Shown here one piece after another: positions 1 through 64,000 of a DNA stretch of 64,000 nucleotides (the stretch's first letter is position 1; the number at the start of each line of letters is the position of its first letter). The stretch is from Gemmatimonadales bacterium. Its GTDB lineage: Bacteria > Gemmatimonadota > Gemmatimonadetes > Gemmatimonadales > GWC2-71-9. The position numbers were made by a program, and so were the translations under genes. A model generated the notes under the pieces. That model was not told the origin of the DNA and did not search any database. It worked only from the letters and a program-made list of their open reading frames with translations. Location: NCBI GenBank assembly GCA_033764505.1, contig JANRIW010000020.1, positions 33,808 through 97,807 on the forward strand. The letters run 5' to 3'.

Positions 1-273
1 CGTGGCGGGGGTCGCGTAGATCGGCTTGTCGAACTGGCGCGCCACCAGGAGCGGGAGCCGGCCGGTGTGGTCGATGTGCGCATGGGAGACGATCACCGCG
101 TCGAGCTGGCGCGGATCGAACGGCGTCTCGGCGTTGAGGCGGTGCGATTCCTCGCGGCGCCCCTGGAAGAGGCCGGCATCGAGCGCCACGCGGTGGCCGC
201 GCCACTCAAGGAGGTGGCAGGAGCCGGTCACCTGGCCCGCGGCGCCCCAGAAGGTCAGTGCAATGTCCGTCAT
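1..273 (-). CDS. MBL-fold metallo-hydrolase, beta-CASP-like (N-terminal 91 codons; remainder lies beyond the left edge)
   Basis: Reverse translation from ATG 273..271 gives MTDIALTFWGAAGQVTGSCHLLEWRGHRVALDAGLFQG...LDAVIVSHAHIDHTGRLPLL, with an intact HxHxDH motif. ATGA start/stop overlap with 270..842. Confidence 0.8.
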   Translation of the reverse strand, partial: MTDIALTFWGAAGQVTGSCHLLEWRGHRVALDAGLFQGRREESHRLNAETPFDPRQLDAVIVSHAHIDHTGRLPLLVARQFDKPIYATPAT

Positions 274-842
274 CGGAAGAGTCCCTGCAGCACGAGGATC
301 GGCAACTTGCCCGCTTCGGCGAGCAGGTATTGCAGCTCGGTGCCGAAGCGGCGGGAGATCGGCGACGTGGCGGTGGGCGAGGTGTAGGTGTCGAGGCCGA
401 GGCGTCGGCCCTCGAGTCGCAGTCGCGCGAGGTGGAACGGATCGGAGACGAGAATCACGCGGCTCAGCCCCACACCGCGGAGATAATCGGCCACCGCCTC
501 CATCGAGCCCGAGGTGGTGCGCCCCTCGGCGGCCACCACGATGTCGGTCGCGGCAATCCCGGCGCCGACCAGGTAGCGCTGGCCCGCGGTGGCCTCGCTC
601 ATCCGGTCGCCGGCGACGATGCCGCCGGTCACGACGATCAGGTCGCCAAAGCCCTTGCGATAGAGCTCGGCGGCGTGGTCGAGGCGGGCCTTCAGGACGG
701 GAGAGGGGCGGCCGTCGTACTGCGCCGCGCCGAGGACCACGATCGCGTCGGCCTGAAAGCGCTGGTCCTGACGCGACACACCCAGCACCACGAGGAAGGA
801 GAGGAGATACGTGCTCGCGGCGGCAACGGCGAGGATCAACAT
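270..842 (-). CDS. DUF218/YdcF (SanA/ElyC-like) family protein with N-terminal membrane anchor
   Basis: 190-aa ORF with ATG start. Hydrophobic N-terminus MLILAVAAASTYLLSFLVVLGV, then AIVVLGAAQYDGRPSPVLKARLDHAAELY...VVTGG, typical of DUF218. Confidence 0.7.
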   Translation of the reverse strand: MLILAVAAASTYLLSFLVVLGVSRQDQRFQADAIVVLGAAQYDGRPSPVLKARLDHAAELYRKGFGDLIVVTGGIVAGDRMSEATAGQRYLVGAGIAATDIVVAAEGRTTSGSMEAVADYLRGVGLSRVILVSDPFHLARLRLEGRRLGLDTYTSPTATSPISRRFGTELQYLLAEAGKLPILVLQGLFR

Positions 843-862
843 CCACGCCCGGCTGGTGGGTC

Positions 863-2221
863 TCAGAAGGGGAACGATTCCCCCTCGCGCGGGACGATCA
901 CGTCGCGCACCCCTTCCTCGCGCAGGATGGTGACCATCGTCGCGACGGCCAGGTCGTCGCCATGCACCACGAAGGCGCGCTTGATCGGGCCGACCAGCGC
1001 GCGCAGCCAGGCGCGCATCTCCTCGCCGTCGGCGTGGCCCGAGTAGGCCGAGAGCGTCTCGATGACCGCTCGCCGCGCCACGACCGTGCCGAGGATGGTG
1101 ACCGACTCCGCCCCTTCCTGCAGCAGGCGACCGACCGAGTCCTCCTCGTTGGCCGAGAGGAAGATCACCGTGTGGCGCGCATCGTCGAGGCAGCGGAGGA
1201 GATGGGCCGCGGAGCGCCCGCTGTCGCCGCTCTCGTCGGGCGCGATGATGATTGCCGGCGTGTCGAGCTGGTCGAGCATGGCGCGATCTTCGTCGGTGCG
1301 GATGTAGTGCAACAACGAATGGTCGAACGGCCCGCCCGCGTCGGAGTAGGCGCGCGCGCCGGCCGCGATCGACTCGGGGTGGAGTCGCATCATGGTCGGC
1401 AGGCAGACGTCGGTCGGCGCATCGATCCAGATCGGGATCTTCGGCACGAGGCCACGATGAAAGAGCGACTGCACCGTGCGGATCAGCTCCTGCACCGGGC
1501 CGAGGGCCGAGGCGGGGATGATGATCTGGCCGCCACGCTGGGCGGTGTCGCGAATCAGGGCGGCGAGCTGTTGCTGCGCATCGCCGAACATGGCGTGATG
1601 CTCGTGCGCGAACGGCGACCCGACAATGAGCGTGTCCACCTCACCCGGCATCGTCTCGGGATCGGGGAGGAGCTTGGAGCCGGGGCGACCGATGCAGCCG
1701 CTGTAGATGATCCGGTGCGAGCCACCCTCGCCCGTGCGCAGCTCGATGGAGCTGGAACCGAGGATGTGCCCGGCGACGGCGAATTCGAAGACGAGGTTGC
1801 GACGCAGGTGCAGCGGACGGTGGACCGGCTGCGCCACGAAGCGCGCCTGGGTGGCAAAGACGTCGTCGAGTCCGTAGAGCGGCTCGCGTGCGTCGTCGGC
1901 CGAGTCGATCGCGGCCTCGGCGAGCAGGATCGCCGCCATGTCGCGCGTGGCCGGCGTGCCGTAGATCGGTCCATCGAAGCCGTGCCGCACCAGCTGCGGC
2001 GCGCGGCCGCTGTAGGAGAGGCCCGCCTGCGAGAGGAGGATGGCATCGACGCGACGCGGGTCGAGCGGCAGCTCGCGATTCTTGGCATCGGCGAGGTCGA
2101 CGTTGCCCTGGAAGAGGCCGGCGTCGAGCAGGATCCGCGCGCCGGCCGCCTCGAGGAGAATCATCGAGCCGGTGGCCGTGGCGGCGCCGCCGAAGAAGGT
2201 CAGGGTGCGGGGGGCGCTCAT
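863..2221 (-). CDS. MBL-fold/beta-CASP paralogue with degenerate metal-binding motif
   Basis: 452 aa. The N-terminus aligns by eye with the 1..273 protein (LTFFGGAATATGS, LDAGLFQG, PIYGTPAT), but the HxHxDH position reads LLSQAGLSYSGR. ATGA overlap with the upp stop. Confidence 0.8.
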   Translation of the reverse strand: MSAPRTLTFFGGAATATGSMILLEAAGARILLDAGLFQGNVDLADAKNRELPLDPRRVDAILLSQAGLSYSGRAPQLVRHGFDGPIYGTPATRDMAAILLAEAAIDSADDAREPLYGLDDVFATQARFVAQPVHRPLHLRRNLVFEFAVAGHILGSSSIELRTGEGGSHRIIYSGCIGRPGSKLLPDPETMPGEVDTLIVGSPFAHEHHAMFGDAQQQLAALIRDTAQRGGQIIIPASALGPVQELIRTVQSLFHRGLVPKIPIWIDAPTDVCLPTMMRLHPESIAAGARAYSDAGGPFDHSLLHYIRTDEDRAMLDQLDTPAIIIAPDESGDSGRSAAHLLRCLDDARHTVIFLSANEEDSVGRLLQEGAESVTILGTVVARRAVIETLSAYSGHADGEEMRAWLRALVGPIKRAFVVHGDDLAVATMVTILREEGVRDVIVPREGESFPF

Positions 2222-2859
2222 CGAGTTCCGAAGATGCGGTCGCCGGCGTCGCCGAGACCAGGAAGGATGTAGCCGTCGGCGTTGAGTTGCCGATCGAGGG
2301 CCGCAGCATAGACCGGGACGTCGGGGTGGGCCGCCGTAAAGGCGGCCACACCCTCGGGCACGGCCACCAGACAGATGAGCGCAATGTCGCGGGCGCCGGC
2401 GCGCTTGAGCTCGCTGGCCGCCTCGACCGCCGAGCCGCCAGTGGCCAGCATCGGATCGAGGAGGAAGAAGCGATGCTCCTCGACCGGCGTCGGCACCTTG
2501 AAGTAGTACGAGATCGGCTTGAGGGTGTCGTGATCGCGATAGAGCCCGATGTGGCCGACCCGCGCGTTGGGGATCAGCTGCACCACCGCCTCGACCATGC
2601 CGAGGCCGGCGCGGAGAATCGGCACCAGGGCGATCTTGGCCGCGAGGGTCTGCCCGGTGGTGGTCTCGAGGGGCGTCACGACCTCGACCGGCACCGTCGG
2701 GAGGTCGCGGGTGACCTCGAAGGTCATCAGCGCCGCAATCTCGCCGACCAGCTGCTTGAAGTCGCGGGTCGTGGTCGAAGCCGCGCGAAGCAGCGCCATC
2801 TTGTGGCGAATCAGCGGGTGATCGAGGACGGTGAGGCCGCGAGGCGGGGAAGCGGTCAT
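2218..2859 (-). CDS. upp: uracil phosphoribosyltransferase
   Basis: 213 aa with ILRAGLGM, the PRPP loop LLDPMLATGGS, and the C-terminal signature YILPGLGDAGDRIFGT. Confidence 0.95.
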   Translation of the reverse strand: MTASPPRGLTVLDHPLIRHKMALLRAASTTTRDFKQLVGEIAALMTFEVTRDLPTVPVEVVTPLETTTGQTLAAKIALVPILRAGLGMVEAVVQLIPNARVGHIGLYRDHDTLKPISYYFKVPTPVEEHRFFLLDPMLATGGSAVEAASELKRAGARDIALICLVAVPEGVAAFTAAHPDVPVYAAALDRQLNADGYILPGLGDAGDRIFGTR

Positions 2860-2960
2860 ATGTAATGATAATGATTCAACCCCCGCCGGGTGTTGGCAAT
2901 GCGGAACGTCGCCCCGATACTTGGGGGGTCCCCGACCATTCGTGCCCCAAGGAGTTTGCC

Positions 2961-3884
2961 ATGCGCCGTCCCATGACCCTCGCCCCGTTGCTGGCCGTCG
3001 TGCTCGCGTTCCCCGCCGCCGCCCAGCAGAACCCCTTCGATCTGGCCCTCAAGAACCTCCCGGCCTACACCGTGGACTACACCATGGCCGGCGACATGAC
3101 CGGCACCGGGCGGAGCACCTCCGGCGGCAATCGGATGGCCTCGACCCAGACGGTGACGGGGAAGTTCTTCGGCAAGAGCTCGACCTCGACCACCTGGTCG
3201 CTCACCGACCCCGAGGTGATCTGGTCGGCGGACATCGGCAAGAAGAGCGGGACCAAGTCGGTGAACCCGCTGCCGATGATGGCCAAGGCCTACGACGATC
3301 TCGACGCCGCCGGGCGCGCGCGCTTCCACGACAACATGCGCTCGATGATGCAGTTCGTGACCCGCGCCCTCCCCGGCATCCCGCTCGAAGGCCAGAAGAA
3401 GGGGACGCGCACCATCGCCGGCGAAAGCTGCGAGGTGACCGAGATGGGGAGCTTCACCTTCTGCACCATGCCGAAGCTGCCGGTGACGCTCTACTCGTCG
3501 GGGTCGCTCCTCTGCGTCAACTTCGAGCAGACCGCGACCGCAGTGAGCAAGAGCACCGATGCGGCGCTGATGGAGCCGCCGGCGGGGATCAAGTGGACCG
3601 AGGAGCTCGATCGGCCGCGCGCCGACTCGGCCGCGCGCGCCTGGGTGCAGCAGCTCGCGTCGAAGGAGCTGGCCGACTCGCTCGCCAAGGCGCGGGCGGA
3701 GTACCAGGCCGCGACCGACGGCGGCGAGGCGCAGATGACGCCGGAGCAGCAGAAGGAGATGTGCGAGGCGCTCAAGAACTTCAATCTCGGCAAGGCGATG
3801 AAGAACGCCTTCGGCAATGCCTTCAAGGACGCCGCCAAGGAAAGCCTGAAGGGCGGCCTCAGGGGCCTGATCCGTCGGCCGTGA
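2961..3884 (+). CDS. secreted hypothetical protein
   Basis: ATG preceded by AAGGAG. Signal peptide MRRPMTLAPLLAVVLAFPAAAQQ. No domain recognised. Confidence 0.6.
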   Translation: MRRPMTLAPLLAVVLAFPAAAQQNPFDLALKNLPAYTVDYTMAGDMTGTGRSTSGGNRMASTQTVTGKFFGKSSTSTTWSLTDPEVIWSADIGKKSGTKSVNPLPMMAKAYDDLDAAGRARFHDNMRSMMQFVTRALPGIPLEGQKKGTRTIAGESCEVTEMGSFTFCTMPKLPVTLYSSGSLLCVNFEQTATAVSKSTDAALMEPPAGIKWTEELDRPRADSAARAWVQQLASKELADSLAKARAEYQAATDGGEAQMTPEQQKEMCEALKNFNLGKAMKNAFGNAFKDAAKESLKGGLRGLIRRP

Positions 3885-4342
3885 ACGCCGCCGCGCTCGA
3901 GGCGCTGCGGTCGGTGTGGCGCGAGGAGCTGCCGATCACCAACGCGCTGGGAATCGAAGTGGCGGAGGCGCGTGACGGGGCGCTGGTGCTGCGGATGCCG
4001 CTGGCGCCCAACCGGAATCACAAGGGGACGGCGTTTGCGGGTTCGCTCTCGGCGCTGACCACGCTCGCCGGCTGGAGCCTGCTCTGGCTGGCGCTGCGCG
4101 AGGCCGGGGCCGAGGCGCATGTGGTGATCCAGGATTCGCAGATGCAGTATCTGTTGCCGGTGCATAGCGATGCGCTGGCGACGGCGCTCCCGCCTGCGCC
4201 CGAGGCGATGGCGCATCTGCTCGAATCGCTGCGGCGCCATGGGCGGGGCCGGGTGGGGGTGGAGGTGGTGGTGCGGGATGTGGGGGGGATGGAGGTGGCG
4301 AGGTTTGGGGGGAGGTATGTAGTGGTGAGGGGTGAGGGGTGA
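3881..4342 (+). CDS. hotdog-fold thioesterase (YiiD C-terminal/PaaI-like)
   Basis: GTG start overlapping the previous stop (GTGA). ITNALGIEV...LRMPLAPNRNHKGTAFAGSLSALTTLAGW pattern. The last codons (GEG, stop) lie in a heptamer array. Confidence 0.6.
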   Translation: MNAAALEALRSVWREELPITNALGIEVAEARDGALVLRMPLAPNRNHKGTAFAGSLSALTTLAGWSLLWLALREAGAEAHVVIQDSQMQYLLPVHSDALATALPPAPEAMAHLLESLRRHGRGRVGVEVVVRDVGGMEVARFGGRYVVVRGEG

Positions 4343-4400
4343 ACGGTGAACGGTGAACGGTGAACGGGTTACCAGTGACCAGTAACCAGTAACCAGTGAT
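4324..4400. repeat. in-phase heptanucleotide array, 11 units
   Basis: GGTGAGG x2, GGTGAAC x4, GGGTTAC, CAGTGAC, CAGTAAC x2, CAGTGAT, counted base by base. Confidence 0.9.
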
Positions 4401-4417
4401 CCTGCTATCATCCCAGC

Positions 4418-4906
4418 ATGCGACGCACCCTGCTTCCCCTGATGCTCCTCGCCGGCTGTTCGGCTCCGGCCGCTCCGGCCTTTGACGCCGCCCACCAGGC
4501 CGCGATGGTCGATTCGGTCTCGGCGATGCTCGAGTCCTGGCGCGGCGCGGTGGGGGAGATGGCGGTGGATCGGATCGCCACCTTCTACGCCCCCGACTCG
4601 GCGTTCCGCTGGATCGAGGACGGCGCAACCCGCTACCTGAGCAGCAAAGACATCGGCGAGGCGATCCGCGGGATGCAGGGCTCCATCCGCTCGATGGAGT
4701 TCACCCTGGTGGAGCCGAAGATCTCCCCATTGGCCCCCGGCGTGGCGGTGGTGACCACCGGCTTCACCCAGAAGTTCACCGACACGGCGGGCGTGACCGG
4801 CGGCTACGCGGGCACCATCTCCATGACGGTGGTCCATCGCGACACGGCCTGGCGCTTCCTGGTCGGCCACACCTCCGCGCTGGCCCCCGCGCCGCAGGGT
4901 CGCTAG
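4418..4906 (+). CDS. lipoprotein with NTF2-like (SnoaL/DUF4440-type) fold
   Basis: Lipobox MLLAGCS. About 140 aa of alpha+beta pattern ending VVHRDTAWRFLVGHTS, typical of NTF2-like proteins. Confidence 0.6.
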   Translation: MRRTLLPLMLLAGCSAPAAPAFDAAHQAAMVDSVSAMLESWRGAVGEMAVDRIATFYAPDSAFRWIEDGATRYLSSKDIGEAIRGMQGSIRSMEFTLVEPKISPLAPGVAVVTTGFTQKFTDTAGVTGGYAGTISMTVVHRDTAWRFLVGHTSALAPAPQGR

Positions 4907-4972
4907 GGTTCAGCGATCGTGCCGGGCGGCGTGCCGCCTGGCTCATTGGTCCCAATTCCCCACGTGAGTTCC

Positions 4973-5566
4973 ATGGCCGACACCGAGACCCCCGAAACCC
5001 CCGAGACGCCGGCCGTTCCCGGCGCCTCGCCCATTGCCCAGCGCCTCTTCGACGCCCGGACCATCATCATCTCGGGCGAGATCTCGCAGAAGCTCGCCGC
5101 CCGCGTGATGGCCGAGCTGCTGGCGCTGTCCACGGCATCGTCCGACCCGATCACCATCTTCATCAATTCGCAGGGCGGCCACGTCGAGGCGGGCGACACG
5201 ATCCACGACATGATCCGCTTCGTGACCCCCAAGGTGCGGATCATCGGCACCGGCTGGGTCGCCTCGGCCGGCGCCCTGATCTTCGTGTCGGTGCCGGTGG
5301 GCGACCGCTACTGCCTGCCCAATACCCGCTTCCTGCTGCACCAGCCGGCCGGTGGCGCGGGCGGCACCGCCTCGGACATCGCCATCGAGGCGCGGGAAAT
5401 CGTGAAGATGCGCGAGCGGCTGAACGAGATCTTTGCCCGCGAGACGGGGCAGCCGGTGTCGCGGATCGAGGACGACACCCACCGCAACTTCTGGCTGGGC
5501 GCCGACGAGGCGAAGGCGTACGGGCTGGTGGGGCACATCATCGCGAAGGCGACGGAGCTCCCCTAG
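4973..5566 (+). CDS. clpP: ATP-dependent Clp protease proteolytic subunit
   Basis: [26 protein letters not shown] (catalytic Ser), LLHQP (His) and a conserved C-terminal region. Unusual [14 protein letters not shown]-terminal extension. No clpX adjacent. Confidence 0.9.
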
Positions 5567-5617
5567 CGGGGTGCGGGATCGGGCGGTACACTCTCCGCCC
5601 CCGTATCGAGGTCCCGC

Positions 5618-5929
5618 ATGCCGAGTTGTCGCCTCTCCGGGGTGGTCCGCGACGAGCTGGGTCACCCTGTCCGTTCCGCCCTGGTGGTGATCCACCCGAT
5701 TGATGTCGGGATGGTGACCGGGGTGGCCGGCGAGTTCGCGGTGCAGTTGCCGCCGGGCCGCTTCCGGTTGCAGGTGCAGGCGGCGGGCTTCCGGTGGGCC
5801 GAGAGCGAGGAGTTGCAGTTGAGCCGCGGGGCGGTGGTGCGCCAGGAGATGGTCCTGACGCTGCGTCATCCGAACCAGCCGGTGCGCCAGTGGCGCGAGC
5901 GCCTGGGACCGCGCGCCTCGGTGCGCTGA
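5618..5929 (+). CDS. carboxypeptidase-regulatory-like single-domain protein
   Basis: LSGVVRDELGHPVRSALVVIHP...TGVAGEFAVQLPPGRFRLQVQAAGF matches the CarboxypepD_reg beta-sandwich pattern. Confidence 0.5.
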   Translation: MPSCRLSGVVRDELGHPVRSALVVIHPIDVGMVTGVAGEFAVQLPPGRFRLQVQAAGFRWAESEELQLSRGAVVRQEMVLTLRHPNQPVRQWRERLGPRASVR

Positions 5930-6011
5930 ACTGCCCCTCGCCCCGTCCGGCGCGATATCTTTCCGACCATTCCCGACCACCCGCTTTTTCCTCCCAGTGC
6001 CCGAGGCCCCG

Positions 6012-6596
6012 ATGCGCGTGTCCCCGCTCCTCCTGTTGCCGTTGCTCGTCCTTCCCGTGGCCGCGCAGGCCCCGACGCCCGAGCCGGTGGCGACGCAGAT
6101 CGCCAAGGCCGTACTGCCGTTGCCGGCGGAGTTCCGCGCCGACGCGTCGGTGATGGGCTACAACGAGGCCGGCGCGCTAGTGATGCTGCGGAAGGGCACC
6201 GGCGGAATGCTCTGCCTCGCCGATGATCCGAAGCAGGAGGATTTCCATGCCGCCTGCTACCAGAAGGAGCTGGAGCCGTTCATGGCGCGTGGTCGCGAGC
6301 TGCGCGCCCGCGGCGTGAAGGGCGGCGACGTGGATTCCACGCGCTTCAAGGAAGTGAAGAGTGGCAAGCTGAAGATGCCGAAGGTCGGCGCCCTCTGGCA
6401 GCTCTTCGGTCCGCACAGCGGCGTCGATGGGGCCGCCGGCACGGTGAGCAAGGAGGTCCGCGCGCTGTACGTGATCTACATGCCGTACGCCACGCCGGCG
6501 AGCACCGGCATCCCGAGCAAGGGCGCGCCGGGGATGCCGTGGTTGATGTTCCCCGGGACGCCGAAGGCGCACGTGATGTTGACGCCGACGATGTGA
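6012..6596 (+). CDS. secreted hypothetical protein
   Basis: Signal peptide MRVSPLLLLPLLVLPVAAQA. No domain recognised. Confidence 0.6.
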   Translation: MRVSPLLLLPLLVLPVAAQAPTPEPVATQIAKAVLPLPAEFRADASVMGYNEAGALVMLRKGTGGMLCLADDPKQEDFHAACYQKELEPFMARGRELRARGVKGGDVDSTRFKEVKSGKLKMPKVGALWQLFGPHSGVDGAAGTVSKEVRALYVIYMPYATPASTGIPSKGAPGMPWLMFPGTPKAHVMLTPTM

Positions 6597-6603
6597 GAAC
6601 AGA

Positions 6604-6670
6604 GGTGAACGGTAAACGGTAAACGGTGAACGGGGGATCGTCCCGTTCACCGTTCACCGTTCACCCTCAC
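6604..6670. repeat. hairpin built from heptamers
   Basis: GGTGAAC GGTAAAC GGTAAAC GGTGAAC GGG - loop - CCC GTTCACC GTTCACC GTTCACC. Confidence 0.9.
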
Positions 6671-6682
6671 GGATCCCACCGC

Positions 6683-7240
6683 ATGCATCCGGATCTCTCT
6701 CCCCTCGTCTCCCAACTCGAATCCCTCCGCGACGACGTGACGCGTCTCGCCGAGTCGGTGGACGACGCGACGTGGGTGACGCGGCCGTCGCCGGCGTCGT
6801 GGTCCATGGGTGAATGCATCGAGCACCTGCTGCTCACCAACGAGGCCTTTCTCCCCGCCATGCACGAGCAGTTGCAGCGCCCCGAGGCGCGCGCCCGCTC
6901 CGCTCCGGCGCGGATGCGACGCGGACTGATGGCGTGGGTGCTCTGTCGCGCACTCGAGCCGCCGGTGCGCTCGCGCTATCCGACCACGGCGCCGTTCGTG
7001 CCGACCACGGCACCACCGCGCACCAGGACGGCGCGCAACTTCGTCACGTCGCAGGAGGCGCTGCTGGCCACCATCCGGCTGGGTGATGGCGTGGACCTGA
7101 CGCGGATTCGGTTGGTGTCGCCCTTCGACGCACGGCTTGAGTACTCCTTCTTTTCGGCGCTGCACATCATCGCGGCGCATCAGCGTCGGCATCTCTGGCA
7201 GGCGCAGCGTGCCCGCGAACGACTCGCCACTGCGAGGTGA
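6683..7240 (+). CDS. DinB-family protein
   Basis: WSMGECIEHLLL and IIAAHQRRHLWQA helices, typical of DinB_2. ATG 6683 chosen because the upstream part of the ORF lies in a repeat hairpin. Confidence 0.7.
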   Translation: MHPDLSPLVSQLESLRDDVTRLAESVDDATWVTRPSPASWSMGECIEHLLLTNEAFLPAMHEQLQRPEARARSAPARMRRGLMAWVLCRALEPPVRSRYPTTAPFVPTTAPPRTRTARNFVTSQEALLATIRLGDGVDLTRIRLVSPFDARLEYSFFSALHIIAAHQRRHLWQAQRARERLATAR

Positions 7241-7243
7241 CCG

Positions 7244-7750
7244 ATGATGGTTGATGCCCTGCGCCGCTGTCTCCTCCGCGACCTCGACTCGCTCGCCGAC
7301 GAAATCTCCGCCTACCCCGACGACGCCACGGTGTGGGCGCTGCCGGCAGGTGCGCCCAACTCCGCCGGCACGCTGGCGCTCCACCTGGTGGGCAACCTGC
7401 GCCACTTCGTTGGCGCCGTGCTGGGGAAGAGCGGCTACCAGCGGCAGCGCGAGGTGGAGTTCTCGACGCGCGACCTGCCCCGCGCCGAGCTGCTCGCCCT
7501 GATTGCGACGGCGCGTAGAGAGGTGGGCGATACGCTCGCCGCGCTCGACCCCGCCGCCCTCGACGCCGACTATCCCCTGCGGCTGCCATTTTCGGCGCCA
7601 GAGGAAGGGCATATCGTCCCCACCGGGCGCTTTCTGGTCCACCTCGCCAGTCATCTGGCCTACCACCTGGGCCAGGTGGACTATCACCGCCGCCTGGTGA
7701 CGGGGGATGTGCAGGGCGTGGGTGCCATCGGGCTGACGGCGCTGTACTGA
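7244..7750 (+). CDS. DinB-superfamily protein
   Basis: GTLALHLVGNLRHFVG and LVHLASHLAYHLGQV His-containing helices. Confidence 0.75.
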   Translation: MMVDALRRCLLRDLDSLADEISAYPDDATVWALPAGAPNSAGTLALHLVGNLRHFVGAVLGKSGYQRQREVEFSTRDLPRAELLALIATARREVGDTLAALDPAALDADYPLRLPFSAPEEGHIVPTGRFLVHLASHLAYHLGQVDYHRRLVTGDVQGVGAIGLTALY

Positions 7751-7829
7751 CCCGAACGCTTGCCGTTTCCTGACGTTCGGTATCGGCTGGGCGACGTAGG
7801 ATTCTCTCTCCCCAGCTGCGAGGTCGCCC

Positions 7830-8342
7830 GTGCGTCGCCTGCTCCTCTCGCTCTCCCTGATGGTCCCCGTGGCCATGTCCGCGCAGCAGCAACCCGCGAC
7901 CCCGCCGCAGCGCCCCCCCACGTGCACCACGCCGACGCATGCCGCCTTCGACTACTGGGTCGGCGAGTGGATCGTGTCCGACAGCACCGGGCGCGACATC
8001 GCCGAGAGCTCGATCACCAAGCTGGCCGACGGCTGCGCCATCCTGGAGCAATGGCGGCCGCGCGGGGGGCCGCAGGGGACGTCGCTCAACTGGGTCGAGG
8101 CGACCGACGGCAAGTGGCACCAGCGCTGGATTTCGGGCGCATCGCCCAGCGTGCTCTTCGTGGGCGAGGCCACCGACGGCGTCATGCGGATGACCACGGA
8201 TGGTGGTGCCACGGGCAAGCGGTGGTCGCGTGGGACCTGGCTCAAGCGCCCCAACGGCGTGGTGCGTCAGATCTTCGAGGGCTCGACCGACGGCACCACC
8301 TGGACGGTGAGTTTCGTGGGCGACTATCGCCCGAAGCGCTGA
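7830..8342 (+). CDS. secreted hypothetical protein
   Basis: GTG start. Signal peptide MRRLLLSLSLMVPVAMSAQQ. Confidence 0.55.
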   Translation: MRRLLLSLSLMVPVAMSAQQQPATPPQRPPTCTTPTHAAFDYWVGEWIVSDSTGRDIAESSITKLADGCAILEQWRPRGGPQGTSLNWVEATDGKWHQRWISGASPSVLFVGEATDGVMRMTTDGGATGKRWSRGTWLKRPNGVVRQIFEGSTDGTTWTVSFVGDYRPKR

Positions 8343-8389
8343 GGCCCGACACCGCTAGATTTCCCGGCGTCCTTCACCGGAGCCGGATC

Positions 8390-8671
8390 GTGGTCACTGC
8401 CGTCATCCTCTTTACCGTTGCCCGCGACCGGATCAAGTCGGTCGGCGAGCAGCTCGCCGAAATGCCCGAAGTGAGCGACGTCTTTTCGGTGGCGGGGAAG
8501 TTCGACCTCGTCGCCATCGTGCGCGTGCCCGCCAACGAAGATCTCGCCGACCTGGTGACCGACCGCATGGTGAAGCTCGACGGCATCCGCGAGACGGAGA
8601 CGTTGATCGCGTTCCGCGCGTACTCGCGCAAGGACATTGAGGCGGGGTTTTCGTTGGGGAGCGGGGATTGA
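8390..8671 (+). CDS. stand-alone Lrp/AsnC ligand-binding (RAM) domain protein
   Basis: GTG start 8 nt after GGAG. VSDVFSVAGKFDLVAIVRV...LDGIRETETLIAFRAY. Confidence 0.65.
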   Translation: MVTAVILFTVARDRIKSVGEQLAEMPEVSDVFSVAGKFDLVAIVRVPANEDLADLVTDRMVKLDGIRETETLIAFRAYSRKDIEAGFSLGSGD

Positions 8672-8672
8672 A

Positions 8673-8744
8673 CGAGAAGCGAGAAGCGAGAGGCGATGGT
8701 CGATGATCGATAAGACATCTTCAGCCGCGGCCGTCAGGCCGCGG
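8673..8744. repeat. heptamer array plus CCGCGGCC-GTCA-GGCCGCGG hairpin
   Basis: CGAGAAG x2, CGAGAGG, CGATGGT, CGATGAT, CGATAAG (8673..8714). Hairpin at 8725..8744. Confidence 0.9.
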
Positions 8745-8755
8745 GATGCGCAACG

Positions 8756-10054
8756 ATGAGCGCGCCCGCCACGTCGGGTTGGGCCTCACGCGCCGTCTCA
8801 CCTGACGACGTCGTCAAGCACCTCGCGAGCCGCGACAATGTGTTTGTGCATGGTGCGGCGGCGACGCCGACGACGCTGCTCGATGCGATGGCGCGACGCG
8901 GCGATCTCGAGGGCGTGCGCCTCTACCATCTGCATCTTGAGGGGCCGCTCGCCTTCCTGGAACCCAAGTACGACGGGCAGTTCCGCTCGATCTCGTTGTT
9001 CACGGGGCCGGCGTGTCGCGGGCCGATCGCCGAGGGACGCGCCGACTATGTGCCGATCTTCCTGAGCGACATCCCGTCGCTCTTCACGTCGCGCGACGTG
9101 CCGCTCGACGCGGCGCTGATCCAGCTCTCGCCGCCCGATGCGCACGGCTTCTGCACGCTCGGTCCGTCGGTGGATGCGGCGCGCGCGGCGGTGGACTCGG
9201 CCGCGATCGTGCTCGCGGAGATCAATCATCAGATGCCGCGGACGCACGGCAACGCGTTGGTGCCGCTGTCGCGGCTCACCGCGTACACCATCACCGATCG
9301 TCCGCTGCACGAGCATGGCAACGGGAAGGGCGATGCGGTGACGGCGATGATCGGCGAGCACGTGGCCGCGCTCGTGAACGATGGCGCGACGCTGCAAATG
9401 GGGATCGGCGCGATTCCCGACGCCGTCCTCTCGCGGCTCTTCGACAAGCACGACCTCGGCGTGCACACGGAGATGTTCTCCGATCGCCTGGTGGACCTGG
9501 TCGAGGCGGGGGTGATCACCAACCGTCACAAGCCGACGCAGACCGGCCGGATCTCGACGTCGTTCGTGAACGGGACGCGCCGACTCTTCGACTTCATCGA
9601 CGACAACCCGCTGGTGCACTTCCACGGCTGCGACTGGACCAACGACACGCAGCTGATCTGCAAGATGCCGGGGATGACCGCGATCAATTCGGCCATTCAG
9701 GTGGACCTGACCGGCCAGGTGAATGCCGACTCGATGGGGCACCGGATTTATTCCGGGATCGGCGGCCAGATGGACTTCATCCGGGGCGCGGCCCGGGCGC
9801 CCAACGGCAAGGCGATCATCGCCCTGCCGAGTACGGCGGCCCGGGGGACCATCTCGCGGATTGCCACGGAGCTGAGCTCGGGGGCCGGGGTGGTGACCAC
9901 CCGGGGGCACGTCCATTGGGTGGTGACCGAGTACGGCGCCGTGAACCTGCACGGCCGGACCATCCGGGAGCGGGGGGAGCTGCTGATCTCGATTGCCCAC
10001 CCCGATTTCCAGACGGAGCTGGCGCAGGCGTTGCGGGGGCGGGTGGTGGGGTGA
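8756..10054 (+). CDS. acetyl-CoA hydrolase/transferase family protein (4-hydroxybutyrate CoA-transferase-like)
   Basis: 432 aa with LQMGIGAIPDAV, HTEMFSD, SGIGGQMDF and VTTRGHVHWVVTEYG blocks. Confidence 0.9.
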   Translation: MSAPATSGWASRAVSPDDVVKHLASRDNVFVHGAAATPTTLLDAMARRGDLEGVRLYHLHLEGPLAFLEPKYDGQFRSISLFTGPACRGPIAEGRADYVPIFLSDIPSLFTSRDVPLDAALIQLSPPDAHGFCTLGPSVDAARAAVDSAAIVLAEINHQMPRTHGNALVPLSRLTAYTITDRPLHEHGNGKGDAVTAMIGEHVAALVNDGATLQMGIGAIPDAVLSRLFDKHDLGVHTEMFSDRLVDLVEAGVITNRHKPTQTGRISTSFVNGTRRLFDFIDDNPLVHFHGCDWTNDTQLICKMPGMTAINSAIQVDLTGQVNADSMGHRIYSGIGGQMDFIRGAARAPNGKAIIALPSTAARGTISRIATELSSGAGVVTTRGHVHWVVTEYGAVNLHGRTIRERGELLISIAHPDFQTELAQALRGRVVG

Positions 10055-10097
10055 TCTTCCCCCGGACTCGCCCCGATGCTACTTTCCGCCCCGGTAC

Positions 10098-10170
10098 GGC
10101 CAGGTAGCTCAGTTGGTAGAGCACGTGACTGAAAATCACGGTGTCGGGGGTTCAATTCCCTCTCTGGCCA
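10098..10170 (+). tRNA. tRNA-Phe (anticodon GAA)
   Basis: 73-nt cloverleaf folded by hand: acceptor GGCCAGG, D-arm GCTC/GAGC, anticodon loop CTGAAAA, T-arm GGGGG-TTCAATT-CCCTC, discriminator A. No encoded CCA. Confidence 0.95.
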
Positions 10171-10175
10171 CTCAG

Positions 10176-10199
10176 CGGCGCCTCCTTCGGGGGGCGCCG
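10176..10199 (+). terminator. GC-rich hairpin with TTCG loop immediately after tRNA-Phe
   Basis: CGGCGCC-TCC-TTCG-GGG-GGCGCCG followed by TTGTCGTTT. Confidence 0.45.
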
Positions 10200-10210
10200 T
10201 TGTCGTTTCA

Positions 10211-10577
10211 GCGAACGGCGAACGGCGAACGGTGAGGGGTGAGGGGTTTCCAGAAGGTGTCATCCTGAGCGAAGCAGCCCGAAGGGCTGCGCAGTCGAAG
10301 GACCTGCGTGATGGTAGATGGGCTGGGATCCGGTGCTCCCCGCCGCGACCGGAAGCCTCGGAACAGGAACCCGGGCGGGCTCGGCGCAGGGGTGTTCTTC
10401 GCAGCGGCTCCAAGGGCGGCGAGCCCGGAGCGATGCCCCCAGCCGCGCATGTCAATGCGCGGCGCCGGCGCAGCCGGCGTGAAGACGCGGCGAGCCGCTT
10501 TGGAGTCCGCGAGAACGGACACCCCAGGTCGAGCCCGCTGTACGGAACATCCCGGCCCTCGGTCCTCGGTCCTCGGT
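10211..10577. repeat. composite: heptamers, half GTCATCCTGAGCG element, ~180-nt palindromic element, heptamers
   Basis: GCGAACG x3 and GTGAGGG x2 (10211..10245). GTCATCCTGAGCGAAGC...GTCGAAGGACC from 10259. Palindromic element core at 10371..10557. CCTCGGT x3 at 10557..10577. Confidence 0.85.
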
Positions 10578-10623
10578 TGCTATTAGATTCGGCGTCCGTT
10601 CCCCCTCTCTGCGGAGTCCCGAC

Positions 10624-11763
10624 ATGCGGTCCACCCCCATCGCCCTGCTCGGCCTGCTGTCCGCGGCCTGCCTCACGGCCCAGACGCCGGCCAAGCAGTC
10701 GCCGACGCCGACCAACATCAGCACCGTGCTGCGGGTCGAGACGGTGGCCACTGGCCTCGTCAACCCGTGGGGCCTCGACTTCCTCCCCGATGGGCGGATG
10801 ATCGTGACCGAGAAGCCGGGCCGGATCCGGATCGTGGCCAAGGACGGGACGCTGTCGGAGCCGGTGACCGGCGTGCCGGCCGTCTTCGCGCGCGGCCAGG
10901 GCGGCCTGCTCGACGTGGCGGTGGACCCGAAGTTTGCCCAGAACCGCACCATCTTCTTCACCTTTGCGGAGCCGGGCGACAGCGGCACCGCCGGCACCGC
11001 GGTGGGTCGCGGCCGCCTGGTCGGCAACGCGCTGACCGAGGTCGAGGTGATCTACCGCCAGAGCCCGAAGGTGCGCAGCACGGCGCACTTCGGGTCGCGG
11101 ATCGTGTTCAACAAGGACGGCACGCTCTTCGTGACGGCGGGCGATCGCGGCAACCAGCGGCCGCTGGTGCAGGATCTCTCGACCGGCATCGGCAAGATCG
11201 TGCGCATCAACCCCGACGGCACCATTCCGAAGGACAATCCGTTCGTGGGCCGCGCCGGCGTCAACGAGGCGATCTGGAGCTACGGCCACCGCAACCTGCA
11301 GGGCGCGACGCTCGACGGCGCCGGCCAGCTCTGGACGGTGGAGCACGGCGCCAAGGGTGGCGACGAGCTGAACCATCCGCAGGCCGGGAAGAACTACGGC
11401 TGGCCGATCATCACCTACGGCACCGACTACAACGGCACCAAGATCGGCGAGGGCACCGCCAAGGCGGGGATGGAGCAGCCGGTCTACTTCTGGGATCCGG
11501 TGATCGCGCCGTCGGAACTGGTCTACTACACCGGCGACAAGTACCCGGGCTGGAAGGGGAACTTCGTGGCCGGCGGCATGGGCACGGTCAACGGCCTGGT
11601 GCGCCTCGTGGTCGAGAACGGCCAGGTGGTGCGCGAGGAGCGTCACCTCGGCGAACTCGCCCTCCGCATCCGCGACGTGCAGCAGGGGCCCGACGGCTTC
11701 CTCTACGTCACCACCGACGTGACCGACGGCAAGATCCTGCGCGTCCGTCCGGTCGGCAAGTAA
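10624..11763 (+). CDS. PQQ-dependent soluble sugar dehydrogenase (YliI/GSDH-like)
   Basis: Signal peptide, then LVNPWGLDFLPDGRMIVTEKPGRIRIV, HFGSRIVF, WSYGHRNLQG and GWPIITYG blocks. Confidence 0.9.
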   Translation: MRSTPIALLGLLSAACLTAQTPAKQSPTPTNISTVLRVETVATGLVNPWGLDFLPDGRMIVTEKPGRIRIVAKDGTLSEPVTGVPAVFARGQGGLLDVAVDPKFAQNRTIFFTFAEPGDSGTAGTAVGRGRLVGNALTEVEVIYRQSPKVRSTAHFGSRIVFNKDGTLFVTAGDRGNQRPLVQDLSTGIGKIVRINPDGTIPKDNPFVGRAGVNEAIWSYGHRNLQGATLDGAGQLWTVEHGAKGGDELNHPQAGKNYGWPIITYGTDYNGTKIGEGTAKAGMEQPVYFWDPVIAPSELVYYTGDKYPGWKGNFVAGGMGTVNGLVRLVVENGQVVREERHLGELALRIRDVQQGPDGFLYVTTDVTDGKILRVRPVGK

Positions 11764-11797
11764 CCTCGATCACTTCTTTGCAGGCGGAGTCGCCCTG

Positions 11798-12274
11798 ATG
11801 GCCATGGTCTCGCCCTATCGTTCGCTGCCGGTGTCCAAGCGCGTCGAACTGGTGTTGCTCGATCTCACGACGTCGAAAGACTCGCGCGCCCTCTACATCC
11901 AGCGGATGGTGGCGCGCGGCGGCGGCTTCCGCCCGGTGACGCTGCGCAGCTGGCCGGTCGAAAAGCTCGCCAAGGAAATCGTGCGCCTCAACCTCGAGAC
12001 CTTCCAGGACGAGCTCGGCATGCTGCAGACGCTCTACGTGGACAAGGAGCCCGAGCTGCAGATCGCCTTCCTCGACGCCGCCGGCGTGGCCCACAAGGAT
12101 GGCCACATTGCCGACGACATGCCCACGCCGTTCGCCTCCGCCGAGCTGGTGGCCAGCGCCGCCAAGCTGCTGCTGGAGCAGCACGGTGAAGATGGCAAGC
12201 GCTACCTCAGGACCATTGCGCTGTACAATGGGGAGGCGTGGCCGGGGTTGGGATCTGTGATTGGAGAGGCCTGA
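11798..12274 (+). CDS. hypothetical protein
   Basis: 158-aa ORF with balanced composition. No domain recognised. Confidence 0.5.
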   Translation: MAMVSPYRSLPVSKRVELVLLDLTTSKDSRALYIQRMVARGGGFRPVTLRSWPVEKLAKEIVRLNLETFQDELGMLQTLYVDKEPELQIAFLDAAGVAHKDGHIADDMPTPFASAELVASAAKLLLEQHGEDGKRYLRTIALYNGEAWPGLGSVIGEA

Positions 12275-12280
12275 TTTTTC

Positions 12281-12388
12281 GAGAAGCGAGAAGCGAGAAG
12301 CGAGAGGCGAGAGGCGAGAGGCGAGAAGGAGCGGGGTGCCGCGGAATGATCTTTCCGCAGCACCCCGCTTCTCGCTTCTCGCTTCTCG
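12281..12388. repeat. long heptamer-armed hairpin between convergent genes (likely bidirectional terminator)
   Basis: GAGAAGC x3, GAGAGGC x3, GAGAAGG, AGCGGGGTG - inner hairpin GCGGAA/TTCCGC - CACCCCGCT, TCTCGCT x2, TCTCG. Confidence 0.85.
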
Positions 12389-13435
12389 TTACTTGATGGA
12401 CTGCATCTCAATCACAAACCGATACTTCACATCACTCTTCAGCATCCGCTCGTAGGCGGTGTTGATCTCCTGCATCGGGATCTTCTCGATGTCGGCGGTG
12501 ATGTTGTGCTTCCCGCAGAAGTCGAGCATCTCCTGCGTCTCCTTGATGCCGCCGATGAGCGAGCCGGCGATGCTCCTGCGGCCAAAGATCATCCCCATGA
12601 CGCCAGGGGAAGGATGTGGCGTGGCCGGGACGCCGACCAGGACCATGGTGCCGTCGCGCTTCAGCGCGCCGATGAACGGGTCGAGGTTGTGCGGCGCGGC
12701 GACGGTGTTGAGGATGAAGTCGAACTGCCCTGCGGCTGCGGCCATCGCGCCGGCGTCGGTGCTGATGATCACGTGGTGCGCGCCGAGCGCCTTGGCGTCG
12801 GCCACCTTGCTGGGCGAGGTGGTGAAGACCGTCACGTCGGCGCCCATCGCGGCGGCGAGCTTGACGCCCATGTGACCGAGGCCGCCGAGGCCGACGACGC
12901 CGACCGTGCTCCCCTTGCCGACCTTCCAGTGGCGAAGCGGCGAGTAGGTGGTGATGCCGGCGCAGAGGAGCGGCGCGGCCGCGGCGAGGTCGAGGTTGGA
13001 CGGCACCCGGAGCACGAAGGCCTGGTCGACGGTGATGTCGGTGGTGTAGCCGCCGTACGTCGGGCCGCCGGTGTGCTTGTCCACGCTCATGTAGGTGCCG
13101 ACGAAGCCGCTGCCGGTGCAGTAGTTCTCCAGCCCTTCCTGGCACGAGGAGCAGGTGCGGCAGGAATCGACCATGCAGCCGACGCCGACGGTGTCACCGA
13201 CCTTGAAGTCCTTCACGTCGCTGCCCACCGCCGTCACGTGCCCCACGATCTCGTGACCCGCGATCGCCGGATACGGAATCGGGCCCCAGTCGCCCTTCAG
13301 GAAGTGCAGGTCGGAGTGGCAGACGCCGCAGTAGACGATGTCGATCGCGACGTCGGTCGGACCAGGGGCGCGGCGGGTGATGGTGTGGGGGGCAAGCGGG
13401 GTGTCGGGCGAGAAGGCGGCAAAGGCGTTGGTCAT
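12389..13435 (-). CDS. NAD(P)-dependent zinc alcohol dehydrogenase (cinnamyl-ADH/YahK-like)
   Basis: GVCHSDLH, GHEIVG, structural-zinc cluster CRTCSSCQ, Rossmann motif VGVVGLGGLGHMGV. Internal ATG 13435 chosen over the long ORF start. Confidence 0.9.
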   Translation of the reverse strand: MTNAFAAFSPDTPLAPHTITRRAPGPTDVAIDIVYCGVCHSDLHFLKGDWGPIPYPAIAGHEIVGHVTAVGSDVKDFKVGDTVGVGCMVDSCRTCSSCQEGLENYCTGSGFVGTYMSVDKHTGGPTYGGYTTDITVDQAFVLRVPSNLDLAAAAPLLCAGITTYSPLRHWKVGKGSTVGVVGLGGLGHMGVKLAAAMGADVTVFTTSPSKVADAKALGAHHVIISTDAGAMAAAAGQFDFILNTVAAPHNLDPFIGALKRDGTMVLVGVPATPHPSPGVMGMIFGRRSIAGSLIGGIKETQEMLDFCGKHNITADIEKIPMQEINTAYERMLKSDVKYRFVIEMQSIK

Positions 13436-13538
13436 CTGGGTGGGGCATCCTTGGGCTGAGGGGGTGCAGCATGATACACCCTTACCCGGCGATGGGTCCG
13501 GCGGTATCGTATCAGATCCCCCATTCCGGAGCCCCCTC

Positions 13539-14000
13539 ATGCGTTCCTGCCTTCCCCTGGCCGTGCTGGTCATGCTCGGGTGCGCCACCGATCCGTCGTC
13601 CACGGGTCCAGGGGCGACCTACAACCCGATCGCCGGCACCTACGTCGGTGCGGTCTCCGGCACCACCGAGGGCTCCACCCTCGAGGGACCGTACACGCTC
13701 AACCTGCAGCAGTCCGCCGGCAGCCTCAGCGGCAGCTACAGCTTCGTGGCGACCTTTCCGACCGGCACGCTGACCATGGCGGGCTCGGTCGACGGGACGA
13801 TGACCGCCGGCGACTACCCCACCGTGACACTCGACCTCACCCACGACATCTGCACCAACGTGAAGGTGCGCCACACCGGCACGTACGACCTCGCCCTCCG
13901 ACGGATCACGTTGAGCGGGCCGATCGACCTGGTGAATACCCAGAACAATGCCTGCAACATCTCGCGGCGGCTGAGCACCACGGTGACGATGAATCGGTAG
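13539..14000 (+). CDS. lipoprotein, paralogue of 30175..30660
   Basis: Lipobox VMLGCA. Shared blocks IAGTYVG, QSAGSLSGSY and a C-terminal Cys pair. Confidence 0.6.
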   Translation: MRSCLPLAVLVMLGCATDPSSTGPGATYNPIAGTYVGAVSGTTEGSTLEGPYTLNLQQSAGSLSGSYSFVATFPTGTLTMAGSVDGTMTAGDYPTVTLDLTHDICTNVKVRHTGTYDLALRRITLSGPIDLVNTQNNACNISRRLSTTVTMNR

Positions 14001-14029
14001 GGTGGGTGAGGCATGTCATCCTTGATTCC

Positions 14030-14050
14030 CGTTCACCGTTCACCCCTCAC
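14030..14050. repeat. short heptamer array
   Basis: CGTTCAC x2, CCCTCAC. Confidence 0.7.
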
Positions 14051-14057
14051 CCTGCTT

Positions 14058-14831
14058 TCAGATCCGCACCGACAAGCAGCTTAACCCGCCATCCATCTTC
14101 CGGAACTCCGACATCTCGAGTGTCACCACGCGATAGCCGAGCGCCTCGACGCGCGCGGTGAGCTCGGGATAGCCGGCGGCCATCAGCACGGCATCGTTCA
14201 CGCGGACGCAGTTGGCGGCGTAGCCATCGGCGTCGGGGACGACCAGCAGGCGGTAGCGCTGCAGCGCGGGATGCGTGGCGAGTGCCTCGACCACCACGAG
14301 GTCGTCGCCACCGAGCCAAGCGATGCCGCTCTTGAGGTGCAGCAGCAGCGGGTTGCCGCGAATCGAAATGGTCTCTGCGGTATAGCCGAGGCCGTGCAGC
14401 CAGCGGCTGAGCTGCTCGGCGCCGGATTCGTTGGTGCGATCGGAGAGGCCAATGAGGAAGTGCGAGCCGACCTGGCAGATGTCGCCGCCATCGAGGGTGC
14501 CGGGTGCGGTGATCGCGGCAGGCTCGCCGCAGAGTCGCTGCAACACCGAGCGCATGGCGGTCACTTCGCCGGCGCGACTCGGCGCGCCCGGCCGCGCGAG
14601 GATGGCGCCGTTGGCCGTGACGACGGCGGTATCCTCGACGAAGCAGGAGTCGGGGTGCGCCGGGTCCGCCGGAAGAGCCTCGACTCGAACGCCGAGCGCC
14701 TCGAGGGCGGCGCAATACGCGGCGTGCTGCTCGAGGGCCAGCGCGAGGTCGGGCGCACCCAGGCCGGCGGTGGTGATGCCATCGGCGTAGGAGGCGGAGG
14801 GGGGGCAGGTGATGGCGTGGGAGAAGTTCAT
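14058..14831 (-). CDS. dimethylarginine dimethylaminohydrolase-like (amidinotransferase fold) enzyme
   Basis: CFVEDTAVV, LLHLKSG, and a C-terminal MDGGLSCLSVRI catalytic-Cys motif. Confidence 0.8.
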   Translation of the reverse strand: MNFSHAITCPPSASYADGITTAGLGAPDLALALEQHAAYCAALEALGVRVEALPADPAHPDSCFVEDTAVVTANGAILARPGAPSRAGEVTAMRSVLQRLCGEPAAITAPGTLDGGDICQVGSHFLIGLSDRTNESGAEQLSRWLHGLGYTAETISIRGNPLLLHLKSGIAWLGGDDLVVVEALATHPALQRYRLLVVPDADGYAANCVRVNDAVLMAAGYPELTARVEALGYRVVTLEMSEFRKMDGGLSCLSVRI

Positions 14832-14840
14832 GGCATCCGT

Positions 14841-15045
14841 CGAGAAGCGAGAAGCGAGCAACGAGCAGCGAGCAGCGTCGGAAGGTTGTCATCCTGAGCG
14901 GAGCCCGCGGAGCGGGCGAAGTCGAAGGACCTCGGCGCCCGGAGAGAGGTCCTTCGACTGCGCACCCCTTCGGGGTGCTTCGCTCAGGATGACACGCCGG
15001 GGTAGGGCCACGCTTCTCGCATCACGCTTCACGCTTCACAATCAT
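14841..15045. repeat. composite: heptamers / full GTCATCCTGAGCG multi-hairpin element / inverted heptamers
   Basis: CGAGAAG x2, CGAGCAA, CGAGCAG x2. Element at 14888..14993. CGCTTCT, CGCATCA, CGCTTCA x2. Confidence 0.9.
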
Positions 15046-16365
15046 CCGATACACCGGCCAGCTCGCCGCCAGCAGGGCAATCGACCAGAGCGAGTTGGTC
15101 CGATCGCTCAGCACGGCACCGATCAGGAAGGCCGCGGATCCGACGAGGACCACGCCCGTGGTCCACGGGAAGCCCGGGACGCGGAAGGGGCGCGGCGTGT
15201 CGGGTTCCTTGCGGCGCAATGCAAAGATGGCGGTGAAGGAGATGAGGTAGTTGGCCACAAAGAAGAAGGCCGCGAGCGCGAGCACCGAGTTGAAGGTGCC
15301 GGTGATGATGAAGGCGAGGGCGGCCACCACCGACAACGCGTGCGCCACCACCGGCGTGCCGCCGTCGTTGACGCGTTCGATTGCCGTGGGCATCAGTCCG
15401 TCGCGGGCCATCGCCATCGGGACGCGCGCCCCGAAGAGGATGTTGGAGTTGATGCCGCCGAGCACCGCGATGAGCACCACGATGCGGATGACCAGGTCGC
15501 CCTTGGGACCGAAGAGGATGGCGCCGGCGGTGCCGGCCACAAACTGATCGCCGGCCATCGCGTCGATGCCGACCACGCGGAGCATGGCGAGGTTGAAGCC
15601 GAGGTAGATCAGGATCACCAGCAGCACGCCGCCGATCATGGTGCGCGGCATGGTGTGCTCGACGTTGACGGTCTCTTCGCCGAAGTAGAGCGGGCCGGTC
15701 CATCCGTCGTAGGTGAAGATCACGGCTTGCAGCGCGAGGATCACCCCGGCCACGAGTCCCGTCCCCGTCGGCAGTACCACCGGTGCGGCGACGGCGAACT
15801 CGGGGACGGCCATCACGAAGCCGGCCACGATCAGCACGCCGAAGGCCAATGCCTTGAGGCCGCTGAGGATCTGCTGCGCCACGTCGCCGCTCTTGACGCC
15901 ATTCCATTGCAGCCAGCCGAAGGCGAGGACGATCGCGGAGGCCACCGCCTTCACCCCGCCCGGGATGTCGGGGAGCAGCGGCAGCGCGAACTCGGCGAAG
16001 ACAATCGCACCGAGCGAGGTGGACGCGGCGATCGAGAACCAGTCGCTCCATCCCACCACGAAGGCTGGGTACGGACCGAGCGCCCGGCGGACAATGGGGT
16101 ACTGGCCTCCCGACCGTTTGGTGATGATGCCGCCTTCGGCCAGCGACATGGCGCCGAGCAGGGCGTAGAGGCCGCCCACCACCCAGATGGCGATGAAGAG
16201 GCCGGCGCTCGGCAGTTGGGTGGCGACTTCGCCGGGGGTGCGCATGATCCCGGTGGCGATGGTGTTGCCGACCAGGACGGCGAGGCCAAAGGCCACACCA
16301 AGTACCTGGTGGAGCGAGCCGCGGCGCGCTTCAGTGATAGGAGGTTCCGTGATGGGGAAGGCCAA
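15022..16365 (-). CDS. APC-family amino-acid permease
   Basis: 447 aa with about 12 hydrophobic segments. GNTIATGIMRTPGEV signature. TTG start. The last codons (KREA, stop) are encoded by heptamer repeats. Confidence 0.85.
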   Translation of the reverse strand: MAFPITEPPITEARRGSLHQVLGVAFGLAVLVGNTIATGIMRTPGEVATQLPSAGLFIAIWVVGGLYALLGAMSLAEGGIITKRSGGQYPIVRRALGPYPAFVVGWSDWFSIAASTSLGAIVFAEFALPLLPDIPGGVKAVASAIVLAFGWLQWNGVKSGDVAQQILSGLKALAFGVLIVAGFVMAVPEFAVAAPVVLPTGTGLVAGVILALQAVIFTYDGWTGPLYFGEETVNVEHTMPRTMIGGVLLVILIYLGFNLAMLRVVGIDAMAGDQFVAGTAGAILFGPKGDLVIRIVVLIAVLGGINSNILFGARVPMAMARDGLMPTAIERVNDGGTPVVAHALSVVAALAFIITGTFNSVLALAAFFFVANYLISFTAIFALRRKEPDTPRPFRVPGFPWTTGVVLVGSAAFLIGAVLSDRTNSLWSIALLAASWPVYRMIVKREA

Positions 16366-16400
16366 CTATACGGCGCGATTGGCTGATGCGCCAATCAGTC

Positions 16401-16620
16401 TTCAGCCGCGGCCGTCAGGCCGCGGTGAGGGGTGAGGGGGGGCATCGCTCCGGGCTCGCCGCCCTTGGAGCCGCTGCGAAGGACACCCCAGCGTCGAGCC
16501 CGCACGCAGAGGTCCTTCGACTGCGCAGCCCTACGGGCTGCTTCGCTCAGGATGACAACCTCTCTGTCCTCCATCATCCATCAGCGCTGTTCGCTGTTCG
16601 CTGTTCGCCGTTCGCTGTCA
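16401..16620. repeat. composite: CCGCGGCC hairpin, GTGAGGG x2, half palindromic element, half GTCATCCTGAGCG element, GTTCGCT heptamers
   Basis: Hairpin at 16406..16425. Half element at 16452..16503. GAGGTCCTTCGACTGCG...CGCTCAGGATGAC at 16509..16556. Heptamers at 16568..16620. Confidence 0.85.
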
Positions 16621-17596
16621 CCACCACACTCCCCCGCTTCCTCCCGCTCTCCACGCGCGCATGCGCCGCCACGATCTCGTCGAGCGGCAGGCACCGATCG
16701 ATCAGCGGCGTGAAGCGTCCTGCGGCCGCCATGGCGACGATGGTGCGGAGGTCGTCCACCCGCTCGGCAGCGGGACCGGCGATGACGCGGTGGTGCGTGG
16801 TGAGGCGGACCCAGGGCGCGCGGAGCATTTCGGGGAGCGTGGCGAGGACGGCGAGGAGTTTGCCGCGTGGCGTGAGTGCGTGGCGCACCCGCGCGTAGGG
16901 CGCGTTGCCGACGGTGTCGGCGATGAGGTCGTAGCGAATCCCTTCGGCGGCGAAGTCGGTGGTGGTGTAGTCCACCACGCGTGCGGCGCCAAGGTAGCGC
17001 ATGAGTGCGGCGTTGGCACCGCTGCAGACCGCGGTGACCTCCGCGCCGGCGGCCACGGCCACTTGCAGCATCGCCGAGCCGACGGTTCCGGAGGCGCCGT
17101 TGATCAGGACGTTCTGGCCGCCGCGCAGTTCGCCGCGACGAAAGAAGTCGATTGCGGTGGTGCCACCAAAGGGGAGTGCCGCGGCCGACTCATAGGCGAG
17201 GTGCGCTGGCTTGTGCACCACCACCCCGTCGGCGGCGATGCAACAGTACTCGGCGTGCGCGCCGAGCTTGATGCCGGCAGAGGCGATGACGGCATCGCCC
17301 ACGGCGAAGTTCGTGACCGACGCCCCGATGGCCACCACGTCACCGGCGAGCTCGCTGCCGAGGATGGGCTGACGCGGTGCCGTGAGGCCGAAGGCAAGCC
17401 GACTGAGGAGGCCGAAGCCGCGCGGCACCGTGAGGCTCCGTATCCGCCAGTCGGCCGACGACACGGTGGTCGCGCGCACGCGGATCAGCAGCTCGGTGGG
17501 GCCGGGGACGGGCGTGAGCACATCCCCGACCGACACCACCTCCGGCGGGCCATAGCGCCGGTAGACTGCCGCCCGCATGTAGACCGCTTGGGTCAT
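16574..17596 (-). CDS. MDR-family NAD(P)H quinone oxidoreductase-like protein
   Basis: 340 aa with an MDR N-terminal GroES-like region and the Rossmann motif INGASGTVGSAMLQVA. The C-terminal ANGEQRTANSADG is encoded by a repeat array. Confidence 0.85.
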   Translation of the reverse strand: MTQAVYMRAAVYRRYGPPEVVSVGDVLTPVPGPTELLIRVRATTVSSADWRIRSLTVPRGFGLLSRLAFGLTAPRQPILGSELAGDVVAIGASVTNFAVGDAVIASAGIKLGAHAEYCCIAADGVVVHKPAHLAYESAAALPFGGTTAIDFFRRGELRGGQNVLINGASGTVGSAMLQVAVAAGAEVTAVCSGANAALMRYLGAARVVDYTTTDFAAEGIRYDLIADTVGNAPYARVRHALTPRGKLLAVLATLPEMLRAPWVRLTTHHRVIAGPAAERVDDLRTIVAMAAAGRFTPLIDRCLPLDEIVAAHARVESGRKRGSVVVTANGEQRTANSADG

Positions 17597-18342
17597 GACT
17601 TCGGCTTGTCCTTGCCGTTGCCCCAGCCGAGCGAGGTGGTGATGCCGAAGCGGATGGCGAAGAGGTTGGCGGTGGAGCGCTTGATGTCGAAGGTGAGCGA
17701 GCCGTTGGCGTTGTCGGTGATGCCGCCTTGCTTGAGGTACTCGCGCTCGCCATGGCCCTGATAGGCGACACCGAGGTCCAGCGCGGTGCGGCGGCTGACG
17801 GGGAGCTGCAGGCCGGCACCGGCGCTCCAGGCAAAGCCGCCGTCGCCGAAGTTCTCGTCGCCCGCGACGATGTCGGGCATGATCCCGCCGCCGATGGCGG
17901 AGATGGTGGCGAAGCGGCTCATGCCGACGAGGCCGTGGCCATAGGCGCGCAGCTTTCCGAGCGGGTAGGACACCTCGGGGCCGACGCCGAAGAAGAAGAT
18001 CCCGTTGGCGGTGGTCACGTTCACCTCGACGCGGCAGCCGGGGGTGGCGGCGAGGCAGGTCCGCTTGCTCTCGTGGCCGTAGTTGAGCCAGCCGGCCTGC
18101 ACGCGCAGGGAGATGAGGCCGTACTCGTCGAGGCGGACGCGGAGGTGTGCCTGCACGCCGCCGGCATTGCTGACGTGCTGCTTGAAGGCACCCGTGGGGC
18201 GGCCGAATTCGGCGGCGACGCCGAGGTGCCAGCGGGGAATGCCCGGGGCGACGGAGTCGGCGGGGGCCGGCTCCTGGGCGGCGAGCGGGGCGGCGAGGAG
18301 CAGGAGGGCGGCGAGGGCGGCACGATATGGCATCACGGGCAT
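17593..18342 (-). CDS. outer-membrane beta-barrel protein
   Basis: Signal peptide ending APLAAQ. Alternating Gly/aromatic beta-strand pattern. ATGA overlap with 16574..17596. Confidence 0.6.
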   Translation of the reverse strand: MPVMPYRAALAALLLLAAPLAAQEPAPADSVAPGIPRWHLGVAAEFGRPTGAFKQHVSNAGGVQAHLRVRLDEYGLISLRVQAGWLNYGHESKRTCLAATPGCRVEVNVTTANGIFFFGVGPEVSYPLGKLRAYGHGLVGMSRFATISAIGGGIMPDIVAGDENFGDGGFAWSAGAGLQLPVSRRTALDLGVAYQGHGEREYLKQGGITDNANGSLTFDIKRSTANLFAIRFGITTSLGWGNGKDKPKS

Positions 18343-18362
18343 CCTGGGTGCAGGGTTGTGGG

Positions 18363-18397
18363 CTTACAGTGTAAGGGTGAGGAGCTTACACTGTAAG
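18363..18397. promoter_or_regulatory. two 13-bp palindromes CTTACAnTGTAAG (candidate TetR operators)
   Basis: CTTACAGTGTAAG at 18363..18375 and CTTACACTGTAAG at 18385..18397, in the divergent region between the OMP gene and the TetR gene. Confidence 0.55.
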
Positions 18398-18479
18398 GCC
18401 ACCGCGGTGCAAGGTGGCACGGGGTGGATCGCGTGGGGGCGGGGTCGATCCGCTCTCGGGCCCGGTCCGCGCGATTTGC

Positions 18480-18492
18480 CTTACACTGTCAG
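18480..18492. promoter_or_regulatory. third, imperfect copy of the palindrome (CTTACACTGTCAG)
   Basis: Lies 20 nt upstream of the TetR start codon. Confidence 0.45.
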
Positions 18493-18511
18493 TCGAGGTT
18501 ATCTCCCCTGC

Positions 18512-19162
18512 ATGCCCACATCACGACGGTCTCCGCTCACCCGGGAGCGCGTCCTCCGCGCGGCCGTGCGCCTGGCCGACAAGCAGGGTCTCGACGCCCT
18601 CTCGATGCGCCGGCTCGCGGCCACGCTCAAGGTCGAGGCGATGTCGCTCTACAATCACGTCGCCAACAAGGACGATGTCCTCGACGGGATGGTGGACCTG
18701 ATCATCGGCGAGATCACGCTGCCCACCCCCGGCGACGACTGGAAGGCGGCGATGCGTGCGCGCGCGACCTCCGCGCACGCGGTGATGCTGGCGCATCCCT
18801 GGGCGCCGATGCTGGTGGTGTCGCGCATCACCATCGGTCCCAACCGGCTGCGCTACATCGACGCCACCCTCGGCGTGCTGCGCCAGGCCGGGCTGTCATG
18901 GGCCGAGACCGATCGCGCGTGGACTGCGATGGACAGCTACATCTACGGCTTCACGCTGCAAGTACAGAACTTTCCCATCGATCCCGAGGAATACGCATCT
19001 GCCGCCGCGAGCTACCTGCCGATGCTCCCCGCCGAGACGTATCCGTACATGCATGAACTCTCGAAGTGCGTGGCCGAAGGCTCACACGACGGGACGCATG
19101 ACTTTGGGTTCGGGCTGGAGTTGATTCTGGATGGGTTGGAAGGGATGATGGATGATCGATGA
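18512..19162 (+). CDS. TetR/AcrR-family transcriptional regulator
   Basis: HTH LSMRRLAATLKVEAMSLYNHVANKDDVL with a TetR-type C-terminal helical domain. The last codons (MMDDR) lie in a heptamer array. Confidence 0.85.
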   Translation: MPTSRRSPLTRERVLRAAVRLADKQGLDALSMRRLAATLKVEAMSLYNHVANKDDVLDGMVDLIIGEITLPTPGDDWKAAMRARATSAHAVMLAHPWAPMLVVSRITIGPNRLRYIDATLGVLRQAGLSWAETDRAWTAMDSYIYGFTLQVQNFPIDPEEYASAAASYLPMLPAETYPYMHELSKCVAEGSHDGTHDFGFGLELILDGLEGMMDDR

Positions 19163-19490
19163 TCGAGAATCGAGAAGCGAGATGCGAGAGGCGAGGGGCG
19201 AGAGATTGTCATCCTGAGCGGAGCGACGGCGTAGCCGTCGCGAAGTCGAAGGACCTCTATCCGTGCGCTGCGGGCCCGGCCTGGGGTGTCCGTTCTCGCG
19301 GACTCCAAAGCGGCTCGCCGCGTCGTCCCCTATACAGCACGCCGGGGGCGCCGCAATCGGCACTCCGTCCCAGGCTGATGGCTCGCCGCCCTTGGAGCCG
19401 CTGCGAAGAACACCCCAGCGCCGAGCCCGCCCATGCTTCTCGCTTCTCGATCATCGATCATCGATCATCGATCATCGCTGTTCGCCGTCC
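19144..19490. repeat. 347-nt nested palindromic composite filling a whole intergenic region
   Basis: Left arm: GATGATG, GATGATC x2, GAGAATC, GAGAAGC, GAGATGC, GAGAGGC, GAGGGGC, GAGAGAT. Half GTCATCCTGAGCG element at 19208..19257. Palindromic element at 19270..19435 (inverted). Right arm: GCTTCTC x2, GATCATC x4, GCTGTTC, GCCGTCC. Confidence 0.9.
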
Positions 19491-19990
19491 TCCCAGTATC
19501 CCACCGTCTCCTCATCGATCGCCGCATGATGCGTGGTCGCGAGCCGTCGCAGCGCGTGGCGCAGCGCGGTGGCGAGTTCGGGTGCGCCGAGGAGCTCGAG
19601 TGAACGGATGATGCGGGTGAGGCGGAGGTAGTTGTGGTTGCGCGGGGTGAGCCAGTGGAGCTGTCGCTCGGCGGCGTTCGACGCGAGCACCACGTTCAGC
19701 GCACCCTCGGCGTGCGTGAGGCGGAGGCCGTAGAACTGGAGCATGACCTCGAACGAGCGGCGGAGGTTCATGCGGAGCATCGGATCGTCGAGCCAGTGGC
19801 CGATATCGTCGTCGGTCAGCAGCGGCGCGCGCCGATTCGCGGACGAGGGCGTCCGCAACGGAAAGAGCCACTGGATGTAGTCGTGGTGCACCTCGAGCGC
19901 GTCGTGCGACCAGTGCCAGATCTCCGCGAGCATGCGCCCGACGTGGTCGGGCCCCTGATGGCGGTAGAAGCGGACGAGGGGAGAGGGCAT
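19472..19990 (-). CDS. opioid-growth-factor-receptor (OGFr) N-terminal-like domain protein
   Basis: FYRHQGPDHVGRMLAEIWHWSHDALEVHHDYIQWLFPL and RNHNYLRLTRI blocks resemble the OGFr conserved region. Confidence 0.65.
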   Translation of the reverse strand: MPSPLVRFYRHQGPDHVGRMLAEIWHWSHDALEVHHDYIQWLFPLRTPSSANRRAPLLTDDDIGHWLDDPMLRMNLRRSFEVMLQFYGLRLTHAEGALNVVLASNAAERQLHWLTPRNHNYLRLTRIIRSLELLGAPELATALRHALRRLATTHHAAIDEETVGYWEDGEQR

Positions 19991-20010
19991 GAGGCCTCGG
20001 CGGAGAGGAG

Positions 20011-20112
20011 CGATCAGCGAACGGCGAACGGCGAACGGTGAACGGGCCAGAGGGTGTCATCCTGAGCGAAGCCCCGCCCCCGCAGGGCGGCGGGGCGAAG
20101 TCGAAGGACCTC
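20011..20112. repeat. heptamers plus half GTCATCCTGAGCG element
   Basis: CGATCAG, CGAACGG x3, TGAACGG. Element at 20056..20112. Confidence 0.85.
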
Positions 20113-20368
20113 TCTCAAGGCGCATAGCTCATCTTGTGACGCCCACCCCCGTCCCCACTTGCACCATACCCTGGGGGTGTCACAGCGGCGTCAACACCGG
20201 GTCCCCCTGTGGAATCCCACAGAAATTCCGTAGGCGGGGCACTGTCACACCCCTGAGACATACTACGGGCCCCATTGGCGATCGGATTGCCCCCGGGGGT
20301 GGGGAGCCGAATCCGCCACCCCCTCCGGGGTGGGGCTAGACTTGAAGGGCGATTCACGCTGCCCCACG

Positions 20369-20403
20369 CTCACGACTCAGGACTCACGACTCATGACTCA
20401 GGA
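20369..20403. repeat. heptamer array containing a start codon
   Basis: CTCACGA, CTCAGGA, CTCACGA, CTCATGA, CTCAGGA. ATG 20393 lies in unit 4. Confidence 0.85.
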
Positions 20404-20788
20404 CCCCCGCGCCTGGTACTTCGAGGTCCGCTTTCGCGCCGAGGCGCCGGTGGCCGAGTGGCCGGCGGAGTTCGTCATTGTGACGGGCTACGCGACGACC
20501 GGCGAGGTCTGGCCCGAGGAGCGGAACGCGGACGCCGACGTTCGGCTGCGCGAGGAGCTGGTGGGGATGGGGCGGTGGCACGTGCGGCTCACCGGCTACG
20601 CGCCGGCGACCGGCCACGCCGAGCCGGGGTGGGCGGTGATGCTGAGCGCCTCGGAGGGGGAGGCGCTGGGGCGCCGCTACGCGCAGGACGCGATCTACGT
20701 GGTCCGCGGCGACGAGCTCTCCGTGCGCTACTGCGACGATGGCCGCGAGGAGCGGGTGGGGTCGTGGCGGGGGCGGATTGGGGGATAG
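20393..20788 (+). CDS. DUF3293-like protein
   Basis: FVIVTGYATTGE...ERNADADVRLREEL...EPGWAVMLS...ALGRRYAQDAIYVV pattern. The ATG is embedded in a CTCAnGA heptamer array. Confidence 0.5.
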   Translation: MTQDPRAWYFEVRFRAEAPVAEWPAEFVIVTGYATTGEVWPEERNADADVRLREELVGMGRWHVRLTGYAPATGHAEPGWAVMLSASEGEALGRRYAQDAIYVVRGDELSVRYCDDGREERVGSWRGRIGG

Positions 20789-21218
20789 CAGGGGCGACAC
20801 CGATCTCATCATTGGCGTGGTGGCCGGGCTCCTCATCGCCTGGCTGATTCATCGCACGGTGGTCTGGTGTCGGGCGTGGTGGTATCGCTGGCTGGGGCGG
20901 CGGGGCGAGGCGAGTGCCGTGTCGCTGCTGAAGGCGGCGGGGTACACCATCCTCGACGATCAGCTCCGACGGCCGTGCAACTATCTGGTCGATGGCGACG
21001 TCATCAGCTACTCGGTGCGCGTGGACTTCCTCGTGGAGAAGGCGGGCCGCCGGTACGTGGCCGAGGCGAAGAATGGCCCGAGTGCGAGCGACCCGCGCAC
21101 GAGCGCCACGCGGCGGCAGCTGCTGGAGTACGCGGTGGTGTTTGGTGCGCACGGGGTGTTGCTCATCGACGTGCCGGGGAAGCGCGTGCGCGTGGTGGAG
21201 TTTGATCTGCCACGCTAG
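20739..21218 (+). CDS. membrane-anchored PD-(D/E)xK nuclease-fold protein
   Basis: TM helix LIIGVVAGLLIAWLIH, then GEASAV and RVDFLVEK...RYVAEAKNG (D...ExK). Start uncertain: ATG 20739 overlaps the upstream gene by 50 nt, and GTG 20817 is an alternative. Confidence 0.5.
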   Translation: MAARSGWGRGGGGLGDSRGDTDLIIGVVAGLLIAWLIHRTVVWCRAWWYRWLGRRGEASAVSLLKAAGYTILDDQLRRPCNYLVDGDVISYSVRVDFLVEKAGRRYVAEAKNGPSASDPRTSATRRQLLEYAVVFGAHGVLLIDVPGKRVRVVEFDLPR

Positions 21219-21233
21219 TCGCGCGTCCGGAAA

Positions 21234-21305
21234 GAGGTCCTTCGACTGCGCAGCCCTGCGGGCTGCTCCGCTCAGGATGACACTGTTCAAGCTTACGACC
21301 TATGA
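21234..21305. repeat. half GTCATCCTGAGCG element (right half) plus short heptamers
   Basis: GAGGTCCTTCGACTGCGCAGCCCTGCGGGCTGCTCCGCTCAGGATGAC, then CTTACGA CCTATGA. Confidence 0.8.
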
Positions 21306-21344
21306 CACCGCGCATTGACATGCGCGGCTGAAGAGGATCTCTAC

Positions 21345-21932
21345 ATGGCCACCCAGTACTACACCGCCACTTCCCTCGACGGCTTCCTCGCGACCGAGGA
21401 CGACTCGCTCGAGTGGCTCTTTGCGCTCGCCGACATCGGCGAGAGCAGCTACCCGGCCTTCATTGCGGAGGTGGGGGCATTGGCGATGGGCGCGGCGACG
21501 TACGAGTGGATGATGCGGCACGCCGATGCGGTGACGGCGGAGGTCGGCTCGCCGTGGCCGTACACCCAGCCGGTGTGGGTGTTCACGACGCGCGACCTGC
21601 CGAAGGTCGAGGGGGCCGACATCCGCTTCGCGAGCGGTGACGTGCGCCCGGTGCACGCGGCGATGCGCGCGGCGGCTGGCACCAAGAACATCTGGATCGT
21701 CGGTGGCGGCGATCTGGCCGCGCAGTTCTTCGATGCCGGGCTGCTCGACGAGATGATCGTGCAGGTCGGCTCGGCCACGCTGGGGAAGGGGAAGCCGCTC
21801 TTCCCGCGCCAGGTGACGAGTCCGACGCTGCGGCTCACCGAGGTGCGGCGGATGGGGACGGGGATGGTGGAGCTGCGCTATGCGGTGGGGCGCTCCACGG
21901 AGCTCGAGGCTCGGTCGGCATTGTCATCCTGA
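21345..21932 (+). CDS. dihydrofolate-reductase-like (RibD C-terminal domain) protein
   Basis: YYTATSLDGF, GAATYEWM and IWIVGGGDLAAQF blocks. The stop codon lies inside a GTCATCCTGA repeat head. Confidence 0.8.
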   Translation: MATQYYTATSLDGFLATEDDSLEWLFALADIGESSYPAFIAEVGALAMGAATYEWMMRHADAVTAEVGSPWPYTQPVWVFTTRDLPKVEGADIRFASGDVRPVHAAMRAAAGTKNIWIVGGGDLAAQFFDAGLLDEMIVQVGSATLGKGKPLFPRQVTSPTLRLTEVRRMGTGMVELRYAVGRSTELEARSALSS

Positions 21933-22063
21933 GCGAAGCCCGCGAAGCGGGCGAAGTCGAAGGACCTCCCTCCTGGCGAGCCTAGCACAGGTCCTTCGAC
22001 TGCGCAGCCCTGCGGGCTGCTCCGCTCAGGATGACACTTTTCGGACCTACGACCTACGACTCT
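21923..22063. repeat. full GTCATCCTGAGCG multi-hairpin element plus heptamers
   Basis: Element at 21923..22036. GGACCTA CGACCTA CGACTCT. Confidence 0.9.
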
Positions 22064-22395
22064 CCAAGCCGGTACAGCATCACTATGAGCGCGCCGGCCC
22101 CCAATCCAATCGACGGCATCATCTTGGCGAGCGGATTCTTGACCTTGAGATGCATGACCAGCGCGGCGGCCATGAAGGCGGCGATGATGCCGGCGCCGAT
22201 CGCTTCGAGGTTGTCGCCGACGCCGAGGAGGAGGACGGCGCCGGTGAGCTTGGCGGCCCCGGTGAGGTCACGCAGCCAGTCGGGGAGACCGAAGGCGTTG
22301 AAGTCGGCGAGCACCGCCGGATAGCGCACCACCCAGACGTAGATCACGGACATGGCCACGAAGGTCTGCAGCAGGGTCGCAGCGGTGGGGCTCAT
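22054..22395 (-). CDS. DoxX-like small membrane protein
   Basis: 113 aa with 3-4 hydrophobic helices and a KLTGAVLLL motif. Confidence 0.6.
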   Translation of the reverse strand: MSPTAATLLQTFVAMSVIYVWVVRYPAVLADFNAFGLPDWLRDLTGAAKLTGAVLLLGVGDNLEAIGAGIIAAFMAAALVMHLKVKNPLAKMMPSIGLGAGALIVMLYRLGES

Positions 22396-22435
22396 GGGGT
22401 GCTCCGGGTGGTGAGGAAGGATGGTGAATAGTAGC

Positions 22436-22774
22436 TCACCGGGTCTGCGCGACGAGCACCACGTTGAGGACGCAGAGCACGATCGCCGGGAGGATGGCGA
22501 GGAGCGGATCGCGGTCGTGGAGTCGGTAGCCGATGGCCACCAGCATCATCAGGGCGAGGCTGCCGGCGGCGAGCGGGAGCAGCGGCCGGAACCAGAAGCC
22601 CAGCAGCAGGCCGGCGCTCCCCGCCAGGTGAAGCGTGCCGATGACGCTCCGATACGGGCTCAGGCCGTAGCGGGCGAAGTCGGCGACCATCGCCTGCGTC
22701 CAGATCAGCGACGCGCCGTGCCACCCGAAGGCGATGATCGAGATCCCACCGGCGAGGATGACCAGCATTGGCAT
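22436..22774 (-). CDS. DoxX-family membrane protein
   Basis: Start at MPMLVILAGG. Four hydrophobic helices, HLAGSAGLLLGF. Confidence 0.6.
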   Translation of the reverse strand: MPMLVILAGGISIIAFGWHGASLIWTQAMVADFARYGLSPYRSVIGTLHLAGSAGLLLGFWFRPLLPLAAGSLALMMLVAIGYRLHDRDPLLAILPAIVLCVLNVVLVAQTR

Positions 22775-22853
22775 GATGCTGGTGGGTACCCGTGGGGGCG
22801 GAGATCGATCCGGACGTCTTGTATGCGTAGGTGCATGCATCCCAGTGAGCATA

Positions 22854-23084
22854 CCAGTAACCAGTGACCAGTGACCAGGGACTAGGGACTAGGGACCAGG
22901 GACCAGGGACCAGTAACCGGTAGATTCCCCTGGTCACGGGTCACGGGTCACGGGTCACGGGTCACGGGTCACGGGTCACGGGTCACGGGTCACGGGTCAC
23001 GGGTCACAGGTCACAGGTCACAGGTCACAGGTCACAGGTCACAGGTCACAGGTCAGGTCTCACGTCTCACGTCTCACGTCTCAT
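22854..23084. repeat. 33 consecutive in-phase heptamers (231 nt) forming an imperfect giant hairpin
   Basis: CCAGTAA, CCAGTGA x2, CCAGGGA, CTAGGGA x2, CCAGGGA x2, CCAGTAA, CCGGTAG, ATTCCCC, TGGTCAC, GGGTCAC x10, AGGTCAC x6, AGGTCAG, GTCTCAC x3, GTCTCAT. Confidence 0.95.
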
Positions 23085-23086
23085 CA

Positions 23087-23551
23087 ATGACCAAATGGAA
23101 CTCCCCCGCCGACTGGCAGCGTCTCTGTGACGGTTCGGCCTGCCCGATCTGTCTGCGTGGCGAGCCACTGGACGTCATCGCGCCGCTCGACGCCTCGTGG
23201 CTGACGATGTCCGAACGCGCGCCGATGCGCGGGTATGTCTGCCTGGTCTCGCGCATTCATGCGGTGGAGCTGCACGATCTCACGCTGGCGCAGGCCGAGG
23301 CGTTCATGCGCGATGTGCACCGGGTGTCGCGCGTGCTGTCGGCGGTGACGGGTGCCGTGAAGCTCAACTACGAGATCCACGGCAACACGCTGCCGCACCT
23401 GCACATGCACTTCTTCCCGCGCTACGTGGGTGATCCGTTTGAGGGGCGCGCGATCGAGCCGTCGCGGATTGTCGCGCCGGTGTATGCGGACGGGGAGTTT
23501 GCGGTGTTGCGGGAGAGGATGGTGGCGGCGTTGGGTGGGGCGCCGCCCTGA
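23087..23551 (+). CDS. HIT-family hydrolase
   Basis: Histidine triad GNTLPHLHMHFFPRY. The ATG directly follows the 33-unit heptamer array. Confidence 0.8.
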   Translation: MTKWNSPADWQRLCDGSACPICLRGEPLDVIAPLDASWLTMSERAPMRGYVCLVSRIHAVELHDLTLAQAEAFMRDVHRVSRVLSAVTGAVKLNYEIHGNTLPHLHMHFFPRYVGDPFEGRAIEPSRIVAPVYADGEFAVLRERMVAALGGAPP

Positions 23552-23554
23552 GCC

Positions 23555-24190
23555 TCACGCCCTCGTGCGTGCCACGCACACCGCCGCCCAGCAGGTCCAC
23601 GTGGCCTGGCCGAGCACGATCATCCCGAAGCCCTGCACATCGAGCGCGAGGCGGCCAGCCGCAATGCCACCGACGCCGATCACCGCGACCGTGATCCCCA
23701 GCCACCGGAGCGTCGCCGGGAAGCGCGCGTCACGACGCATCGCGATGGACCAGCATGCGATCGCGATACCGCCCAGCGCCACGAACACCTTGGTCAGCGC
23801 CTGATTCATCGCGAACGCGAAGCGAATCTGCGAGAGGACGATCTCCTGTGCGACGCCGGTGGTGCTCACCGAGGCTTCGAGCAGCGGCGTGATCACCAGG
23901 CCGGAGAGCGTGGCCGCGCCGACCACGGCACTCGTCCCCACGGCGTAGGTCACCACGCCGAACACCGCGAGATCGCGATTGGGGAGCATGAGGGTGAGGC
24001 CGAGGTAGCCGGCGAGCAGCAAGGGCTGGACGCCGATGGCGAAGGCGTGGATGGCGCGGGCCATCACGTCGCGCCCGCCCGCGGCGGCACTGGCCACCAC
24101 GTCCTGGCCGGTGGGGTGCAGCGCCATCACCATGAGGGAACCGAGCATGCCGACGATGAGTGCGGCCGAGACGCGCGAGGGGTGGGACAC
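23555..24190 (-). CDS. integral membrane protein of unknown function
   Basis: GTG start. 211 aa with about 6 hydrophobic segments. Confidence 0.6.
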   Translation of the reverse strand: MSHPSRVSAALIVGMLGSLMVMALHPTGQDVVASAAAGGRDVMARAIHAFAIGVQPLLLAGYLGLTLMLPNRDLAVFGVVTYAVGTSAVVGAATLSGLVITPLLEASVSTTGVAQEIVLSQIRFAFAMNQALTKVFVALGGIAIACWSIAMRRDARFPATLRWLGITVAVIGVGGIAAGRLALDVQGFGMIVLGQATWTCWAAVCVARTRA

Positions 24191-24271
24191 GGGGTGCTCC
24201 GTGGTGGGGGTGGAGTGTTGCGGCCTCTGCCGCGGCCGTACATTCGCACATGGGGTTCATGTACCGGGGAG

Positions 24272-24889
24272 ATGATGAACAACGACAGGGCGGATGTGCA
24301 GGAAGTGGCCGAGGCGTGGGGCGCGGAGGGGTGGGCCGACCCGCGCGTGGAGCGGAGCACGCGCGCCGTGCTGATGGCGATGGGTCAGCTCCTCCCCGAG
24401 GTGCCGTACGGTGACCTGACCGTACAGCAGATCCTCGACCGGGCGGGCGTGTCGCGCGGCACCTTCTACAAGCACTATCGCAACAAGGATGCGGCGCTCC
24501 GCGCCTCCCTCGGGGCGATGCTCTCGTCGCTGCAGCGCGCGCCGGGGGCGGGGAATCGGCTCTTTCCCGTCCGCGAACTGATCGAGCACGCGGCCAGCGC
24601 CACCGCCCTCGGCGCTTCACTCGAGGCGGCCGACCGCCTGGAGCAGCTCTGGGACGACTTGCGCAGCGAAGTGGCGCTCAGGCTCGAGGCGCAATTGGTG
24701 CCGGTGCCGGGATCGTTTCCAGGGGCGCCGGTGTTGGCATCGCGGGTGTTGGCCGGCGCGATGGTGGAACTGGTGCGCCATGTCGCTGAGGCCAGGGCGA
24801 CTGTCTCCGCGGCCACACTCGATGAGCGCTTCCACCGGATGGCGATGGTGGCGATCGGGCAGTTTGGGTGCGTGCGGCGGGATGGATAG
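24272..24889 (+). CDS. TetR-family transcriptional regulator
   Basis: HTH LTVQQILDRAGVSRGTFYKHYRNKDAAL. Divergent from the membrane protein gene. Confidence 0.75.
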   Translation: MMNNDRADVQEVAEAWGAEGWADPRVERSTRAVLMAMGQLLPEVPYGDLTVQQILDRAGVSRGTFYKHYRNKDAALRASLGAMLSSLQRAPGAGNRLFPVRELIEHAASATALGASLEAADRLEQLWDDLRSEVALRLEAQLVPVPGSFPGAPVLASRVLAGAMVELVRHVAEARATVSAATLDERFHRMAMVAIGQFGCVRRDG

Positions 24890-25346
24890 CACTCCAGTGA
24901 TGCGCACGCACCTCGCCGCCCTGATCCTCACCATGCTCTGGGCCACCGCCCCGATGCACGCCCAGGAACCGCCGACCGAAGCGGGCGCGCTCGCCGCGGC
25001 GGTGCGGTTTCTCCGGACGATGCCGAGTGTTGGGGACTCGATCCCGATCGTGACCGACACGGCCGCGGTGCGGCGGGCGCTCACGCACTGCACCGAGGTG
25101 CCTGGTTCGGCGCCGACGTGTGTGCTGGTTGATGGCCGGGAGGCGTGGCTGGTGCTGGTGCGGCTCAGGGCGCCGGCGTCGGCGGAGGTCGAGGTCCGTG
25201 AATACCAGGTCCTCCGTCGCACCTGCGCCTTTGGAGAACCGTCACCCGCACCGATGCTGGGCTACTTGGCTGGGCAGAGTTGGACCATGGCGTACGTGGA
25301 TGGTCGGTGGACGTGGGACAAGCTGGGGCGGGGGTGGGTGTGCTGA
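24882..25346 (+). CDS. secreted hypothetical protein
   Basis: Signal-like MRTHLAALILTMLWATAPMHAQ. The start overlaps the end of the TetR gene. Confidence 0.5.
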   Translation: MDSTPVMRTHLAALILTMLWATAPMHAQEPPTEAGALAAAVRFLRTMPSVGDSIPIVTDTAAVRRALTHCTEVPGSAPTCVLVDGREAWLVLVRLRAPASAEVEVREYQVLRRTCAFGEPSPAPMLGYLAGQSWTMAYVDGRWTWDKLGRGWVC

Positions 25347-26587
25347 GTTCGATTGCCCGCCAGCGCTTGGCGAGTCTCCTCCTGATCTGCCTAGTCTCTG
25401 CCTGCGCCACTGCCGAGCCGGATGATGTGGCCATGCTCGGCGGTGGCCCCGCGCCTGCCATCCGCGACTCCGCCGGCGTGCGCATTGTCGAGCACCCGTC
25501 CGATTGGCCCGCGCATGTCCCGCTGTTGGCATTGGCCGACGAGCCGACCACCGAGATCCGCGATTCGGTCACGGTGTTCGACCTGATTCTTCCTGACCCG
25601 GTGTTGCTGTTGGCCGATGGCCGAGTGGCGATCTTCTCGGAGCGATCGGTGGTGATCCATGGTGCCGATGGGCGGGAGATCGAACGGATCGGCCGGCAGG
25701 GCGAGGGACCCGGCGAATTCCGAGGAGGGCGGCTTGTACGAGGACTGGGCGATACGATCCTCGTGCAGGATGGAGGTAATGCGCGGTTGTCGTTCGTGGT
25801 TCCCGGACGCGGTGTGGTCCGTAGCCGGGCGCTCCGCACTTCGACCGCCAAGGATCTATTCGGCCTTCTCGGTCAGTTCGGAAGCGACGCACTCCTGCTG
25901 CAGACGACTGGAACTCCGACGCCGGCCGGTGCGCGTGAGGTGCCGTGGTACGTTGCGCGTGTCGATTCCGGCGTCAACGCCATCACGATCGTCGATACGG
26001 TGCAGGCGCCGCTGATCCTCCAGGGGAACACAACACGGCCGATACGGTCGTATGACTTCACACCGTTGGGCGCCGCTTGGGGACCGGAGCTGCTCACAGT
26101 CGGTAGCCGGGAGAGCGTGATCGAAGTGCGGCGTGCCAGCGGTGCGATGGTGAGCAGCATCCGAATGCACCGACCAGCGATGCTCGTCGATCGGGCGATG
26201 GTGGCAAAGGATGTGGAGGGGAGTCTTCAGTTCTTGCGCGACAATTGGTCGCGCCTTAGCCACCGGGGCGATCCCGAGCCCAATTGGGATGCAATGCGCA
26301 CGCAGATGGCCGCAACCGTCGTGAGCGACACCATCGGGCCATTCCGTACAGTGCTCATGGGCGACGACGGCACGGCGTGGCTCAAGGACGGCGGCTACTA
26401 CTACGCCGACACTGTGTGGGCCTGGACCGGGGTGGCGCAGGATGGGCGATTGGTCGGTCGGCTGACAGGCCGAGGGAAGGACCGGATCATGGCGTTCGGG
26501 GCGGGCAGCGCGCTGACGATGGAAGAGGACGATGATGGGGTGATGGTGATTCGGGTGCACAGGTTGATGCCCGTGGAGAAGCAGTAG
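25340..26587 (+). CDS. lipoprotein of unknown function
   Basis: GTG start overlapping the previous stop. Lipobox LICLVSACA. Repetitive beta-rich sequence. Confidence 0.55.
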   Translation: MLSSIARQRLASLLLICLVSACATAEPDDVAMLGGGPAPAIRDSAGVRIVEHPSDWPAHVPLLALADEPTTEIRDSVTVFDLILPDPVLLLADGRVAIFSERSVVIHGADGREIERIGRQGEGPGEFRGGRLVRGLGDTILVQDGGNARLSFVVPGRGVVRSRALRTSTAKDLFGLLGQFGSDALLLQTTGTPTPAGAREVPWYVARVDSGVNAITIVDTVQAPLILQGNTTRPIRSYDFTPLGAAWGPELLTVGSRESVIEVRRASGAMVSSIRMHRPAMLVDRAMVAKDVEGSLQFLRDNWSRLSHRGDPEPNWDAMRTQMAATVVSDTIGPFRTVLMGDDGTAWLKDGGYYYADTVWAWTGVAQDGRLVGRLTGRGKDRIMAFGAGSALTMEEDDDGVMVIRVHRLMPVEKQ

Positions 26588-26595
26588 CCTTAGAT

Positions 26596-26704
26596 GTCAT
26601 CCTGAGCGTAGCACCCCGAAGGGGTGCGTAGTCGAAGGACCTGCATGATGGCGACTACGCAGGTCCCTCGCTGCGCTCGGGATGACACCGTTCACCGTTC
26701 ACCG
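26596..26704. repeat. variant GTCATCCTGAGCG element (right end GGGATGAC) plus CCGTTCA heptamers
   Basis: GTCATCCTGAGCGTAGCACCCCGAAGGGGTGCGTAGTCGAAGGACC...AGGTCCCTCGCTGCGCTCGGGATGAC. Confidence 0.85.
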
Positions 26705-26709
26705 CCTCG

Positions 26710-29502
26710 CTACCGCACCCGCACCGCCTCGAAGGTGATCCGCGCCCCCCACGACTTGTAGAGCGTGGCGTTGATCCCGCCCCAGGCCCGATAGGTGATG
26801 TCGATCACCCCCGAGGCCGTGGTGGTGGTGAAGGTGACGCTCGCCTGCTTGGTCGTGCCCGGATAGCCGGTGTAGCTGCTGCCACCGCCCCAGCCGAGGC
26901 CGGTGATCTGCCCCGCGTTGGGGACCGCGCCGCTCTCGAGGTAGCTCCCGTTCAGGAGCGGGTCGGCGGCGACCAGGCTCTGCGATCCGATGCTGGCGAC
27001 GCTGAGCATCGGTTGCGGCATCGCCGGGATGGTCGCGAAGTCCGTCTGCGGACTCGGCAGCATCCAGAGGCCGCGCCGCACCAGGCCCGGCGCATCCTGG
27101 GTCGCGAAGACCAGGGCGCCATCGCGTTCCCCGCGCTGGATTTCATTCCAGAACATGGTGTCGCCACGGAAACCGCTGACCAGCGTCGGCCAGCCGGAGG
27201 CGATTTCTCCCGGCGACAGCGGGATCGCCCCGTGTGCCACCGTCACCGAGGTGATCCGCCACACCGGGAAGCCGACGGTCACCACCGCCTTCGCGACGGC
27301 CAGCGTCAATCCCGGCAGCACCGCCGTGTTCGAGCGCTTGAGGGTCGCGGTCACGGTGTAGCTCCCAGAGGTGGCGTAGCTGTGCGTTGCGGTGCTCACG
27401 TTCTGGTTCAGCGTTTTGGCCGTGCCATCGCCCCAGTCCCACTCCATGGCGAAGCCTGCCGCCGGAGGATCCAGCACCGGCGCGCTGAATGATCCCGGCG
27501 CGCCGATGCCGAGCGACTGGGTGGCGGGATCGATCTTGAGAATGCGTCTGAGCAGCGGCGTGTTCAGCGGAATCAGCGGTCGGAAGGCGTTCTGGAGTTG
27601 CCCCACGAGATCGGCGCTGTTCACGGTGGAGAGCACTGCCCCGGAGAGGTTGCCGAGGCCGAGGGCATCAAACATCGCGCTGCCGCCGCAGCCGGTGCCG
27701 ATGACGCTCAACGCACCGCCGGTGCATGGCCCGCGCGTCGTCGCCACCGTCTGCTGCGTCGGCACGCTGTACTGCGGAATGGCGCCGGTGCAGTCCTCAC
27801 AGACCGCGCGGATCTTGGCGGTCGAGTCGCGGATCACGAGCGGGGCGTCGTCGGGCGCCCACGCCGCGCCCGTCGTGCCCTGCACTTCGAGCGTGACCTT
27901 CGGGAAGCCGGCCAGCGCCGCCATCTGGTTGTTCAGCGTCTGCCGCAGGTTGCCGACGGAGCTGAGGGCATTCGTGATCATCGCCGGCACGTCGGCATAC
28001 AGCTCCAGCGGAAACAGGAAGCTCCCTCCGACCGGCAGCACCGCTTCGGCGGGAAGCGACTGTCCATCCGCCGTCTGCTTGAACGCGCGCGAGAGGAAGC
28101 CACTCGAGCCGAGCGTCAATTGGCCCGCCGACGATGGCTCGGCTGGGGCCGTGAACCAGAGCGTTGTCGGCGTGAGCCGCACGAGCGAGGCGAACATCCC
28201 GCGACCGACGCGTCCGGTGGGGACATCCGACAACCGTTCGGAGAAGAGCATCAGCTGCGGCAGCCGCGAGGTGAGCAGCATCCCGCGGAGGTTGAGCGAG
28301 GTGAGCTCGTCGCGGCTGAGCGGTGACAGCGAGGCGTAGAGTGCGGCGAGGTCGGAGAGGACGCCACTGACGGCGGCGCTGCCGGAGAAGTGGCGCTTCG
28401 CCATGATGACCAGGCCGGCGAGCGCGGCGGTATCGGCGAGCGTGCCGAGGGTGGGGACGGTCTTGATGGTGGAGGCGAAGGGAAGATTCTGGATCTTGCC
28501 AAGGATCCCCATCACGGGGATCGCGGGGCCGTGTCCTTGCGGGAAGGCGTACGAGCCGACCTCGGGCGCCGGCCAGAGATTGCTGAACGCCGCATCGAGC
28601 TCAGCGGGGGAAAGGCCGAGAGACTGGAGCGTGGCATGCACCGGGAAGCCGTAGCCCTCGATGCCGACCAGGGAGGCGCCGTCACGGAGTGATCCCGGCG
28701 CTGCCGGCCCGGCGATCAGCGAGGCGTTGAAGTGCGCCGCCGCGACGGTGATGCTCGATGCATCGCTCGCGATGATGGGGACCATCTCCATCCGGTTGCG
28801 CACCGGGTCGAGCATGACAAAGAGCGGGGTGGTGCCAGCGACGCGGGTGACGGGAATGCGGAGCGTCATGAGTCGGTCGGCGCGGCGCTGGGTGGTCTGG
28901 ATCAGGAGTGGCGGCCCCGCCACGGTGAAGCCGGCCGGGAGCGCGGGCGTAGGGGCATTGGTGGCGAGGGTGATGTTCCACGTCCCGGCGGTCGCGAAGG
29001 CGCCGCTCGGCACGGTGAGCCGGAGCCCCTGGTAGGCATGGCCCGCGGTGGTGATCTCGAGGGTGCCGCCACCGGCGCCGATGTTCTGGCCGGGGATGCT
29101 CCCGGCTCCGGGGACGGCGGTTGCCGCGATGCGAAGCGGCGGGAGGGTGCCGACCGTGGCGACGAGGACATTGCGCCCTTCGGCGCTGCCCAGGGTCCAG
29201 GTGCCGGGGGAGGCGGTGCCGGTGCTGGAGGTGGTGGCGCTGGTCCGGGTGATGGTGCCGCCGCCGGAGTCGACGCGGAAGGTGACGGTCACCCCGGCGA
29301 CTGCGGCCCCCGAGGCGTCGGTGACCTTCACCGCGACCTGAGTAGGCACGGCGGTGGCGGGGGCGGCCTGCTGGGCGTCGCCGCTCGCGACGGCGATCGC
29401 CGCCGGGGCCCCGCCACTCTGCGCCGGCCCGCTCGGCTCCGCGCCGCCGCAGGCCGCGCCGAGCAGGGTGAGGGTGGTGAGCGCCAGGGACGGGTACCGC
29501 AT
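26710..29502 (-). CDS. large surface lipoprotein with Ig-like and PKD domains
   Basis: 930 aa. Lipobox LLGAACGG. Ig-like segment AIAVASGDAQQA...VTVTFRVDSGGG. PKD signature WDWGDGTAKTL...HSYATSGSYTVTATL. Confidence 0.8.
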   Translation of the reverse strand: MRYPSLALTTLTLLGAACGGAEPSGPAQSGGAPAAIAVASGDAQQAAPATAVPTQVAVKVTDASGAAVAGVTVTFRVDSGGGTITRTSATTSSTGTASPGTWTLGSAEGRNVLVATVGTLPPLRIAATAVPGAGSIPGQNIGAGGGTLEITTAGHAYQGLRLTVPSGAFATAGTWNITLATNAPTPALPAGFTVAGPPLLIQTTQRRADRLMTLRIPVTRVAGTTPLFVMLDPVRNRMEMVPIIASDASSITVAAAHFNASLIAGPAAPGSLRDGASLVGIEGYGFPVHATLQSLGLSPAELDAAFSNLWPAPEVGSYAFPQGHGPAIPVMGILGKIQNLPFASTIKTVPTLGTLADTAALAGLVIMAKRHFSGSAAVSGVLSDLAALYASLSPLSRDELTSLNLRGMLLTSRLPQLMLFSERLSDVPTGRVGRGMFASLVRLTPTTLWFTAPAEPSSAGQLTLGSSGFLSRAFKQTADGQSLPAEAVLPVGGSFLFPLELYADVPAMITNALSSVGNLRQTLNNQMAALAGFPKVTLEVQGTTGAAWAPDDAPLVIRDSTAKIRAVCEDCTGAIPQYSVPTQQTVATTRGPCTGGALSVIGTGCGGSAMFDALGLGNLSGAVLSTVNSADLVGQLQNAFRPLIPLNTPLLRRILKIDPATQSLGIGAPGSFSAPVLDPPAAGFAMEWDWGDGTAKTLNQNVSTATHSYATSGSYTVTATLKRSNTAVLPGLTLAVAKAVVTVGFPVWRITSVTVAHGAIPLSPGEIASGWPTLVSGFRGDTMFWNEIQRGERDGALVFATQDAPGLVRRGLWMLPSPQTDFATIPAMPQPMLSVASIGSQSLVAADPLLNGSYLESGAVPNAGQITGLGWGGGSSYTGYPGTTKQASVTFTTTTASGVIDITYRAWGGINATLYKSWGARITFEAVRVR

Positions 29503-29635
29503 GTTCGCCTCGGAGGTGGGGTCTGAGGGACATGCGTGAGTGGGGGGAGATTCGGCTCATGGGGTGGCGGGGGGGAGTGTCACACCCCCGAGCGATGATG
29601 GTGGGACAGCCATTCCCTCTATCATCGGAGCTCTC

Positions 29636-30172
29636 ATGTTCAAGCAGTTCGGAATCGCCGGCCTGGCCCTCGCGGCCGCCATGGTGTGCCCATCCTCCGC
29701 CAGCGCGCAGAACCCGCAGACCCGCTCGGGCCTCTGGGGCAATGTCGGCTTCGGCGTCGGCAGTTACGGCTGCGAGGGATGCGGCGACCGCGAGTCGGGT
29801 GGCGCGGGGACGTTCGCCCTCGGCGGGACGCTGAGCCGCAAGGTGCTCCTCGGCGCGGGCGTGAATGTCTGGACCAAGGAGATCAACGGCGTGGACGTGA
29901 CCGCCGGCACGGTGACGGCGATGATCCGCTTCTACCCGTCGGCCACCGGCGGCTTCTTCCTGGTGGGCGGGCTCGGGTACGGCACGGAGCAGATCTCCTC
30001 GGGCAACACGTCGCTTTCGGAGTCGGGCGCTGGTGCGGTCCTCGGGCTTGGCATGGACATCCGCGTGGGCAAGAAGCTCTCGCTGACGCCGTTCTGGAAT
30101 GGCAACGGGATCAGCCTGGACAGCGGCAACAGCAGCTTCGGTCAGCTCGGCATCAGCCTGACGGTGCACTGA
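29636..30172 (+). CDS. outer-membrane beta-barrel protein
   Basis: Signal peptide MFKQFGIAGLALAAAMVCPSSASAQ. Gly/aromatic beta-strand pattern. Confidence 0.6.
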   Translation: MFKQFGIAGLALAAAMVCPSSASAQNPQTRSGLWGNVGFGVGSYGCEGCGDRESGGAGTFALGGTLSRKVLLGAGVNVWTKEINGVDVTAGTVTAMIRFYPSATGGFFLVGGLGYGTEQISSGNTSLSESGAGAVLGLGMDIRVGKKLSLTPFWNGNGISLDSGNSSFGQLGISLTVH

Positions 30173-30174
30173 CC

Positions 30175-30660
30175 ATGACCGCCACACGATTCTTCCGACA
30201 GCTGGCCGCGGCCGCCGTGTTGCTGACCACCGCCTGCGGTGGTGGCAGCCCGACCGGCTCCGATGGCCCGACCTACGCGGCGATCGCCGACACCTATGTC
30301 GGCACCATCGGCGGCGTCTCGCAGGGGTACCTCGCCGATCTGGACTTCACGCTCACCATCGCGCAGTCGGGCGGGAGCCTCTCGGGCACCTACGCCCTCG
30401 ACGGGACGCTCTTCGATGGGGTGGACACGTACGCGGTGGCGGGCACCGGGACGATTACCGGGAGCATTCAGTCCGGCAACAATCCGTCGGTCAACCTGAC
30501 GATCCGCACCTCGGCCTGCCCGAACTACACGGCGCAGTTCTCGGGGACGTATGACACGGCCAACCAGCGGCTCACCATCATCGGGCCGATGGAGTTCTTC
30601 AACGAGGGGACGTGCACGGTGGGGTTGAGCATTCCGACGACGTTGGTGATGACGAGGTAA
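30175..30660 (+). CDS. lipoprotein, paralogue of 13539..14000
   Basis: Lipobox LLTTACGG. Blocks IADTYVG and QSGGSLSGTY are shared with the 13539 protein. Confidence 0.6.
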   Translation: MTATRFFRQLAAAAVLLTTACGGGSPTGSDGPTYAAIADTYVGTIGGVSQGYLADLDFTLTIAQSGGSLSGTYALDGTLFDGVDTYAVAGTGTITGSIQSGNNPSVNLTIRTSACPNYTAQFSGTYDTANQRLTIIGPMEFFNEGTCTVGLSIPTTLVMTR

Positions 30661-30734
30661 GGGGTACAGCCCGAACAGGTGCCGAACACGCCACCCCGCC
30701 CGTTTGCCCCCGGGTGGGGTTATCGTCCAAAGGA

Positions 30735-30855
30735 GTGACCCGGAACCGGCGACCAGTAATCAGTAACAGCGATTGGAGCATGAGCCCTGGCCACGGGTCA
30801 CTGGTCACAGGTTACTCGCTCTCACGTCTCACTTCTCACGACTCTCGACGCTCGG
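30735..30855. repeat. heptamer-armed hairpin that runs into the deaminase pseudogene
   Basis: Left arm GCGACCA GTAATCA GTAACAG. Right arm TCACTGG TCACAGG TTACTCG CTCTCAC GTCTCAC TTCTCAC GACTCTC. Confidence 0.8.
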
Positions 30856-31190
30856 TGCCGTCGCAGGTGGCATCCCGATCGGTTCGGTCCTGGTGATTGA
30901 TGGCCGGATTGTGGGCCGAGGGCACAACCAGCGGGTGCAGTAAAGCCGCCGCAACGGACGAGCGACGTGAGTTTCCAAGTACCGGGTTGGTTTGCCGTTC
31001 GCTGTTCGCCTTTCGCTGTTCGCTGTTCGCTGTTCGCTGGCCGTTGCACTCGACGCTGTCGCCGTGCGACATGTGCAGTGGGGCGGCGCTGATGTACGGG
31101 ATCCCGAAGATCGTGGTGGGGGAGAACCGGACGTTTCAGGAACCCGAGGCGTACGTGCGGTCGCGTGGCGTGGAGGTCTTGGTGGTGTGA
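30851..31190 (+). pseudogene. decayed cytosine/nucleoside deaminase (yeast FCY1-type CMP/dCMP-deaminase fold)
   Basis: The N-fragment GGIPIGSVLVIDGRIVGRGHNQRVQ ends in TAA at 30941. The C-fragment, in another frame, reads TLSPCDMCSGAALMYGIPKIVVGENRTFQEPEAYVRSRGVEVLVV. There is no start codon. The HxE zinc-ligand segment is replaced by sequence containing a GCTGTTC heptamer array (30994..31042). Confidence 0.65.
30994..31042. repeat. heptamer array inside the pseudogene
   Basis: GCCGTTC, GCTGTTC, GCCTTTC, GCTGTTC x3, GCTGGCC. Confidence 0.9.
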
Positions 31191-31504
31191 CCGACGCTGA
31201 GCCACCTCATCGCGACCGCAGCCCCCTCGCATGGTGATGATTCTTCTGGTATAGCGGATCGCGGCCCAGATGGCGGGGGTGGAGCGGTTGGTGCTGCACT
31301 TGATGGATGAGGCAGGGGTGGGGACAGCGGAGTTCGCGATATCGCGGGCGTGGGAGTTGGTGGCGGAGGGTGAGGTGGGTTTGCGGTGGTGAGTGGGGAA
31401 TGGGATGTGAAGGAACGCAGGCCTCGGCGGTCGGGTTGTCCGTCAAGCGAGTTCCAGAACCGGACGCCGCGGTTGAATGTGCAGGTGGGCAACCTCGAGG
31501 AGCT

Positions 31505-32194
31505 ATGCGCGAATTCGAATGGGAGGCCGTCCAGGCCAGCATTAATCGTCAGATAGGCCGCCTTGTCCACGCACAGAGAACCCTTGCCTCCATCCATGAG
31601 TCGTTGGACAGCCGTCGACGTTCTCCCCTTGAGGAAGACTACATCGAACGCAGCCTGACGGGAGGACCAGTAGTCGGGCCTCATGTCCGAGACTTCGATG
31701 GCGTCAAAGTCACAACATGGCGGCTCCACCGCCGAGGGAAAGGAGCGAGGGATATAAGGGGTGCCGACATCCTGTATGAGATCGTAGGGAAGAAATTCGT
31801 CCTCATCCAGAACAAAATTCCAAGTAATGCCCGGGTGCTTGGGGATGCGGCGCAACTTCGTGAACTGCGAAGCTCTTGTCCGCAACCTTGCCCGCCGACG
31901 CCGAAGACGTTCGTTGGCTGTTCAAGCTGGCATTGCCTCAATGAACCGACTGGTGGAAGCCGTTATCATCAGGCTTGCCAGGCAGAGGCACTATTCGGAA
32001 AGGCAAAGTCAAGGCAGGTCCTGAGCTTTCAAGGTGGCTTGGGGGAAGCTGCATTCGAAAGCATGTTCGCCGAGTGCAGAATCGGGGCTAGTGTCGAACC
32101 CACGCCCGTGTTGTTATGGGCAGCCCAGTCAATTGCGCAGGGAAATGCCGTCTTCTTTGTGATCCAAGAGGGGGAATGGCGGCCCTTGACCTAG
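31505..32194 (+). CDS. hypothetical protein, possible PD-(D/E)xK-like nuclease
   Basis: 229 aa with GADILYEIVGKKFVLIQNK (D...QxK). An equally long antisense ORF (31136..31885) makes the strand choice uncertain. Confidence 0.4.
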   Translation: MREFEWEAVQASINRQIGRLVHAQRTLASIHESLDSRRRSPLEEDYIERSLTGGPVVGPHVRDFDGVKVTTWRLHRRGKGARDIRGADILYEIVGKKFVLIQNKIPSNARVLGDAAQLRELRSSCPQPCPPTPKTFVGCSSWHCLNEPTGGSRYHQACQAEALFGKAKSRQVLSFQGGLGEAAFESMFAECRIGASVEPTPVLLWAAQSIAQGNAVFFVIQEGEWRPLT

Positions 32195-32322
32195 CAATCG
32201 TTTGAGTTGGCGTTTGGATCTCACCCCTCGGCCGCGCGCTGTAGTCTTCCGGAGGAACGAAGGGGCCGCGGCGCGCCCCGTCACAGACACCTAGGACCTC
32301 AGGCCAACAAAGAGAAAGCCAA

Positions 32323-33168
32323 ATGAAATACTGGCTGGTGAAGGGCAGCCCCAAGAGATATGATCTCGACGAAGCGGTCCAGCTGGGATTAGTAGAGACT
32401 TGGGAGACGAGGAAACCACCCCGGGATTGGCGAGTAGGTGACCGCCTGTTCTTCTGGTCATCTGCACCGCGATTGCACCTCGTTGCCATCGGGAGCCTGT
32501 GTGGCGTTGTGGGAAAGCCGACGCGTGATGGACAGACGCTCTATTCTGTGGAATACCTCACAGATCCGCTGCCGAACCGGGTTGGCCAAGACCGGCTGCG
32601 AGCTGATCCCATCTGCGCCGGAGCAACCTTTCTGAAGCCTGCGGTTGCTCAGGGTGTGCTTGAAGTTAGCACGTCAGAAGCACATCAGATGTACCGCTTG
32701 TTGCGCGCGGCGAACCTAGGCATGGCCGATCGTTGGCCCGACATCCCCCAGGTGGACAATACGGCTAAGGTTGAAGCTCAAACACTTGCAAGTGCGCCAG
32801 TTTCAAGCACCCAGCCAGTGCCCTCCAATTGGTCTTTCGATCAGCTCGCCGATCTGGAAGCAGAGCGGACTTTCGCAGTACGTCGAGAGCAGCAGATGAT
32901 CCGGCAGCTCTTGCTCAATGGGCAGAGCACGGGCGGCTGTTGCATCTGTGGAGAATCCTTGCCGGCCGAGCTACTCATCGCGGCACACATCAAACCACGT
33001 CGACTTTGCACCGACGCAGAGAAACGCGATGCCCGTCACAACACAGCACTTATGTGCACACTCGGATGCGACGCGCTATTCGAGAGAGGCTTCATTGGTG
33101 TCAAGGAGGGCAGGGTCTGTACGGGTCCGGTTGCGTCGCCGGTAGTAGCGGTCCAACGATCGGTCTGA
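32323..33168 (+). CDS. EVE (PUA-like modified-base reader) domain fused to an HNH endonuclease
   Basis: N-terminus MKYWLVKGSPKRYDL...GDRLFFWSS is typical of EVE. C-terminus CCICGESLPAELLIAAHIKPRRL...HNTALMCTLGCDALFERGFIGV is typical of HNH_2. Confidence 0.8.
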   Translation: MKYWLVKGSPKRYDLDEAVQLGLVETWETRKPPRDWRVGDRLFFWSSAPRLHLVAIGSLCGVVGKPTRDGQTLYSVEYLTDPLPNRVGQDRLRADPICAGATFLKPAVAQGVLEVSTSEAHQMYRLLRAANLGMADRWPDIPQVDNTAKVEAQTLASAPVSSTQPVPSNWSFDQLADLEAERTFAVRREQQMIRQLLLNGQSTGGCCICGESLPAELLIAAHIKPRRLCTDAEKRDARHNTALMCTLGCDALFERGFIGVKEGRVCTGPVASPVVAVQRSV

Positions 33169-33394
33169 CGCCTGATTGGGAGAGATTGTTCGGCGTACTC
33201 GAAGGCGAGTACAAAGTATTTCCGATACCGACAGACACATTCGACAGTGTAGTAGCAAAAGTAGCGTTTGTTGCGCCCGGGATCTAACGCTTCGGCCCAT
33301 GCCTTGGTATCGGCAGGTCTTGCCGCAGAGCCGGACCACGCAGAATACTCACGCTCTCAATTCACCCATCCACTTTCACAACACTGAGGGTCCG

Positions 33395-35233
33395 ATGCAC
33401 CTGAGGTTTCCTGAACTGATGGGTGGCCCTGTTCAAGGGTTGAATGATGCGGGGGTGGAAAATTTTCAAGGGGCGATTGATGAGTACCTCTCCCGGGAGT
33501 GTGGTCAGAACACGTGCGATGCCATCAGGAAAGATGTCAACACAGCGCGGCTCGAGTTTGACCGGATGACCGTGCCAACTGAGCAGATACCAGGGTTTGC
33601 GTCCTTGCGCGTGGCGTTGGCTGCGAGCCTAGTAAAGTGGGGCGAAAAGGATAAGGAGCGCGAGTTCTTTGAAACCGCAGTACATCTCGCTTCAAGAGAT
33701 GAAGTCGACGTTTTGAAGATCAGTGACTACGGTACAACTGGACTTACGGGAGAGGATGAGGAGGAGACTGGCCGCTGGTTCGCGCTCGTCAAGTCGCAGG
33801 GTGTTTCGAACAAGGGGAGCAGCGCTGGGGGTTCGTTTGGGATCGGCAAGAGTTCGCCCTTCGCCGCCTCAAGGTTTCGGACGGTCTTCTATGGGACACG
33901 CACTACGACTGGATCTGTAGCCCTTCAGGGAGTCAGTAGGCTAGTCACGCATAGCAACGCCGATGGACAGAAGACCCAAGGTGTCGGATTCATTGGTCAC
34001 TACGAATCACAAGGCAGTGACAGCGGAGGGCCAGTCTTTCGCGCAGTTCGGGATCCGCAAGAGATTCCTCCCTTGTTCAGACGGGAATTGCCTGGTACCG
34101 ATATCTGGGTTGTTGGGTACCGGAGTGGGGTAACGTGGGACCACGACTTAGTTCGATCGCTGCTCACCAATTTCTGGCCAGCGATTCATCGCGGCTCCGT
34201 CCAATTTCGTGTTGGTGCGCTGGAGATTTCGAAGGAGAATCTCGACGAGATGATTCTCCGCTACTCTGTCGGAGAGGATTTCGTTGCACATTTGTACTTC
34301 AAGGCTATCGCAAGTCAACCAATTCGAAAGAAGCTAAGGTCCGTCGGGGATTGCGAGCTGTATCTTACTAGCGCGAGTGCGGATCTGCCCAAGAAGATTT
34401 GCATGGCTCGCAACTCTGGGATGCGGATTTATGACTACCAGCCGAGAGCATGCCGGGTGCCCTTCAGCGGATTGTTCCTCTGCAGTGACGAGGAGGGGAA
34501 CAAGTTGTTGCGCCAGCTGGAGCCGCCCAAGCACGATGGGTGGGACTACAAGCGCATGGAGGACGCCTCCGGAAAGCGGGCCCTAGACGAAATCAAGGGG
34601 TGGATCCGGGATGAAGTGAAGAAATTGAACCCGCTCTTCGGTGGTAAGAGCTTTAATGAGACCGAACTGGCGAAATACTTACCAGACATACAGCCCGATG
34701 ACCACTCAGACCTCCTAAGTGACTCAACCGGAGCTTCGATTGACGAAAGTCTCGAGCCGAGGCCGACTCTCGACAGTGTTTTGGCGGTCGCGGTCAGGGC
34801 AAAGTCGATTTTCAAGGACTCTGGGGGAACTGCTGATGGCGGATATGGGAAGCAGGAGAGCACGGGAGGCGGAGACCACAACAGTGGAAATAGCGGCAAG
34901 AAGCCTAGGAGTGGAGGCGGAGGTGCGGACGATTCATCTCCACCCTCAGTCAAGGTGCGTAGCTATCGCTCTGCCGCCGATCGGTACGAAATGGTGATTC
35001 GCAGCGCCGTGGCCTATTCCGGCAGGTTGATTGTTCACGCGGTGGGCGAAGACGGCGCACTTGAAGGAGTTGAGCTTAAGTCGGCGTCGAGGGGCACGTC
35101 TGATGGCGAGGGTCTCACAGTTGGTGGAGGTACCATCAACGGCATCCGACTCGAGGCTAACATACCACTCCGCCTCTCGGTCGTTATCGGGGCGCTTGAG
35201 CGGCGATCACTAACCGCGGTGGTGCTTTCATGA
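33395..35233 (+). CDS. GHKL-superfamily (MORC/sacsin/Hsp90-like) ATPase, first gene of a three-gene operon
   Basis: ATG after GAGGG. N-box RECGQNTCDA, G1 ISDYGTTGLTG, G2 AGGSFGIGKSSPF, then a Gly/Ser-rich linker and a beta-rich tail of about 90 aa. 612 aa. Confidence 0.8.
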   Translation: MHLRFPELMGGPVQGLNDAGVENFQGAIDEYLSRECGQNTCDAIRKDVNTARLEFDRMTVPTEQIPGFASLRVALAASLVKWGEKDKEREFFETAVHLASRDEVDVLKISDYGTTGLTGEDEEETGRWFALVKSQGVSNKGSSAGGSFGIGKSSPFAASRFRTVFYGTRTTTGSVALQGVSRLVTHSNADGQKTQGVGFIGHYESQGSDSGGPVFRAVRDPQEIPPLFRRELPGTDIWVVGYRSGVTWDHDLVRSLLTNFWPAIHRGSVQFRVGALEISKENLDEMILRYSVGEDFVAHLYFKAIASQPIRKKLRSVGDCELYLTSASADLPKKICMARNSGMRIYDYQPRACRVPFSGLFLCSDEEGNKLLRQLEPPKHDGWDYKRMEDASGKRALDEIKGWIRDEVKKLNPLFGGKSFNETELAKYLPDIQPDDHSDLLSDSTGASIDESLEPRPTLDSVLAVAVRAKSIFKDSGGTADGGYGKQESTGGGDHNSGNSGKKPRSGGGGADDSSPPSVKVRSYRSAADRYEMVIRSAVAYSGRLIVHAVGEDGALEGVELKSASRGTSDGEGLTVGGGTINGIRLEANIPLRLSVVIGALERRSLTAVVLS

Positions 35234-36096
35234 TCATTCGCGATCGGTCCTTTCCGCATCCCGTGCTTGCACCATTTCTGGACGACGTGTCACCGAATGA
35301 GTTCGAATGCAGAGTCTTGGTTAGCGCGGACGCTGACCAATACTACCTTAGCGTCGCATTCAGCTATACAAATGAGAGTCTACAGACACTGGTAACGGCG
35401 GGGCTCGCTGTTCACTCGATTCATGTCGAGTGTAAGCGTAATTATTTTCGGCACTTGTACACGCTAAGCGACCGCGCCGGGGTATTGAGCATCAGGACCA
35501 GCGAAATCATTGGTCGCGTGGAGATTTCCGGTTTCATCAGTGCAGCAGTGCCTATACCTGACTACTCGATTGCCGGCGCCCATTCAGACTATGGCGATAC
35601 CGCATTCAACATCGAAATTGGGGACATTCTGGCTGCTGCCTCGACTGTGACGTTCGATGCATATACGGACTACGACCCCCTCTCGACAATCGCCTCGATT
35701 CTCATGGTACGCTGTTCGGAAGCGGAGGTGGATGGCCCCTTGAAACTCGATACCAGCGGGGATCTGCTAAACGTGACCCTGTCACAGTCTGACTACGCGC
35801 GCTACGTGGAGTTGAAAGGAGATCCGAGCCTTGGGGCATTGCTCGCTAACCAGATTGTAGTACCGGTCTTGGTGGAGGCGGTACACGAGATCAAGGCAAC
35901 GCCAGCGGAAGAGATCGAACTCGAAATGCAAAAGCGCTGGTACCGTTCGATCGTGCGGAAGTTTGAGGTGTTGGATCTTGATGTGATGGGGGGCGATACA
36001 CCTGCAGTTGAGCTGACACAGATTCTGCTTCAGCTACCCCTACGCCGCTCGCTTGAGGGATTGATCCAGATCACCGAGATGGATGGTGATGTATGA
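35230..36096 (+). CDS. hypothetical protein (operon gene 2), possible PD-(D/E)xK core
   Basis: ATGA overlap with gene 1. 288 aa. VLVSADADQYYLSVAF ... HSIHVECKRNYF could be a D...ExK motif. No other motif recognised. Confidence 0.7.
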   Translation: MIIRDRSFPHPVLAPFLDDVSPNEFECRVLVSADADQYYLSVAFSYTNESLQTLVTAGLAVHSIHVECKRNYFRHLYTLSDRAGVLSIRTSEIIGRVEISGFISAAVPIPDYSIAGAHSDYGDTAFNIEIGDILAAASTVTFDAYTDYDPLSTIASILMVRCSEAEVDGPLKLDTSGDLLNVTLSQSDYARYVELKGDPSLGALLANQIVVPVLVEAVHEIKATPAEEIELEMQKRWYRSIVRKFEVLDLDVMGGDTPAVELTQILLQLPLRRSLEGLIQITEMDGDV

Positions 36097-36827
36097 GGCT
36101 TCCCTTTTTCCGTGCAGAGTTCCTCACTCGTCTCAAAGCGAATGCGGACGAGAACGCTTCGAAGTATGGACTGGACACGGGATGGATCGAGGCTCTTGCG
36201 AAGACTCAGTCCTATTTTCGCGAAAGCAATCAAATCGTTGATCCACCACCCGAGTTGATTTTTGCTGGGGAAGACAATCCTCAACATGACGCTGAGAATG
36301 CGAAGAGAATCTATTTGTGGCTTGCGGATCTGACCCCGGCCGTTGCGATGGAAGAGCGCCTTTGGGCATTTCTCACGCATTGCACCTTCCCGGCCTACAT
36401 GCGGGCTCGTTGGCCTGTATCCGGACCAGGGACTTTGCTAAGGCGATATTTTCTTGAAGGACAGTCGTTCGCCGCCCTTTCACGGAACGGCATCGGACGG
36501 TTGTGGTGGGCGGGCTACTTGACGAGGGACGAACGGCGCATCAACCCATTCGAGCTGACAGAGACGCTATTCCTGAGACAAGATGTGCAAGTTGCTCTGC
36601 TTGAGCGGTCATTGGGAAAGTGCGCGACAGCAAGGACAGCAGTTCTCGACTATGTCAGAACGAATCAAGAGTGGCTAGGGGAGTATTCCTTCGGGCGTCG
36701 AGTGCAGGTCTTGGTCAAGGAGCTGAATCTCTTGGGAGGAGTAGCCGTCCTCGATGCTTTGCCTCCGGCTTCGATCACTGCATACCTTCATAAGGTGAGC
36801 AAAGAGCTTCGCGAGAACAATGACTAA
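36093..36827 (+). CDS. hypothetical protein (operon gene 3)
   Basis: ATGA overlap with gene 2. 244 aa, helical-looking (ERLWAFLTHCTFPAYMRARW, GRLWWAGYLT). No domain recognised. Confidence 0.7.
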   Translation: MRLPFFRAEFLTRLKANADENASKYGLDTGWIEALAKTQSYFRESNQIVDPPPELIFAGEDNPQHDAENAKRIYLWLADLTPAVAMEERLWAFLTHCTFPAYMRARWPVSGPGTLLRRYFLEGQSFAALSRNGIGRLWWAGYLTRDERRINPFELTETLFLRQDVQVALLERSLGKCATARTAVLDYVRTNQEWLGEYSFGRRVQVLVKELNLLGGVAVLDALPPASITAYLHKVSKELRENND

Positions 36828-36838
36828 CTTCTGCCTTC

Positions 36839-38080
36839 TTAACCATGGATTGCGCATGCCCCACGCACATCAGCGACGAAGTCCTCAAACGAAAGCAGGT
36901 GCGCTTGGATCTCGTCGGGGTAGCTCCTGATGAGGGACGCTGGTACGACGAGCTGCACTCCGTGCTGTTGCATCTCACGGTGCTGGGAAACCGAAACGCC
37001 CTCCTGCAGCGTCAGCAGGTGCTTCACCGTGATCCGATCAGCTTCGTTGATGACCTGGCGCCACCGATCCTTGCAGGTTGTCTTCGCGGCAAGCATACGG
37101 AGCCTCGTCGCCGGCCACGCCTGATTGTGGTACGCTTCGATTGACGGGAAGATGAAGTCCGGAGTCTTCTTGTCTTCGGTTTGCGGTGTCCAGCTGAAGG
37201 CGACAGTTTCCTCCTGAAAAATCTGGCGGGCCTGCAGTTCGAGTGACCGACCACTCCGGGATTTTCTCCGATTGGTCAACGAGCCGGCGAACGCCACGAA
37301 TGCGTCAACCGATGCGAATCCCGCGGCAATCCGGGGCATTGCATGGAAGCGCTCGATCGATCGGAACACGTCGTACTCGCAATCACGACGTGCCATCAGC
37401 CGATCATCGACCGGCTTCCGGTGGTGTGTACGGTTTGCCACCACCCACTGCACGATCTCGTCGCCCGAGGGGAACGCTTCGCGCCAGGTCGCAGGAATGT
37501 TGGCGTCCTCGAGTGCGCACGGTCCGTCCTGCTCTTCGCCGATTCCGAGGCCCGACGGGCTGACAAGCAGGGGCCTGCCGGGCTCGACGCCCTCAACCCG
37601 CTCGAGGAGGTAGTCTTCCTCTGCAGCACTCCGGCAGCGCCAGACCCGGAGCGCATCCGCATCCTTGCCTGTTTGTACCCGAAACGCCATCACCACCAGT
37701 GAGCCGGTTGCGTCGGGTTCCACCATCGCGGCATCCCGACCACCCCATTTGGTGAGGCGCGCTTCATCGCGCCCGTTGCGCTGCCGCTTCACGCGCTTCG
37801 AGTTGTACCAGATGAGGCGGAGGTCCATCGATTCCACGTGTGAGTCGACCACCGCCGGCAAGACGAGATCGGGGTTTTCCTGGGTATCAGCGCGCGCTGA
37901 GAGTCCAGGAAAGGCGGCCGCGAGCAGCGCTTTCCCCACATGCGGACCACCTTGGTGGACATTGGGCTTGGCGTAGGTGTCGTTCGCGGAGAGGTACTTC
38001 ACATGCCAGAGCCACTCAGGACCTGAAACGTCGATCAGCCAGTTCTCAAACTCGCGTACCGGAAGCGGTAGGTCACTCAC
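36839..38080 (-). CDS. type IIE restriction endonuclease, EcoRII family
   Basis: Close by-eye match to E. coli EcoRII: YLSANDT (N-terminal effector domain), NRRKSRSGRSLELQ, TPDFIFPS, RMLAAKTTCKDRWRQVINEADRI, LFTLQEGVS-like LLTLQEGVSVSQ. GTG start overlaps the vsr stop (GTGA) and is preceded by GGAG. Confidence 0.9.
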   Translation of the reverse strand: MSDLPLPVREFENWLIDVSGPEWLWHVKYLSANDTYAKPNVHQGGPHVGKALLAAAFPGLSARADTQENPDLVLPAVVDSHVESMDLRLIWYNSKRVKRQRNGRDEARLTKWGGRDAAMVEPDATGSLVVMAFRVQTGKDADALRVWRCRSAAEEDYLLERVEGVEPGRPLLVSPSGLGIGEEQDGPCALEDANIPATWREAFPSGDEIVQWVVANRTHHRKPVDDRLMARRDCEYDVFRSIERFHAMPRIAAGFASVDAFVAFAGSLTNRRKSRSGRSLELQARQIFQEETVAFSWTPQTEDKKTPDFIFPSIEAYHNQAWPATRLRMLAAKTTCKDRWRQVINEADRITVKHLLTLQEGVSVSQHREMQQHGVQLVVPASLIRSYPDEIQAHLLSFEDFVADVRGACAIHG

Positions 38081-38481
38081 CGTTGGATTCTCCTGACAAG
38101 CGCATCGAGTGAACGTTCCCCGGTTCGGCATTCCCAGACCACGATCACCCGCCACCCGAGCCGCCGAAGCGCGGCGATGTTACTCGCGTCTCGCGCAACG
38201 TTTGCGCGGAACTTCGACACCCAGAACTCGCGGTTGGTCTTCGGCGTCGCAGCATATCGGCATCCGTGGTGTCGGTGCCAGAAGCAGCCATGCACCAGAA
38301 TCACCACACCCCAGCGCGGCAGGACGATGTCCGGACGCCCGGGAAGATCAACGGGGTGCAGCCGGAACCGGAATCCGGCACGATGCAGATGGGAGCGGAC
38401 GATTCGTTCAGGGTTTGTGTTCTTGCCGCGGATTCCGGCCATCATCCGGCTTCGCGTCGCGCGGTCGACGATGTCCGTCAC
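38077..38481 (-). CDS. vsr: very-short-patch repair endonuclease
   Basis: 134 aa with RSRMMAGIRGKNTNPE, LPGRPDIVLP and LVHGCFWHRH motifs. Confidence 0.9.
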   Translation of the reverse strand: MTDIVDRATRSRMMAGIRGKNTNPERIVRSHLHRAGFRFRLHPVDLPGRPDIVLPRWGVVILVHGCFWHRHHGCRYAATPKTNREFWVSKFRANVARDASNIAALRRLGWRVIVVWECRTGERSLDALVRRIQR

Positions 38482-38484
38482 CGT

Positions 38485-39756
38485 CTACGCTGCCTCTGAG
38501 GGGAGCTCCTGCTGAAAGCCGGCGCCACGACGTTCGCCTCTCACGTACGGTACCAGCGCCTTGGCCACTGCCGCGACCACAGGTACGGCAACCGAATTGC
38601 CGAACTGCTTGTATGCCTGTGTGTCCGAGACGTGAATCCGGAATGGCTCACGTCCCGGTCGATCGAAGCCCATCAACCGGGCGCACTCACGCGGCGTCAA
38701 CCGCCTCGGCCTGTCTCCGTCCCGGCGGATCAGGATCTCCGAACCGTCCTTGAAGTAGCGTGCCGAGAGTGTGCGTGCGACGTCATCGGGACCGACCAGC
38801 CCGAAGCCGAATCCGTTCCCAGCCGCCTTGTGCTTCTTGGCATACCCTTGGAGGTACTCCCAGAGGCCGGGAGTCAGGGTATAGCGTGGAAGCACTGCGC
38901 CAGCCGGATCAAGGAAGCGATCATCGACCGTCTCCGATCCGTCCTCGGGGTGGAGGATGTCCTTGAGCTTCGGCCCCTTCTCTACGGGAGGGAGATCGAC
39001 CTCATCCCAATCGAAGCGCGCACCTAGATCGGGGTGCAATCCGACGATGAAGATCCGCTCGCGATGCTGCGGCACGAAGCGCTTGGCATCGATGATCTTC
39101 CATGCGATCTCGTAGCCGAGCTTCTCGGCCAGGGTTCGGCGGATGACCTCGAATGTCCTGCCCTTGTCGTGCGACGCCAGATTCTTGACGTTCTCGAGCA
39201 CGAAGGCCTTCGGCTGCTTCGCCGCGATGATCCGTTCGATGTCAAAGAAGAGGGTGCCCTGGGTCTCGCAGTCGAAGCCGTGCTTCCTGCCGAGCGCGTT
39301 CTTCTTGGAGACTCCGGCGATGGAGAACGGCTGGCAGGGAAATCCGGCCAACAGGATGTCGTGATCGGGGATGTCCGCTTCCGGGATCACGGTGATATCC
39401 CCGTGCACTTCATGGTCCCCAAAGTTCGCTCGGTACGTCTTCTGGGCGTACTTGTCCCACTCTGACGTGAAGACACACCTCCCCCCAGCCTCCTGGAACG
39501 CGAGGCGGAAACCCCCGATCCCGGCGAAAAGGTCGATGAAGGAGAACTGACCCTTCGCCGGCGCTTCCGGAATGAGGCCGAGTAGATACTGAAACACGGC
39601 CTCGCGAATCTGCCCTTCGCCGGCTTCCCAGCGAGCAATGGTCCTAGGCTTCCACCCGCACGCCTCTGCCAGCTGCTCTTGGGTCATTCCCAGTGAATCA
39701 CGGAGCCGGCGGAGGTCGCTGCCGGAGCGATTGTCGGGTTTTGTTTGGGGGGACAT
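38485..39756 (-). CDS. dcm: DNA (cytosine-5) methyltransferase, Dcm/M.EcoRII family, with N-terminal XRE-type HTH
   Basis: [10 protein letters not shown] (motif I), GFPCQPFS (IV), ENVKNL (VI), [10 protein letters not shown] (VIII), [10 protein letters not shown] (X), with long colinear similarity to E. coli Dcm. [30 protein letters not shown] at 39792 is an alternative start. Confidence 0.9.
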
Positions 39757-39788
39757 AAGGATGACATTACGACATGTTGGCGGGACTT

Positions 39789-40862
39789 TCAAGCCCCCCT
39801 GTCTCGCCCTCTTCGGGCGATTGTCTCAGTGCGGGACCCGATGCCGATTGGCAAGGATCGGAGGGCGAGCGCATGGCGCCTGATGAACTCCGGTGGGAGT
39901 GCATTTCCGATCATGAGCGCGACCTTGTACCGCCCATGTTCGAGAGGGAATCGATAGTCTCTGGGGAACGATTGCAGAAGTGCAGCCTCCCTGAGACTGA
40001 TCGCCCGATCCTGGGTTGGGTGGAGGAATCTCCCCTTTGAGGGGTTGATGCAACCGCCTGTGATTGTGGGAGCGGGCTTATCCCAAGCCATCCGCCCGTA
40101 GACGTCCTTATAGCCATCACTCCGCTGGTGACATGGCAGCTGGGACTCGATTGGGAGTGCCGACCTACTCCCCCCGTTGGCGGGGATCATCGAGATTACA
40201 CGATTGATCCGATCAGAATGTTTGCTACCATGGTGATGGAGCGGGTCAGCGCTTCGCACTGGTGCAGGCAGACGCCCGATTGCTGCACGGACTGTCTTCC
40301 GCTTACGGGAGCGCGCGGCAAATTCAGGAGTACCACTCTTCGATGCCAGCAAGATGAGCCTTCGTCGATTCTGTGCGACACCGTAGTCTGCCACATTCAA
40401 CACATCATATCGCAGCCGGTACCCGCAGGCCCGCAAGCCGGCGCAGAATTTCCGAAAATTGTGCGTACGCGCCAGCGCCGGAACGTTCTCGATCATCACA
40501 CTGCGCGGCTGCATCGACCTGACGAGTCTGAGGACGTCAAGGATGAGGCCCTTATCCGCATCCCTCGGTCGCCGCCTTCCATTCCTAGTTCTCATGGTGG
40601 AGTAGCTTTGGCACGGGGGGCAGGCCGCCAACAAGTCCAGGTTCCCAGGTGAAATGCGTGAATCCCGAAGCAGCGCGGGACCGCTGACCTTCTTCACGTC
40701 GCATTCCCACAACTTGACCTTCGGGTTGTTCATCTTGTACGTAATGCAGGCGACCGGGTCGAGTTCGACAGCGCCGATTACTGCATAGCCAGCTGCGAGC
40801 AGGCCTGTGGTGAGGCCACCTGCTCCCGCGAAGAGGTCAACAGCAGTGTGCGTTCGGTTCAT
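39789..40862 (-). CDS. second DNA (cytosine-5) methyltransferase
   Basis: VDLFAGAGG (motif I), CPPCQSYS (IV), ENVPAL (VI), [10 protein letters not shown] (VIII), GNALPPEF (X). Confidence 0.9.
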
Positions 40863-40915
40863 TGGGCTCGACGTGATATGGATTCCGGTGCGTGCTTCTC
40901 GCTTCTGGCCCTACG

Positions 40916-42862
40916 TCACACTGAGAATGCAAAGGCATACCCACCGTCAGGAAATCGGATCTGAGGCCACCAAGCTACGTGCTGAGTTCCTTGTTGCTTG
41001 ATACGGAGCAGGAACAACGTCACGCGAGTGGAAGGAACCCGATTGCTCTCTCCGCCCTCGAGAATTCCTCGAGTCTCGCGGCGGGCTTCCTTCAACCCTC
41101 GGTCGCGGTCGACATACACGAATCCGGTGTCGTGTTTCAGGTGCTTCGCCAATTGCGCAACGGATTCTGCCACAGCAACCGCGTCCCAAATTCGTTCGGA
41201 CTCCTTAGGGTCAGGATGCGTCAGACGGATCAGATCTTGGATCACTTTTATCGGCAGCTCCTGATACGTCTTGTCCTGAATCCCCGCCACAATCTTGTCG
41301 AGCTTTTCCGTCGAGGTCGCTATAGAGCTGTCACGGAGAACCTGGGCGGGGTTGTAACTTCCACCCCCCGAGTAGATACCTACTGCGCCTGGAGCTAGCA
41401 CGTTCTTCCGTGTAGGGCTGAGACTTCCTTCAACATACACCCCTCGGAATGCTTCATCTGGATGCCGAGAGATCAGGTCGCGAAGCCCATTCTCCATTTT
41501 GTTGATAGCCTTGAAGACGACATCCAGTTCAGCTGGGAGAAAGAGCCGGAGCAGTCCCATATCTTGGCGGCGGTATCCATACATGCGGGCATGTTGGAGA
41601 ACTGTGTCAGCCTGCGGTTGCTTCGGGTTTCGTCCGTAGTAGCTAACAAGCAGATTCTTGATCGTTACCCCGCGGCCCAACTTGTTACCACCGACAAAGA
41701 GGTTATAGGGCGCCTGAACGGCTACATCCTCATCGGTCTCTCCGTTAACCAGTTTCACCGCAATCCCGGGTGCGAAAAAGGCGATGTCCTTGATCAGATC
41801 ATCAAATGAGGACTGCTTGATGCCGTTGTGCGTCACGGCAAGGTCTTCGTAGGCTCCCCGCAACCTAGCAATCACACTTGCGTCACTCGCGGCCAATTTG
41901 TCAGCCAAGTCCGCCTTGTACTTTCGGAAAAGGTCGACAATGTACTTATGATCCGCGGTTTTCGTGCTTACGTGGCACAAGAAGGCACAGTTTTGGTCAA
42001 CACTGATTTTGCGCTTATAGGTGGCCGCAACCATGAATGTGTCTAAGGCCCGCAGCAGAGATTGCGGGATCGTAAGTGTCGGTGCAGGTTGAGCGCCAAC
42101 TGCTAAGGCAGCGATATCTTGGATGTTGAAGTGTGTTACGAGAGTTGATCTCTCTCCGAAAAAGTCGTCCCCGCCAACGTAGTCACTACCCGGATGGCTC
42201 AGGACAGTGAACTGGGGCCGAAAATCGTGCTTCGGAGTCTGTAGGAACAGCGCTTGCGGCGTGGCTGTGACTTGCAGGTAGGTCGACTTGTCGAAGAACT
42301 TACGGATCTCAGAAATAAGTTCATTGATCTTGCTGCGAGTTCCGTTCGCCTTCTTGGCGGCAGTATTGAGGCTCGCCTGATCCGCTTCGTCATCGATGAT
42401 CAAGCAGCTTAGGCCTTTGACATTTCCGACCTTGAAGTTGTCTATCAGCGTGCTCAGGATCTTGGCGTTCTTCGTCGTGACGATGACACAGGTTCCCCTC
42501 CGAATGCGGCTGAGAAAGTCCTTCCCGTCTTTGAAATCATGTTTGCCCAGAATGTCCATCCCTGGAAACGCTTCGCGGGCGCGTCCAAAGGTTTGAGCAT
42601 AGAGCGGATCATTGTCCGAAGTAAGAATGATGATCGTCCGATATCCCTCGTCGGCACCGATGGCGCCCGTAACGGTCAGCACTCCGGTCTTGCCGCTTTG
42701 CACGAGTCCGTAGATCAATCCGTTCGTCGATTCTTTGCCGCCGCTCGCCGGGTCTACCCACTTCGTTGCCACTTCTACCGCGGTCTTCTCAATGTCGGAC
42801 ACTTCGGCCTGATTGCCGATCTGCTTCGTGAGTAGCCGCAGTACTTGGGACCGGTGTTTCAT
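40916..42862 (-). CDS. Z1-domain P-loop NTPase
   Basis: 648 aa. Walker A GLVQSGKTG and Walker B LIIDDEADQASLN in the arrangement typical of Z1-domain proteins found next to 5mC methyltransferases. Confidence 0.75.
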   Translation of the reverse strand: MKHRSQVLRLLTKQIGNQAEVSDIEKTAVEVATKWVDPASGGKESTNGLIYGLVQSGKTGVLTVTGAIGADEGYRTIIILTSDNDPLYAQTFGRAREAFPGMDILGKHDFKDGKDFLSRIRRGTCVIVTTKNAKILSTLIDNFKVGNVKGLSCLIIDDEADQASLNTAAKKANGTRSKINELISEIRKFFDKSTYLQVTATPQALFLQTPKHDFRPQFTVLSHPGSDYVGGDDFFGERSTLVTHFNIQDIAALAVGAQPAPTLTIPQSLLRALDTFMVAATYKRKISVDQNCAFLCHVSTKTADHKYIVDLFRKYKADLADKLAASDASVIARLRGAYEDLAVTHNGIKQSSFDDLIKDIAFFAPGIAVKLVNGETDEDVAVQAPYNLFVGGNKLGRGVTIKNLLVSYYGRNPKQPQADTVLQHARMYGYRRQDMGLLRLFLPAELDVVFKAINKMENGLRDLISRHPDEAFRGVYVEGSLSPTRKNVLAPGAVGIYSGGGSYNPAQVLRDSSIATSTEKLDKIVAGIQDKTYQELPIKVIQDLIRLTHPDPKESERIWDAVAVAESVAQLAKHLKHDTGFVYVDRDRGLKEARRETRGILEGGESNRVPSTRVTLFLLRIKQQGTQHVAWWPQIRFPDGGYAFAFSV

Positions 42863-42869
42863 GCGCTCC

Positions 42870-43292
42870 TCAACTGATTAGTAGTCGGGACCATGCTGAT
42901 GGGGGGATCTTGTGAGGAAGTGTGCATGCAGGTCCCGAGAGCTGATAGTGCTGTCCGTGAGACCTCCAACAGGATACGTGGCTCGTCTTGGCGCCAGGCG
43001 TTAGCACCGAGAAGAGCTCTTCAGAGCAAACCGATGCGATTCCATCCGCTCCGCATATCAGCCCGATTGTGACAGGTCCGGCGGCCGCCTTGGCGGCCAA
43101 GGCCGAAATTTCCGAGTCCACGAATGAAAAAGCCCACGGGCTCCTCACCTTGGTGGAGTATTTCAGGTACAAGACATGCCGGCCGTTGACCACCACGAAT
43201 GGTGGGGCAAACTGAATACGAACCGGGTCAGCCTCGCGAAGGAGCCTGTAAAGTGCGGCGCCTTCGTAGAAATCTTGCTTTGAAATCGCCAT
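42870..43292 (-). CDS. hypothetical protein, first gene of the Z1/Dcm cluster
   Basis: 140 aa from MAISKQDFYEGAALYRLL. No domain recognised. 7-nt gap to the Z1 gene. Confidence 0.5.
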   Translation of the reverse strand: MAISKQDFYEGAALYRLLREADPVRIQFAPPFVVVNGRHVLYLKYSTKVRSPWAFSFVDSEISALAAKAAAGPVTIGLICGADGIASVCSEELFSVLTPGAKTSHVSCWRSHGQHYQLSGPACTLPHKIPPSAWSRLLIS

Positions 43293-43894
43293 ACCGGTGA
43301 TGTACCTCGGGCGAGGTTGGTGATCCGCGACCGCCACAGCGGGAGGACTTACAGTAAAGGTACTATTCGGCGAACAATTCTGAGGCGCCACTTGTTGAGC
43401 CTAGGACGGGGGATCTTTTCCGAAGCGGCCCTTTGAAGGCGTGAAGTTGCGAAGTCGCAGTCCAATACAGGCCTGCTGCACTTGAGACTCCGCTAGATCT
43501 GCGCCATTCGCTTCCAAGGGCAGCCGGCGTGCACCTCGCGTTTCTGATGCGCGCGCGCCGGCGGTTGGCTGGAGCATTTCCACTATGAGATAGTTTATGC
43601 GCAAAGCATTGTGGGTTCCAATGGTTCGAGGCTGCGTCTCACGATGCTTTGCTCCCATTCTTTGTTGTGACATTGCCGACAAGCCTCCCCCGAACCGCGC
43701 CACCCACCCCCCTCAACCACCCCACAACGCCCTCCCCCAATGTCCAACTCTCGCCCGCCCCCGCGCAGCGGCTCGCCACCGACCCGCACCATCGCCGCAG
43801 AGCATCCACCATCTGCCCCACACCCGCCTACCGTCACACCCCCACCCTACCTTTCCTCCATGCCCTGCGACCTCACGCCACCCCATGGAGCCCA

Positions 43895-44794
43895 ATGACC
43901 CACCCCGCCATCACCCTCCTCCCGCAACAGCACGGCAGCGACCTCCCCCACATCGCGCTGCGCGCACTCCGGCACCACCTCCCCACCATCGCCTGTGATT
44001 GCTACGTCGAGGCCATCGAACACCACGGCTCCCCCGTGGAGTGGGGATGGCGCTACGGCCCCCACGAGAACATCGATCATCACGCCCCCGTCGATGCCAT
44101 GGCTCGGCTCGTCTCCAGCGCCAACCTCGCCCTCGTCCGCGTGGCCCGCCTCGGCACTGCTTCGCCCGATACCCGCGTGCTCCTCACCCACACCGACTGC
44201 GACTCCATCCTCTCGGCGGGGATCGTATCCGGGCGCATCCCGCCGCTGCTCCACTACGGCGACGCTGCCCTCGCGGCCGACCATACCGGCGCGGACCACC
44301 CCGTGGCCGACCTCCTCCAGGCCATCCAGGATCGTCGCGACGTGGAGTATGCCTTCGAGATGCTGGCATGCCTCGAGGGCGGCCGCCCACTCCCGCCCGA
44401 TGCCGCGCGGCTCCTCGATGCCCGGCGCCGGAAGCGCGATGACGCCGCCAGCGCCGTGGCCCAGGGGCGGTTCGAACAGCTCGGCGAGGGGATCTGGTTT
44501 GCAGGGTTCAGCGGGGAGACCGACGGCGAGTTCTTTCCGGCGCTCCTCCCCGAGGCGCAGCTGATCGTGGTGGGGGTGCGGCATCCCGATCCGGCACGCG
44601 CCAACCCGTGGGCCATCAAGGTGCGTCGCGGCCTGGGCATGCCGGACGGACGGGACCTGCGCCATCTTGAGCTGACGCGGTACGACCAGGCCTACGGTGG
44701 CCGGTGGAATGCCGGGTCGAACAAGCGGGGCGGGGGGACAGGCTTGGAGCCGAGGGTGTGGGCGGAGGGGTTGCGCCGGCGGGTGTCATCCTGA
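43895..44794 (+). CDS. hypothetical protein with DHH-like motifs in unusual order
   Basis: NIDHH, THTDCDSILSAG and YGGRWNAGSNKRGGG motifs. The stop codon lies in a GTCATCCTGA repeat head. Confidence 0.5.
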   Translation: MTHPAITLLPQQHGSDLPHIALRALRHHLPTIACDCYVEAIEHHGSPVEWGWRYGPHENIDHHAPVDAMARLVSSANLALVRVARLGTASPDTRVLLTHTDCDSILSAGIVSGRIPPLLHYGDAALAADHTGADHPVADLLQAIQDRRDVEYAFEMLACLEGGRPLPPDAARLLDARRRKRDDAASAVAQGRFEQLGEGIWFAGFSGETDGEFFPALLPEAQLIVVGVRHPDPARANPWAIKVRRGLGMPDGRDLRHLELTRYDQAYGGRWNAGSNKRGGGTGLEPRVWAEGLRRRVSS

Positions 44795-45056
44795 GCGGAG
44801 CGAAGGACCTGCGTGATCGTGAACGGGCTGGGGTTCTGTGCATTCGGAATCACGCAGGTCCCTCGCTTCGCTCGGGATGACAGATTTTCGGGTAGGTCCT
44901 TCGACTTCGTCCGCTTCGCGGACTCCGCTCAGGATGACAACGCTTCGCGGGCTTCGCTCAGGATGACCATCCCCCCGTGCCCAACATCCCTCACCTATCA
45001 TCCATCATCAATCATTTATTATCAATCATCCATCATCCATCATCCATCACGATCTC
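44785..45056. repeat. cluster of full and partial GTCATCCTGAGCG elements followed by an AT-richer heptamer array
   Basis: Elements at 44785..44881, 44894..44938 and 44939..44967. CCTATCA, TCCATCA, TCAATCA, TTTATTA, TCAATCA, TCCATCA x3, CGATCTC (44994..45056). Confidence 0.85.
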
Positions 45057-45134
45057 CGCGCATTGACCCTTCGCTTCGCTCAGGGCAGGCATGCGCGGCT
45101 GTAACGCCCGACATCCCAATTCTTGGAGATCCGC

Positions 45135-45668
45135 ATGGCCCCACTCCTCCTCAAGGCCCTCCACTTCGCCGCGACCAAGCACCGTTTCCAGCGGCGCAAG
45201 GACGTGGAGGCCTCGCCGTATATCAACCATCCCATTGCCGCGGCCGAACTGCTCACCCGCATCGGCGGCGTCACCGACACCACGGTCCTCGTTGCAGCGA
45301 TTCTCCACGACACTGTCGAGGACACCGAGACCACCCTTGAGGAGCTGGAGGCGGAGTTCGGGAAGGAGGTCAGCGGGATCGTGGCCGAGGTGACCGACGA
45401 CAAGTCGCTGGCGAAGGCGGTGCGCAAGGAGCGGCAGGTCGAGCATGCGCCGCACGCATCCACCGCGGCCAAGCTCATCAAGCTGGTGGACAAGATCTGC
45501 AACGTGACCGACGTGATCGAGCATCCGGCCGCCGGGTGGTCGGCCGAACGTCGGCTCGAGTACCTCGCCTGGGCGGAGCGGGTGGTGGCCGGCTGTCGGG
45601 GGAGCAATGCGGCACTGGAGGGGCACTTCGATGCGGTGGTGGCGAGGGGGCGGGCGGAGATTGGGTGA
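45135..45668 (+). CDS. HD-domain (p)ppGpp hydrolase-like protein (SpoT/Mesh1-type small alarmone hydrolase)
   Basis: ATG after [17 protein letters not shown] and [13 protein letters not shown] motif. Confidence 0.8.
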
Positions 45669-45832
45669 GGGGGATATAGCGGAAGGTTCAGCCGCGGCCC
45701 AATGGTCCGGGCGATGGAACTGTGGCCTTGGCACGGCGTTTCTTGGACCAGATAAGCGCATTCCCCACCCTAGCGGTCGGACCGGCACCCGATATCATTC
45801 ATGACACCTACCGTCTCTCCCCGAGGGCAGCG

Positions 45833-45991
45833 ATGAGCGAGAAGAAGAAGGACATCGTGCAGATCAAGAACCCTCGCACCGGCCACTACGTGAAGATCGA
45901 CCGCGACGCAGGCCGCATTCTCGATCACAAGAAGTCGGAAGGGCCGTACAAGGGTGTTCCGGTGGCCCGCCCTGGGTCCAAGAAGAAGTGA
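45833..45991 (+). CDS. small basic protein (52 aa)
   Basis: ATG after GAGGG. MSEKKKDIVQIKNPRTGHYVKIDRDAGRILDHKK. ATGA overlap with the next gene. Confidence 0.45.
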   Translation: MSEKKKDIVQIKNPRTGHYVKIDRDAGRILDHKKSEGPYKGVPVARPGSKKK

Positions 45992-46629
45992 TCTACTACT
46001 CGCCGGTCAACGGCGACGTCTTGCAGGAGCCGGTGCTGTGGCGCCCGAAGACTGCCTTCATAATGCAGCAGCTCGGCGACCCGGTCCCAGATGCTGTCCT
46101 GGACGCGCGGCGCGCCATTGATCAGGTGCTCAAGCGTACGGGTTGGTCCGCCATCGACGCGAGCGATGAGGTGACCGGGCAGGATTACCTCGCCAAGATC
46201 TGGAAGCTGATCCTTACTTGCCCCGTTGGAATTGCTCTCGTACACGAGGGAATTGGCCCAAGTACGCTGGCGAACATCTTCTATGAACTCGGGATGTTGC
46301 AGGCGTATGGCAGGGAGACAGTGGTCATTCGGATTGGGAAGGCTTCCATACCATCTGATTTCATCCGGAGTGAATGGATCCCGACAGGTCCCAGCTTCAA
46401 GCAGCAACTCGGCAAGTACATCAAGGGCCTCGCCGTTCGCGAGACATACTATCGCCAGATGGCGGAGCTCGTCGAGCGCAACCCATTGCTGGCCATCGAC
46501 TACCTGCGCCGTGCGACGCTTCTCTCCGGTGACGCCGGTCTACGACTGCGGGCACGCCGCATCCTGGATGAATCGGGCATTGGCGAGCGATCGAAGGCCA
46601 GTGTCGAACAACTTATGCTGGAGTTCTGA
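45988..46629 (+). CDS. nucleoside 2-deoxyribosyltransferase-like / TIR-like Rossmannoid domain protein
   Basis: KTAFIMQQL, GIALVHE and NIFYELGMLQAYGRETVVI (conserved YE-G-A motif position), followed by a C-terminal helical region. Confidence 0.55.
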   Translation: MIYYSPVNGDVLQEPVLWRPKTAFIMQQLGDPVPDAVLDARRAIDQVLKRTGWSAIDASDEVTGQDYLAKIWKLILTCPVGIALVHEGIGPSTLANIFYELGMLQAYGRETVVIRIGKASIPSDFIRSEWIPTGPSFKQQLGKYIKGLAVRETYYRQMAELVERNPLLAIDYLRRATLLSGDAGLRLRARRILDESGIGERSKASVEQLMLEF

Positions 46630-46744
46630 CCCTTCCGCTTCACTGAGGCCCACCCCTGGGGTGGTGAACTCCCCTCGATGCGGCCGCCACGACCAATAAC
46701 CCCGCTAGCTTTCCCACCTCCTCCTGCACACGAGCCCGCCCCCC

Positions 46745-48451
46745 GTGCACCTCACCCCGTGGCTCATCGGTGCAACGCTCCTCGTGGTCGTCGGGCTCCT
46801 CGCGGCGTGGAGCCAGGACCGCCGCCAGAAGCAGCTCAAGGCCCTCCGCGCCGCATGGGGGCGCCCGTGTCCGGTTGCGCCGCTCGATGACGACCGCGTG
46901 CGCGAGGCGTGGGAGCTCTGCCGGAACGTAGCCGACGCCGAGCGGGAGATCGACGCGCGCACCTGGGACGACCTCGACCTCGATCGCCTCTTCTCCACCA
47001 TCGATCACACCCACACCGCCCTCGGCCAGCAACAGCTCTATCGCAGGCTCCGCGCCGGCACCACGTGGGATGCCACCCCCGATATGGAAGCGCTCACGAC
47101 GCGGTTCACCAGCGAGCCTCCCTTCCGCGAGGAGGTCGCGCTCCGGCTGCGCGGGCTGGGGCGGTCGATCGGATACGACTTCTGGATCATCACGCGTCCC
47201 GAAATGCTCGTGGTGCATTGGTGGTACCTGATCTTCCCGCTCCTCGCGCTGGTGATGGTCGCGGCGATCATCTCGGTGGCATTCAACCCGCAGATGATCC
47301 TGTTGGTCGCAGCATTGATGATCGTCAACCTCGTGGTGCGCGCAGTGACCTATCGGTACCTGCCGGGACTCCTCGCGCCGATGCGACAGTTGGGCCCGTT
47401 GATCGGCGCGGCAGAGGCCTTGTCAGGCGTCACCGGTCAACGTGGTGAGAAGATGCACGGCGACGAGATTCGGCAATTGCAGCCGCTCAAGCGGATCGCA
47501 GCGCTGGTCGCCAGCGACGTGGGCATGGACAACGAGCTCGTCGCCGGGTTCCGCGAGTACCTCAACATTTCTTTCCTGCTCGACGCCAACACGCTCGTCT
47601 TCTGCGTCCGCCGCCTGCGGACACTGGGACCGGTGCTGGCGCGCGTCGCCCAGTGGGTCGGTGATGTGGACGTGGCGCTGTCGGTCGCGTCGCTGCGGGC
47701 GGAGGCGCGCCCCTGGTCCGTGCCCGCTCCGGGCGATGGCCCGACGCGGGTCGTTGCGGCCTGGCACCCCGAAATCGCCGAGCCGGTAGCGAATGATGTG
47801 GAGCTGGTGCCGGGACGGGGGATCATCATCACCGGGGCCAACATGTCGGGGAAGAGCACCTACCTGCGCACCATCGGGATCGCCGCGGTCATGGCGCGCA
47901 CGCTCCACACGGCACCCGCGGAGCGGTGGCAGGGGCGCCACTTCCGGGTGCGCAGCCTGATTGGTCGGAGCGACGATCTCGCGGCGGGGAAGAGTTACTA
48001 CCAGGTCGAGGCGGATGGTGTGGTCGAGTTGATCCGTGATGCCGCCGGGTCGGTGCCGACGATCTACCTGCTCGACGAGCTCCTGCGGGGCACCAACACC
48101 GTGGAGCGGCTGGCGGCGGGGGAGGCGGTCCTGGATGCGCTGCTCGCCGACCGTGATGGCGGCAATCCGCATGTGGTCGTCGTGGCCACGCACGATGGCG
48201 AGCTGGTGGCGATGCTGCGGGAGCGCTACCTGCCGGTGCATTTCCGCGAGACGATCGGACCGGAGGGGCTGACCTTTGACTTCCGGCGCCGCGAGGGGCC
48301 GGCGAGCACTCGCACGGCGATCGCGCTGCTCGAGGCCACCGGCGCACCGGCGAGCCTCGTGGCGCGGGCACGGCGGCGGGCGGAGGAGTTGGATGGGGGA
48401 CCTCCGCCTCCTTCAGCCGCGGCCGTCAGGCCGCGGGAGACGTTGGGATGA
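46745..48451 (+). CDS. MutS-related ATPase (domain V only) with transmembrane segments
   Basis: GTG start. Several hydrophobic helices. Walker A GANMSGKSTYLRTIG, Walker B YLLDELLRGTN, ATHDGEL. The last codons lie in a CCGCGGCC hairpin repeat. Confidence 0.8.
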   Translation: MHLTPWLIGATLLVVVGLLAAWSQDRRQKQLKALRAAWGRPCPVAPLDDDRVREAWELCRNVADAEREIDARTWDDLDLDRLFSTIDHTHTALGQQQLYRRLRAGTTWDATPDMEALTTRFTSEPPFREEVALRLRGLGRSIGYDFWIITRPEMLVVHWWYLIFPLLALVMVAAIISVAFNPQMILLVAALMIVNLVVRAVTYRYLPGLLAPMRQLGPLIGAAEALSGVTGQRGEKMHGDEIRQLQPLKRIAALVASDVGMDNELVAGFREYLNISFLLDANTLVFCVRRLRTLGPVLARVAQWVGDVDVALSVASLRAEARPWSVPAPGDGPTRVVAAWHPEIAEPVANDVELVPGRGIIITGANMSGKSTYLRTIGIAAVMARTLHTAPAERWQGRHFRVRSLIGRSDDLAAGKSYYQVEADGVVELIRDAAGSVPTIYLLDELLRGTNTVERLAAGEAVLDALLADRDGGNPHVVVVATHDGELVAMLRERYLPVHFRETIGPEGLTFDFRRREGPASTRTAIALLEATGAPASLVARARRRAEELDGGPPPPSAAAVRPRETLG

Positions 48452-48548
48452 TTTCTGGTGGACCGCGGCCTAACGGCCGCGGCTGAATGGTCGGGGGGCC
48501 GTCATCGATCACCGCGGCCTGACGGCCGGAGCTGAAGCAGCCAGCCCG
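48427..48548. repeat. three CCGCGGCC-N4-GGCCGCGG hairpins in alternating orientation
   Basis: 48427..48446 (GTCA loop), 48473..48492 (TAAC loop), and 48522..48548 (TGAC loop, degenerate). Confidence 0.85.
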
Positions 48549-48549
48549 C

Positions 48550-48942
48550 TTACCGCCCCTTGTGCGCCCGAAACTCGACCTTCGGCAGCGTCTTGAAATC
48601 TTCATCCTGTGTCCAGAGCGTCCCGCCCACCGCCTGCGTCGTCGCGTAGACAATGCTGTCGGCCAGGGCGAGCCCTTGTCGCCTGCCGAGCGTCGCGGCG
48701 TCGACCGCGAGCTGATCGTCGAGGGGCACGACCGTGGCCTGGCGCATCTGCGCGAGCACGTCAGGGATGATGGCACGTCGCCCCTGCGCGTCGAGCCGGC
48801 GCACGACCTCCGAGATCACAATCGTCGGCACGACCAAGGTGCGCACCGTCTCAATGGCGGCGGCGAATTCACCCGCATTGGGGCCGTCGGCGAGATACTC
48901 GAGCCAGGCGGATGAATCGACCACGTTAGACACGGTCGGCAT
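48550..48942 (-). CDS. vapC: PIN-domain toxin
   Basis: VVDSSAWLEY..., LALADSIVYATT, LWTQDEDF acidic PIN residues. A GTG at 48924 is an alternative start. Confidence 0.8.
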   Translation of the reverse strand: MPTVSNVVDSSAWLEYLADGPNAGEFAAAIETVRTLVVPTIVISEVVRRLDAQGRRAIIPDVLAQMRQATVVPLDDQLAVDAATLGRRQGLALADSIVYATTQAVGGTLWTQDEDFKTLPKVEFRAHKGR

Positions 48943-49144
48943 CCCTCGGCACCCTGCTGTCGAGCCCAGGGGCGATGCCGCGTAGCCGCTTCATCGCCCC
49001 AACCGGGACGAGCGTGATGCGCCCTTCGTAGATCACCACTTCGATCTTCTGCCCAGGCTTCAACTGAAAGGCCTCCCGCACCGACGGCGGAATGACCACC
49101 TGGTATTTCGATGACAAGGTGACGGCTGCCACGAGCTGCTCCAT
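48926..49144 (-). CDS. vapB: AbrB/SpoVT-family antitoxin
   Basis: 72 aa. LSSKYQVVIPPSVREAFQLKPGQKIEV swapped-hairpin motif. Confidence 0.8.
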   Translation of the reverse strand: MEQLVAAVTLSSKYQVVIPPSVREAFQLKPGQKIEVVIYEGRITLVPVGAMKRLRGIAPGLDSRVPRDADRV

Positions 49145-49405
49145 GCTGAGACCTCCGAAACGTAGAGCGCCGGGCGGCGTCGTTCAACTGAATGGTGATC
49201 GATCGTCATGTTGCAGAACGCATCGGAACTGAGTGCGGTGCTTCAGCAATGATGGGCAAAGGTGCCCCCACCCTGCCGATCCGTTCACGGCAGCGCGGCA
49301 CTCGGGAATGCGGAAGCGATCCTCGATCATCCATTACCGCGGCCTCACGCCCACGGTACCGAGATGTATCCTCTGGGGACCCCTTCCTCCCCACGAGGCC
49401 CTGCC

Positions 49406-49819
49406 ATGCGCGCTTCACCCAGTCACGTCTTCCACCAGAGCGCTCTCCTTCTCACACTCGCCTTGCTCCTCCTCGGCTGCGGCGGTCCGAGCGGACCAGA
49501 GGTCCCCGAGTTCGTGGACGTCAACATCACCACCGTCGGCACCGTCACCTGGGAAGATGGGACCCCGATCGTCGGTGCCATCGTCTCCTCGCCCCTGGCG
49601 TTTGGCTACTCGGACGAAGTGCAGGCAACCACCGGAATCCACGGCACCTACCAGCTCGCCTACCGGGCGCGTTGTACCCCAGGCGGACTGGTGTTCAACG
49701 TGAATGTTCGATTGCCGCCCCAGATGGCGAACAACGGCGGCAGCTGTACCGGGGCGCCGAGTTGCAGCACCGGTCAGTACCGGCGCGATTGCGTCTTTGA
49801 GTTTGCGAGCGGGGGATAA
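49406..49819 (+). CDS. small lipoprotein
   Basis: Lipobox LLLLGCGG. 137 aa. Confidence 0.55.
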   Translation: MRASPSHVFHQSALLLTLALLLLGCGGPSGPEVPEFVDVNITTVGTVTWEDGTPIVGAIVSSPLAFGYSDEVQATTGIHGTYQLAYRARCTPGGLVFNVNVRLPPQMANNGGSCTGAPSCSTGQYRRDCVFEFASGG

Positions 49820-49830
49820 CGTCGGCCCGT

Positions 49831-49893
49831 CCTTCGTTCGCCGTTCACCTTACACCGCTCACCCCTCACCCCTCACCCCTCACCCCTCACCAA
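49831..49893. repeat. heptamer array ending in (CTCACCC)x4
   Basis: CCTTCGT, TCGCCGT, TCACCTT, ACACCGC, CTCACCC x4, CTCACCA. The complement is (GGGGTGA)n. Confidence 0.9.
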
Positions 49894-49970
49894 TCCCCGC
49901 CCCCCGAAGGGCGTCCCGCGCACTGTCACACCCCCCTCCTATCCTCCCTATCCACAACAGGAGGTGGGTT

Positions 49971-50612
49971 ATGCGACAGGACTATACCGATGTGACCGTG
50001 GTGCTCGACCGGTCGGGGAGCATGGCGAGGATTCGCGCGGACATGGAGGGCGGTTTCGCCTCCTTCGTGAAGCAGCAGCAGGCGCACCCCGGCCGTTGCC
50101 TGGTCACGATGGTGCAATTCGATGGGCAGGCCACCGAGGTGCGCTACGCCGGCGTTCCCATTGCGCAGGTCGGCCCCCTCGACCTGCAGCCGCGCGGGAG
50201 CACCCCGTTGCTCGACGCCACCGCGTTCAGCGTGCGCACCACCGGCGATCGCCTCGCCGCGCTCCCCGAGCCTGAACGGCCGGCGCAGGTGCTGGTGCTC
50301 ATCATCACCGATGGGCGGGAGAATGCCTCGCGCCACACCACCTCTGCGCAGCTGCGCGCCATGATCGAGCACCAGCGCTCCGTCTACAACTGGGAGTTCA
50401 TCTACCTCGGCGCCAACGTGGATGCCTTCGCCGAGGGTGGCAGGATGGGGATTCCGGCGACGCACAACGTGAACTTCGATGCCGATGCCGAGGGGGTGCA
50501 GGCGTCGTGGTCGGTGGTGGAGGAGAAGCTGCGCCGGTATCGGGGTGGCGATCGGAAGGCGCTGGAGTTTGTGGCGGAGGAGCGGAAGCGGATGAAGAAG
50601 GGTGAGGAGTGA
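49971..50612 (+). CDS. von Willebrand factor A domain protein
   Basis: ATG after AGGAGG. MIDAS VVLDRSGSM, then GSTPLLDA and LIITDGREN. Confidence 0.75.
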   Translation: MRQDYTDVTVVLDRSGSMARIRADMEGGFASFVKQQQAHPGRCLVTMVQFDGQATEVRYAGVPIAQVGPLDLQPRGSTPLLDATAFSVRTTGDRLAALPEPERPAQVLVLIITDGRENASRHTTSAQLRAMIEHQRSVYNWEFIYLGANVDAFAEGGRMGIPATHNVNFDADAEGVQASWSVVEEKLRRYRGGDRKALEFVAEERKRMKKGEE

Positions 50613-50800
50613 GGGGTGAGGGGTCGTATGTCGTAAGTCGTAGGTCGTAGGTCGGAAGCGTTGTCATCCTGAGCGAAGCAGCCTGAAAGGCTGCGGAGTC
50701 GAAGGACCTCTCTCCGAGCGCGTCGGGAAGAGGTCCTTCGACTTCGCCCGCTTCGCGGGCTTCGCTCAGGATGACAATTGTCCCCCTCACCGCGGCCTGA
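50601..50800. repeat. composite: heptamers / full GTCATCCTGAGCG element / half CCGCGGCC hairpin
   Basis: GGTGAGG, AGTGAGG, GGTGAGG, GGTCGTA, TGTCGTA, AGTCGTA, GGTCGTA, GGTCGGA. Element at 50663..50776. Confidence 0.9.
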
Positions 50801-51062
50801 CCCTTCGCTACGCTCGCTCAGACATCCGGTCCTCCTCTGACGGCCCCCCCGATCCTCGCTGGAGCGGCCGCGTTGCAGGCCCTCACCCACTATTTTGCAG
50901 TCGCGCCACTTCCGTCCCGGTGGCCAGCATGTCGAGTGCGGCGAGAGCTCCGGCTCCCTGACCCGCCACCACCCGTGCCTCATCGGTGGTCCTGCCGGCC
51001 GACCCTCCCAGGGTCGGAACCATGCGCGAATGGGACGGCACGGTTCATCGCACAGGTGCCTC

Positions 51063-51593
51063 ATGTCCATTGTCACTCCCGCCCCGTGGGAAGCGTACGG
51101 GCTCCCCGACCACCAGCTCGCCACCATCTTCGCCGCGATCGATCGCCACGCCGTGCTGCTGCGTCGCGATCACCCCGACCTCGTGGTGCCCGGCACCGGC
51201 TGCCGCGGCCAGCACCTCATCGCGGGGCCGTTCACCGTGGGGGCACTCGCCGCCATGTGGCAGGACGCCCCCGAATGGTTCACCGGCACCTGCTCCGTGT
51301 GCGGCGGCGCCGCGCGCGGCACCCATGTGTCGGGGATGCTCGCCAACGGGGGAATCACCGGCTGGTGCCTCTCCTGCGGCGTGGCCCTCAAGCGCTTCGT
51401 GGGCGGACTGCCGCGGGTGCTGGCGCTGCTCCCCGAGGAGGCGCGCGAGCAACTCTTCAGCACCGCCCCAGGGCTGGAAATCGAGATCGATGGCGGGTTG
51501 TTCGTCACGCGACCGGCGCAGGGCGGGTGGCGGCCGCCGGCACGGGAGGTGAGTTGGGAGCCGTTGCTGGAGGTGTTGAGTCGTGAGGCGTGA
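51063..51593 (+). CDS. hypothetical protein with CxxC...CxxC zinc-ribbon-like segment
   Basis: 176 aa. CSVCGGAARG...WCLSCG. Confidence 0.5.
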   Translation: MSIVTPAPWEAYGLPDHQLATIFAAIDRHAVLLRRDHPDLVVPGTGCRGQHLIAGPFTVGALAAMWQDAPEWFTGTCSVCGGAARGTHVSGMLANGGITGWCLSCGVALKRFVGGLPRVLALLPEEAREQLFSTAPGLEIEIDGGLFVTRPAQGGWRPPAREVSWEPLLEVLSREA

Positions 51594-51805
51594 GGTCGTA
51601 GGTCGTAAGTCGTAAGTCATAGGTCGTAGGTCGAAAGCCTTGTCATCCTGAGCGTAGCCCGCGAAGCGGGCGGAGTCGAAGGACCTGCGTGATGGTGGAT
51701 GGGCCGGCGTTCTGCTCATTCTCGATCACGCAGGTCCCTCACTGCGTTCGGGATGACATTGTCATCCTCCAACATCTATCATCCATCATCTATCATCCAT
51801 CTTCC
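51581..51805. repeat. composite: GTCGTAG-type heptamers / variant element / CATCCAT-type heptamers
   Basis: Heptamers at 51581..51640. Element at 51642..51757. Then a GTCATCCT head and CATCTAT/CATCCAT units. Confidence 0.85.
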
Positions 51806-51822
51806 CCACCCCTGGAGCATCG

Positions 51823-52203
51823 ATGCCATTCAAGCCCGCAGGCTACACCTCGGTTGCACCGTACCTGATCGTCTCCGACGCGCGAGCCACCATCCGCTTC
51901 CTGCAGGCGACCTTCGACGCCGAGCTGGTGCAGGCCATCGAGGGGCCGGACGGCCGGCTGCGTCACGCCGAGGTGCGGATCGATGACACCATCGTGATGC
52001 TGGCGGATTCGGCGCCGGGATGGCCGCCGGTGCCGTCGCACGTGCACATCTACGTCCCCGATGTCGATGCGACGTTCGCGCGCGCCCTGGCCGCGGGCGG
52101 CACCGAGGTCCAGGCGCCCGAGCAGAAGGACGATCCCGATCGGCGTGGTGGGGTGAGTGATGCGGGGGGGACGACGTGGTGGGTGGCGACGAGGATGGAA
52201 TAG
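51823..52203 (+). CDS. VOC/glyoxalase-family protein
   Basis: 126 aa. YLIVSDARATIRFLQATF...HAEVRIDDTIVMLAD. Confidence 0.8.
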   Translation: MPFKPAGYTSVAPYLIVSDARATIRFLQATFDAELVQAIEGPDGRLRHAEVRIDDTIVMLADSAPGWPPVPSHVHIYVPDVDATFARALAAGGTEVQAPEQKDDPDRRGGVSDAGGTTWWVATRME

Positions 52204-52204
52204 C

Positions 52205-52478
52205 CGGTGAACGGTGAACGGTTAACGGTGAACGGGGCGCGGCCGTTGGCCGCGCGGGGTGAGGGGTGAGGGGGGCATGTCATCCTGAGCGAAGCAGCCT
52301 GAAGGGCTGCGAAGTCGAAGAGCCTGCCCTGAACGAAGTGAAGGGACCTCTCTCCGAGCGCGTCGGGAAGAGGTCCTTCGACTGCGCGACGGCTACGCCG
52401 TCGCTTCGCTCAGGATGACATTATCCATCATCCCCCTCACCCCTCACCCCTCACCGCGGCCTGACGGCCGCGGCTGAC
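52205..52478. repeat. composite: GGTGAAC heptamers, GC hairpin, enlarged GTCATCCTGAGCG element, CCCTCAC heptamers, CCGCGGCC hairpin
   Basis: Element at 52279..52419 with an extra arm. Hairpin at 52454..52473. Confidence 0.85.
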
Positions 52479-52481
52479 AAT

Positions 52482-52829
52482 TCACACCTTCCGCACAAAC
52501 TCCGACTTCAACCCCATCGACCCGACGCCGTCGATCTTGCAGTCGATGTCGTGATCGCCGTCCACGAGGCGGATGTTCTTGACCTTGGTGCCCACCTTCA
52601 CCACCAGGGAGCTCCCCTTGATCTTGAGATCCTTGATGACCGTGACGGTGTCGCCATCGGCGAGCGGCGTGCCGTTGGCGTCGCGGATCACCTTCGGTCC
52701 GTCCGCGACCTCGGCCACGGCGGCGCTCCACTCGTAGGCGCACTCGGGACAGACCAGCAGCGATCCCTGTTCGTAGGTGTAGGGGGAGTTGCAGGAGGGG
52801 CAGGGCGGGAGCGGTTGGGTGTTGGGCAT
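52482..52829 (-). CDS. phnA: PhnA-family zinc-ribbon protein
   Basis: [25 protein letters not shown], then [10 protein letters not shown]...[16 protein letters not shown]. Confidence 0.85.
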
Positions 52830-52905
52830 GGGGGAAAGGTAGCCACGCCGTGACACTCTCCCGCGCAACCCTCCGTAGAGAGCGCACCTCCTTCCCGGAA
52901 CTCCC

Positions 52906-53343
52906 ATGCGCCTCCCACTTCTCCTCGCCCTGACGCTTGTCGCCACCCCGCTCACCGCCCAGAAGGCCACGCCCGATACCGCCGGCGTCCGCGCCGCCGT
53001 GCTCGATTATGTCGAGGGCGTCTACCTCGTGGCGCCTGAGCGGATCGCCCGCTCGGTGCACCCGTCGCTGGTGAAACAGGGGATGGTGCGCACCCCGGCA
53101 GGTCCATATGCGGGACCGGAGCCGATGAACTTCACCGGGTTGCATCGGATGGCCGGTAGCTGGAACAAGAGTGGTCGCGTGGACGCCAAGACGGCGCCCA
53201 AGGAGATCGCGATCTACGACGTGCAGGATGCCACCGCCGTGGCCAAGCTCACCGCGTCGTGGGGGACCGACTATTTCCTGCTCGCCAAGCTCGAGGGAAA
53301 GTGGATGATCATGCAGATCTTGTGGCAGACGCCGATGCCGTGA
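52906..53343 (+). CDS. secreted NTF2-like (putative lumazine-binding type) protein
   Basis: Signal peptide [28 protein letters not shown]...[10 protein letters not shown]. Confidence 0.6.
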
Positions 53344-53344
53344 G

Positions 53345-53780
53345 CGGCGAACAGCGAACAGCGAACGGCGATCAGGGATGATCGATGATCGATGATCGGT
53401 GATCGAGAAGCGAGAAGCGAGAAGCGAGAAGCGAGAAGCATGGGCGGGCTCGGCGCTGGGTGTCCTTCGCAGCGGCTCCAAGGGCGGCGAGCCCTCACCC
53501 TGGGTCGGAGTGTCGATTGCGGCGCCCCCGGCGTGCTGTATAGGGGGCGACGCGGCGAGCCGCTTTGGAGTCCGCGAGAACGGACACCCCAGGTCGAGCC
53601 CGCTGTACGGAACATCCCGGCCCATTCGTCATCACGCAGGTCCCTTCACTTCGTTCAGGGCAGGCTCTTCGACTTCGCGCCGGCTGCGCCGTCGCTTCGC
53701 TCAGGATGACAACGCTTGGGCTGCTCCGCTCAGGATGACAACCCGGTAACTGTTCGCCGTTCGCTGTTCACCGTTCGCTG
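53345..53780. repeat. 436-nt composite: heptamers, palindromic element copy, partial GTCATCCTGAGCG elements, heptamers
   Basis: CGAACAG/GATGATC/GAGAAGC units. Palindromic element at 53439..53621. CGCTCAGGATGAC tails at about 53690..53740. TGTTCGC/CGTTCAC units. Confidence 0.85.
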
Positions 53781-53888
53781 CCCCCCAAAGTCAGCCCTTC
53801 CGTTCAATCCCCACCCCACTCCGATCATGAGATTGGCTGCACACCAGATGTGCGGCCCCCTGCCGCGTCTCATGCTCTCGGAGGATTC

Positions 53889-54587
53889 ATGCGCTACCTC
53901 ATCCTGTCCGCCCTCGCGCTCGCCGCGGCCCCGACCCTCGCGGCCCAGGCGCCGAGCACGCCGCGCGCCAAGCCGTCCTTCTCGCTGACCCTCGCCGGGC
54001 TCCGGCCGGTCGGCGCCCTCGGCGACAACATCGCCTCCGGATACGGCGGCTTCGCCGGTGTGCTGGTGCCGCTCACCCAGAGCGGCTGGCTCTCCCTCCG
54101 CGGTGATATCGGGCTGGCCCAGTACGGCAGCGATTCCCGCCGCACCGCCTTCAGCGAGACGGTCGGCGACCGCGTGGAGGTGAAGGTCCGCACCGCCAAC
54201 ATGATCATGCCCGCAAGCGTCGGCCTCCAGCTGGCCGCGCCCTCCGGCGCAATTCGGCCGTACGTCCACACCGGGATCGGTGCCCAGGCCTTCTACACCG
54301 AGAGCAGTGTCGGCTCGGTCAACGGCGGCATGCCGCTGCTCAGCGACGTCAACCAGTCGGACGTGACGTTCGCATGGACCTTCGGCGGGGGCGTGACGAT
54401 GCCGCTCGTGAACGGCCGCATGCGCGTGCTGCTCGATGTCAGCGCGCAGTACATCCACGGCGGCACCGCCGAGTACCTGGCACCCGGCAGCATCACCGAT
54501 CTCCCGGGTGGTCGGATCAGCATCACGCCGATGGAATCCGCCACGCACTTCATGGCGTTCCGCGTCGGCGCGAGGATCGGCCGATGA
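53889..54587 (+). CDS. outer-membrane beta-barrel protein
   Basis: ATG after GGAGGA. Signal peptide ending TLAAQA. Beta-strand pattern ending FMAFRVGARIGR. Confidence 0.6.
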   Translation: MRYLILSALALAAAPTLAAQAPSTPRAKPSFSLTLAGLRPVGALGDNIASGYGGFAGVLVPLTQSGWLSLRGDIGLAQYGSDSRRTAFSETVGDRVEVKVRTANMIMPASVGLQLAAPSGAIRPYVHTGIGAQAFYTESSVGSVNGGMPLLSDVNQSDVTFAWTFGGGVTMPLVNGRMRVLLDVSAQYIHGGTAEYLAPGSITDLPGGRISITPMESATHFMAFRVGARIGR

Positions 54588-55495
54588 CCCGCCGCGGCCA
54601 CCGGGTGCTCGCCGCGCTGCTGCTCCTGGTGGCCGTGGCCGTCACGGCCACCACCCTCGAGGCGCGGCGCGACGAGCAGCATCGCCGCGCCAACCCGATG
54701 CAGGGCGCGCTGATCGACATCGGCGGGCGTCGCCTCCACCTGCAGTGCCTCGGCAGCGGCCACCCCACCGTGTTCCTCCTCCCCGGCGCGGGCGAGACCT
54801 CGGCCGTGTGGGCGCGCATCGCCCCCACCGTCGCAAAGACGAGCCGCGCCTGCATGCACGATCGGGCCGGCCGCGGGTGGAGCGATCCCGCGCCGGCACC
54901 GCAAGACGGCGCGGCGCTCGCCGCCGATCTGCACGCGCTGCTGCTGCGCGCCCACATCGACGGCCCCGTGGTGCTCGTCGGCCATTCCCTCGGCGGACTC
55001 TACGCGCGGATCCACGCGGCACGGTACCCGGCCGACGTGGCGGGGATGGTCCTGCTCGACGCCACGCACGCGGAGATGTTCACGCGCGTCCCGATCTACC
55101 CGGCGATCTACTGGGCCTATCGCGGCTTCACCACGCTCCTCCCCACGCTCGCCCGCCTCGGCGTGCTCCGCGCACCAGACGCCACGCCGGCGCTGGCACG
55201 CAGTCAGCGCGACGAGTGGGCAGCCATCCCCGTCGTGATGCACCAGGCCGCGGCCACGCCGACGCTCGGCGACCTGCCGCTGGTGGTGGTCACGGCGCTG
55301 CGCGACCAGATGGAGCAATGGCTGCCGCTGCAGCGCGAACTGGTGGCCCTCTCAAGCAACAGCGTGCACCGAGTCCTGGAGCATGCGACCCACATGTCGC
55401 TGCTGGACAGTGCCGCCGATGCCGCCATCTCGGTCAAGGCCATCGTGGATGTGATTCAGGCGGTCCGCACCGGAAAGCCGCTGCGCGGCCCCTGA
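54584..55495 (+). CDS. alpha/beta-fold hydrolase
   Basis: ATGA overlap. Nucleophile elbow LVGHSLGG, HPTVFLLPGAG, C-terminal HMSLLD. Confidence 0.85.
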   Translation: MTRRGHRVLAALLLLVAVAVTATTLEARRDEQHRRANPMQGALIDIGGRRLHLQCLGSGHPTVFLLPGAGETSAVWARIAPTVAKTSRACMHDRAGRGWSDPAPAPQDGAALAADLHALLLRAHIDGPVVLVGHSLGGLYARIHAARYPADVAGMVLLDATHAEMFTRVPIYPAIYWAYRGFTTLLPTLARLGVLRAPDATPALARSQRDEWAAIPVVMHQAAATPTLGDLPLVVVTALRDQMEQWLPLQRELVALSSNSVHRVLEHATHMSLLDSAADAAISVKAIVDVIQAVRTGKPLRGP

Positions 55496-55612
55496 ATCGG
55501 GGCCCAGAAGTCAGCCCTTTCGTTCAATCCGCCAGCCGCCCGGCGCCGCAACTTCCCTGCAGTTGATCGCAGCACGGTGGTTGCCCTGTCCCCCTGACCT
55601 ACGGAGTACCCG

Positions 55613-56038
55613 ATGCGCTCGTCGATTCGCTTCACTGCCGCCCTGTTCACCGCCGCGCTCCTGGGCGGCTGCATGATGCTGATGCGCCCCCCCGCCGACT
55701 CCGAGTTCGGCCGCACCCGGGTCGGTACGGCTGGCGTCTATCGCGCCACGATCAAGCCGGCCGGCGACACCATCCCGAAGGGAACGCTGCAGCAGTGGAC
55801 GCTGCACCTCGAGACCGTCTCGGGCGCCCCGGTCGATTCGGCCCGGATCACCGTCGACGGCGGGATGCCGCAGCATGGTCACGGCCTGCCGACCAAGCCG
55901 CAGGTGACCACGGTCCTCGGTCAGGGCGACCACCTGGTCGAGGGGATGAAGTTCAACATGGGTGGCTGGTGGGTCGTGAAGTTCCGCATCGCGGCCGCCG
56001 CTGGCGCCGACACCGTCGTCTTCAACCTCAAGCTGTGA
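55613..56038 (+). CDS. lipoprotein (YtkA/FixH-like beta-sandwich suspected)
   Basis: Lipobox ALLGGCM. GGMPQHGHGLP and MGGWWVVKF motifs. Confidence 0.55.
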   Translation: MRSSIRFTAALFTAALLGGCMMLMRPPADSEFGRTRVGTAGVYRATIKPAGDTIPKGTLQQWTLHLETVSGAPVDSARITVDGGMPQHGHGLPTKPQVTTVLGQGDHLVEGMKFNMGGWWVVKFRIAAAAGADTVVFNLKL

Positions 56039-56046
56039 GGTCGCCG

Positions 56047-57336
56047 ATGACCCCGACCAACCGCCCTCGCGTGATGCACTCGCTGCACGCCACCGGCATC
56101 GGCCTCGCGCTCGGCATCCTGGCCCTGGCCCCCGCGCTCGCGCGCTCGGATGCGCAGGCGCCGTGGACGGCCGAGGAGCGCACCGTGCTGCGTTCGCTGT
56201 CGCTGTCGAGCCTGGCACCGTTGCCGAGTGATCGCTCCAACAAGTACGGCGACAACCCGGCCGCCAGCCGTCTCGGCAATCAGCTCTTCAACGACCCGCG
56301 GTTGAGCAGCGACGGGCGTGTCTCGTGCGCCACCTGCCATGTGGCCGAGAAGGGATTCCAGGATGACATCCCGCTCGGCAAGGGTGTGGGCACGGCTGGC
56401 CGTCGCACCATGCCGATTGCCGGCACCGCGCACAGCCCGTGGCAATTCTGGGATGGTCGCGCCGACAGTCACTGGGCGCAGGCGCTCGGTCCGCTCGAGA
56501 GTGCGGTCGAGCATGGTGGGGATCGGCTGCAGTATGTCCGGATCATCCAGCAGCACTATCGCCGCGAGTACGAGGCGCTCTTCGGTGCGCTTCCCGACCT
56601 GCAGGGGCTTCCCGAGCGCGCCGGGCCGGTGGCCGACTCTGCACGTGCCAATGCCTGGGCGCGGATCGCGCCGGCGCGTCGCGACTCCATCTCCCGCGTC
56701 TACGCCAACATGGGGAAGGCGATCGCCGCCTTCGAGCGGCAGGTTGCCTTCACGCCGACGCGCTTCGACCGCTATGTGGACGCCGAGCTGGCCGGCCGTG
56801 CCGCGCTGCCGGGCGACACCTTCTCCGCGGATGAGCGCGCCGGGTTGCGGCTCTTCATCGGCAAGGCCAACTGCGTCAACTGCCACAACGGGCCGTTGCT
56901 CACCGACAATCACTTCCACAACACCGGCGTTCCGCAGTCGCGTGATGGCACTGCGGCCGATAGCGGACGCGCCACGGGCGTGCGCGCCGTGATGGCGAGC
57001 GAGTTCAACTGCCTCAGCCATTACAGCGACGCCAAGCCGTCGGACTGCAGTGAGCTGCGGTTCGCGGTGACGGAGGGTGAGGAGCTGGTGCGCGCCTACA
57101 AGACGCCGTCGCTCCGCAACGCGGTGTTGCGCGCGCCGTTCATGCACGCGGGCCAGCTCGCCTCGATCCAGATGGTGCTGCTCCACTACAACCGCGCGCC
57201 GAAGGCGCCGGCCGGTCACAGCGAACTGAAGCGCCTGGGCCTCTCCGGCACCGAGGTGCGGCAGCTCGGCGCGTTCCTCCACACGCTGGTGAGTCCGGTG
57301 GCGTTCCCGGCACCGGTTGCCTCCTACACCCCCTGA
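56047..57336 (+). CDS. di-haem cytochrome c peroxidase (CCP/MauG family)
   Basis: Two CxxCH motifs (CATCH, CVNCH). FNDPRLS and TPSLRNAVLRAPFMHAG motifs. Confidence 0.9.
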   Translation: MTPTNRPRVMHSLHATGIGLALGILALAPALARSDAQAPWTAEERTVLRSLSLSSLAPLPSDRSNKYGDNPAASRLGNQLFNDPRLSSDGRVSCATCHVAEKGFQDDIPLGKGVGTAGRRTMPIAGTAHSPWQFWDGRADSHWAQALGPLESAVEHGGDRLQYVRIIQQHYRREYEALFGALPDLQGLPERAGPVADSARANAWARIAPARRDSISRVYANMGKAIAAFERQVAFTPTRFDRYVDAELAGRAALPGDTFSADERAGLRLFIGKANCVNCHNGPLLTDNHFHNTGVPQSRDGTAADSGRATGVRAVMASEFNCLSHYSDAKPSDCSELRFAVTEGEELVRAYKTPSLRNAVLRAPFMHAGQLASIQMVLLHYNRAPKAPAGHSELKRLGLSGTEVRQLGAFLHTLVSPVAFPAPVASYTP

Positions 57337-57350
57337 CCGAGACCACACCA

Positions 57351-58010
57351 ATGCCCATTGCCTTCCGTCATCGCGAGGACCCGGTGCCCTCGATGAGCAC
57401 CATCCCAGGCCTGATGATCTACCAGGAGCGCGACGCCGCGCGTATGGCGGCACTTCAGGGACGCAGCGACGCCGAGATCCACGCGCGCTTTGCGGCCGGT
57501 CACCGCGCCTACATCGCCTCGCTCGATGGTGTGGCGGCGGCGTGGGGCTGGGTCGCCACCGCGAGTGCCACCATTGGCGAGCTCGAGGCCCAGTTCACGG
57601 TCGCGTCCGGTGAGCGCTACCTCTGGAACTTCGTGACCGTCGCGGCCTTTCGCGGACGAGGGATCTACCCGCGACTGATTGCCGGGATCGTCGAGATCGA
57701 ATCGGCGGAGGCGGAGCGCTTCTGGATTGCGTACGCGCCGGAGAACCATGCGTCGGGGGCGGGGATCCGGAAGGCGGGCTTCGAGCTCGTCGCCGAGCTG
57801 TCGTTCGATGGGGCGGGGACGCCGGTGGTGAAGGAGCTGATGCCGGATGGCGGTCGAATGGCGGCGGTGCTGCTCGGGCTTCCTGAGAGCCGTGATGCGG
57901 TGGCACTCTGCTGGAAGTGTGTGCGGGCCAAGCGGCCGAATCCGATGTCGTGTGCGGCGGGCGCGTGTGCCTGCGACTATCAGCGTCCCGAGACGGAGTG
58001 TGCGGCATGA
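57351..58010 (+). CDS. GNAT-family N-acetyltransferase with Cys-rich C-terminal tail
   Basis: FVTVAAFRGRGIYPRL acetyl-CoA motif. Tail CWKCVRAKRPNPMSCAAGACACDYQRPETEC. Confidence 0.7.
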   Translation: MPIAFRHREDPVPSMSTIPGLMIYQERDAARMAALQGRSDAEIHARFAAGHRAYIASLDGVAAAWGWVATASATIGELEAQFTVASGERYLWNFVTVAAFRGRGIYPRLIAGIVEIESAEAERFWIAYAPENHASGAGIRKAGFELVAELSFDGAGTPVVKELMPDGGRMAAVLLGLPESRDAVALCWKCVRAKRPNPMSCAAGACACDYQRPETECAA

Positions 58011-59059
58011 ACACGCTCGTGGAGCAGCATGCGTCGGCGATCGCCGCACCAACACGGGTCGAGCGCTTCGAGACCGTCGTGATCGGGGCTGGTCAGGCTG
58101 GATTGTCCGTTGGCTATCACCTGGCGCGGCAGGACGCCGACTTCGTCATCCTCGATCGGGCCGCCACGCCCGGCGAGAGCTGGCGCACGCGGTGGGATTC
58201 GCTGCAGCTCTTCACGCCGGCGCGGTACAGCTCGCTGCCGGGGATGCCGTTCCCGGCGCCGCCGAATCACCTGCCGGACAAGGACGAGGTCGCCGCGTAC
58301 CTGACGGCGTATGCTGCGCGCTTCGAGCTGCCGGTGCGGGGCAATGCTCCCGTTGACGCGCTCGACTGGGATGGGACGCGCTTCCGTCTCACGCTTGGGG
58401 CTCAGCGGATCGAGGCCGATCAGGTGGTGGTGGCCACCGGGGCCTTTGCCAAGCCGATGGTGCCGGACGGTGCGTCACGGCTCGCGCCTCGCATCACGCA
58501 ACTGACGTCGCTGGAGTACCGGAATCCGTTCGGGCTTCCCGCGGGGCCGGTGCTCGTGGTTGGTGCGGGCAACTCCGGCACCCAGATCGCGCTCGAAGTC
58601 TCGCGCTTCCGGAAGGTGTGGCTTGCCGGCCGCGAGACCGGCTACTGGCCGCGCCGCGTCCTGGGCCGCGACCTCTTCGACTGGATCTGGCCGGTGATCA
58701 CGCGGCTGCCGCTCGACACCCGCCTCGGTCGGCGGATCACCCGCGGCACTGGTGGCGACGCGCTGATTGGCATTCCGCGCGAATCGATCGCGGCGGCGGG
58801 GATCGTCCGTGTCGGGCGCTTCACCGGCGCAACCGAGGGGATGCCGATCTGTGGCGACGAGGTGCTCGAGCCGGCGACGATCATCTGGTGCACCGGGCTC
58901 AAGCCGGTGCATGATTGGATCAACGTCTCCCACGACACGCCCGGTCTCCACTTTGTCGGGTTGCAGCAGCAGCGCCGGATTGCGTCGGCCCTGGTGGGTG
59001 GCGTGGGGGCCGACGCCGAACTGGTGGCGGCGGCGGTCATGCGGGGGGTGGCGGTCTAG
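58007..59059 (+). CDS. FAD/NAD(P)-dependent flavin monooxygenase-like oxidoreductase
   Basis: ATGA overlap. VVIGAGQAGLSVG and VLVVGAGNSGTQIA dinucleotide motifs. Confidence 0.85.
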   Translation: MNTLVEQHASAIAAPTRVERFETVVIGAGQAGLSVGYHLARQDADFVILDRAATPGESWRTRWDSLQLFTPARYSSLPGMPFPAPPNHLPDKDEVAAYLTAYAARFELPVRGNAPVDALDWDGTRFRLTLGAQRIEADQVVVATGAFAKPMVPDGASRLAPRITQLTSLEYRNPFGLPAGPVLVVGAGNSGTQIALEVSRFRKVWLAGRETGYWPRRVLGRDLFDWIWPVITRLPLDTRLGRRITRGTGGDALIGIPRESIAAAGIVRVGRFTGATEGMPICGDEVLEPATIIWCTGLKPVHDWINVSHDTPGLHFVGLQQQRRIASALVGGVGADAELVAAAVMRGVAV

Positions 59060-59112
59060 CGCGCCGGCGCGTCGCGTGTACACTCTATCTCCCCCCCTGA
59101 GATGGAGCCGGC

Positions 59113-59895
59113 GTGACGGAAGTGCATGGCGGAGTCGGGCGATTCGTGTCGTGGGATGGCGGCTGTCTCTTCATCGGCGAGAAGGTCGGCCTCGTCCCGC
59201 CGCATTCCCACTATGCCATCCAGGTGGTCTTCGGCTCCGAGCCCGGCGTGAAGCTGAGCCCGGATGCCGAGTCGCCTTGGCAGGCGTATGGTGGTGCCAT
59301 CATCGCCTCGCGCCAGCCGCATACGATGGACGCGCACGGCCTCCCCGTGAATGCGGTGATGTTTGTGGAACCGGAGACGCGCGAGGGGCGTGCGCTGATC
59401 GAGCATCATCTCGATCAGGGGATCACGCCGATGCCCGAGTCGTTCTATGCCCAGCGCGGCGAAGTCTTCGAGCAATATTTCAAGGGTGATAACGACGCAT
59501 TGGTCGCGGCGGCGCGTCAGTTCCTGAGCGTGCTCACCGATGGCGTGCAGCCGCAGATGGTCACCGACGAACGGATCCTCCGCGCGGTGCGCTACATCAA
59601 CCTGCACCTCACGCGGCCGCTGACGCTCGAGGAGGTGGCGCGCGAGGCGTGTCTCTCGCCGAGTCGGTGCCGGCACCTGCTCGTGGAGCAGCTGGGGATG
59701 GGGCTGCGGCACTACGTGTTGTGGCGGCGCTTCCTCCGCGTGTGGCAGCTGCTGTCGGAAGGCGCTTCGCTCTCGGAAGCGGCCCACGCGGCGGGCTTTG
59801 CCGATGCGCCGCATCTGGCCCGCACGTCGCGCCGGAACTTCGGCTTTCCGCCGTCGATGATGATCGTGGGGCCGAAGAAGGAGCCGACGCCGTAG
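59113..59895 (+). CDS. AraC-family transcriptional regulator
   Basis: GTG start. C-terminal double HTH LTLEEVAREACLSPSRCRHLL ... AAHAAGFADAPHLARTSRRNFG. Confidence 0.8.
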   Translation: MTEVHGGVGRFVSWDGGCLFIGEKVGLVPPHSHYAIQVVFGSEPGVKLSPDAESPWQAYGGAIIASRQPHTMDAHGLPVNAVMFVEPETREGRALIEHHLDQGITPMPESFYAQRGEVFEQYFKGDNDALVAAARQFLSVLTDGVQPQMVTDERILRAVRYINLHLTRPLTLEEVAREACLSPSRCRHLLVEQLGMGLRHYVLWRRFLRVWQLLSEGASLSEAAHAAGFADAPHLARTSRRNFGFPPSMMIVGPKKEPTP

Positions 59896-59896
59896 G

Positions 59897-60177
59897 CGGC
59901 GAACGGCGAACGGCGAACAGCGAACGGCGATGATCGATGATCGATGATCGATGATCGAGATATTGTCATCCTGAGCGAAGCGTTCTCCAAGGTTTGTCAT
60001 CCTGAGCGAAGCAGCCTGAAAGGCTGCGCAGTCGAAGGACCTCTATCTACGTGCTCCGGAGAGAGGTCCTTCGACTGCGCGCCGGCTGCGCCGTCGCTTC
60101 GCTCAGGATGACAATCCGTTGAGCACGGCATCGACCATCGATCATCGACCATCGATCATCCATCATCCATCATCGAC
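59897..60177. repeat. composite with double-headed GTCATCCTGAGCG element
   Basis: CGAACGG/GATGATC heptamers. Element at 59965..60112 with two GTCATCCTGAGCGAAGC heads. Then ATCGACC/ATCATCC heptamers. Confidence 0.85.
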
Positions 60178-60192
60178 CGTCTACATTCCCCC

Positions 60193-60948
60193 ATGCCTCT
60201 CTCCCTCCGCACCGATCTCGGCCCCATCACCACGCTCGACGATTGGGCCGCCGCCATCCCCCCCAAGCAGTGGAAGGACGGCCGCAGCGCGCGCGAGTTG
60301 GCTCGCGCCTGGTGGCCCACCGCGCGCCGGCCCGCCGAGCCGGCGGAGTTCGCCGCGCTGCTCGACAGCGGCGGCTTCGTTGGCTTGACGCTGGACACGG
60401 TGCACGTCCATGCCGCCATCCTGGTCGACGACACCACCTGGCATGCCGACCTGGCCATCCACGCGCACTGCGAAGATGGTCCGCTCGCCATCGTGGTCGA
60501 GGCCGTGGCCGATGAGCGCTTCGGCGACCGGCTCGGCAACGTGCTGGTCGACGCGGCCCGCCAGATCGGCCGCGACGAGCCGTCGCCCGTGGTCGAGCGC
60601 GTGCAACGGCGGGCCGCGGCCCTGCTGCCGCCGTGGAAGGCCGGGCTGCCGCACCTCGAGGAGCTGCGCCACGACCTGCTGATGGGCGCAGCCGCCACGA
60701 TGGCGTTCGCCACCTCGATCGGTGCCACGCGCGCCCTCTATATAGTGCACGAGCTGGTGCATCTCGATCGCACCAAGGAATCGGATCGGCGGAAGAACCG
60801 CGAGGACCTCGATCTGCTGGTGCGGCGGTTGAGTCACGGCGAGGAGGAGCGGCTCACGCGCGGGGTGCTGCTCGGCTCGACGCTGGTGCCCGGGTATCCG
60901 GAGATCCCGCTGCAAGTGGGGAAGGCGAGGCGGGATTTGGACAGGTGA
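60193..60948 (+). CDS. hypothetical protein
   Basis: 251-aa ORF with balanced composition. HADLAIHAHCEDGPLAIVVEAVADERFG faintly resembles a nuclease core but lacks the Lys. Confidence 0.55.
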   Translation: MPLSLRTDLGPITTLDDWAAAIPPKQWKDGRSARELARAWWPTARRPAEPAEFAALLDSGGFVGLTLDTVHVHAAILVDDTTWHADLAIHAHCEDGPLAIVVEAVADERFGDRLGNVLVDAARQIGRDEPSPVVERVQRRAAALLPPWKAGLPHLEELRHDLLMGAAATMAFATSIGATRALYIVHELVHLDRTKESDRRKNREDLDLLVRRLSHGEEERLTRGVLLGSTLVPGYPEIPLQVGKARRDLDR

Positions 60949-61185
60949 CGGCGAACGGCGAACGGCGAACAGCGAACGGCGATGATGGATGATCGATGAT
61001 CGATGATCGGGAGATTGTCATCCTGAGCGGAGCGACGGCGAAGCCGGCGCGCAGTCGAAGGACCTCTCTCCGGGCCTCCCGGCAAGAGGTCCTTCGACTG
61101 CGCAGCCTTTCAGGCTGCTCCGCTCAGGATGACAACCTCTCGGTCCCCGGTCCTGGCGGTTCGCCGTTCGCCGTTCGCTGTTCGC
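60949..61185. repeat. composite: heptamers / full element / inverted heptamers
   Basis: GCGAACG/GATGATC units. Element at 61017..61133. GTTCGCC/GTTCGCT units. Confidence 0.9.
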
Positions 61186-61280
61186 GCCCCCCCATGATCC
61201 GATTCGCCGCCGTTCTGCGCATGACGGAATACCCCTGACCCGGCCGGGTCGATGGGAATTTCTGTCACATTGGAGGCAGC

Positions 61281-61907
61281 ATGCGCAGTCGTTTCATTCT
61301 GGGAGCGCTCCTGGTCGCGCTCGGAGCGGCGCCGGCCTCGGCGCAATGGACCTATGACTTCACCTCGACCATGGACATCGGTGGGGTGAACCAGACGTAC
61401 GCGTTCACCCTGACCACCGGGGGGCCGATCAACTCGGGCGGCTACTGGAACCCCGCCACCTGCACCATCACCCCCGGCACCGCCGGGACCGACTATTCCA
61501 TCTGCGACCAGCCCGAGATCGATCCGAACGGCTTCGGGACCGGCTTTGCCTACGTCGGCGCCCGATTCCTGAGCTTCGACATCCTGACCAACAATCCGAC
61601 CGGCGGCGGTGCCGGCTTCTTCTGGTTCGCGGCGGGGACCTTCTCCACGCCGGGGACGTACAGTCGGGTGCCGGACGGGACCACGATCAGCGCGCCGAAC
61701 CCGCTGTTCGACCCCAATGCCGTCTGTAACGACCCCAACGACGATCCGTGCCGCGACACCAACTACTACGGCAGCGCGGGTCCGGCGACGCTCATTGTCC
61801 GGGGTCCTGGCGGGAGCTCCGACGTGGTGCCGGAACCGGCCACGCTGACCCTGCTGGCCACGGGCTTGGTGGGGATGGCGGGGGCGAGGCGGCGGCGGGG
61901 GAAGTAG
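61281..61907 (+). CDS. PEP-CTERM sorting-domain protein
   Basis: Signal peptide, and the C-terminal VPEPATLTLLATGLVGMAGARRRRGK motif. Confidence 0.8.
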   Translation: MRSRFILGALLVALGAAPASAQWTYDFTSTMDIGGVNQTYAFTLTTGGPINSGGYWNPATCTITPGTAGTDYSICDQPEIDPNGFGTGFAYVGARFLSFDILTNNPTGGGAGFFWFAAGTFSTPGTYSRVPDGTTISAPNPLFDPNAVCNDPNDDPCRDTNYYGSAGPATLIVRGPGGSSDVVPEPATLTLLATGLVGMAGARRRRGK

Positions 61908-61917
61908 GGGTCAGATT

Positions 61918-61990
61918 GTCGTCTTGAGCGAACGAGGTCCTTCGACTTCGCCCCGCCGCCCTCCGGGGGCGGGGCTACGCTCAGGATGAC
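61918..61990. repeat. divergent short GTCGTCTTGAGCG...CGCTCAGGATGAC element
   Basis: GTCGTCTTGAGCGAACGAGGTCCTTCGACTTCGCCCCGCCGCCCTCCGGGGGCGGGGCTACGCTCAGGATGAC. Confidence 0.75.
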
Positions 61991-62131
61991 AAACCTTGGT
62001 GCTTGACAGCCCCGGTACCTGACCTCATCTTTGTTCGCATCCCGAACAAAGCACGGTCCGGCTCCCGCTCTGCGCCCCTCCCCCGGGCCTCTGGGGACGG
62101 ATCCTCCGAACCCGCACCGGAGTCCCGCCCC

Positions 62132-63994
62132 ATGGTTGCTCGCCCCTCCACTCGCCGGATCGCCGCCTCCTTCGGCCTGGCACTCCTCGCCGCCTGTGGC
62201 CGCGACACCTCGACCCTCCCGGACGCCTCCTCGCCAGTCATCGCGGGGGTGTACCTCACCAACTTCGTCTCGGCGTCGTTCCAAGCCTTCGGCGGCTCCG
62301 ACCTCGGGGCGCTGAGCATCGACGCGTCCACGGTCCGCAACGGGACGGCCGCCATCAAGATCGTGGTGCCGGATGCCGGCAGCTACGCGGGCGGCGCGTT
62401 CGTCGCCGACGCGGGCCGCGACCTCTCGAGCTTCAATGCGCTGACCTTCTATGTGAAGGCCACCAAGAACGCCACGCTCAACGTGGCCGGCCTCGGCAAC
62501 GACAACACCGGCACCTCGCGCTTCACCGCCGAGCGCGCCGCGATCCCGCTCACCACGACGTGGACCAAGGTCATCCTTCCGATTCCGCTGGCGGCCAAGC
62601 TCACCAATGAGCGTGGACTCTTCTATTTCGCGGAAGGTCCGGAGGATGGCGCGGGGTATACCTTCTGGCTCTCCGAGATCAAGTTCGAAACCGTCACCAC
62701 CATCAGCAATCCGCGGCCAGCGATGGCCACCCTCACGGCCGATGTTGGCGTGGGTGGCACGACCACGGTGGCGGGTCCGGCAGTCACGTTCGCGGTGGGC
62801 GGCGCCGATCAGACACTCGCCATTGCTCCGGGTTACTTCACCTTCACGTCGTCGGATCCGACCATCGCCACCGTCTCGGCGACGGGTGTGGCGACGCTGA
62901 TCGCGCCCGGCACCGCCACCATCTCCGCCAAGCTCGGCACGACCGACGTGGCGGGCACCCTCACGATCCGCACCGCCACCGGTCCGGCGACCGCCGCCCC
63001 GGTGCCGACGCGGCCGCAGGTCGATGTGGTGTCGCTCTTCTCCAATACCTACACCAACGCCACGATCGACACCTGGTCGGCCGTGTGGGATCAGGCGGAC
63101 GTGGCGGACATCGCCATCGCCGGCAATGACGCCAAGCGCTACACCAACCTGGTCTTCGCGGGGGTCGAGTTCACGACCACGCCGGTCAACGCCACCGCGA
63201 TGACCTCGATGCACCTCGACGTCTACCCGTCCGGTGCGGACCCGCTCAAGGTCAAGCTGGTGGACTTCGGGGCCAATGGTGCGTTCGGTGGCGGCGACGA
63301 CACGGAGCACGAGGTCACCGTCCCGGTCACCGCCGGCGTCTGGAACAGCCTCGACATTCCGCTCGCGAACTTCACCGGGCTCACCGGGCGCAGCAAGCTG
63401 GCGCAGATGATCATCTCCGGCGGCAGCGCGACCATGTACTTCGACAACATCTACTTCTTCCGGACCGTGGTGCCCACGTCACCGCCGGCAGCGGCGCCGA
63501 CGCCGACCTTCGCCGCGGTGGACGTGGTCTCGCTCTTCAGCAACGCCTACACCAACAGCGCGGTGAACACCTGGTCGGCGGACTGGGACCAGGCCGACGT
63601 GGCCGACGTCTCGATCGGCGGCAACACCACCAAGCACTACACCAACCTGGTCTTCGCGGGGATCGAGTTCACCGGTACCACCGTGAACGCCACCGGGATG
63701 ACGCACTTCGTCTTCGACCTCTGGACGCCGTCGCCCACGGGCGCGCCGAACGTCTTCAAGGTCAAGCTGGTGGACTTCGGCGCCAATGGCGTCTTCGGCG
63801 GCGGAGACGAGGTCGAGCACGAGCTGACCTTCACCAGCACCACGACCCCGGCGCTGGCCACCGGGCAGTGGGTTCGCTTCGAGATTCCGCTCTCGGCCTT
63901 CACCGGCCTGACCACCCGCGGGCACCTCGCGCAGTTGATCATTTCCGGCAACCTCAGTACGGTGTTCCTCGACAACGTGCTGTTCCGGAAGTAG
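62132..63994 (+). CDS. surface lipoprotein with Big_2-like domain and two tandem ~155-aa carbohydrate-binding-like modules
   Basis: Lipobox ALLAACG. FTSSDPTIATVSATGVATLIAPGTATISA (Big_2). Modules duplicated at about 63014..63462 and 63509..63988. Confidence 0.8.
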   Translation: MVARPSTRRIAASFGLALLAACGRDTSTLPDASSPVIAGVYLTNFVSASFQAFGGSDLGALSIDASTVRNGTAAIKIVVPDAGSYAGGAFVADAGRDLSSFNALTFYVKATKNATLNVAGLGNDNTGTSRFTAERAAIPLTTTWTKVILPIPLAAKLTNERGLFYFAEGPEDGAGYTFWLSEIKFETVTTISNPRPAMATLTADVGVGGTTTVAGPAVTFAVGGADQTLAIAPGYFTFTSSDPTIATVSATGVATLIAPGTATISAKLGTTDVAGTLTIRTATGPATAAPVPTRPQVDVVSLFSNTYTNATIDTWSAVWDQADVADIAIAGNDAKRYTNLVFAGVEFTTTPVNATAMTSMHLDVYPSGADPLKVKLVDFGANGAFGGGDDTEHEVTVPVTAGVWNSLDIPLANFTGLTGRSKLAQMIISGGSATMYFDNIYFFRTVVPTSPPAAAPTPTFAAVDVVSLFSNAYTNSAVNTWSADWDQADVADVSIGGNTTKHYTNLVFAGIEFTGTTVNATGMTHFVFDLWTPSPTGAPNVFKVKLVDFGANGVFGGGDEVEHELTFTSTTTPALATGQWVRFEIPLSAFTGLTTRGHLAQLIISGNLSTVFLDNVLFRK

Positions 63995-64000
63995 TCCTCA

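What the first reader, a model, noticed from the sequence alone, without database searches (positions are those of the whole stretch)
32323..33168. EVE-HNH fusion (predicted modification-dependent nuclease) in a host that encodes two Dcm methylases next door
The N-terminal half has the MKYWLVKGSP... pattern of EVE/PUA-like modified-base readers. The C-terminal half is an HNH_2-type nuclease (CxxC ... AAHIKP ... HNTALMC ... LFERGFI). Such fusions are thought to act as type IV restriction enzymes against modified cytosines. Here the gene lies within 7 kb of two 5mC methyltransferases. Its specificity must therefore avoid the 5mC patterns the host makes itself, for example by reading hmC or glucosyl-hmC, or a different sequence context.
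Basis: partly seen in the sequence, partly recalled or inferred. Interest (0 to 1): 0.6.

Follow-up and report, generated by a model that had tools for sequence, protein, structure and literature searches.

The report
Truncated EVE-HNH modified-DNA nuclease gene
The gene really is a fusion of a modified-base reader and a DNA-cutting domain, a known kind of anti-phage enzyme. In this genome a premature stop codon removes the last 27 conserved residues, so it is probably disabled and need not conflict with the two neighbouring cytosine methylases.

Summary
The ORF at 32323-33168 (+, 281 aa) is real. It has an N-terminal EVE domain and a C-terminal HNH_2 nuclease, both above Pfam's cut-offs. Its best match among solved structures is the EVE-HNH type IV enzyme VcaM4I. 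The catalytic residues are present (H222, N240, D250, E254), as are four invariant cysteines.

About 97% of homologous nuclease domains run 25-35 residues further. The next 27 codons, up to TAG 33250-33252, still encode that conserved tail. They add 24.6 bits to a family HMM, while 200 shuffled tails never add more than 9.8. AlphaFold places the stop inside a confident helix.

The genome has no tRNA-Sec, and every other island gene that matches a profile is full length. The gene is therefore most likely a recently broken or crippled type IV nuclease. It lies in a 12-kb low-GC defence island with PDC-M33, EcoRII-Vsr-Dcm and Dcm-Z1. The argument that its specificity must avoid host 5mC no longer follows.

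This is a new member of a known kind, of modest interest. One side lead: relatives of this nuclease also sit beside PDC-M33 in Deinococcus.

The parts
32323..33168 (+). EVE-HNH coding sequence as assembled (281 codons plus TGA)
   Evidence: ORF list and sequence. The N-terminus aligns from residue 1 with homologues that start MRYW/MNYW.
32326..32688 (+). EVE (PUA-like) modified-base reader domain, residues 2-122
   Evidence: Pfam EVE is above its cut-off. A profile of this clade hits EVE structures 2gbs, 2eve, 2g2x and 1zce at E 1e-7 to 2.5e-5. Foldseek matches to EVE, ASCH and THYN1 structures have target-normalised TM 0.55-0.67. Clade-invariant residues are W4, W27, P33, D40, P49, Y78 and F103.
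32728..32847 (+). Inter-domain linker, residues about 136-175
   Evidence: The AlphaFold model has pLDDT below 50 for residues 149-166. It corresponds in position to the auto-inhibitory linker 148-178 of VcaM4I (PMC7897488). The correspondence is an inference.
32848..33249 (+). Complete HNH_2-type nuclease domain as found in relatives (residues 176-309), interrupted by the stop
   Evidence: Family alignment of 136 homologues. Foldseek's top hit is VcaM4I 6yex over the full length, E 1.9e-12.
32938..33102 (+). Pfam HNH_2 core (residues 206-260) with catalytic H222, N240, D250, E254 and Cys206/209/245/249
   Evidence: The phmmer alignment to 6yex puts H222/N240/D250/E254 on VcaM4I H224/N241/D250/D254, which are the residues validated by mutagenesis. 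All are at least 99% conserved in the family except N240 at 62%.
33166..33168 (+). Premature in-frame TGA (codon 282), followed by C
   Evidence: Of 136 homologues, 132 have at least 25 residues beyond this point, as do 78 of 80 genomic loci with at least 20 residues. Position 282 is a variable sense codon in relatives: A 15%, R 12%, E 12%.
33169..33252 (+). Orphaned 27 codons (RLIGRDCSAYSKASTKYFRYRQTHSTV) plus the family's natural stop TAG
   Evidence: Read-through translation. The family HMM, built without the query, scores 152.9 bits truncated and 177.5 bits read-through. Shuffled tails score mean 155.2, sd 1.6, max 162.7; the other two frames score 153-155. Tail pLDDT is 94-98 and the stop cuts helix 275-284.
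33395..36827 (+). Neighbour: PDC-M33 A/B/C (GHKL-type ATPase triplet, candidate defence system), 142 nt after the natural stop, same strand
   Evidence: PADLOC PDC-M33A E 1e-130, B 2.5e-59, C 3.9e-53; Pfam DUF6339 on C.
36839..39792 (-). Neighbour: EcoRII - Vsr - HTH-Dcm cassette (CCWGG-type 5mC restriction-modification)
   Evidence: Pfam EcoRII-N/C, Vsr, DNA_methylase plus HTH_3. The methylase matches the solved Dcm-type methylase 3me5/3lx6 over its full length, E 7e-111. GC3 is 0.71-0.76 against 0.58-0.66 for the rest of the island.
39789..42862 (-). Neighbour: second C5-methylase plus Z1-domain helicase-like protein
   Evidence: PF00145 E 1.2e-54; Z1 E 7e-34; PADLOC Helicase_II E 2.8e-94. 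Specificity is unknown; the best solved relatives are DNMT1 catalytic cores.
31000..43500 (.). Low-GC island that carries all of the above
   Evidence: GC is 0.53-0.64 inside against 0.65-0.74 outside. Genome GC is 0.685. The EVE-HNH gene is absent from all 60 relatives searched; two show only weak matches to the nuclease half.

Best explanation
This is a horizontally acquired gene for a VcaM4I-like type IV (modification-dependent) restriction nuclease. An N-terminal EVE domain would flip a modified base of invading DNA into a pocket. That would release a C-terminal HNH nuclease, with a beta-beta-alpha-metal fold, to cut nearby. In this genome the gene carries an in-frame TGA at codon 282. The stop removes the last 27 residues of the nuclease domain, namely half of one helix, a strand and a final helix with the family's conserved F-x-x-H/R motif. 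The lost segment is still intact downstream, so the lesion is recent. The product is most likely inactive or strongly impaired. Loss of a modified-cytosine-dependent nuclease is what one would expect in a cell whose own island writes 5mC with two Dcm-type methylases, but that causal link is inferred, not shown. Shown here: the domain identities, the catalytic residues, the fold and the premature stop. Inferred: modification dependence, loss of activity and the reason for loss.
For: Both domains score above Pfam cut-offs. An EVE-clade profile hits solved EVE proteins. The AlphaFold model of the read-through protein has pLDDT 85.9, and its best PDB match is VcaM4I over the full length, E 1.9e-12. 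Catalytic H222/N240/D250/E254 align with VcaM4I H224/N241/D250/D254. Both halves are shuffled modules, as in known modification-dependent nucleases. The EVE clade is fused to classic HNH in 19 of 47 representatives and to NOV_C in 3 of 47, or stands alone. The nuclease clade pairs with EVE, ASCH, McrB-N, MutH or unrecognised N-termini. For the premature stop: 132 of 136 homologues and 78 of 80 genomic loci continue past residue 281. The tail adds 24.6 bits to the family HMM, and no shuffled tail adds more than 9.8. The stop lies inside helix 275-284 at pLDDT 94-98. The truncated form folds less consistently: its five models have mean pLDDT 82.7 to 65.7, against 85.9 to 83.1 for the read-through form. 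No tRNA-Sec is found among 58 tRNAs. All nine other island genes that match a profile cover it from (near) its first position; eight also reach within 25 positions of its end, and Vsr stops 34 positions short of the longer PADLOC model while covering the Pfam model. The genome's only two C5-methylases sit in the same island. No McrBC or Mrr is present in the genome.
Against: The genome is a metagenome-assembled genome (94% complete, 5.4% contamination). I could not inspect reads, so a consensus error or a minority allele cannot be excluded. No experiment shows that the tail is essential: 2 of 80 genomic relatives lack it. AlphaFold confidence is not a measure of stability. UGA followed by C is a weak terminator in E. 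coli (my own knowledge), so some full-length protein could still be made. Intact relatives of the nuclease domain do coexist with a C5-methylase within 10 kb in 7 of 80 loci. Conflict with 5mC is therefore not a general property of the nuclease module, and nothing here measures what this EVE clade reads.
Confidence: 0.6

Rival explanations
1. One reading: the enzyme is functional, either because the stop is an assembly artefact or because the 281-residue form still works. It coexists with the two Dcm methylases because its EVE pocket reads something the host does not make, such as 5hmC, glucosyl-5hmC, another hypermodified base, or 5mC in another sequence context.
For: All catalytic and zinc-site residues are intact. 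Characterised EVE-HNH enzymes prefer 5hmC to 5mC (PMC6765204; PMC7897488). There is only a single lesion and the tail is undecayed. 7 of 80 loci with an intact relative of the nuclease have a C5-methylase within 10 kb.
Against: The stop is in the assembly, and the other nine profile-matching island genes are essentially full length, which argues against a generally error-prone sequence. The tail is kept in about 97% of relatives. None of 23 loci of the same EVE clade shows a C5-methylase in the available flanks, although only about 9 have long flanks.
Confidence: 0.25
2. The gene is not a solitary type IV enzyme. It is a recruited nuclease arm of the neighbouring methylase-linked GHKL system PDC-M33, or of the Dcm-Z1 module. 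Neither of these has a recognisable nuclease of its own.
For: It lies directly upstream of PDC-M33A on the same strand. A relative of the same HNH_2-plus-tail nuclease sits 136 nt from PDC-M33C in two Deinococcus species (L054, L055). Relatives sit next to Z1-domain genes in three further loci from three phyla (L074, L084, L089).
Against: The Deinococcus gene pair is convergent, not co-directional, and its N-terminal domain is not EVE. Only 2 of 80 nuclease loci have PDC-M33. Earlier notes of this scan on seven other PDC-M33 loci report no nuclease; these are leads only. Defence genes cluster in islands anyway. The EVE clade elsewhere occurs as self-contained fusions with other nucleases.
Confidence: 0.1
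3. The UGA-C stop is tolerated or even useful. Rare read-through would yield a trickle of full-length nuclease, low enough to spare a 5mC-marked chromosome yet still able to act on heavily modified phage DNA.
For: The stop is TGA followed by C, the leakiest context in E. coli (my own knowledge). The downstream 27 codons are open and family-like.
Against: No relative shows a stop at this position. No recoding signal was looked for or found, and 27 open codons are not unlikely by chance. A recent nonsense mutation explains the same facts more simply.
Confidence: 0.05

Closest known systems
VcaM4I / TspA15I / CmeDI group of EVE-HNH type IV restriction endonucleases (Lutz et al. 2019, PMC6765204; Pastor et al. 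2021, PMC7897488; PDB 6yex)
   Same: The order of parts is the same: N-terminal EVE/PUA-like reader, linker, C-terminal HNH_2-type nuclease. The read-through form has the same overall length of 309 residues. The catalytic H, N, D and D/E residues sit at matching positions. VcaM4I is the best structural match over the full length.
   Different: The EVE half shows no sequence-level match to VcaM4I and is only 18% identical in the fold alignment. It belongs to a separate clade closer to classical stand-alone EVE proteins. The nuclease carries four invariant cysteines that VcaM4I lacks at the aligned C206-x-x-C209 position. The gene is cut short by a stop codon. Specificity is untested.
EVE-nuclease fusions catalogued by Bell et al. 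2020 (PMC7641849)
   Same: It is an EVE domain fused to an HNH nuclease in a defence context. The modular exchange of the nuclease partner (HNH, PD-(D/E)xK-like) is also seen here.
   Different: That catalogue is computational. The particular pairing of this EVE clade with this HNH_2-plus-tail clade is rare. It occurs in 7 of 183 retrieved representatives and in none of 80 species-representative genome loci.
PcaRCI (Dcm-type methylase system) versus PcaRCII (methylation-dependent HNH nuclease) conflict in Pectobacterium (Birkholz et al. 2022, PMC8989522)
   Same: A cytosine methylase and a modification-dependent HNH nuclease are present in one genome, which is potentially lethal and so needs a resolution.
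   Different: In Pectobacterium the nuclease gene is intact and silenced by promoter methylation. Here there is no CCWGG site in the 128 nt upstream (read) and the gene itself is truncated. PcaRCII has a helical N-terminal domain, not EVE.

Membership tests
Pfam EVE (PF01878) | Score above the curated cut-off, and the PUA-like beta-barrel fold | tested here: met
   25.5 bits against a cut-off of 23. The clade profile hits solved EVE proteins at E 1e-7. Foldseek matches to 2eve, 2gbs and 1zce have target-normalised TM 0.63-0.67.
Pfam HNH_2 (PF13391) | Score above the curated cut-off, and the beta-beta-alpha-metal core with the catalytic His | tested here: met
   25.8 bits against a cut-off of 21. 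H222 is in AAHIKP, and D250 and E254 are in CDALFE.
EVE-HNH type IV restriction endonucleases (VcaM4I/TspA15I group) | N-terminal EVE reader, linker and C-terminal HNH in one polypeptide | tested here: met
EVE-HNH type IV restriction endonucleases (VcaM4I/TspA15I group) | Catalytic residues equivalent to VcaM4I H224, D250, D254 (and structural N241) | tested here: met
   H222, D250, E254 and N240.
EVE-HNH type IV restriction endonucleases (VcaM4I/TspA15I group) | Complete HNH domain to the C-terminus (residues 179-309 in VcaM4I, which form the dimer) | tested here: not met
   The stop at codon 282 removes 27 residues that 97% of relatives keep. The feature would be met only if the TGA is read through or is an error.
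EVE-HNH type IV restriction endonucleases (VcaM4I/TspA15I group) | Reader domain belonging to the same sequence cluster as TspA15I/VcaM4I/CmeDI | tested here: not met
   Neither phmmer nor the clade profile finds the EVE half of 6yex. The similarity is at fold level only.
EVE-HNH type IV restriction endonucleases (VcaM4I/TspA15I group) | Hydrophobic pocket for a flipped 5mC/5hmC (VcaM4I P24, W82, Y130, E15) | tested here: inconclusive
   Clade-invariant aromatic and proline residues exist (W27, P32/P33, W45, Y78, F103).
EVE-HNH type IV restriction endonucleases (VcaM4I/TspA15I group) | Cleavage or restriction that depends on base modification | not testable with these tools
   This needs enzyme assays or phage plating.
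EVE-HNH type IV restriction endonucleases (VcaM4I/TspA15I group) | Solitary gene without a cognate methylase | tested here: inconclusive
   The nearest methylases are 5.3 and 6.6 kb away on the other strand and are tied to EcoRII-Vsr and Z1. However, the gene abuts PDC-M33, and relatives do so in Deinococcus as well.
PADLOC PDC-M33 (as an extra component) | Regular co-occurrence with the A/B/C genes | tested here: not met
   Only 2 of 80 nuclease-family loci carry PDC-M33, both in Deinococcus. No PADLOC M33 model matches the protein.

The most novel reading that the evidence does not exclude
The HNH_2-plus-tail nuclease is a facultative nuclease arm of the methylase-linked GHKL system PDC-M33, which otherwise has no recognisable nuclease. 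It sits immediately beside the A/B/C triplet both here (co-directional, EVE-fused) and in two Deinococcus species (convergent, different N-terminal domain). If so, the EVE domain would let the system also act on modified DNA. The premature stop would then mark decay of that arm, not of a stand-alone enzyme.
Probability: 0.08. Interest if true: 0.6.

Novelty: new member of a known kind. Interest (0 to 1): 0.3.

Why it matters
EVE-HNH enzymes are an established class of phage defence against modified DNA, so the gene adds a divergent member rather than a new principle. The useful result is the correction. The apparent paradox of a modified-cytosine nuclease living beside two cytosine methylases is most simply resolved by a premature stop that no ORF caller or by-eye reading would flag. 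If reads confirm the stop, this is a natural example of how conflicts between defence systems inside one island are settled by gene loss. The known alternative is promoter silencing. The two-module analysis also yields two testable sets of proteins. One is an EVE clade that swaps nuclease partners. The other is an HNH_2 clade with a conserved C-terminal extension that swaps reader domains.

Tried and rejected

2. Another copy of the gene. An exact-pattern scan of metagenome contigs across the stop found nothing. The 60 relatives searched hold no EVE-HNH copy; two show only weak matches to the nuclease half. No intact allele is available for comparison.

3. Selenocysteine recoding. I reject this: there is no tRNA-Sec among 58 tRNAs, and position 282 is A/R/E in relatives, never a conserved Cys.

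4. Silencing by promoter methylation, as for PcaRCII. There is no CCWGG site in the 128 nt upstream (read) and no sigma-70-like promoter was found. The motif of the second methylase is unknown, so this stays open.

5. A link to PDC-M33, tested from the M33 side. A single-protein scan of genome contigs found no relatives. A phylum-wide profile search gave only one other full-length PDC-M33A. The test was therefore run from the nuclease side.

6. A first alignment for the search for related loci was too diverse and was replaced by A7.

7. Mapping the EVE pocket onto VcaM4I was not possible.

8. Folding the truncated protein gives only weak evidence. The HNH blocks drop from pLDDT 94-97 to 85-95, and two of five models fall to about 66.

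9. The upstream ORF 31505-32194 and the 173-aa ORF 42870-43391 have no hit in Pfam, NCBIfam or PADLOC.

Full report
**Observation.** The window holds an ORF at 32323-33168 on the + strand (281 aa, ATG start). Its N-terminus, MKYWLVKG, lines up with residue 1 of its relatives. Pfam places an EVE domain on residues 2-122 (25.5 bits, cut-off 23) and an HNH_2 domain on residues 206-260 (25.8 bits, cut-off 21). PADLOC sees only generic HNH models and NCBIfam sees nothing.

**Setting.** The gene lies at the left end of a low-GC stretch from about 31000 to 43500, with GC 0.53-0.64 against 0.65-0.74 outside. The genome as a whole is 0.685 GC. The island contains the following genes:
- the candidate defence triplet PDC-M33 A/B/C (33395-36827, + strand);
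- an EcoRII-Vsr-HTH-Dcm cassette (36839-39792, - strand);
- a second C5-methylase with a Z1-domain protein (39789-42862, - strand);
- two ORFs without any family hit.

The two methylases are the only C5-methylase genes in the 3.6-Mb assembly. The first matches the solved Dcm-type methylase 3me5/3lx6 over its full length (E 7e-111). Together with EcoRII and Vsr, this supports CCWGG specificity. The motif of the second methylase is unknown.

**What the protein is.** A search of 1.84 billion representative proteins gave 1738 hits, but almost all cover only one half of the query. Among the 183 sequences retrieved, 47 match only the EVE half, 129 match only the nuclease half and 7 match both.
- The EVE clade is recognised by Pfam as EVE in 26 of 47 members and as ASCH in 4. 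It is fused to classic HNH (PF01844) in 19, to NOV_C in 3 and to HNH_2 in 1, or it stands alone.
- The nuclease clade pairs with EVE, ASCH, McrB-N, MutH and many unrecognised N-terminal domains.
- Such swapping of reader and cutter modules is the signature of modification-dependent (type IV) nucleases described by Lutz et al. 2019 and Bell et al. 2020.
- A profile of the EVE clade finds solved EVE proteins at E 1e-7 to 2.5e-5.
- An AlphaFold model of the read-through protein has mean pLDDT 85.9. Its best match in the PDB is the EVE-HNH enzyme VcaM4I over the full length (E 1.9e-12), followed by EVE, ASCH, THYN1 and YTH structures.
- The sequence alignment to VcaM4I puts H222, N240, D250 and E254 on H224, N241, D250 and D254. 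Those are the residues whose mutation abolishes VcaM4I activity.
- Four cysteines (206, 209, 245, 249) are 99% conserved in the clade.

**The premature stop.** Aligning the closest nuclease-half relatives showed that all of them run about 30 residues past the window protein's end. Reading through the TGA at 33166-33168 gives RLIGRDCSAYSKASTKYFRYRQTHSTV and then TAG at 33250-33252. This aligns with the relatives' C-termini, whose consensus is L-x-G-R-x-C ... Y-F-x-W-H.
- 132 of 136 homologues have at least 25 residues beyond the equivalent of residue 281.
- 78 of 80 loci from species-representative genomes have at least 20 such residues.
- A family HMM built without the query scores the truncated domain at 152.9 bits and the read-through domain at 177.5 bits. 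Two hundred shuffled tails score mean 155.2, sd 1.6, maximum 162.7. The two other reading frames give 153-155.
- In the model the stop falls inside helix 275-284. It removes a strand and helix 297-305, all at pLDDT 94-98.
- The truncated sequence folds less consistently. Its five models have mean pLDDT from 82.7 down to 65.7, against 85.9 to 83.1 for the read-through form. This is weak evidence only.
- In VcaM4I the HNH domain is defined as residues 179-309, to the very C-terminus, and it forms the dimer.
- Selenocysteine is unlikely: no tRNA-Sec is found among 58 tRNAs, and the position is A/R/E in relatives.
- All nine other island genes that match a profile cover it from (near) its first position. 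Eight also reach within 25 positions of its end. Vsr stops 34 positions short of the longer PADLOC model but covers the Pfam model. The assembly is therefore not generally error-ridden here.
I also found no second copy of the gene, either in metagenome contigs or in 60 relatives, of which two show only weak matches to the nuclease half.

**Mechanism and its status.** By homology the intact protein would work like VcaM4I. The EVE domain flips a modified base into a pocket, the linker releases its block, and the dimeric HNH domains cut (Pastor 2021). What this particular EVE clade reads is unknown. It is not in the TspA15I/VcaM4I sequence cluster, and I could not map its invariant aromatic residues onto the known pocket.

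As assembled, the gene most likely yields a crippled or inactive product. Because the lost tail is undecayed, the lesion is recent. A single C-to-T change from CGA would produce the stop; Arg is among the commonest residues at this position. That is an inference.

Loss of such a gene is plausible in a cell that methylates its own cytosines. I also found no McrBC or Mrr in the genome. But the causal link is not demonstrated. Known EVE-HNH enzymes prefer 5hmC to 5mC. In addition, 7 of 80 loci with intact relatives of the nuclease have a C5-methylase within 10 kb. By contrast, none of 23 loci of the same EVE clade shows a C5-methylase, PDC-M33 or Z1 gene in the available flanks. Only about nine of those loci have long flanks.

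**Rivals.** Three alternatives remain.
This stays possible if the stop is an artefact or the tail is dispensable.
- The nuclease may belong functionally to its neighbours. A relative sits 136 nt from PDC-M33C in two Deinococcus species, and relatives abut Z1-domain genes in Pirellula, Limnocylindrus and Arthrobacter loci. Against this, the association is rare (2 of 80 loci), the orientation differs, and the Deinococcus protein has no EVE domain. Earlier notes of this scan describe PDC-M33 as lacking a nuclease elsewhere; these are leads, not evidence.
- Leaky read-through of UGA-C could give a low dose of full-length enzyme. Nothing supports this beyond the codon context.

**Comparison with what is known, and novelty.** EVE-HNH type IV enzymes are established by biochemistry, structure and catalogues. 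Conflict between a Dcm-type methylase and a methylation-dependent HNH nuclease has a worked example, resolved by promoter methylation. Here there is no CCWGG site in the 128 nt upstream of the gene.

The gene is therefore a new, divergent and probably defunct member of a known kind. What is unusual is modest. This EVE clade is rarely paired with this HNH_2-plus-tail clade: 7 of 183 representatives and none of 80 genomic loci. The stop codon also changes the reading of the finding.

**Verdict.** The best explanation is a recently truncated VcaM4I-like type IV nuclease gene (confidence 0.6). Interest is 0.3.

Noticed in passing
L054:9434-14065 and L055 (Deinococcus navajonensis, D. hohokamensis): A 327-aa HNH_2-plus-tail protein converges on a PDC-M33 C/B/A operon with a 136-nt gap. 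No C5-methylase was detected within 10 kb. This is the same nuclease family next to PDC-M33 as in the window, in an unrelated phylum.
   Followed up: partly
L084:649-6809 (Pirellula MAG) and L089:4458-11018 (Limnocylindrus): A conserved cassette occurs in two phyla: C5-methylase, HaeIII-type restriction enzyme, HNH_2-plus-tail nuclease (335 and 309 aa), a small opposite-strand ORF (142 aa in L084, 151 aa in L089; neither scanned against any family library), a Z1-domain protein and a 248/408-aa unknown protein. In L074 (Arthrobacter) the order is HNH_2, DUF4420, Z1, GmrSD_N, Dcm.
   Followed up: partly
window 36839-40862 (-): The EcoRII-Vsr-Dcm1 cassette has GC3 of 0.71-0.76, against 0.58-0.66 for every other island gene. 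Even so, the Dcm1 start overlaps the Dcm2 stop by 4 nt (39789-39792). The island looks assembled from at least two sources and then welded into one minus-strand operon.
   Followed up: partly
window 30897-31190 (+): Only the last 26 residues of this ORF match the end of the cytidine/deoxycytidylate deaminase profile (PF00383 positions 76-101 of 102, E 4e-4). It is a gene remnant at the left border of the island.
   Followed up: no
window 31505-32194 (+) and 42870-43391 (-): The two ORFs at the island's ends (229 and 173 aa) have no hit in Pfam, NCBIfam or PADLOC. An antisense ORF at 31136-31885 is equally open.
   Followed up: partly
L115:1-1810 (microbial-mat contig, coverage 2.2): A close EVE-clade relative (55% identity) fused to a classic HNH is split by a frameshift. 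It is followed 2 nt later by a 321-aa VcaM4I-like HNH_2 protein with a different N-terminal domain. These are two putative modification-dependent nucleases in tandem.
   Followed up: no
G000:C32:73807-74181 (L138): The genome has a second, strong EVE hit (117 bits) in a 187-aa open frame. It is presumably the stand-alone housekeeping type of EVE protein and is unrelated to the island.
   Followed up: no
L007:731-8861: A close relative of the nuclease half (P0011) sits just after a type I restriction-modification operon whose HsdM is called as two pieces (195 and 256 aa).
   Followed up: no

What the first reader, a model, noticed from the sequence alone, without database searches (positions are those of the whole stretch)
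33395..36827. Translationally coupled GHKL-ATPase plus two unknown proteins: candidate undescribed defence operon
Three same-strand ORFs (612, 288 and 244 aa) are joined by ATGA start/stop overlaps at 35230-35233 and 36093-36096. A 227-nt gap and a GAGGG ribosome-binding site precede them. Protein 1 has the Bergerat-fold motifs in canonical order: N-box RECGQNTCDA, G1 ISDYGTTGLTG, G2 AGGSFGIGKSSPF. A long middle region, a Gly/Ser-rich linker and a beta-rich tail follow. It therefore looks MORC/sacsin/Hsp90-like rather than like a histidine kinase. Proteins 2 and 3 carry no domain I can name. The operon sits between an EVE-HNH gene and an EcoRII R-M operon, inside a low-G+C island made only of defence genes. 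I cannot match this triplet to any named system I know. The nearest idea is the MutL/Z1-type clusters, but the partner genes differ.
Basis: partly seen in the sequence, partly recalled or inferred. Interest (0 to 1): 0.88.

Follow-up and report, generated by a model that had tools for sequence, protein, structure and literature searches.

The report
Methylase-linked GHKL ATPase defence triplet (PDC-M33)
This three-gene operon is real and belongs to a widespread family already listed, but never tested, as phage-defence candidate PDC-M33; elsewhere it nearly always sits beside a cytosine DNA methylase, so it is probably the "restriction" half of an unusual restriction-modification-like system with no recognisable nuclease.

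Summary
Three translationally coupled genes (612, 288 and 244 aa) lie at 33395-36827 in a low-GC island. Protein A is a GHKL ATPase with a transducer (S5) domain. Only the fold search (Topo VI-B, Hsp90/TRAP1, MutL) and conserved motifs show this; no sequence profile detects it.

The operon is not uncatalogued. All three proteins match PADLOC's PDC-M33 A/B/C over their full length. PDC-M33 is one of 145 untested candidates from Payne et al. 2024.

New here:
- A-B-C order is fixed in every one of 46 loci where the contig allows a check, across many phyla, plasmids and a phage.
- 40 of 46 loci carry a C5 cytosine methyltransferase. In 32 it lies within 400 nt, usually on the same strand, and Vsr often follows.
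- MORC/Z1/DUF4420 or EcoRII-Dcm modules recur next door.
- B is a double beta-sandwich plus helical bundle. C is DUF6339, rich in conserved Arg and Trp. Neither shows a nuclease signature.

Best reading: an m5C-linked, ATP-driven restriction-like module. The window copy has no methylase in its own operon and probably relies on the neighbouring Dcm. Function is inferred, not shown. I file it as a new member of a known but uncharacterised kind, of moderate interest.

The parts
33386..33390 (+). GAGGG Shine-Dalgarno-like motif, 4 nt upstream of the ATG of gene A
   Evidence: Read directly from the sequence. No sigma-70-like promoter was found in 32900-37300.
33395..35233 (+). Gene A (612 aa): PDC-M33A, a divergent GHKL ATPase with four regions (listed below)
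   Evidence: PADLOC PDC-M33A E=7.7e-131, profile positions 4-617 of 627. No Pfam, NCBIfam, PHROG or PDB-sequence hit. AlphaFold mean pLDDT 80.4. Foldseek: Topo VI-B, TRAP1/GRP94/Hsp90 and MutL-N40.
33395..34144 (+). A residues ~1-250: Bergerat-fold ATP-binding domain (N-box E35/N39/D42; G1 D111-x-x-T114-x-G116-x-x-G119; G2 G146-x-x-G149-I-G151-K152)
   Evidence: These residues are 95-100% conserved in 42 sequences of median 31% identity. Fold match.
34145..34624 (+). A residues ~251-410: transducer/S5-like middle domain. R339 is invariant and may be the gamma-phosphate sensor (inferred by analogy to Hsp90 R380 and MutL K307). The motif N369...E376-x-P378-x-H380...W383...R387 is invariant.
   Evidence: About 450 Foldseek columns align with Hsp90/TRAP1 N-terminal plus middle domains. 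Conservation. The ExxxH pattern fits the description of paraMORC2 in PMC2292703.
34625..34936 (+). A residues ~411-514: disordered Gly/Ser/Asp/Glu-rich linker
   Evidence: pLDDT below 50 over residues 415-513. It is the least conserved region, with a mean top-residue frequency of 0.28.
34937..35230 (+). A residues ~515-612: C-terminal beta-sandwich domain, moderately variable; possibly a DNA- or partner-binding module
   Evidence: pLDDT 83-92 with nine strands. Only generic beta-sandwich matches, E>0.01. Conservation 0.37.
35230..36096 (+). Gene B (288 aa): PDC-M33B, with two beta-sandwich domains (~25-184) and a helical bundle (186-286). No family in Pfam.
   Evidence: PADLOC E=2.5e-59. AlphaFold pLDDT 88.7. 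Foldseek against PDB and BFVD gives only FnIII/Ig-like matches at E>=1e-3. The family has 2,957 representative clusters, and the top 150 are all stand-alone proteins. Conserved polar residues: D19, C68, R74, Y112, D120, S156.
36093..36827 (+). Gene C (244 aa): PDC-M33C, Pfam DUF6339, with a conserved Arg/Trp-rich core (R89, W91, Y102, R106, W107, R136, W138, W139, R172)
   Evidence: Pfam PF19866 E=2.6e-42. PADLOC E=3.9e-53. Conservation. No PDB relative by profile search.
38485..39792 (-). HTH-fused Dcm-type C5 cytosine methyltransferase: the likely self-protecting methylase shared by EcoRII and, by inference, A-B-C
   Evidence: PF00145 E=1e-84. It is 58% identical to the methylase abutting A-B-C in L005, and 51-58% identical to the Dcm-type methylases in the loci of L033 and L018 (1.4 and 6.9 kb from A-B-C; L018 also has another C5 methylase 19 nt downstream). 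The link to A-B-C is inferred, not shown.
38080..38484 (-). Vsr (very-short-patch repair endonuclease) between EcoRII and Dcm. It belongs to the m5C module, and Vsr accompanies A-B-C in 15 of 46 loci.
   Evidence: phmmer match to the Vsr of L003 at E=2e-29. Reciprocal hits to Vsr genes in 15 loci.

Best explanation
The operon is a member of the PDC-M33 family. I read this family as the restriction-like half of an m5C-based restriction-modification-like defence system.

Shown:
- A, B and C are an obligate, co-inherited trio.
- A is an intact GHKL ATPase with a transducer domain.
- The trio is physically linked, mostly in the same operon, to C5 cytosine methyltransferases and often to Vsr.
- It sits in defence islands, plasmids and a prophage.

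Inferred:
- A dimerises on ATP binding and clamps or loops DNA, as MutL, Topo VI-B, Hsp90 and MORC ATPases do. R339 may sense the gamma-phosphate.
- B (beta-sandwich plus helical bundle) and C (Arg/Trp-rich DUF6339) supply DNA recognition, methylation-state reading, or both.
- DNA carrying the m5C marks of the linked methylase is spared, and unmethylated invading DNA is inactivated.
- The inactivating chemistry is unidentified. The best candidate site is the invariant E376-x-P-x-H380 cluster at the end of A's S5 domain. A non-nucleolytic mechanism, such as topological entrapment, is not excluded.
- The window copy has no methylase in its own operon and most likely depends on the adjacent Dcm (38485-39792), which it would share with EcoRII.
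For: - Family membership: all three PADLOC PDC-M33 models match over full length.
- Fixed trio: A-B-C is adjacent and in the same order in 39 of 45 genome loci. The other six are contig ends or gene fragments. The same holds in metagenome, plasmid and phage loci, even for C relatives of only 28-37% identity.
- GHKL plus transducer fold: Foldseek gives Topo VI-B at 7e-7, TRAP1/GRP94/Hsp90 at about 1e-6 over ~450 columns, and MutL-N40 at 3e-3. Catalytic residues are 95-100% conserved.
- Methylase linkage: 40 of 46 loci have a C5 methyltransferase. In 32 it is within 400 nt, and in 30 of those on the same strand; about 4% would be expected if placement within +/-10 kb were random. Vsr is present in 15 of 46 loci, often directly after C.
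- Co-inheritance: methylase and A-B-C co-diverge within the Paenibacillus and Chthoniobacterales clades.
- Defence context and mobility: low-GC island; neighbours are EcoRII, Z1 helicases, MORC/DUF4420, Shedu, DISARM-like genes, CBASS and Type IV enzymes; 26 plasmids and 2 phage records carry A. Payne et al. chose the cassette because it is embedded in BREX, DISARM or Type I R-M systems.
- Precedents: GHKL ATPases in methylase/Vsr-linked R-M operons were predicted by Iyer et al. 2008 (PMC2292703). A GHKL-nuclease fusion (VcSduA) protects against phage and needs its ATPase (PMC12137116).
- Window-specific: its Dcm is 58% identical to the methylase abutting A-B-C in L005. EcoRII with Dcm recurs beside A-B-C in four unrelated lineages.
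Against: - No experiment exists for any family member. PDC-M33 is listed as untested.
- No nuclease or other effector domain is recognisable in A, B or C. B's acidic and His residues are not conserved in a wide sample.
- In the window, the nearest methylase is 1.66 kb away on the opposite strand and already has a canonical partner, EcoRII.
- Six of 46 loci have no C5 methylase in the flank. Those loci carry an extra ~75-aa gene instead, so methylase dependence may not be universal.
- Methylase families are shuffled relative to A-B-C between clades. That is awkward for a classical sequence-matched restriction enzyme.
- C's structure was not predicted.
Confidence: 0.55

Rival explanations
1. A-B-C is a defence system that does not depend on methylation. 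It would sense infection and then act by abortive infection or direct attack, and it merely tends to nest beside R-M genes. C5 methylases would be neighbours, not functional partners.
For: Six of 46 loci lack any C5 methylase and sit next to DISARM-like, Type IV, CBASS or MORC/Z1 genes. In 15 loci a conserved ~75-aa gene, not a methylase, precedes A. Methylase families are shuffled relative to A-B-C. The window copy has no methylase in its operon. The cassette was discovered through embedding in other systems.
Against: Thirty of 46 loci have a same-strand C5 methylase within 400 nt, often with overlapping or abutting stop and start codons. That is tighter than defence-island clustering. The linkage is specific to C5 methylases plus Vsr rather than methylases in general. 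Methylase and A-B-C co-diverge within clades.
Confidence: 0.22
2. A-B-C is a repair or maintenance accessory for m5C methylation. It would be a dedicated MutL-like module that helps Vsr correct T:G mismatches from m5C deamination, rather than an immune effector.
For: A has a MutL-like GHKL plus transducer fold. Operons of the form methylase-A-B-C-Vsr occur in Verrucomicrobiota. E. coli MutL is known to interact functionally with Vsr, as cited in PMC2292703. No nuclease is visible in A, B or C.
Against: Only 15 of 46 loci have Vsr. Paenibacillus loci have two methylases and no Vsr. Some loci lack a C5 methylase entirely yet keep an intact A-B-C in defence islands, plasmids and a prophage near its integrase. 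Patchy, horizontally transferred, low-GC distribution is typical of defence or selfish modules. A 1,144-aa three-protein repair accessory for an orphan methylase has no evident selective rationale.
Confidence: 0.08
3. A-B-C is an auxiliary part of the neighbouring Z1-helicase/MORC-type system, forming one larger machine. In the window, A would supply the GHKL subunit that the Z1 helicase and second methylase (39789-42862) otherwise lack.
For: Z1 helicases occur within 10 kb of A-B-C in 12 of 46 loci, MORC-type HATPase_c_3 in 14 and DUF4420 in 10, in Bacillota and in metagenomic lineages. The window's Z1 gene has no MORC-type GHKL or DUF4420 partner nearby. Iyer et al. describe GHKL, Z1 helicase, Dcm and Vsr operons.
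Against: Most loci (34 of 46) have no Z1 gene in the flank, including the window's closest relatives. Where Z1 is present it usually comes with its own MORC-type GHKL and nuclease, and often a methylase, which makes a self-sufficient unit. In the window, Z1 lies on the opposite strand with the EcoRII-Vsr-Dcm cassette in between.
Confidence: 0.1

Closest known systems
PADLOC phage defence candidate PDC-M33 (Payne, Hughes, Fineran & Jackson 2024, bioRxiv 10.1101/2024.01.29.577857; cassette CAS_00129)
   Same: All three proteins match the three models over full length, in the same order and on the same strand.
   Different: Nothing differs, since the window operon is a member. However, PDC-M33 is only a catalogue entry: untested and with no domain or mechanism annotation. 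The GHKL fold, C5-methylase/Vsr linkage, small fourth gene and family size reported here were not found in any searchable text.
MORC/paraMORC GHKL ATPases of restriction-modification operons (Iyer, Abhiman & Aravind 2008, PMC2292703)
   Same: GHKL plus S5/transducer architecture. Operonic association with Dcm-type methylases and Vsr. Patchy, laterally transferred distribution. A's invariant ExxxH at the end of the S5 domain fits the text description of paraMORC2, and Bacillota are well represented.
   Different: A is not detected by Pfam HATPase_c_3 or HATPase_c. It is not related by profile-profile comparison to the MORC-type GHKLs encoded next door (hhalign probability 1%). Its partners are B and C, both uncharacterised (B's modelled fold has no informative match; C is DUF6339, structure not predicted), rather than an SF2 helicase plus an RE-fold nuclease.
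Shedu type I-D / paraMORC3 (VcSduA; PMC12137116)
   Same: It is a GHKL ATPase in an experimentally validated anti-phage system. The ATPase glutamate is required, and a dimeric clamp model was proposed.
   Different: VcSduA is a single protein fused to a DUF4263 PD-(D/E)xK nuclease and has no methylase. A-B-C has no recognisable nuclease, has three subunits and is methylase-linked.
Topoisomerase VI B subunit, Hsp90/TRAP1 and the MutL N-terminal domain
   Same: These are the best structural matches to A residues ~1-410, covering the ATP-binding and transducer/middle domains.
   Different: Sequence identity is about 10%. No Topo VI-A/Spo11-type (Toprim plus 5Y-CAP) partner was found, because B is a beta-sandwich protein. 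There is no MutL C-terminal endonuclease domain. A instead ends in a disordered linker and a beta-sandwich.
CglI/NgoAVII-type ATP-dependent restriction enzymes and Mza (GHKL plus Z1) clusters
   Same: These are C5-methylase-linked, ATP-dependent, multi-subunit restriction systems. A Z1 helicase of this type (PADLOC Helicase_II, 2.8e-94) lies 4 kb away in the window, and such helicases recur near A-B-C elsewhere.
   Different: A, B and C match no CglI, NgoAVII or Mza model. The Z1 genes form separate neighbouring units.

Membership tests
PADLOC PDC-M33 | Hits to the PDC-M33A, B and C models | tested here: met
   E = 7.7e-131, 2.5e-59 and 3.9e-53, each covering nearly the whole profile.
PADLOC PDC-M33 | The three genes are adjacent, on the same strand, in the order A>>B>>C | tested here: met
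   33395-35233, 35230-36096 and 36093-36827, all on the + strand. The cassette order FAM_02818>>FAM_02838>>FAM_01881 has three members.
GHKL (Bergerat-fold) ATPase superfamily | Motifs I-III: N-box Glu/Asn, G1 DxGxG-like and G2 GxxGxG | tested here: met
   E35, N39, D111, G116, G119, G146, G149 and G151 are 95-100% conserved in 42 diverse homologues.
GHKL (Bergerat-fold) ATPase superfamily | Bergerat fold followed by a transducer/S5-like domain | tested here: met
   Foldseek probability 1.00 to Topo VI-B, TRAP1, GRP94 and Hsp90, with E down to 7e-7; also matches MutL-N40. The model's pLDDT is above 90 over most of residues 1-410.
GHKL (Bergerat-fold) ATPase superfamily | Detection by sequence profiles (Pfam HATPase_c or HATPase_c_3) | tested here: not met
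   No Pfam hit at E<=1. No precomputed Pfam domain in 120 homologues. The PDB profile search found nothing.
MORC family (Iyer et al. 2008) | MORC-specific S5 motif and sequence relatedness to MORC-type HATPase_c_3 proteins | tested here: not met
   hhalign of the A family against 11 MORC-type GHKLs from neighbouring genes gave probability 1% and E=0.051.
paraMORC2 (Iyer et al. 2008) | [quoted passage not shown] | tested here: inconclusive
   E376-P-P-x-H380 is 100% conserved and lies at the end of the S5-like domain. No paraMORC2 sequences were available for comparison.
paraMORC2 (Iyer et al. 2008) | Direct sequence membership in the published family | not testable with these tools
   The alignments and gene identifiers are in figures and an external supplement that are not held.
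Classical restriction-modification system | A DNA methyltransferase in the same gene cluster | tested here: inconclusive
   For the family the feature is met: 40 of 46 loci have one, 30 abutting on the same strand. For the window, no methylase is in the operon; the nearest is Dcm, 1,661 nt away on the opposite strand, which is also EcoRII's partner.
Classical restriction-modification system | A recognisable endonuclease domain in the restriction component | tested here: not met
   No nuclease family or fold was found in A or B. C matches only DUF6339, and its fold was not predicted.
Classical restriction-modification system | Restriction of unmethylated DNA and protection by the cognate methylation | not testable with these tools
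   This requires experiments.
Shedu type I-D / paraMORC3 | A DUF4263 PD-(D/E)xK nuclease domain fused to the GHKL | tested here: not met
   No DUF4263 or Shedu hit in Pfam or PADLOC. The C-terminus of A is a beta-sandwich.
Mza (Gao et al. 2020; GHKL plus Z1 cluster) | Matches to the Mza protein models | tested here: not met
   A, B and C hit only PDC-M33 models at E<=1. The window's separate Z1 protein hits MzaC only weakly (3.3e-18) and Helicase_II much better (2.8e-94).
Pfam DUF6339 (PF19866) | The domain match exceeds the gathering threshold | tested here: met
   Protein C scores 145 bits against a cutoff of 23.2, E=2.6e-42.

The most novel reading that the evidence does not exclude
PDC-M33 could be a new class of m5C-dependent self/non-self discrimination. 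In this reading, a Topo VI-B/Hsp90-like GHKL clamp and two uncharacterised partners (one with no informative fold match, one of unknown structure) read cytosine-5 methylation status without needing a fixed recognition sequence, so the module could work with interchangeable methylases. It would then neutralise unmethylated DNA through an unrecognised nuclease site (the invariant ExxxH cluster) or through ATP-driven topological entrapment or compaction without cleavage. That would make it a prokaryotic counterpart of MORC-type silencing.
Probability: 0.2. Interest if true: 0.85.

Novelty: new member of a known kind. Interest (0 to 1): 0.55.

Why it matters
The family is large. B alone has about 3,000 clusters at 50% identity. 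It spans many bacterial phyla, haloarchaeal plasmids and phages, yet none of its members has been tested and two of its three proteins have no known function or recognisable catalytic domain. This work makes three points that turn a bare catalogue entry into a testable hypothesis: the ATPase is a GHKL clamp, the module is tied specifically to C5 cytosine methylases and Vsr, and no nuclease can be recognised. Specific mutants and a clear prediction follow (toxicity without the methylase, and escape of m5C-modified DNA). If the system reads methylation without a fixed sequence, or acts without cutting DNA, it would add a new principle to restriction-modification biology. It would also bear on the proposed origin of eukaryotic MORC ATPases from bacterial R-M systems.

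Tried and rejected
- Sequence searches for A, B and C found nothing beyond PDC-M33 and DUF6339. These were Pfam, NCBIfam, PHROGs and PDB searches with single sequences and with profiles.
- Foldseek of B against PDB and against viral structures gave only generic FnIII/Ig-like beta-sandwich matches at E>=1e-3. B cannot be called a nuclease.
- I considered a metal-dependent active site in B (D18, D19, E67, E98, H118, D120). E67, E98 and H118 fall below 90% conservation in 148 diverse homologues, so I rejected it.
- I considered membership of A in the MORC family. Pfam HATPase_c_3 does not detect A, and hhalign against neighbouring MORC-type GHKLs gives probability 1%, so I rejected it.
- I considered a Topo VI-like A2B2 enzyme. 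No Toprim/5Y-CAP partner was found, since B has a different fold and C lacks a DxD motif.
- I looked for the conserved ~75-aa upstream gene in the window's 226-nt gap, and tested whether the in-frame TTG start at 33176 hides it. No homology was found in any frame.
- I tested whether the window's second methylase (39789-40862) is the cognate one. It is only about 29% identical to any A-B-C-linked methylase, whereas the Dcm-type one is 51-58% identical to methylases near A-B-C in L005, L018 and L033.
- Literature searches for PDC-M33, DUF6339, GHKL with anti-phage and methyltransferase terms, bacterial MORC with phage, and Bergerat with defence found no experimental study of this system.
- The Response_reg_2/HEF_HK paraMORC-related system (PMC8011034) was considered, but A does not match those Pfam families.
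- No island boundary marker was found. The only tRNA is at 10098-10171, far from the island.

Full report
**1.

The window has three + strand ORFs at 33395-35233 (612 aa), 35230-36096 (288 aa) and 36093-36827 (244 aa). ATGA stop/start overlaps join them. A GAGGG motif lies 4 nt upstream of the first ATG, after a 226-nt gap. The first ATG is the true start, because all homologues share the N-terminus MxLxFPxLxGG. The mechanical TTG extension from 33176 has no homologue.

The region lies in a low-GC stretch at about 30-44 kb (0.55-0.63 against 0.66-0.71). The sequence comes from a Gemmatimonadales MAG. The three proteins are 100% identical to 'hypothetical protein', 'hypothetical protein' and 'DUF6339 family protein' on a 179-kb contig.

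**2. Protein A is a GHKL ATPase, seen by fold and motifs only.**

Pfam, NCBIfam, PHROGs and PDB sequence or profile searches find nothing. An AlphaFold model built from 35 homologues is confident over residues 1-410 and 515-612, and disordered over 415-513.

Foldseek matches residues ~1-410 to three groups:
- Topo VI-B (7e-7);
- TRAP1/GRP94/Hsp90 (about 1e-6, ~450 aligned columns covering ATP-binding plus middle domain);
- MutL-N40 (3e-3).

No histidine kinase appears in the listed top 50. The tail matches only generic beta-sandwiches.

Across 42 homologues of median 31% identity, the following residues are 95-100% conserved:
- the N-box (E35, N39, D42);
- G1 (D111, T114, G116, G119);
- G2 (G146, G149, G151, K152);
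- R339;
- a cluster N369...E376-x-P378-x-H380...W383...R387.

So the ATPase is very likely active.

**3. Proteins B and C.**

B's model (pLDDT 88.7) has two beta-sandwich domains followed by a helical bundle. Foldseek against PDB and BFVD returns only FnIII/Ig-like hits at E>=1e-3.

An exhaustive profile search finds 2,957 representative clusters (1,093 at E<=1e-30). The top 150 are all stand-alone proteins of 220-306 aa (nearly all 270-306), so no domain fusion gives a clue. In 148 diverse members, only D19, C68, R74, Y112, D120 and S156 remain as conserved polar residues. That is not a convincing metal-nuclease site.

C is Pfam DUF6339. It has a conserved Arg/Trp-rich core and no PDB relative by profile.

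**4. The triplet is already catalogued.**

PADLOC-DB v2 models PDC-M33A, B and C match over full length at 8e-131, 3e-59 and 4e-53. Payne et al. 2024 derived the PDC systems by 'guilt-by-embedding' in BREX, DISARM or Type I R-M loci. PDC-M33 is cassette CAS_00129 (count 98), one of 145 untested candidates.

No searchable paper mentions PDC-M33 or DUF6339. No experimental study of an equivalent system turned up.

**5. The trio is an obligate unit with wide, patchy distribution.**

A scan of species-representative genomes found 45 loci. They come from Verrucomicrobiota, Planctomycetota, Kiritimatiellia, Bacillota (Paenibacillus, Listeria, Clostridia and others), Acholeplasma and Dehalococcoidia.

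In 39 of them A, B and C are adjacent in the same order. The other six are contig ends or A fragments. One genome has two copies, and several copies are frameshifted.

The closest relatives (58-62% identity) and the most distant C relatives (28-37%) keep the same arrangement. A-like genes are on 26 plasmids, including haloarchaeal ones, and in 2 phage records.

**6. The key new finding is linkage to C5 cytosine methylases.**

The genes abutting A-B-C elsewhere are PF00145 methylases, often with Vsr. Examples are methylase-A-B-C-methylase in Paenibacillus, methylase-A-B-C-Vsr in Chthoniobacterales, and A-B-C-methylase-x-Vsr in the window's closest relatives.

Tally over 46 non-redundant loci:

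| Neighbour within the flank | Loci |
|---|---|
| C5 methylase | 40 |
| Vsr | 15 |
| MORC-type HATPase_c_3 | 14 |
| Z1 helicase | 12 |
| DUF4420 | 10 |

Counting the plasmid locus L058, fetched after this tally, EcoRII lies beside A-B-C in four lineages.

The nearest C5 methylase is within 400 nt in 32 loci, and on the same strand in 30 of those. About 4% would be expected for random placement within +/-10 kb.

Within clades, methylase and A-B-C co-diverge. Between clades the pairing is shuffled:
- L005 and L006: A/B/C about 60% identical, methylases 26%;
- L006 and L009: methylases 78% identical, A 37%.

The six loci without a C5 methylase are in other defence contexts, three of them with non-C5 methylases. 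All six carry a conserved ~75-aa gene directly upstream of A. That gene is present in 15 loci but absent from the window.

**7. The window's own arrangement.**

Downstream and convergent, with stop codons only 11 nt apart, lie these genes:
- EcoRII (36839-38155);
- Vsr (38080-38484);
- an HTH-Dcm methylase (38485-39792);
- a second C5 methylase (39789-40862);
- a Z1 helicase of the CglI H-subunit type (40916-42862).

The Dcm-type methylase is 58% identical to the methylase abutting A-B-C in L005. It is 51-58% identical to the Dcm-type methylases in the L033 and L018 loci, which lie 1.4 and 6.9 kb from A-B-C. The second methylase is only about 29% identical to any A-B-C-linked one. EcoRII with Dcm, with or without Vsr, lies beside A-B-C in four unrelated lineages. 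I therefore infer that the window's A-B-C relies on Dcm methylation and shares it with EcoRII. This is not shown.

**8. Mechanism.**

The best-supported reading is a restriction-like module of an m5C-based R-M-like system. A would be an ATP-driven dimeric DNA clamp or looping motor, by analogy with MutL, Topo VI-B, Hsp90 and MORC. B and C would be obligatory partners for DNA or methylation-state recognition. The linked methylase would mark self DNA.

This matches the class of GHKL-containing, Dcm/Vsr-linked R-M operons predicted by Iyer et al. 2008. A's ExxxH motif fits their text description of paraMORC2, but membership could not be tested. A is not MORC-like by sequence. VcSduA gives an experimental precedent for a GHKL ATPase that is essential for phage defence.

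The effector chemistry is the main gap, because no nuclease is recognisable. The shuffling of methylases argues against a classical sequence-matched endonuclease. It leaves room for a methylase-guided or generic m5C-sensing mechanism.

The rivals are a methylation-independent defence system that merely nests in R-M loci, a Vsr/MutL-like repair accessory, and a subunit of the neighbouring Z1/MORC system. Each has some support but fits the whole data set less well.

**9. Verdict.**

The operon is a new member of the catalogued but untested PDC-M33 family, not an undescribed system. Three results add value beyond the catalogue entry and give sharp, testable predictions: the structural assignment of A, the strong C5-methylase/Vsr linkage, and the absence of any recognisable nuclease. 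Interest is moderate, at 0.55.

Noticed in passing
window 38080-38484 (-): A Vsr (very-short-patch repair endonuclease) gene lies between EcoRII and the Dcm methylase. With it, the cassette is a canonical EcoRII-Vsr-Dcm unit.
   Followed up: partly
window 39789-42862 (-): A second C5 methylase (357 aa) is followed by a 648-aa Z1-domain helicase (PADLOC Helicase_II 2.8e-94, the CglI H-subunit type). No recognisable nuclease (R) subunit, MORC-type GHKL or DUF4420 lies nearby. The adjacent ORFs 42870-43391 (-) and 43847-44665 (-) match nothing.
   Followed up: partly
L013, L017, L030-L032, L036-L039, L041, L048, L055-L058 (e.g. L048 7704-7925): A conserved ~75-aa protein (motif ...IRLIGNLSNRxNYxY...) with no family in Pfam or PHROGs directly precedes gene A in 15 loci. 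These include all six loci that lack a C5 methylase. It is absent from the window. It defines a second operon subtype and may be a regulator or a fourth subunit.
   Followed up: partly
L014-L016, L019, L020, L026, L029, L043 (e.g. L016 6307-20699): Paenibacillus carries a compound locus: PLD-ResIII helicase / C5 methylase / A / B / C / C5 methylase / HATPase_c_3 (MORC-type) / Z1 helicase / DUF4420 (PD-(D/E)XK). Two GHKL-based, methylase-linked modules therefore sit side by side.
   Followed up: partly
L017 10007-13528 and 18037-21597: Paenibacillus sepulcri has two A-B-C triplets about 4.5 kb apart on the same strand. The second is preceded by the small ~75-aa gene.
   Followed up: no
L057 (phage NatCom_9291 of [Clostridium] innocuum) 1907-5986: A complete small-gene/A/B/C set lies about 0.7 kb from the integrase gene, at one end of a 54.7-kb phage genome. 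It is followed by a DNA methyltransferase and an AAA_5 (McrB-like) gene. Its C protein is extended to 354 aa.
   Followed up: no
L011, L026, L040, L041, L042, L044, L045: Several genomes carry frameshifted or fragmentary copies of A, B or C. L042 is broken in all three genes and in its methylase. This suggests frequent decay, or in some cases assembly errors.
   Followed up: no
window 36827-36839: The stop codons of gene C (+) and EcoRII (-) are only 11 nt apart and no terminator-like hairpin lies between them. Convergent transcription of the two units could therefore collide.
   Followed up: no
window 32323-33168 (+): The EVE+HNH protein is a putative modified-cytosine-directed nuclease, encoded next to two C5 methylases. 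No homologue lies near A-B-C in any other locus, so it is an independent neighbour. How it coexists with m5C self-methylation is unexplained.
   Followed up: partly
window 29686-32194 and 26710-29502: The left part of the low-GC island holds three ORFs (324, 136 and 295 aa) with no family match. A 930-aa PKD/Big_1 surface-type protein borders it. No tRNA lies at the island edges, and no search for an integrase was made; the only tRNA is tRNA-Phe at 10098-10171.
   Followed up: partly
L048 4369-5652 (-), L051 9260-11320 (-), L053 10257-12308 (-): MORC-type HATPase_c_3 genes also sit beside A-B-C in metagenomic lineages. In L051 and L053 the gene lies next to one or two C5 methylases, one of them fused to HhH-GPD. 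These may be further uncharacterised GHKL-methylase modules.
   Followed up: no
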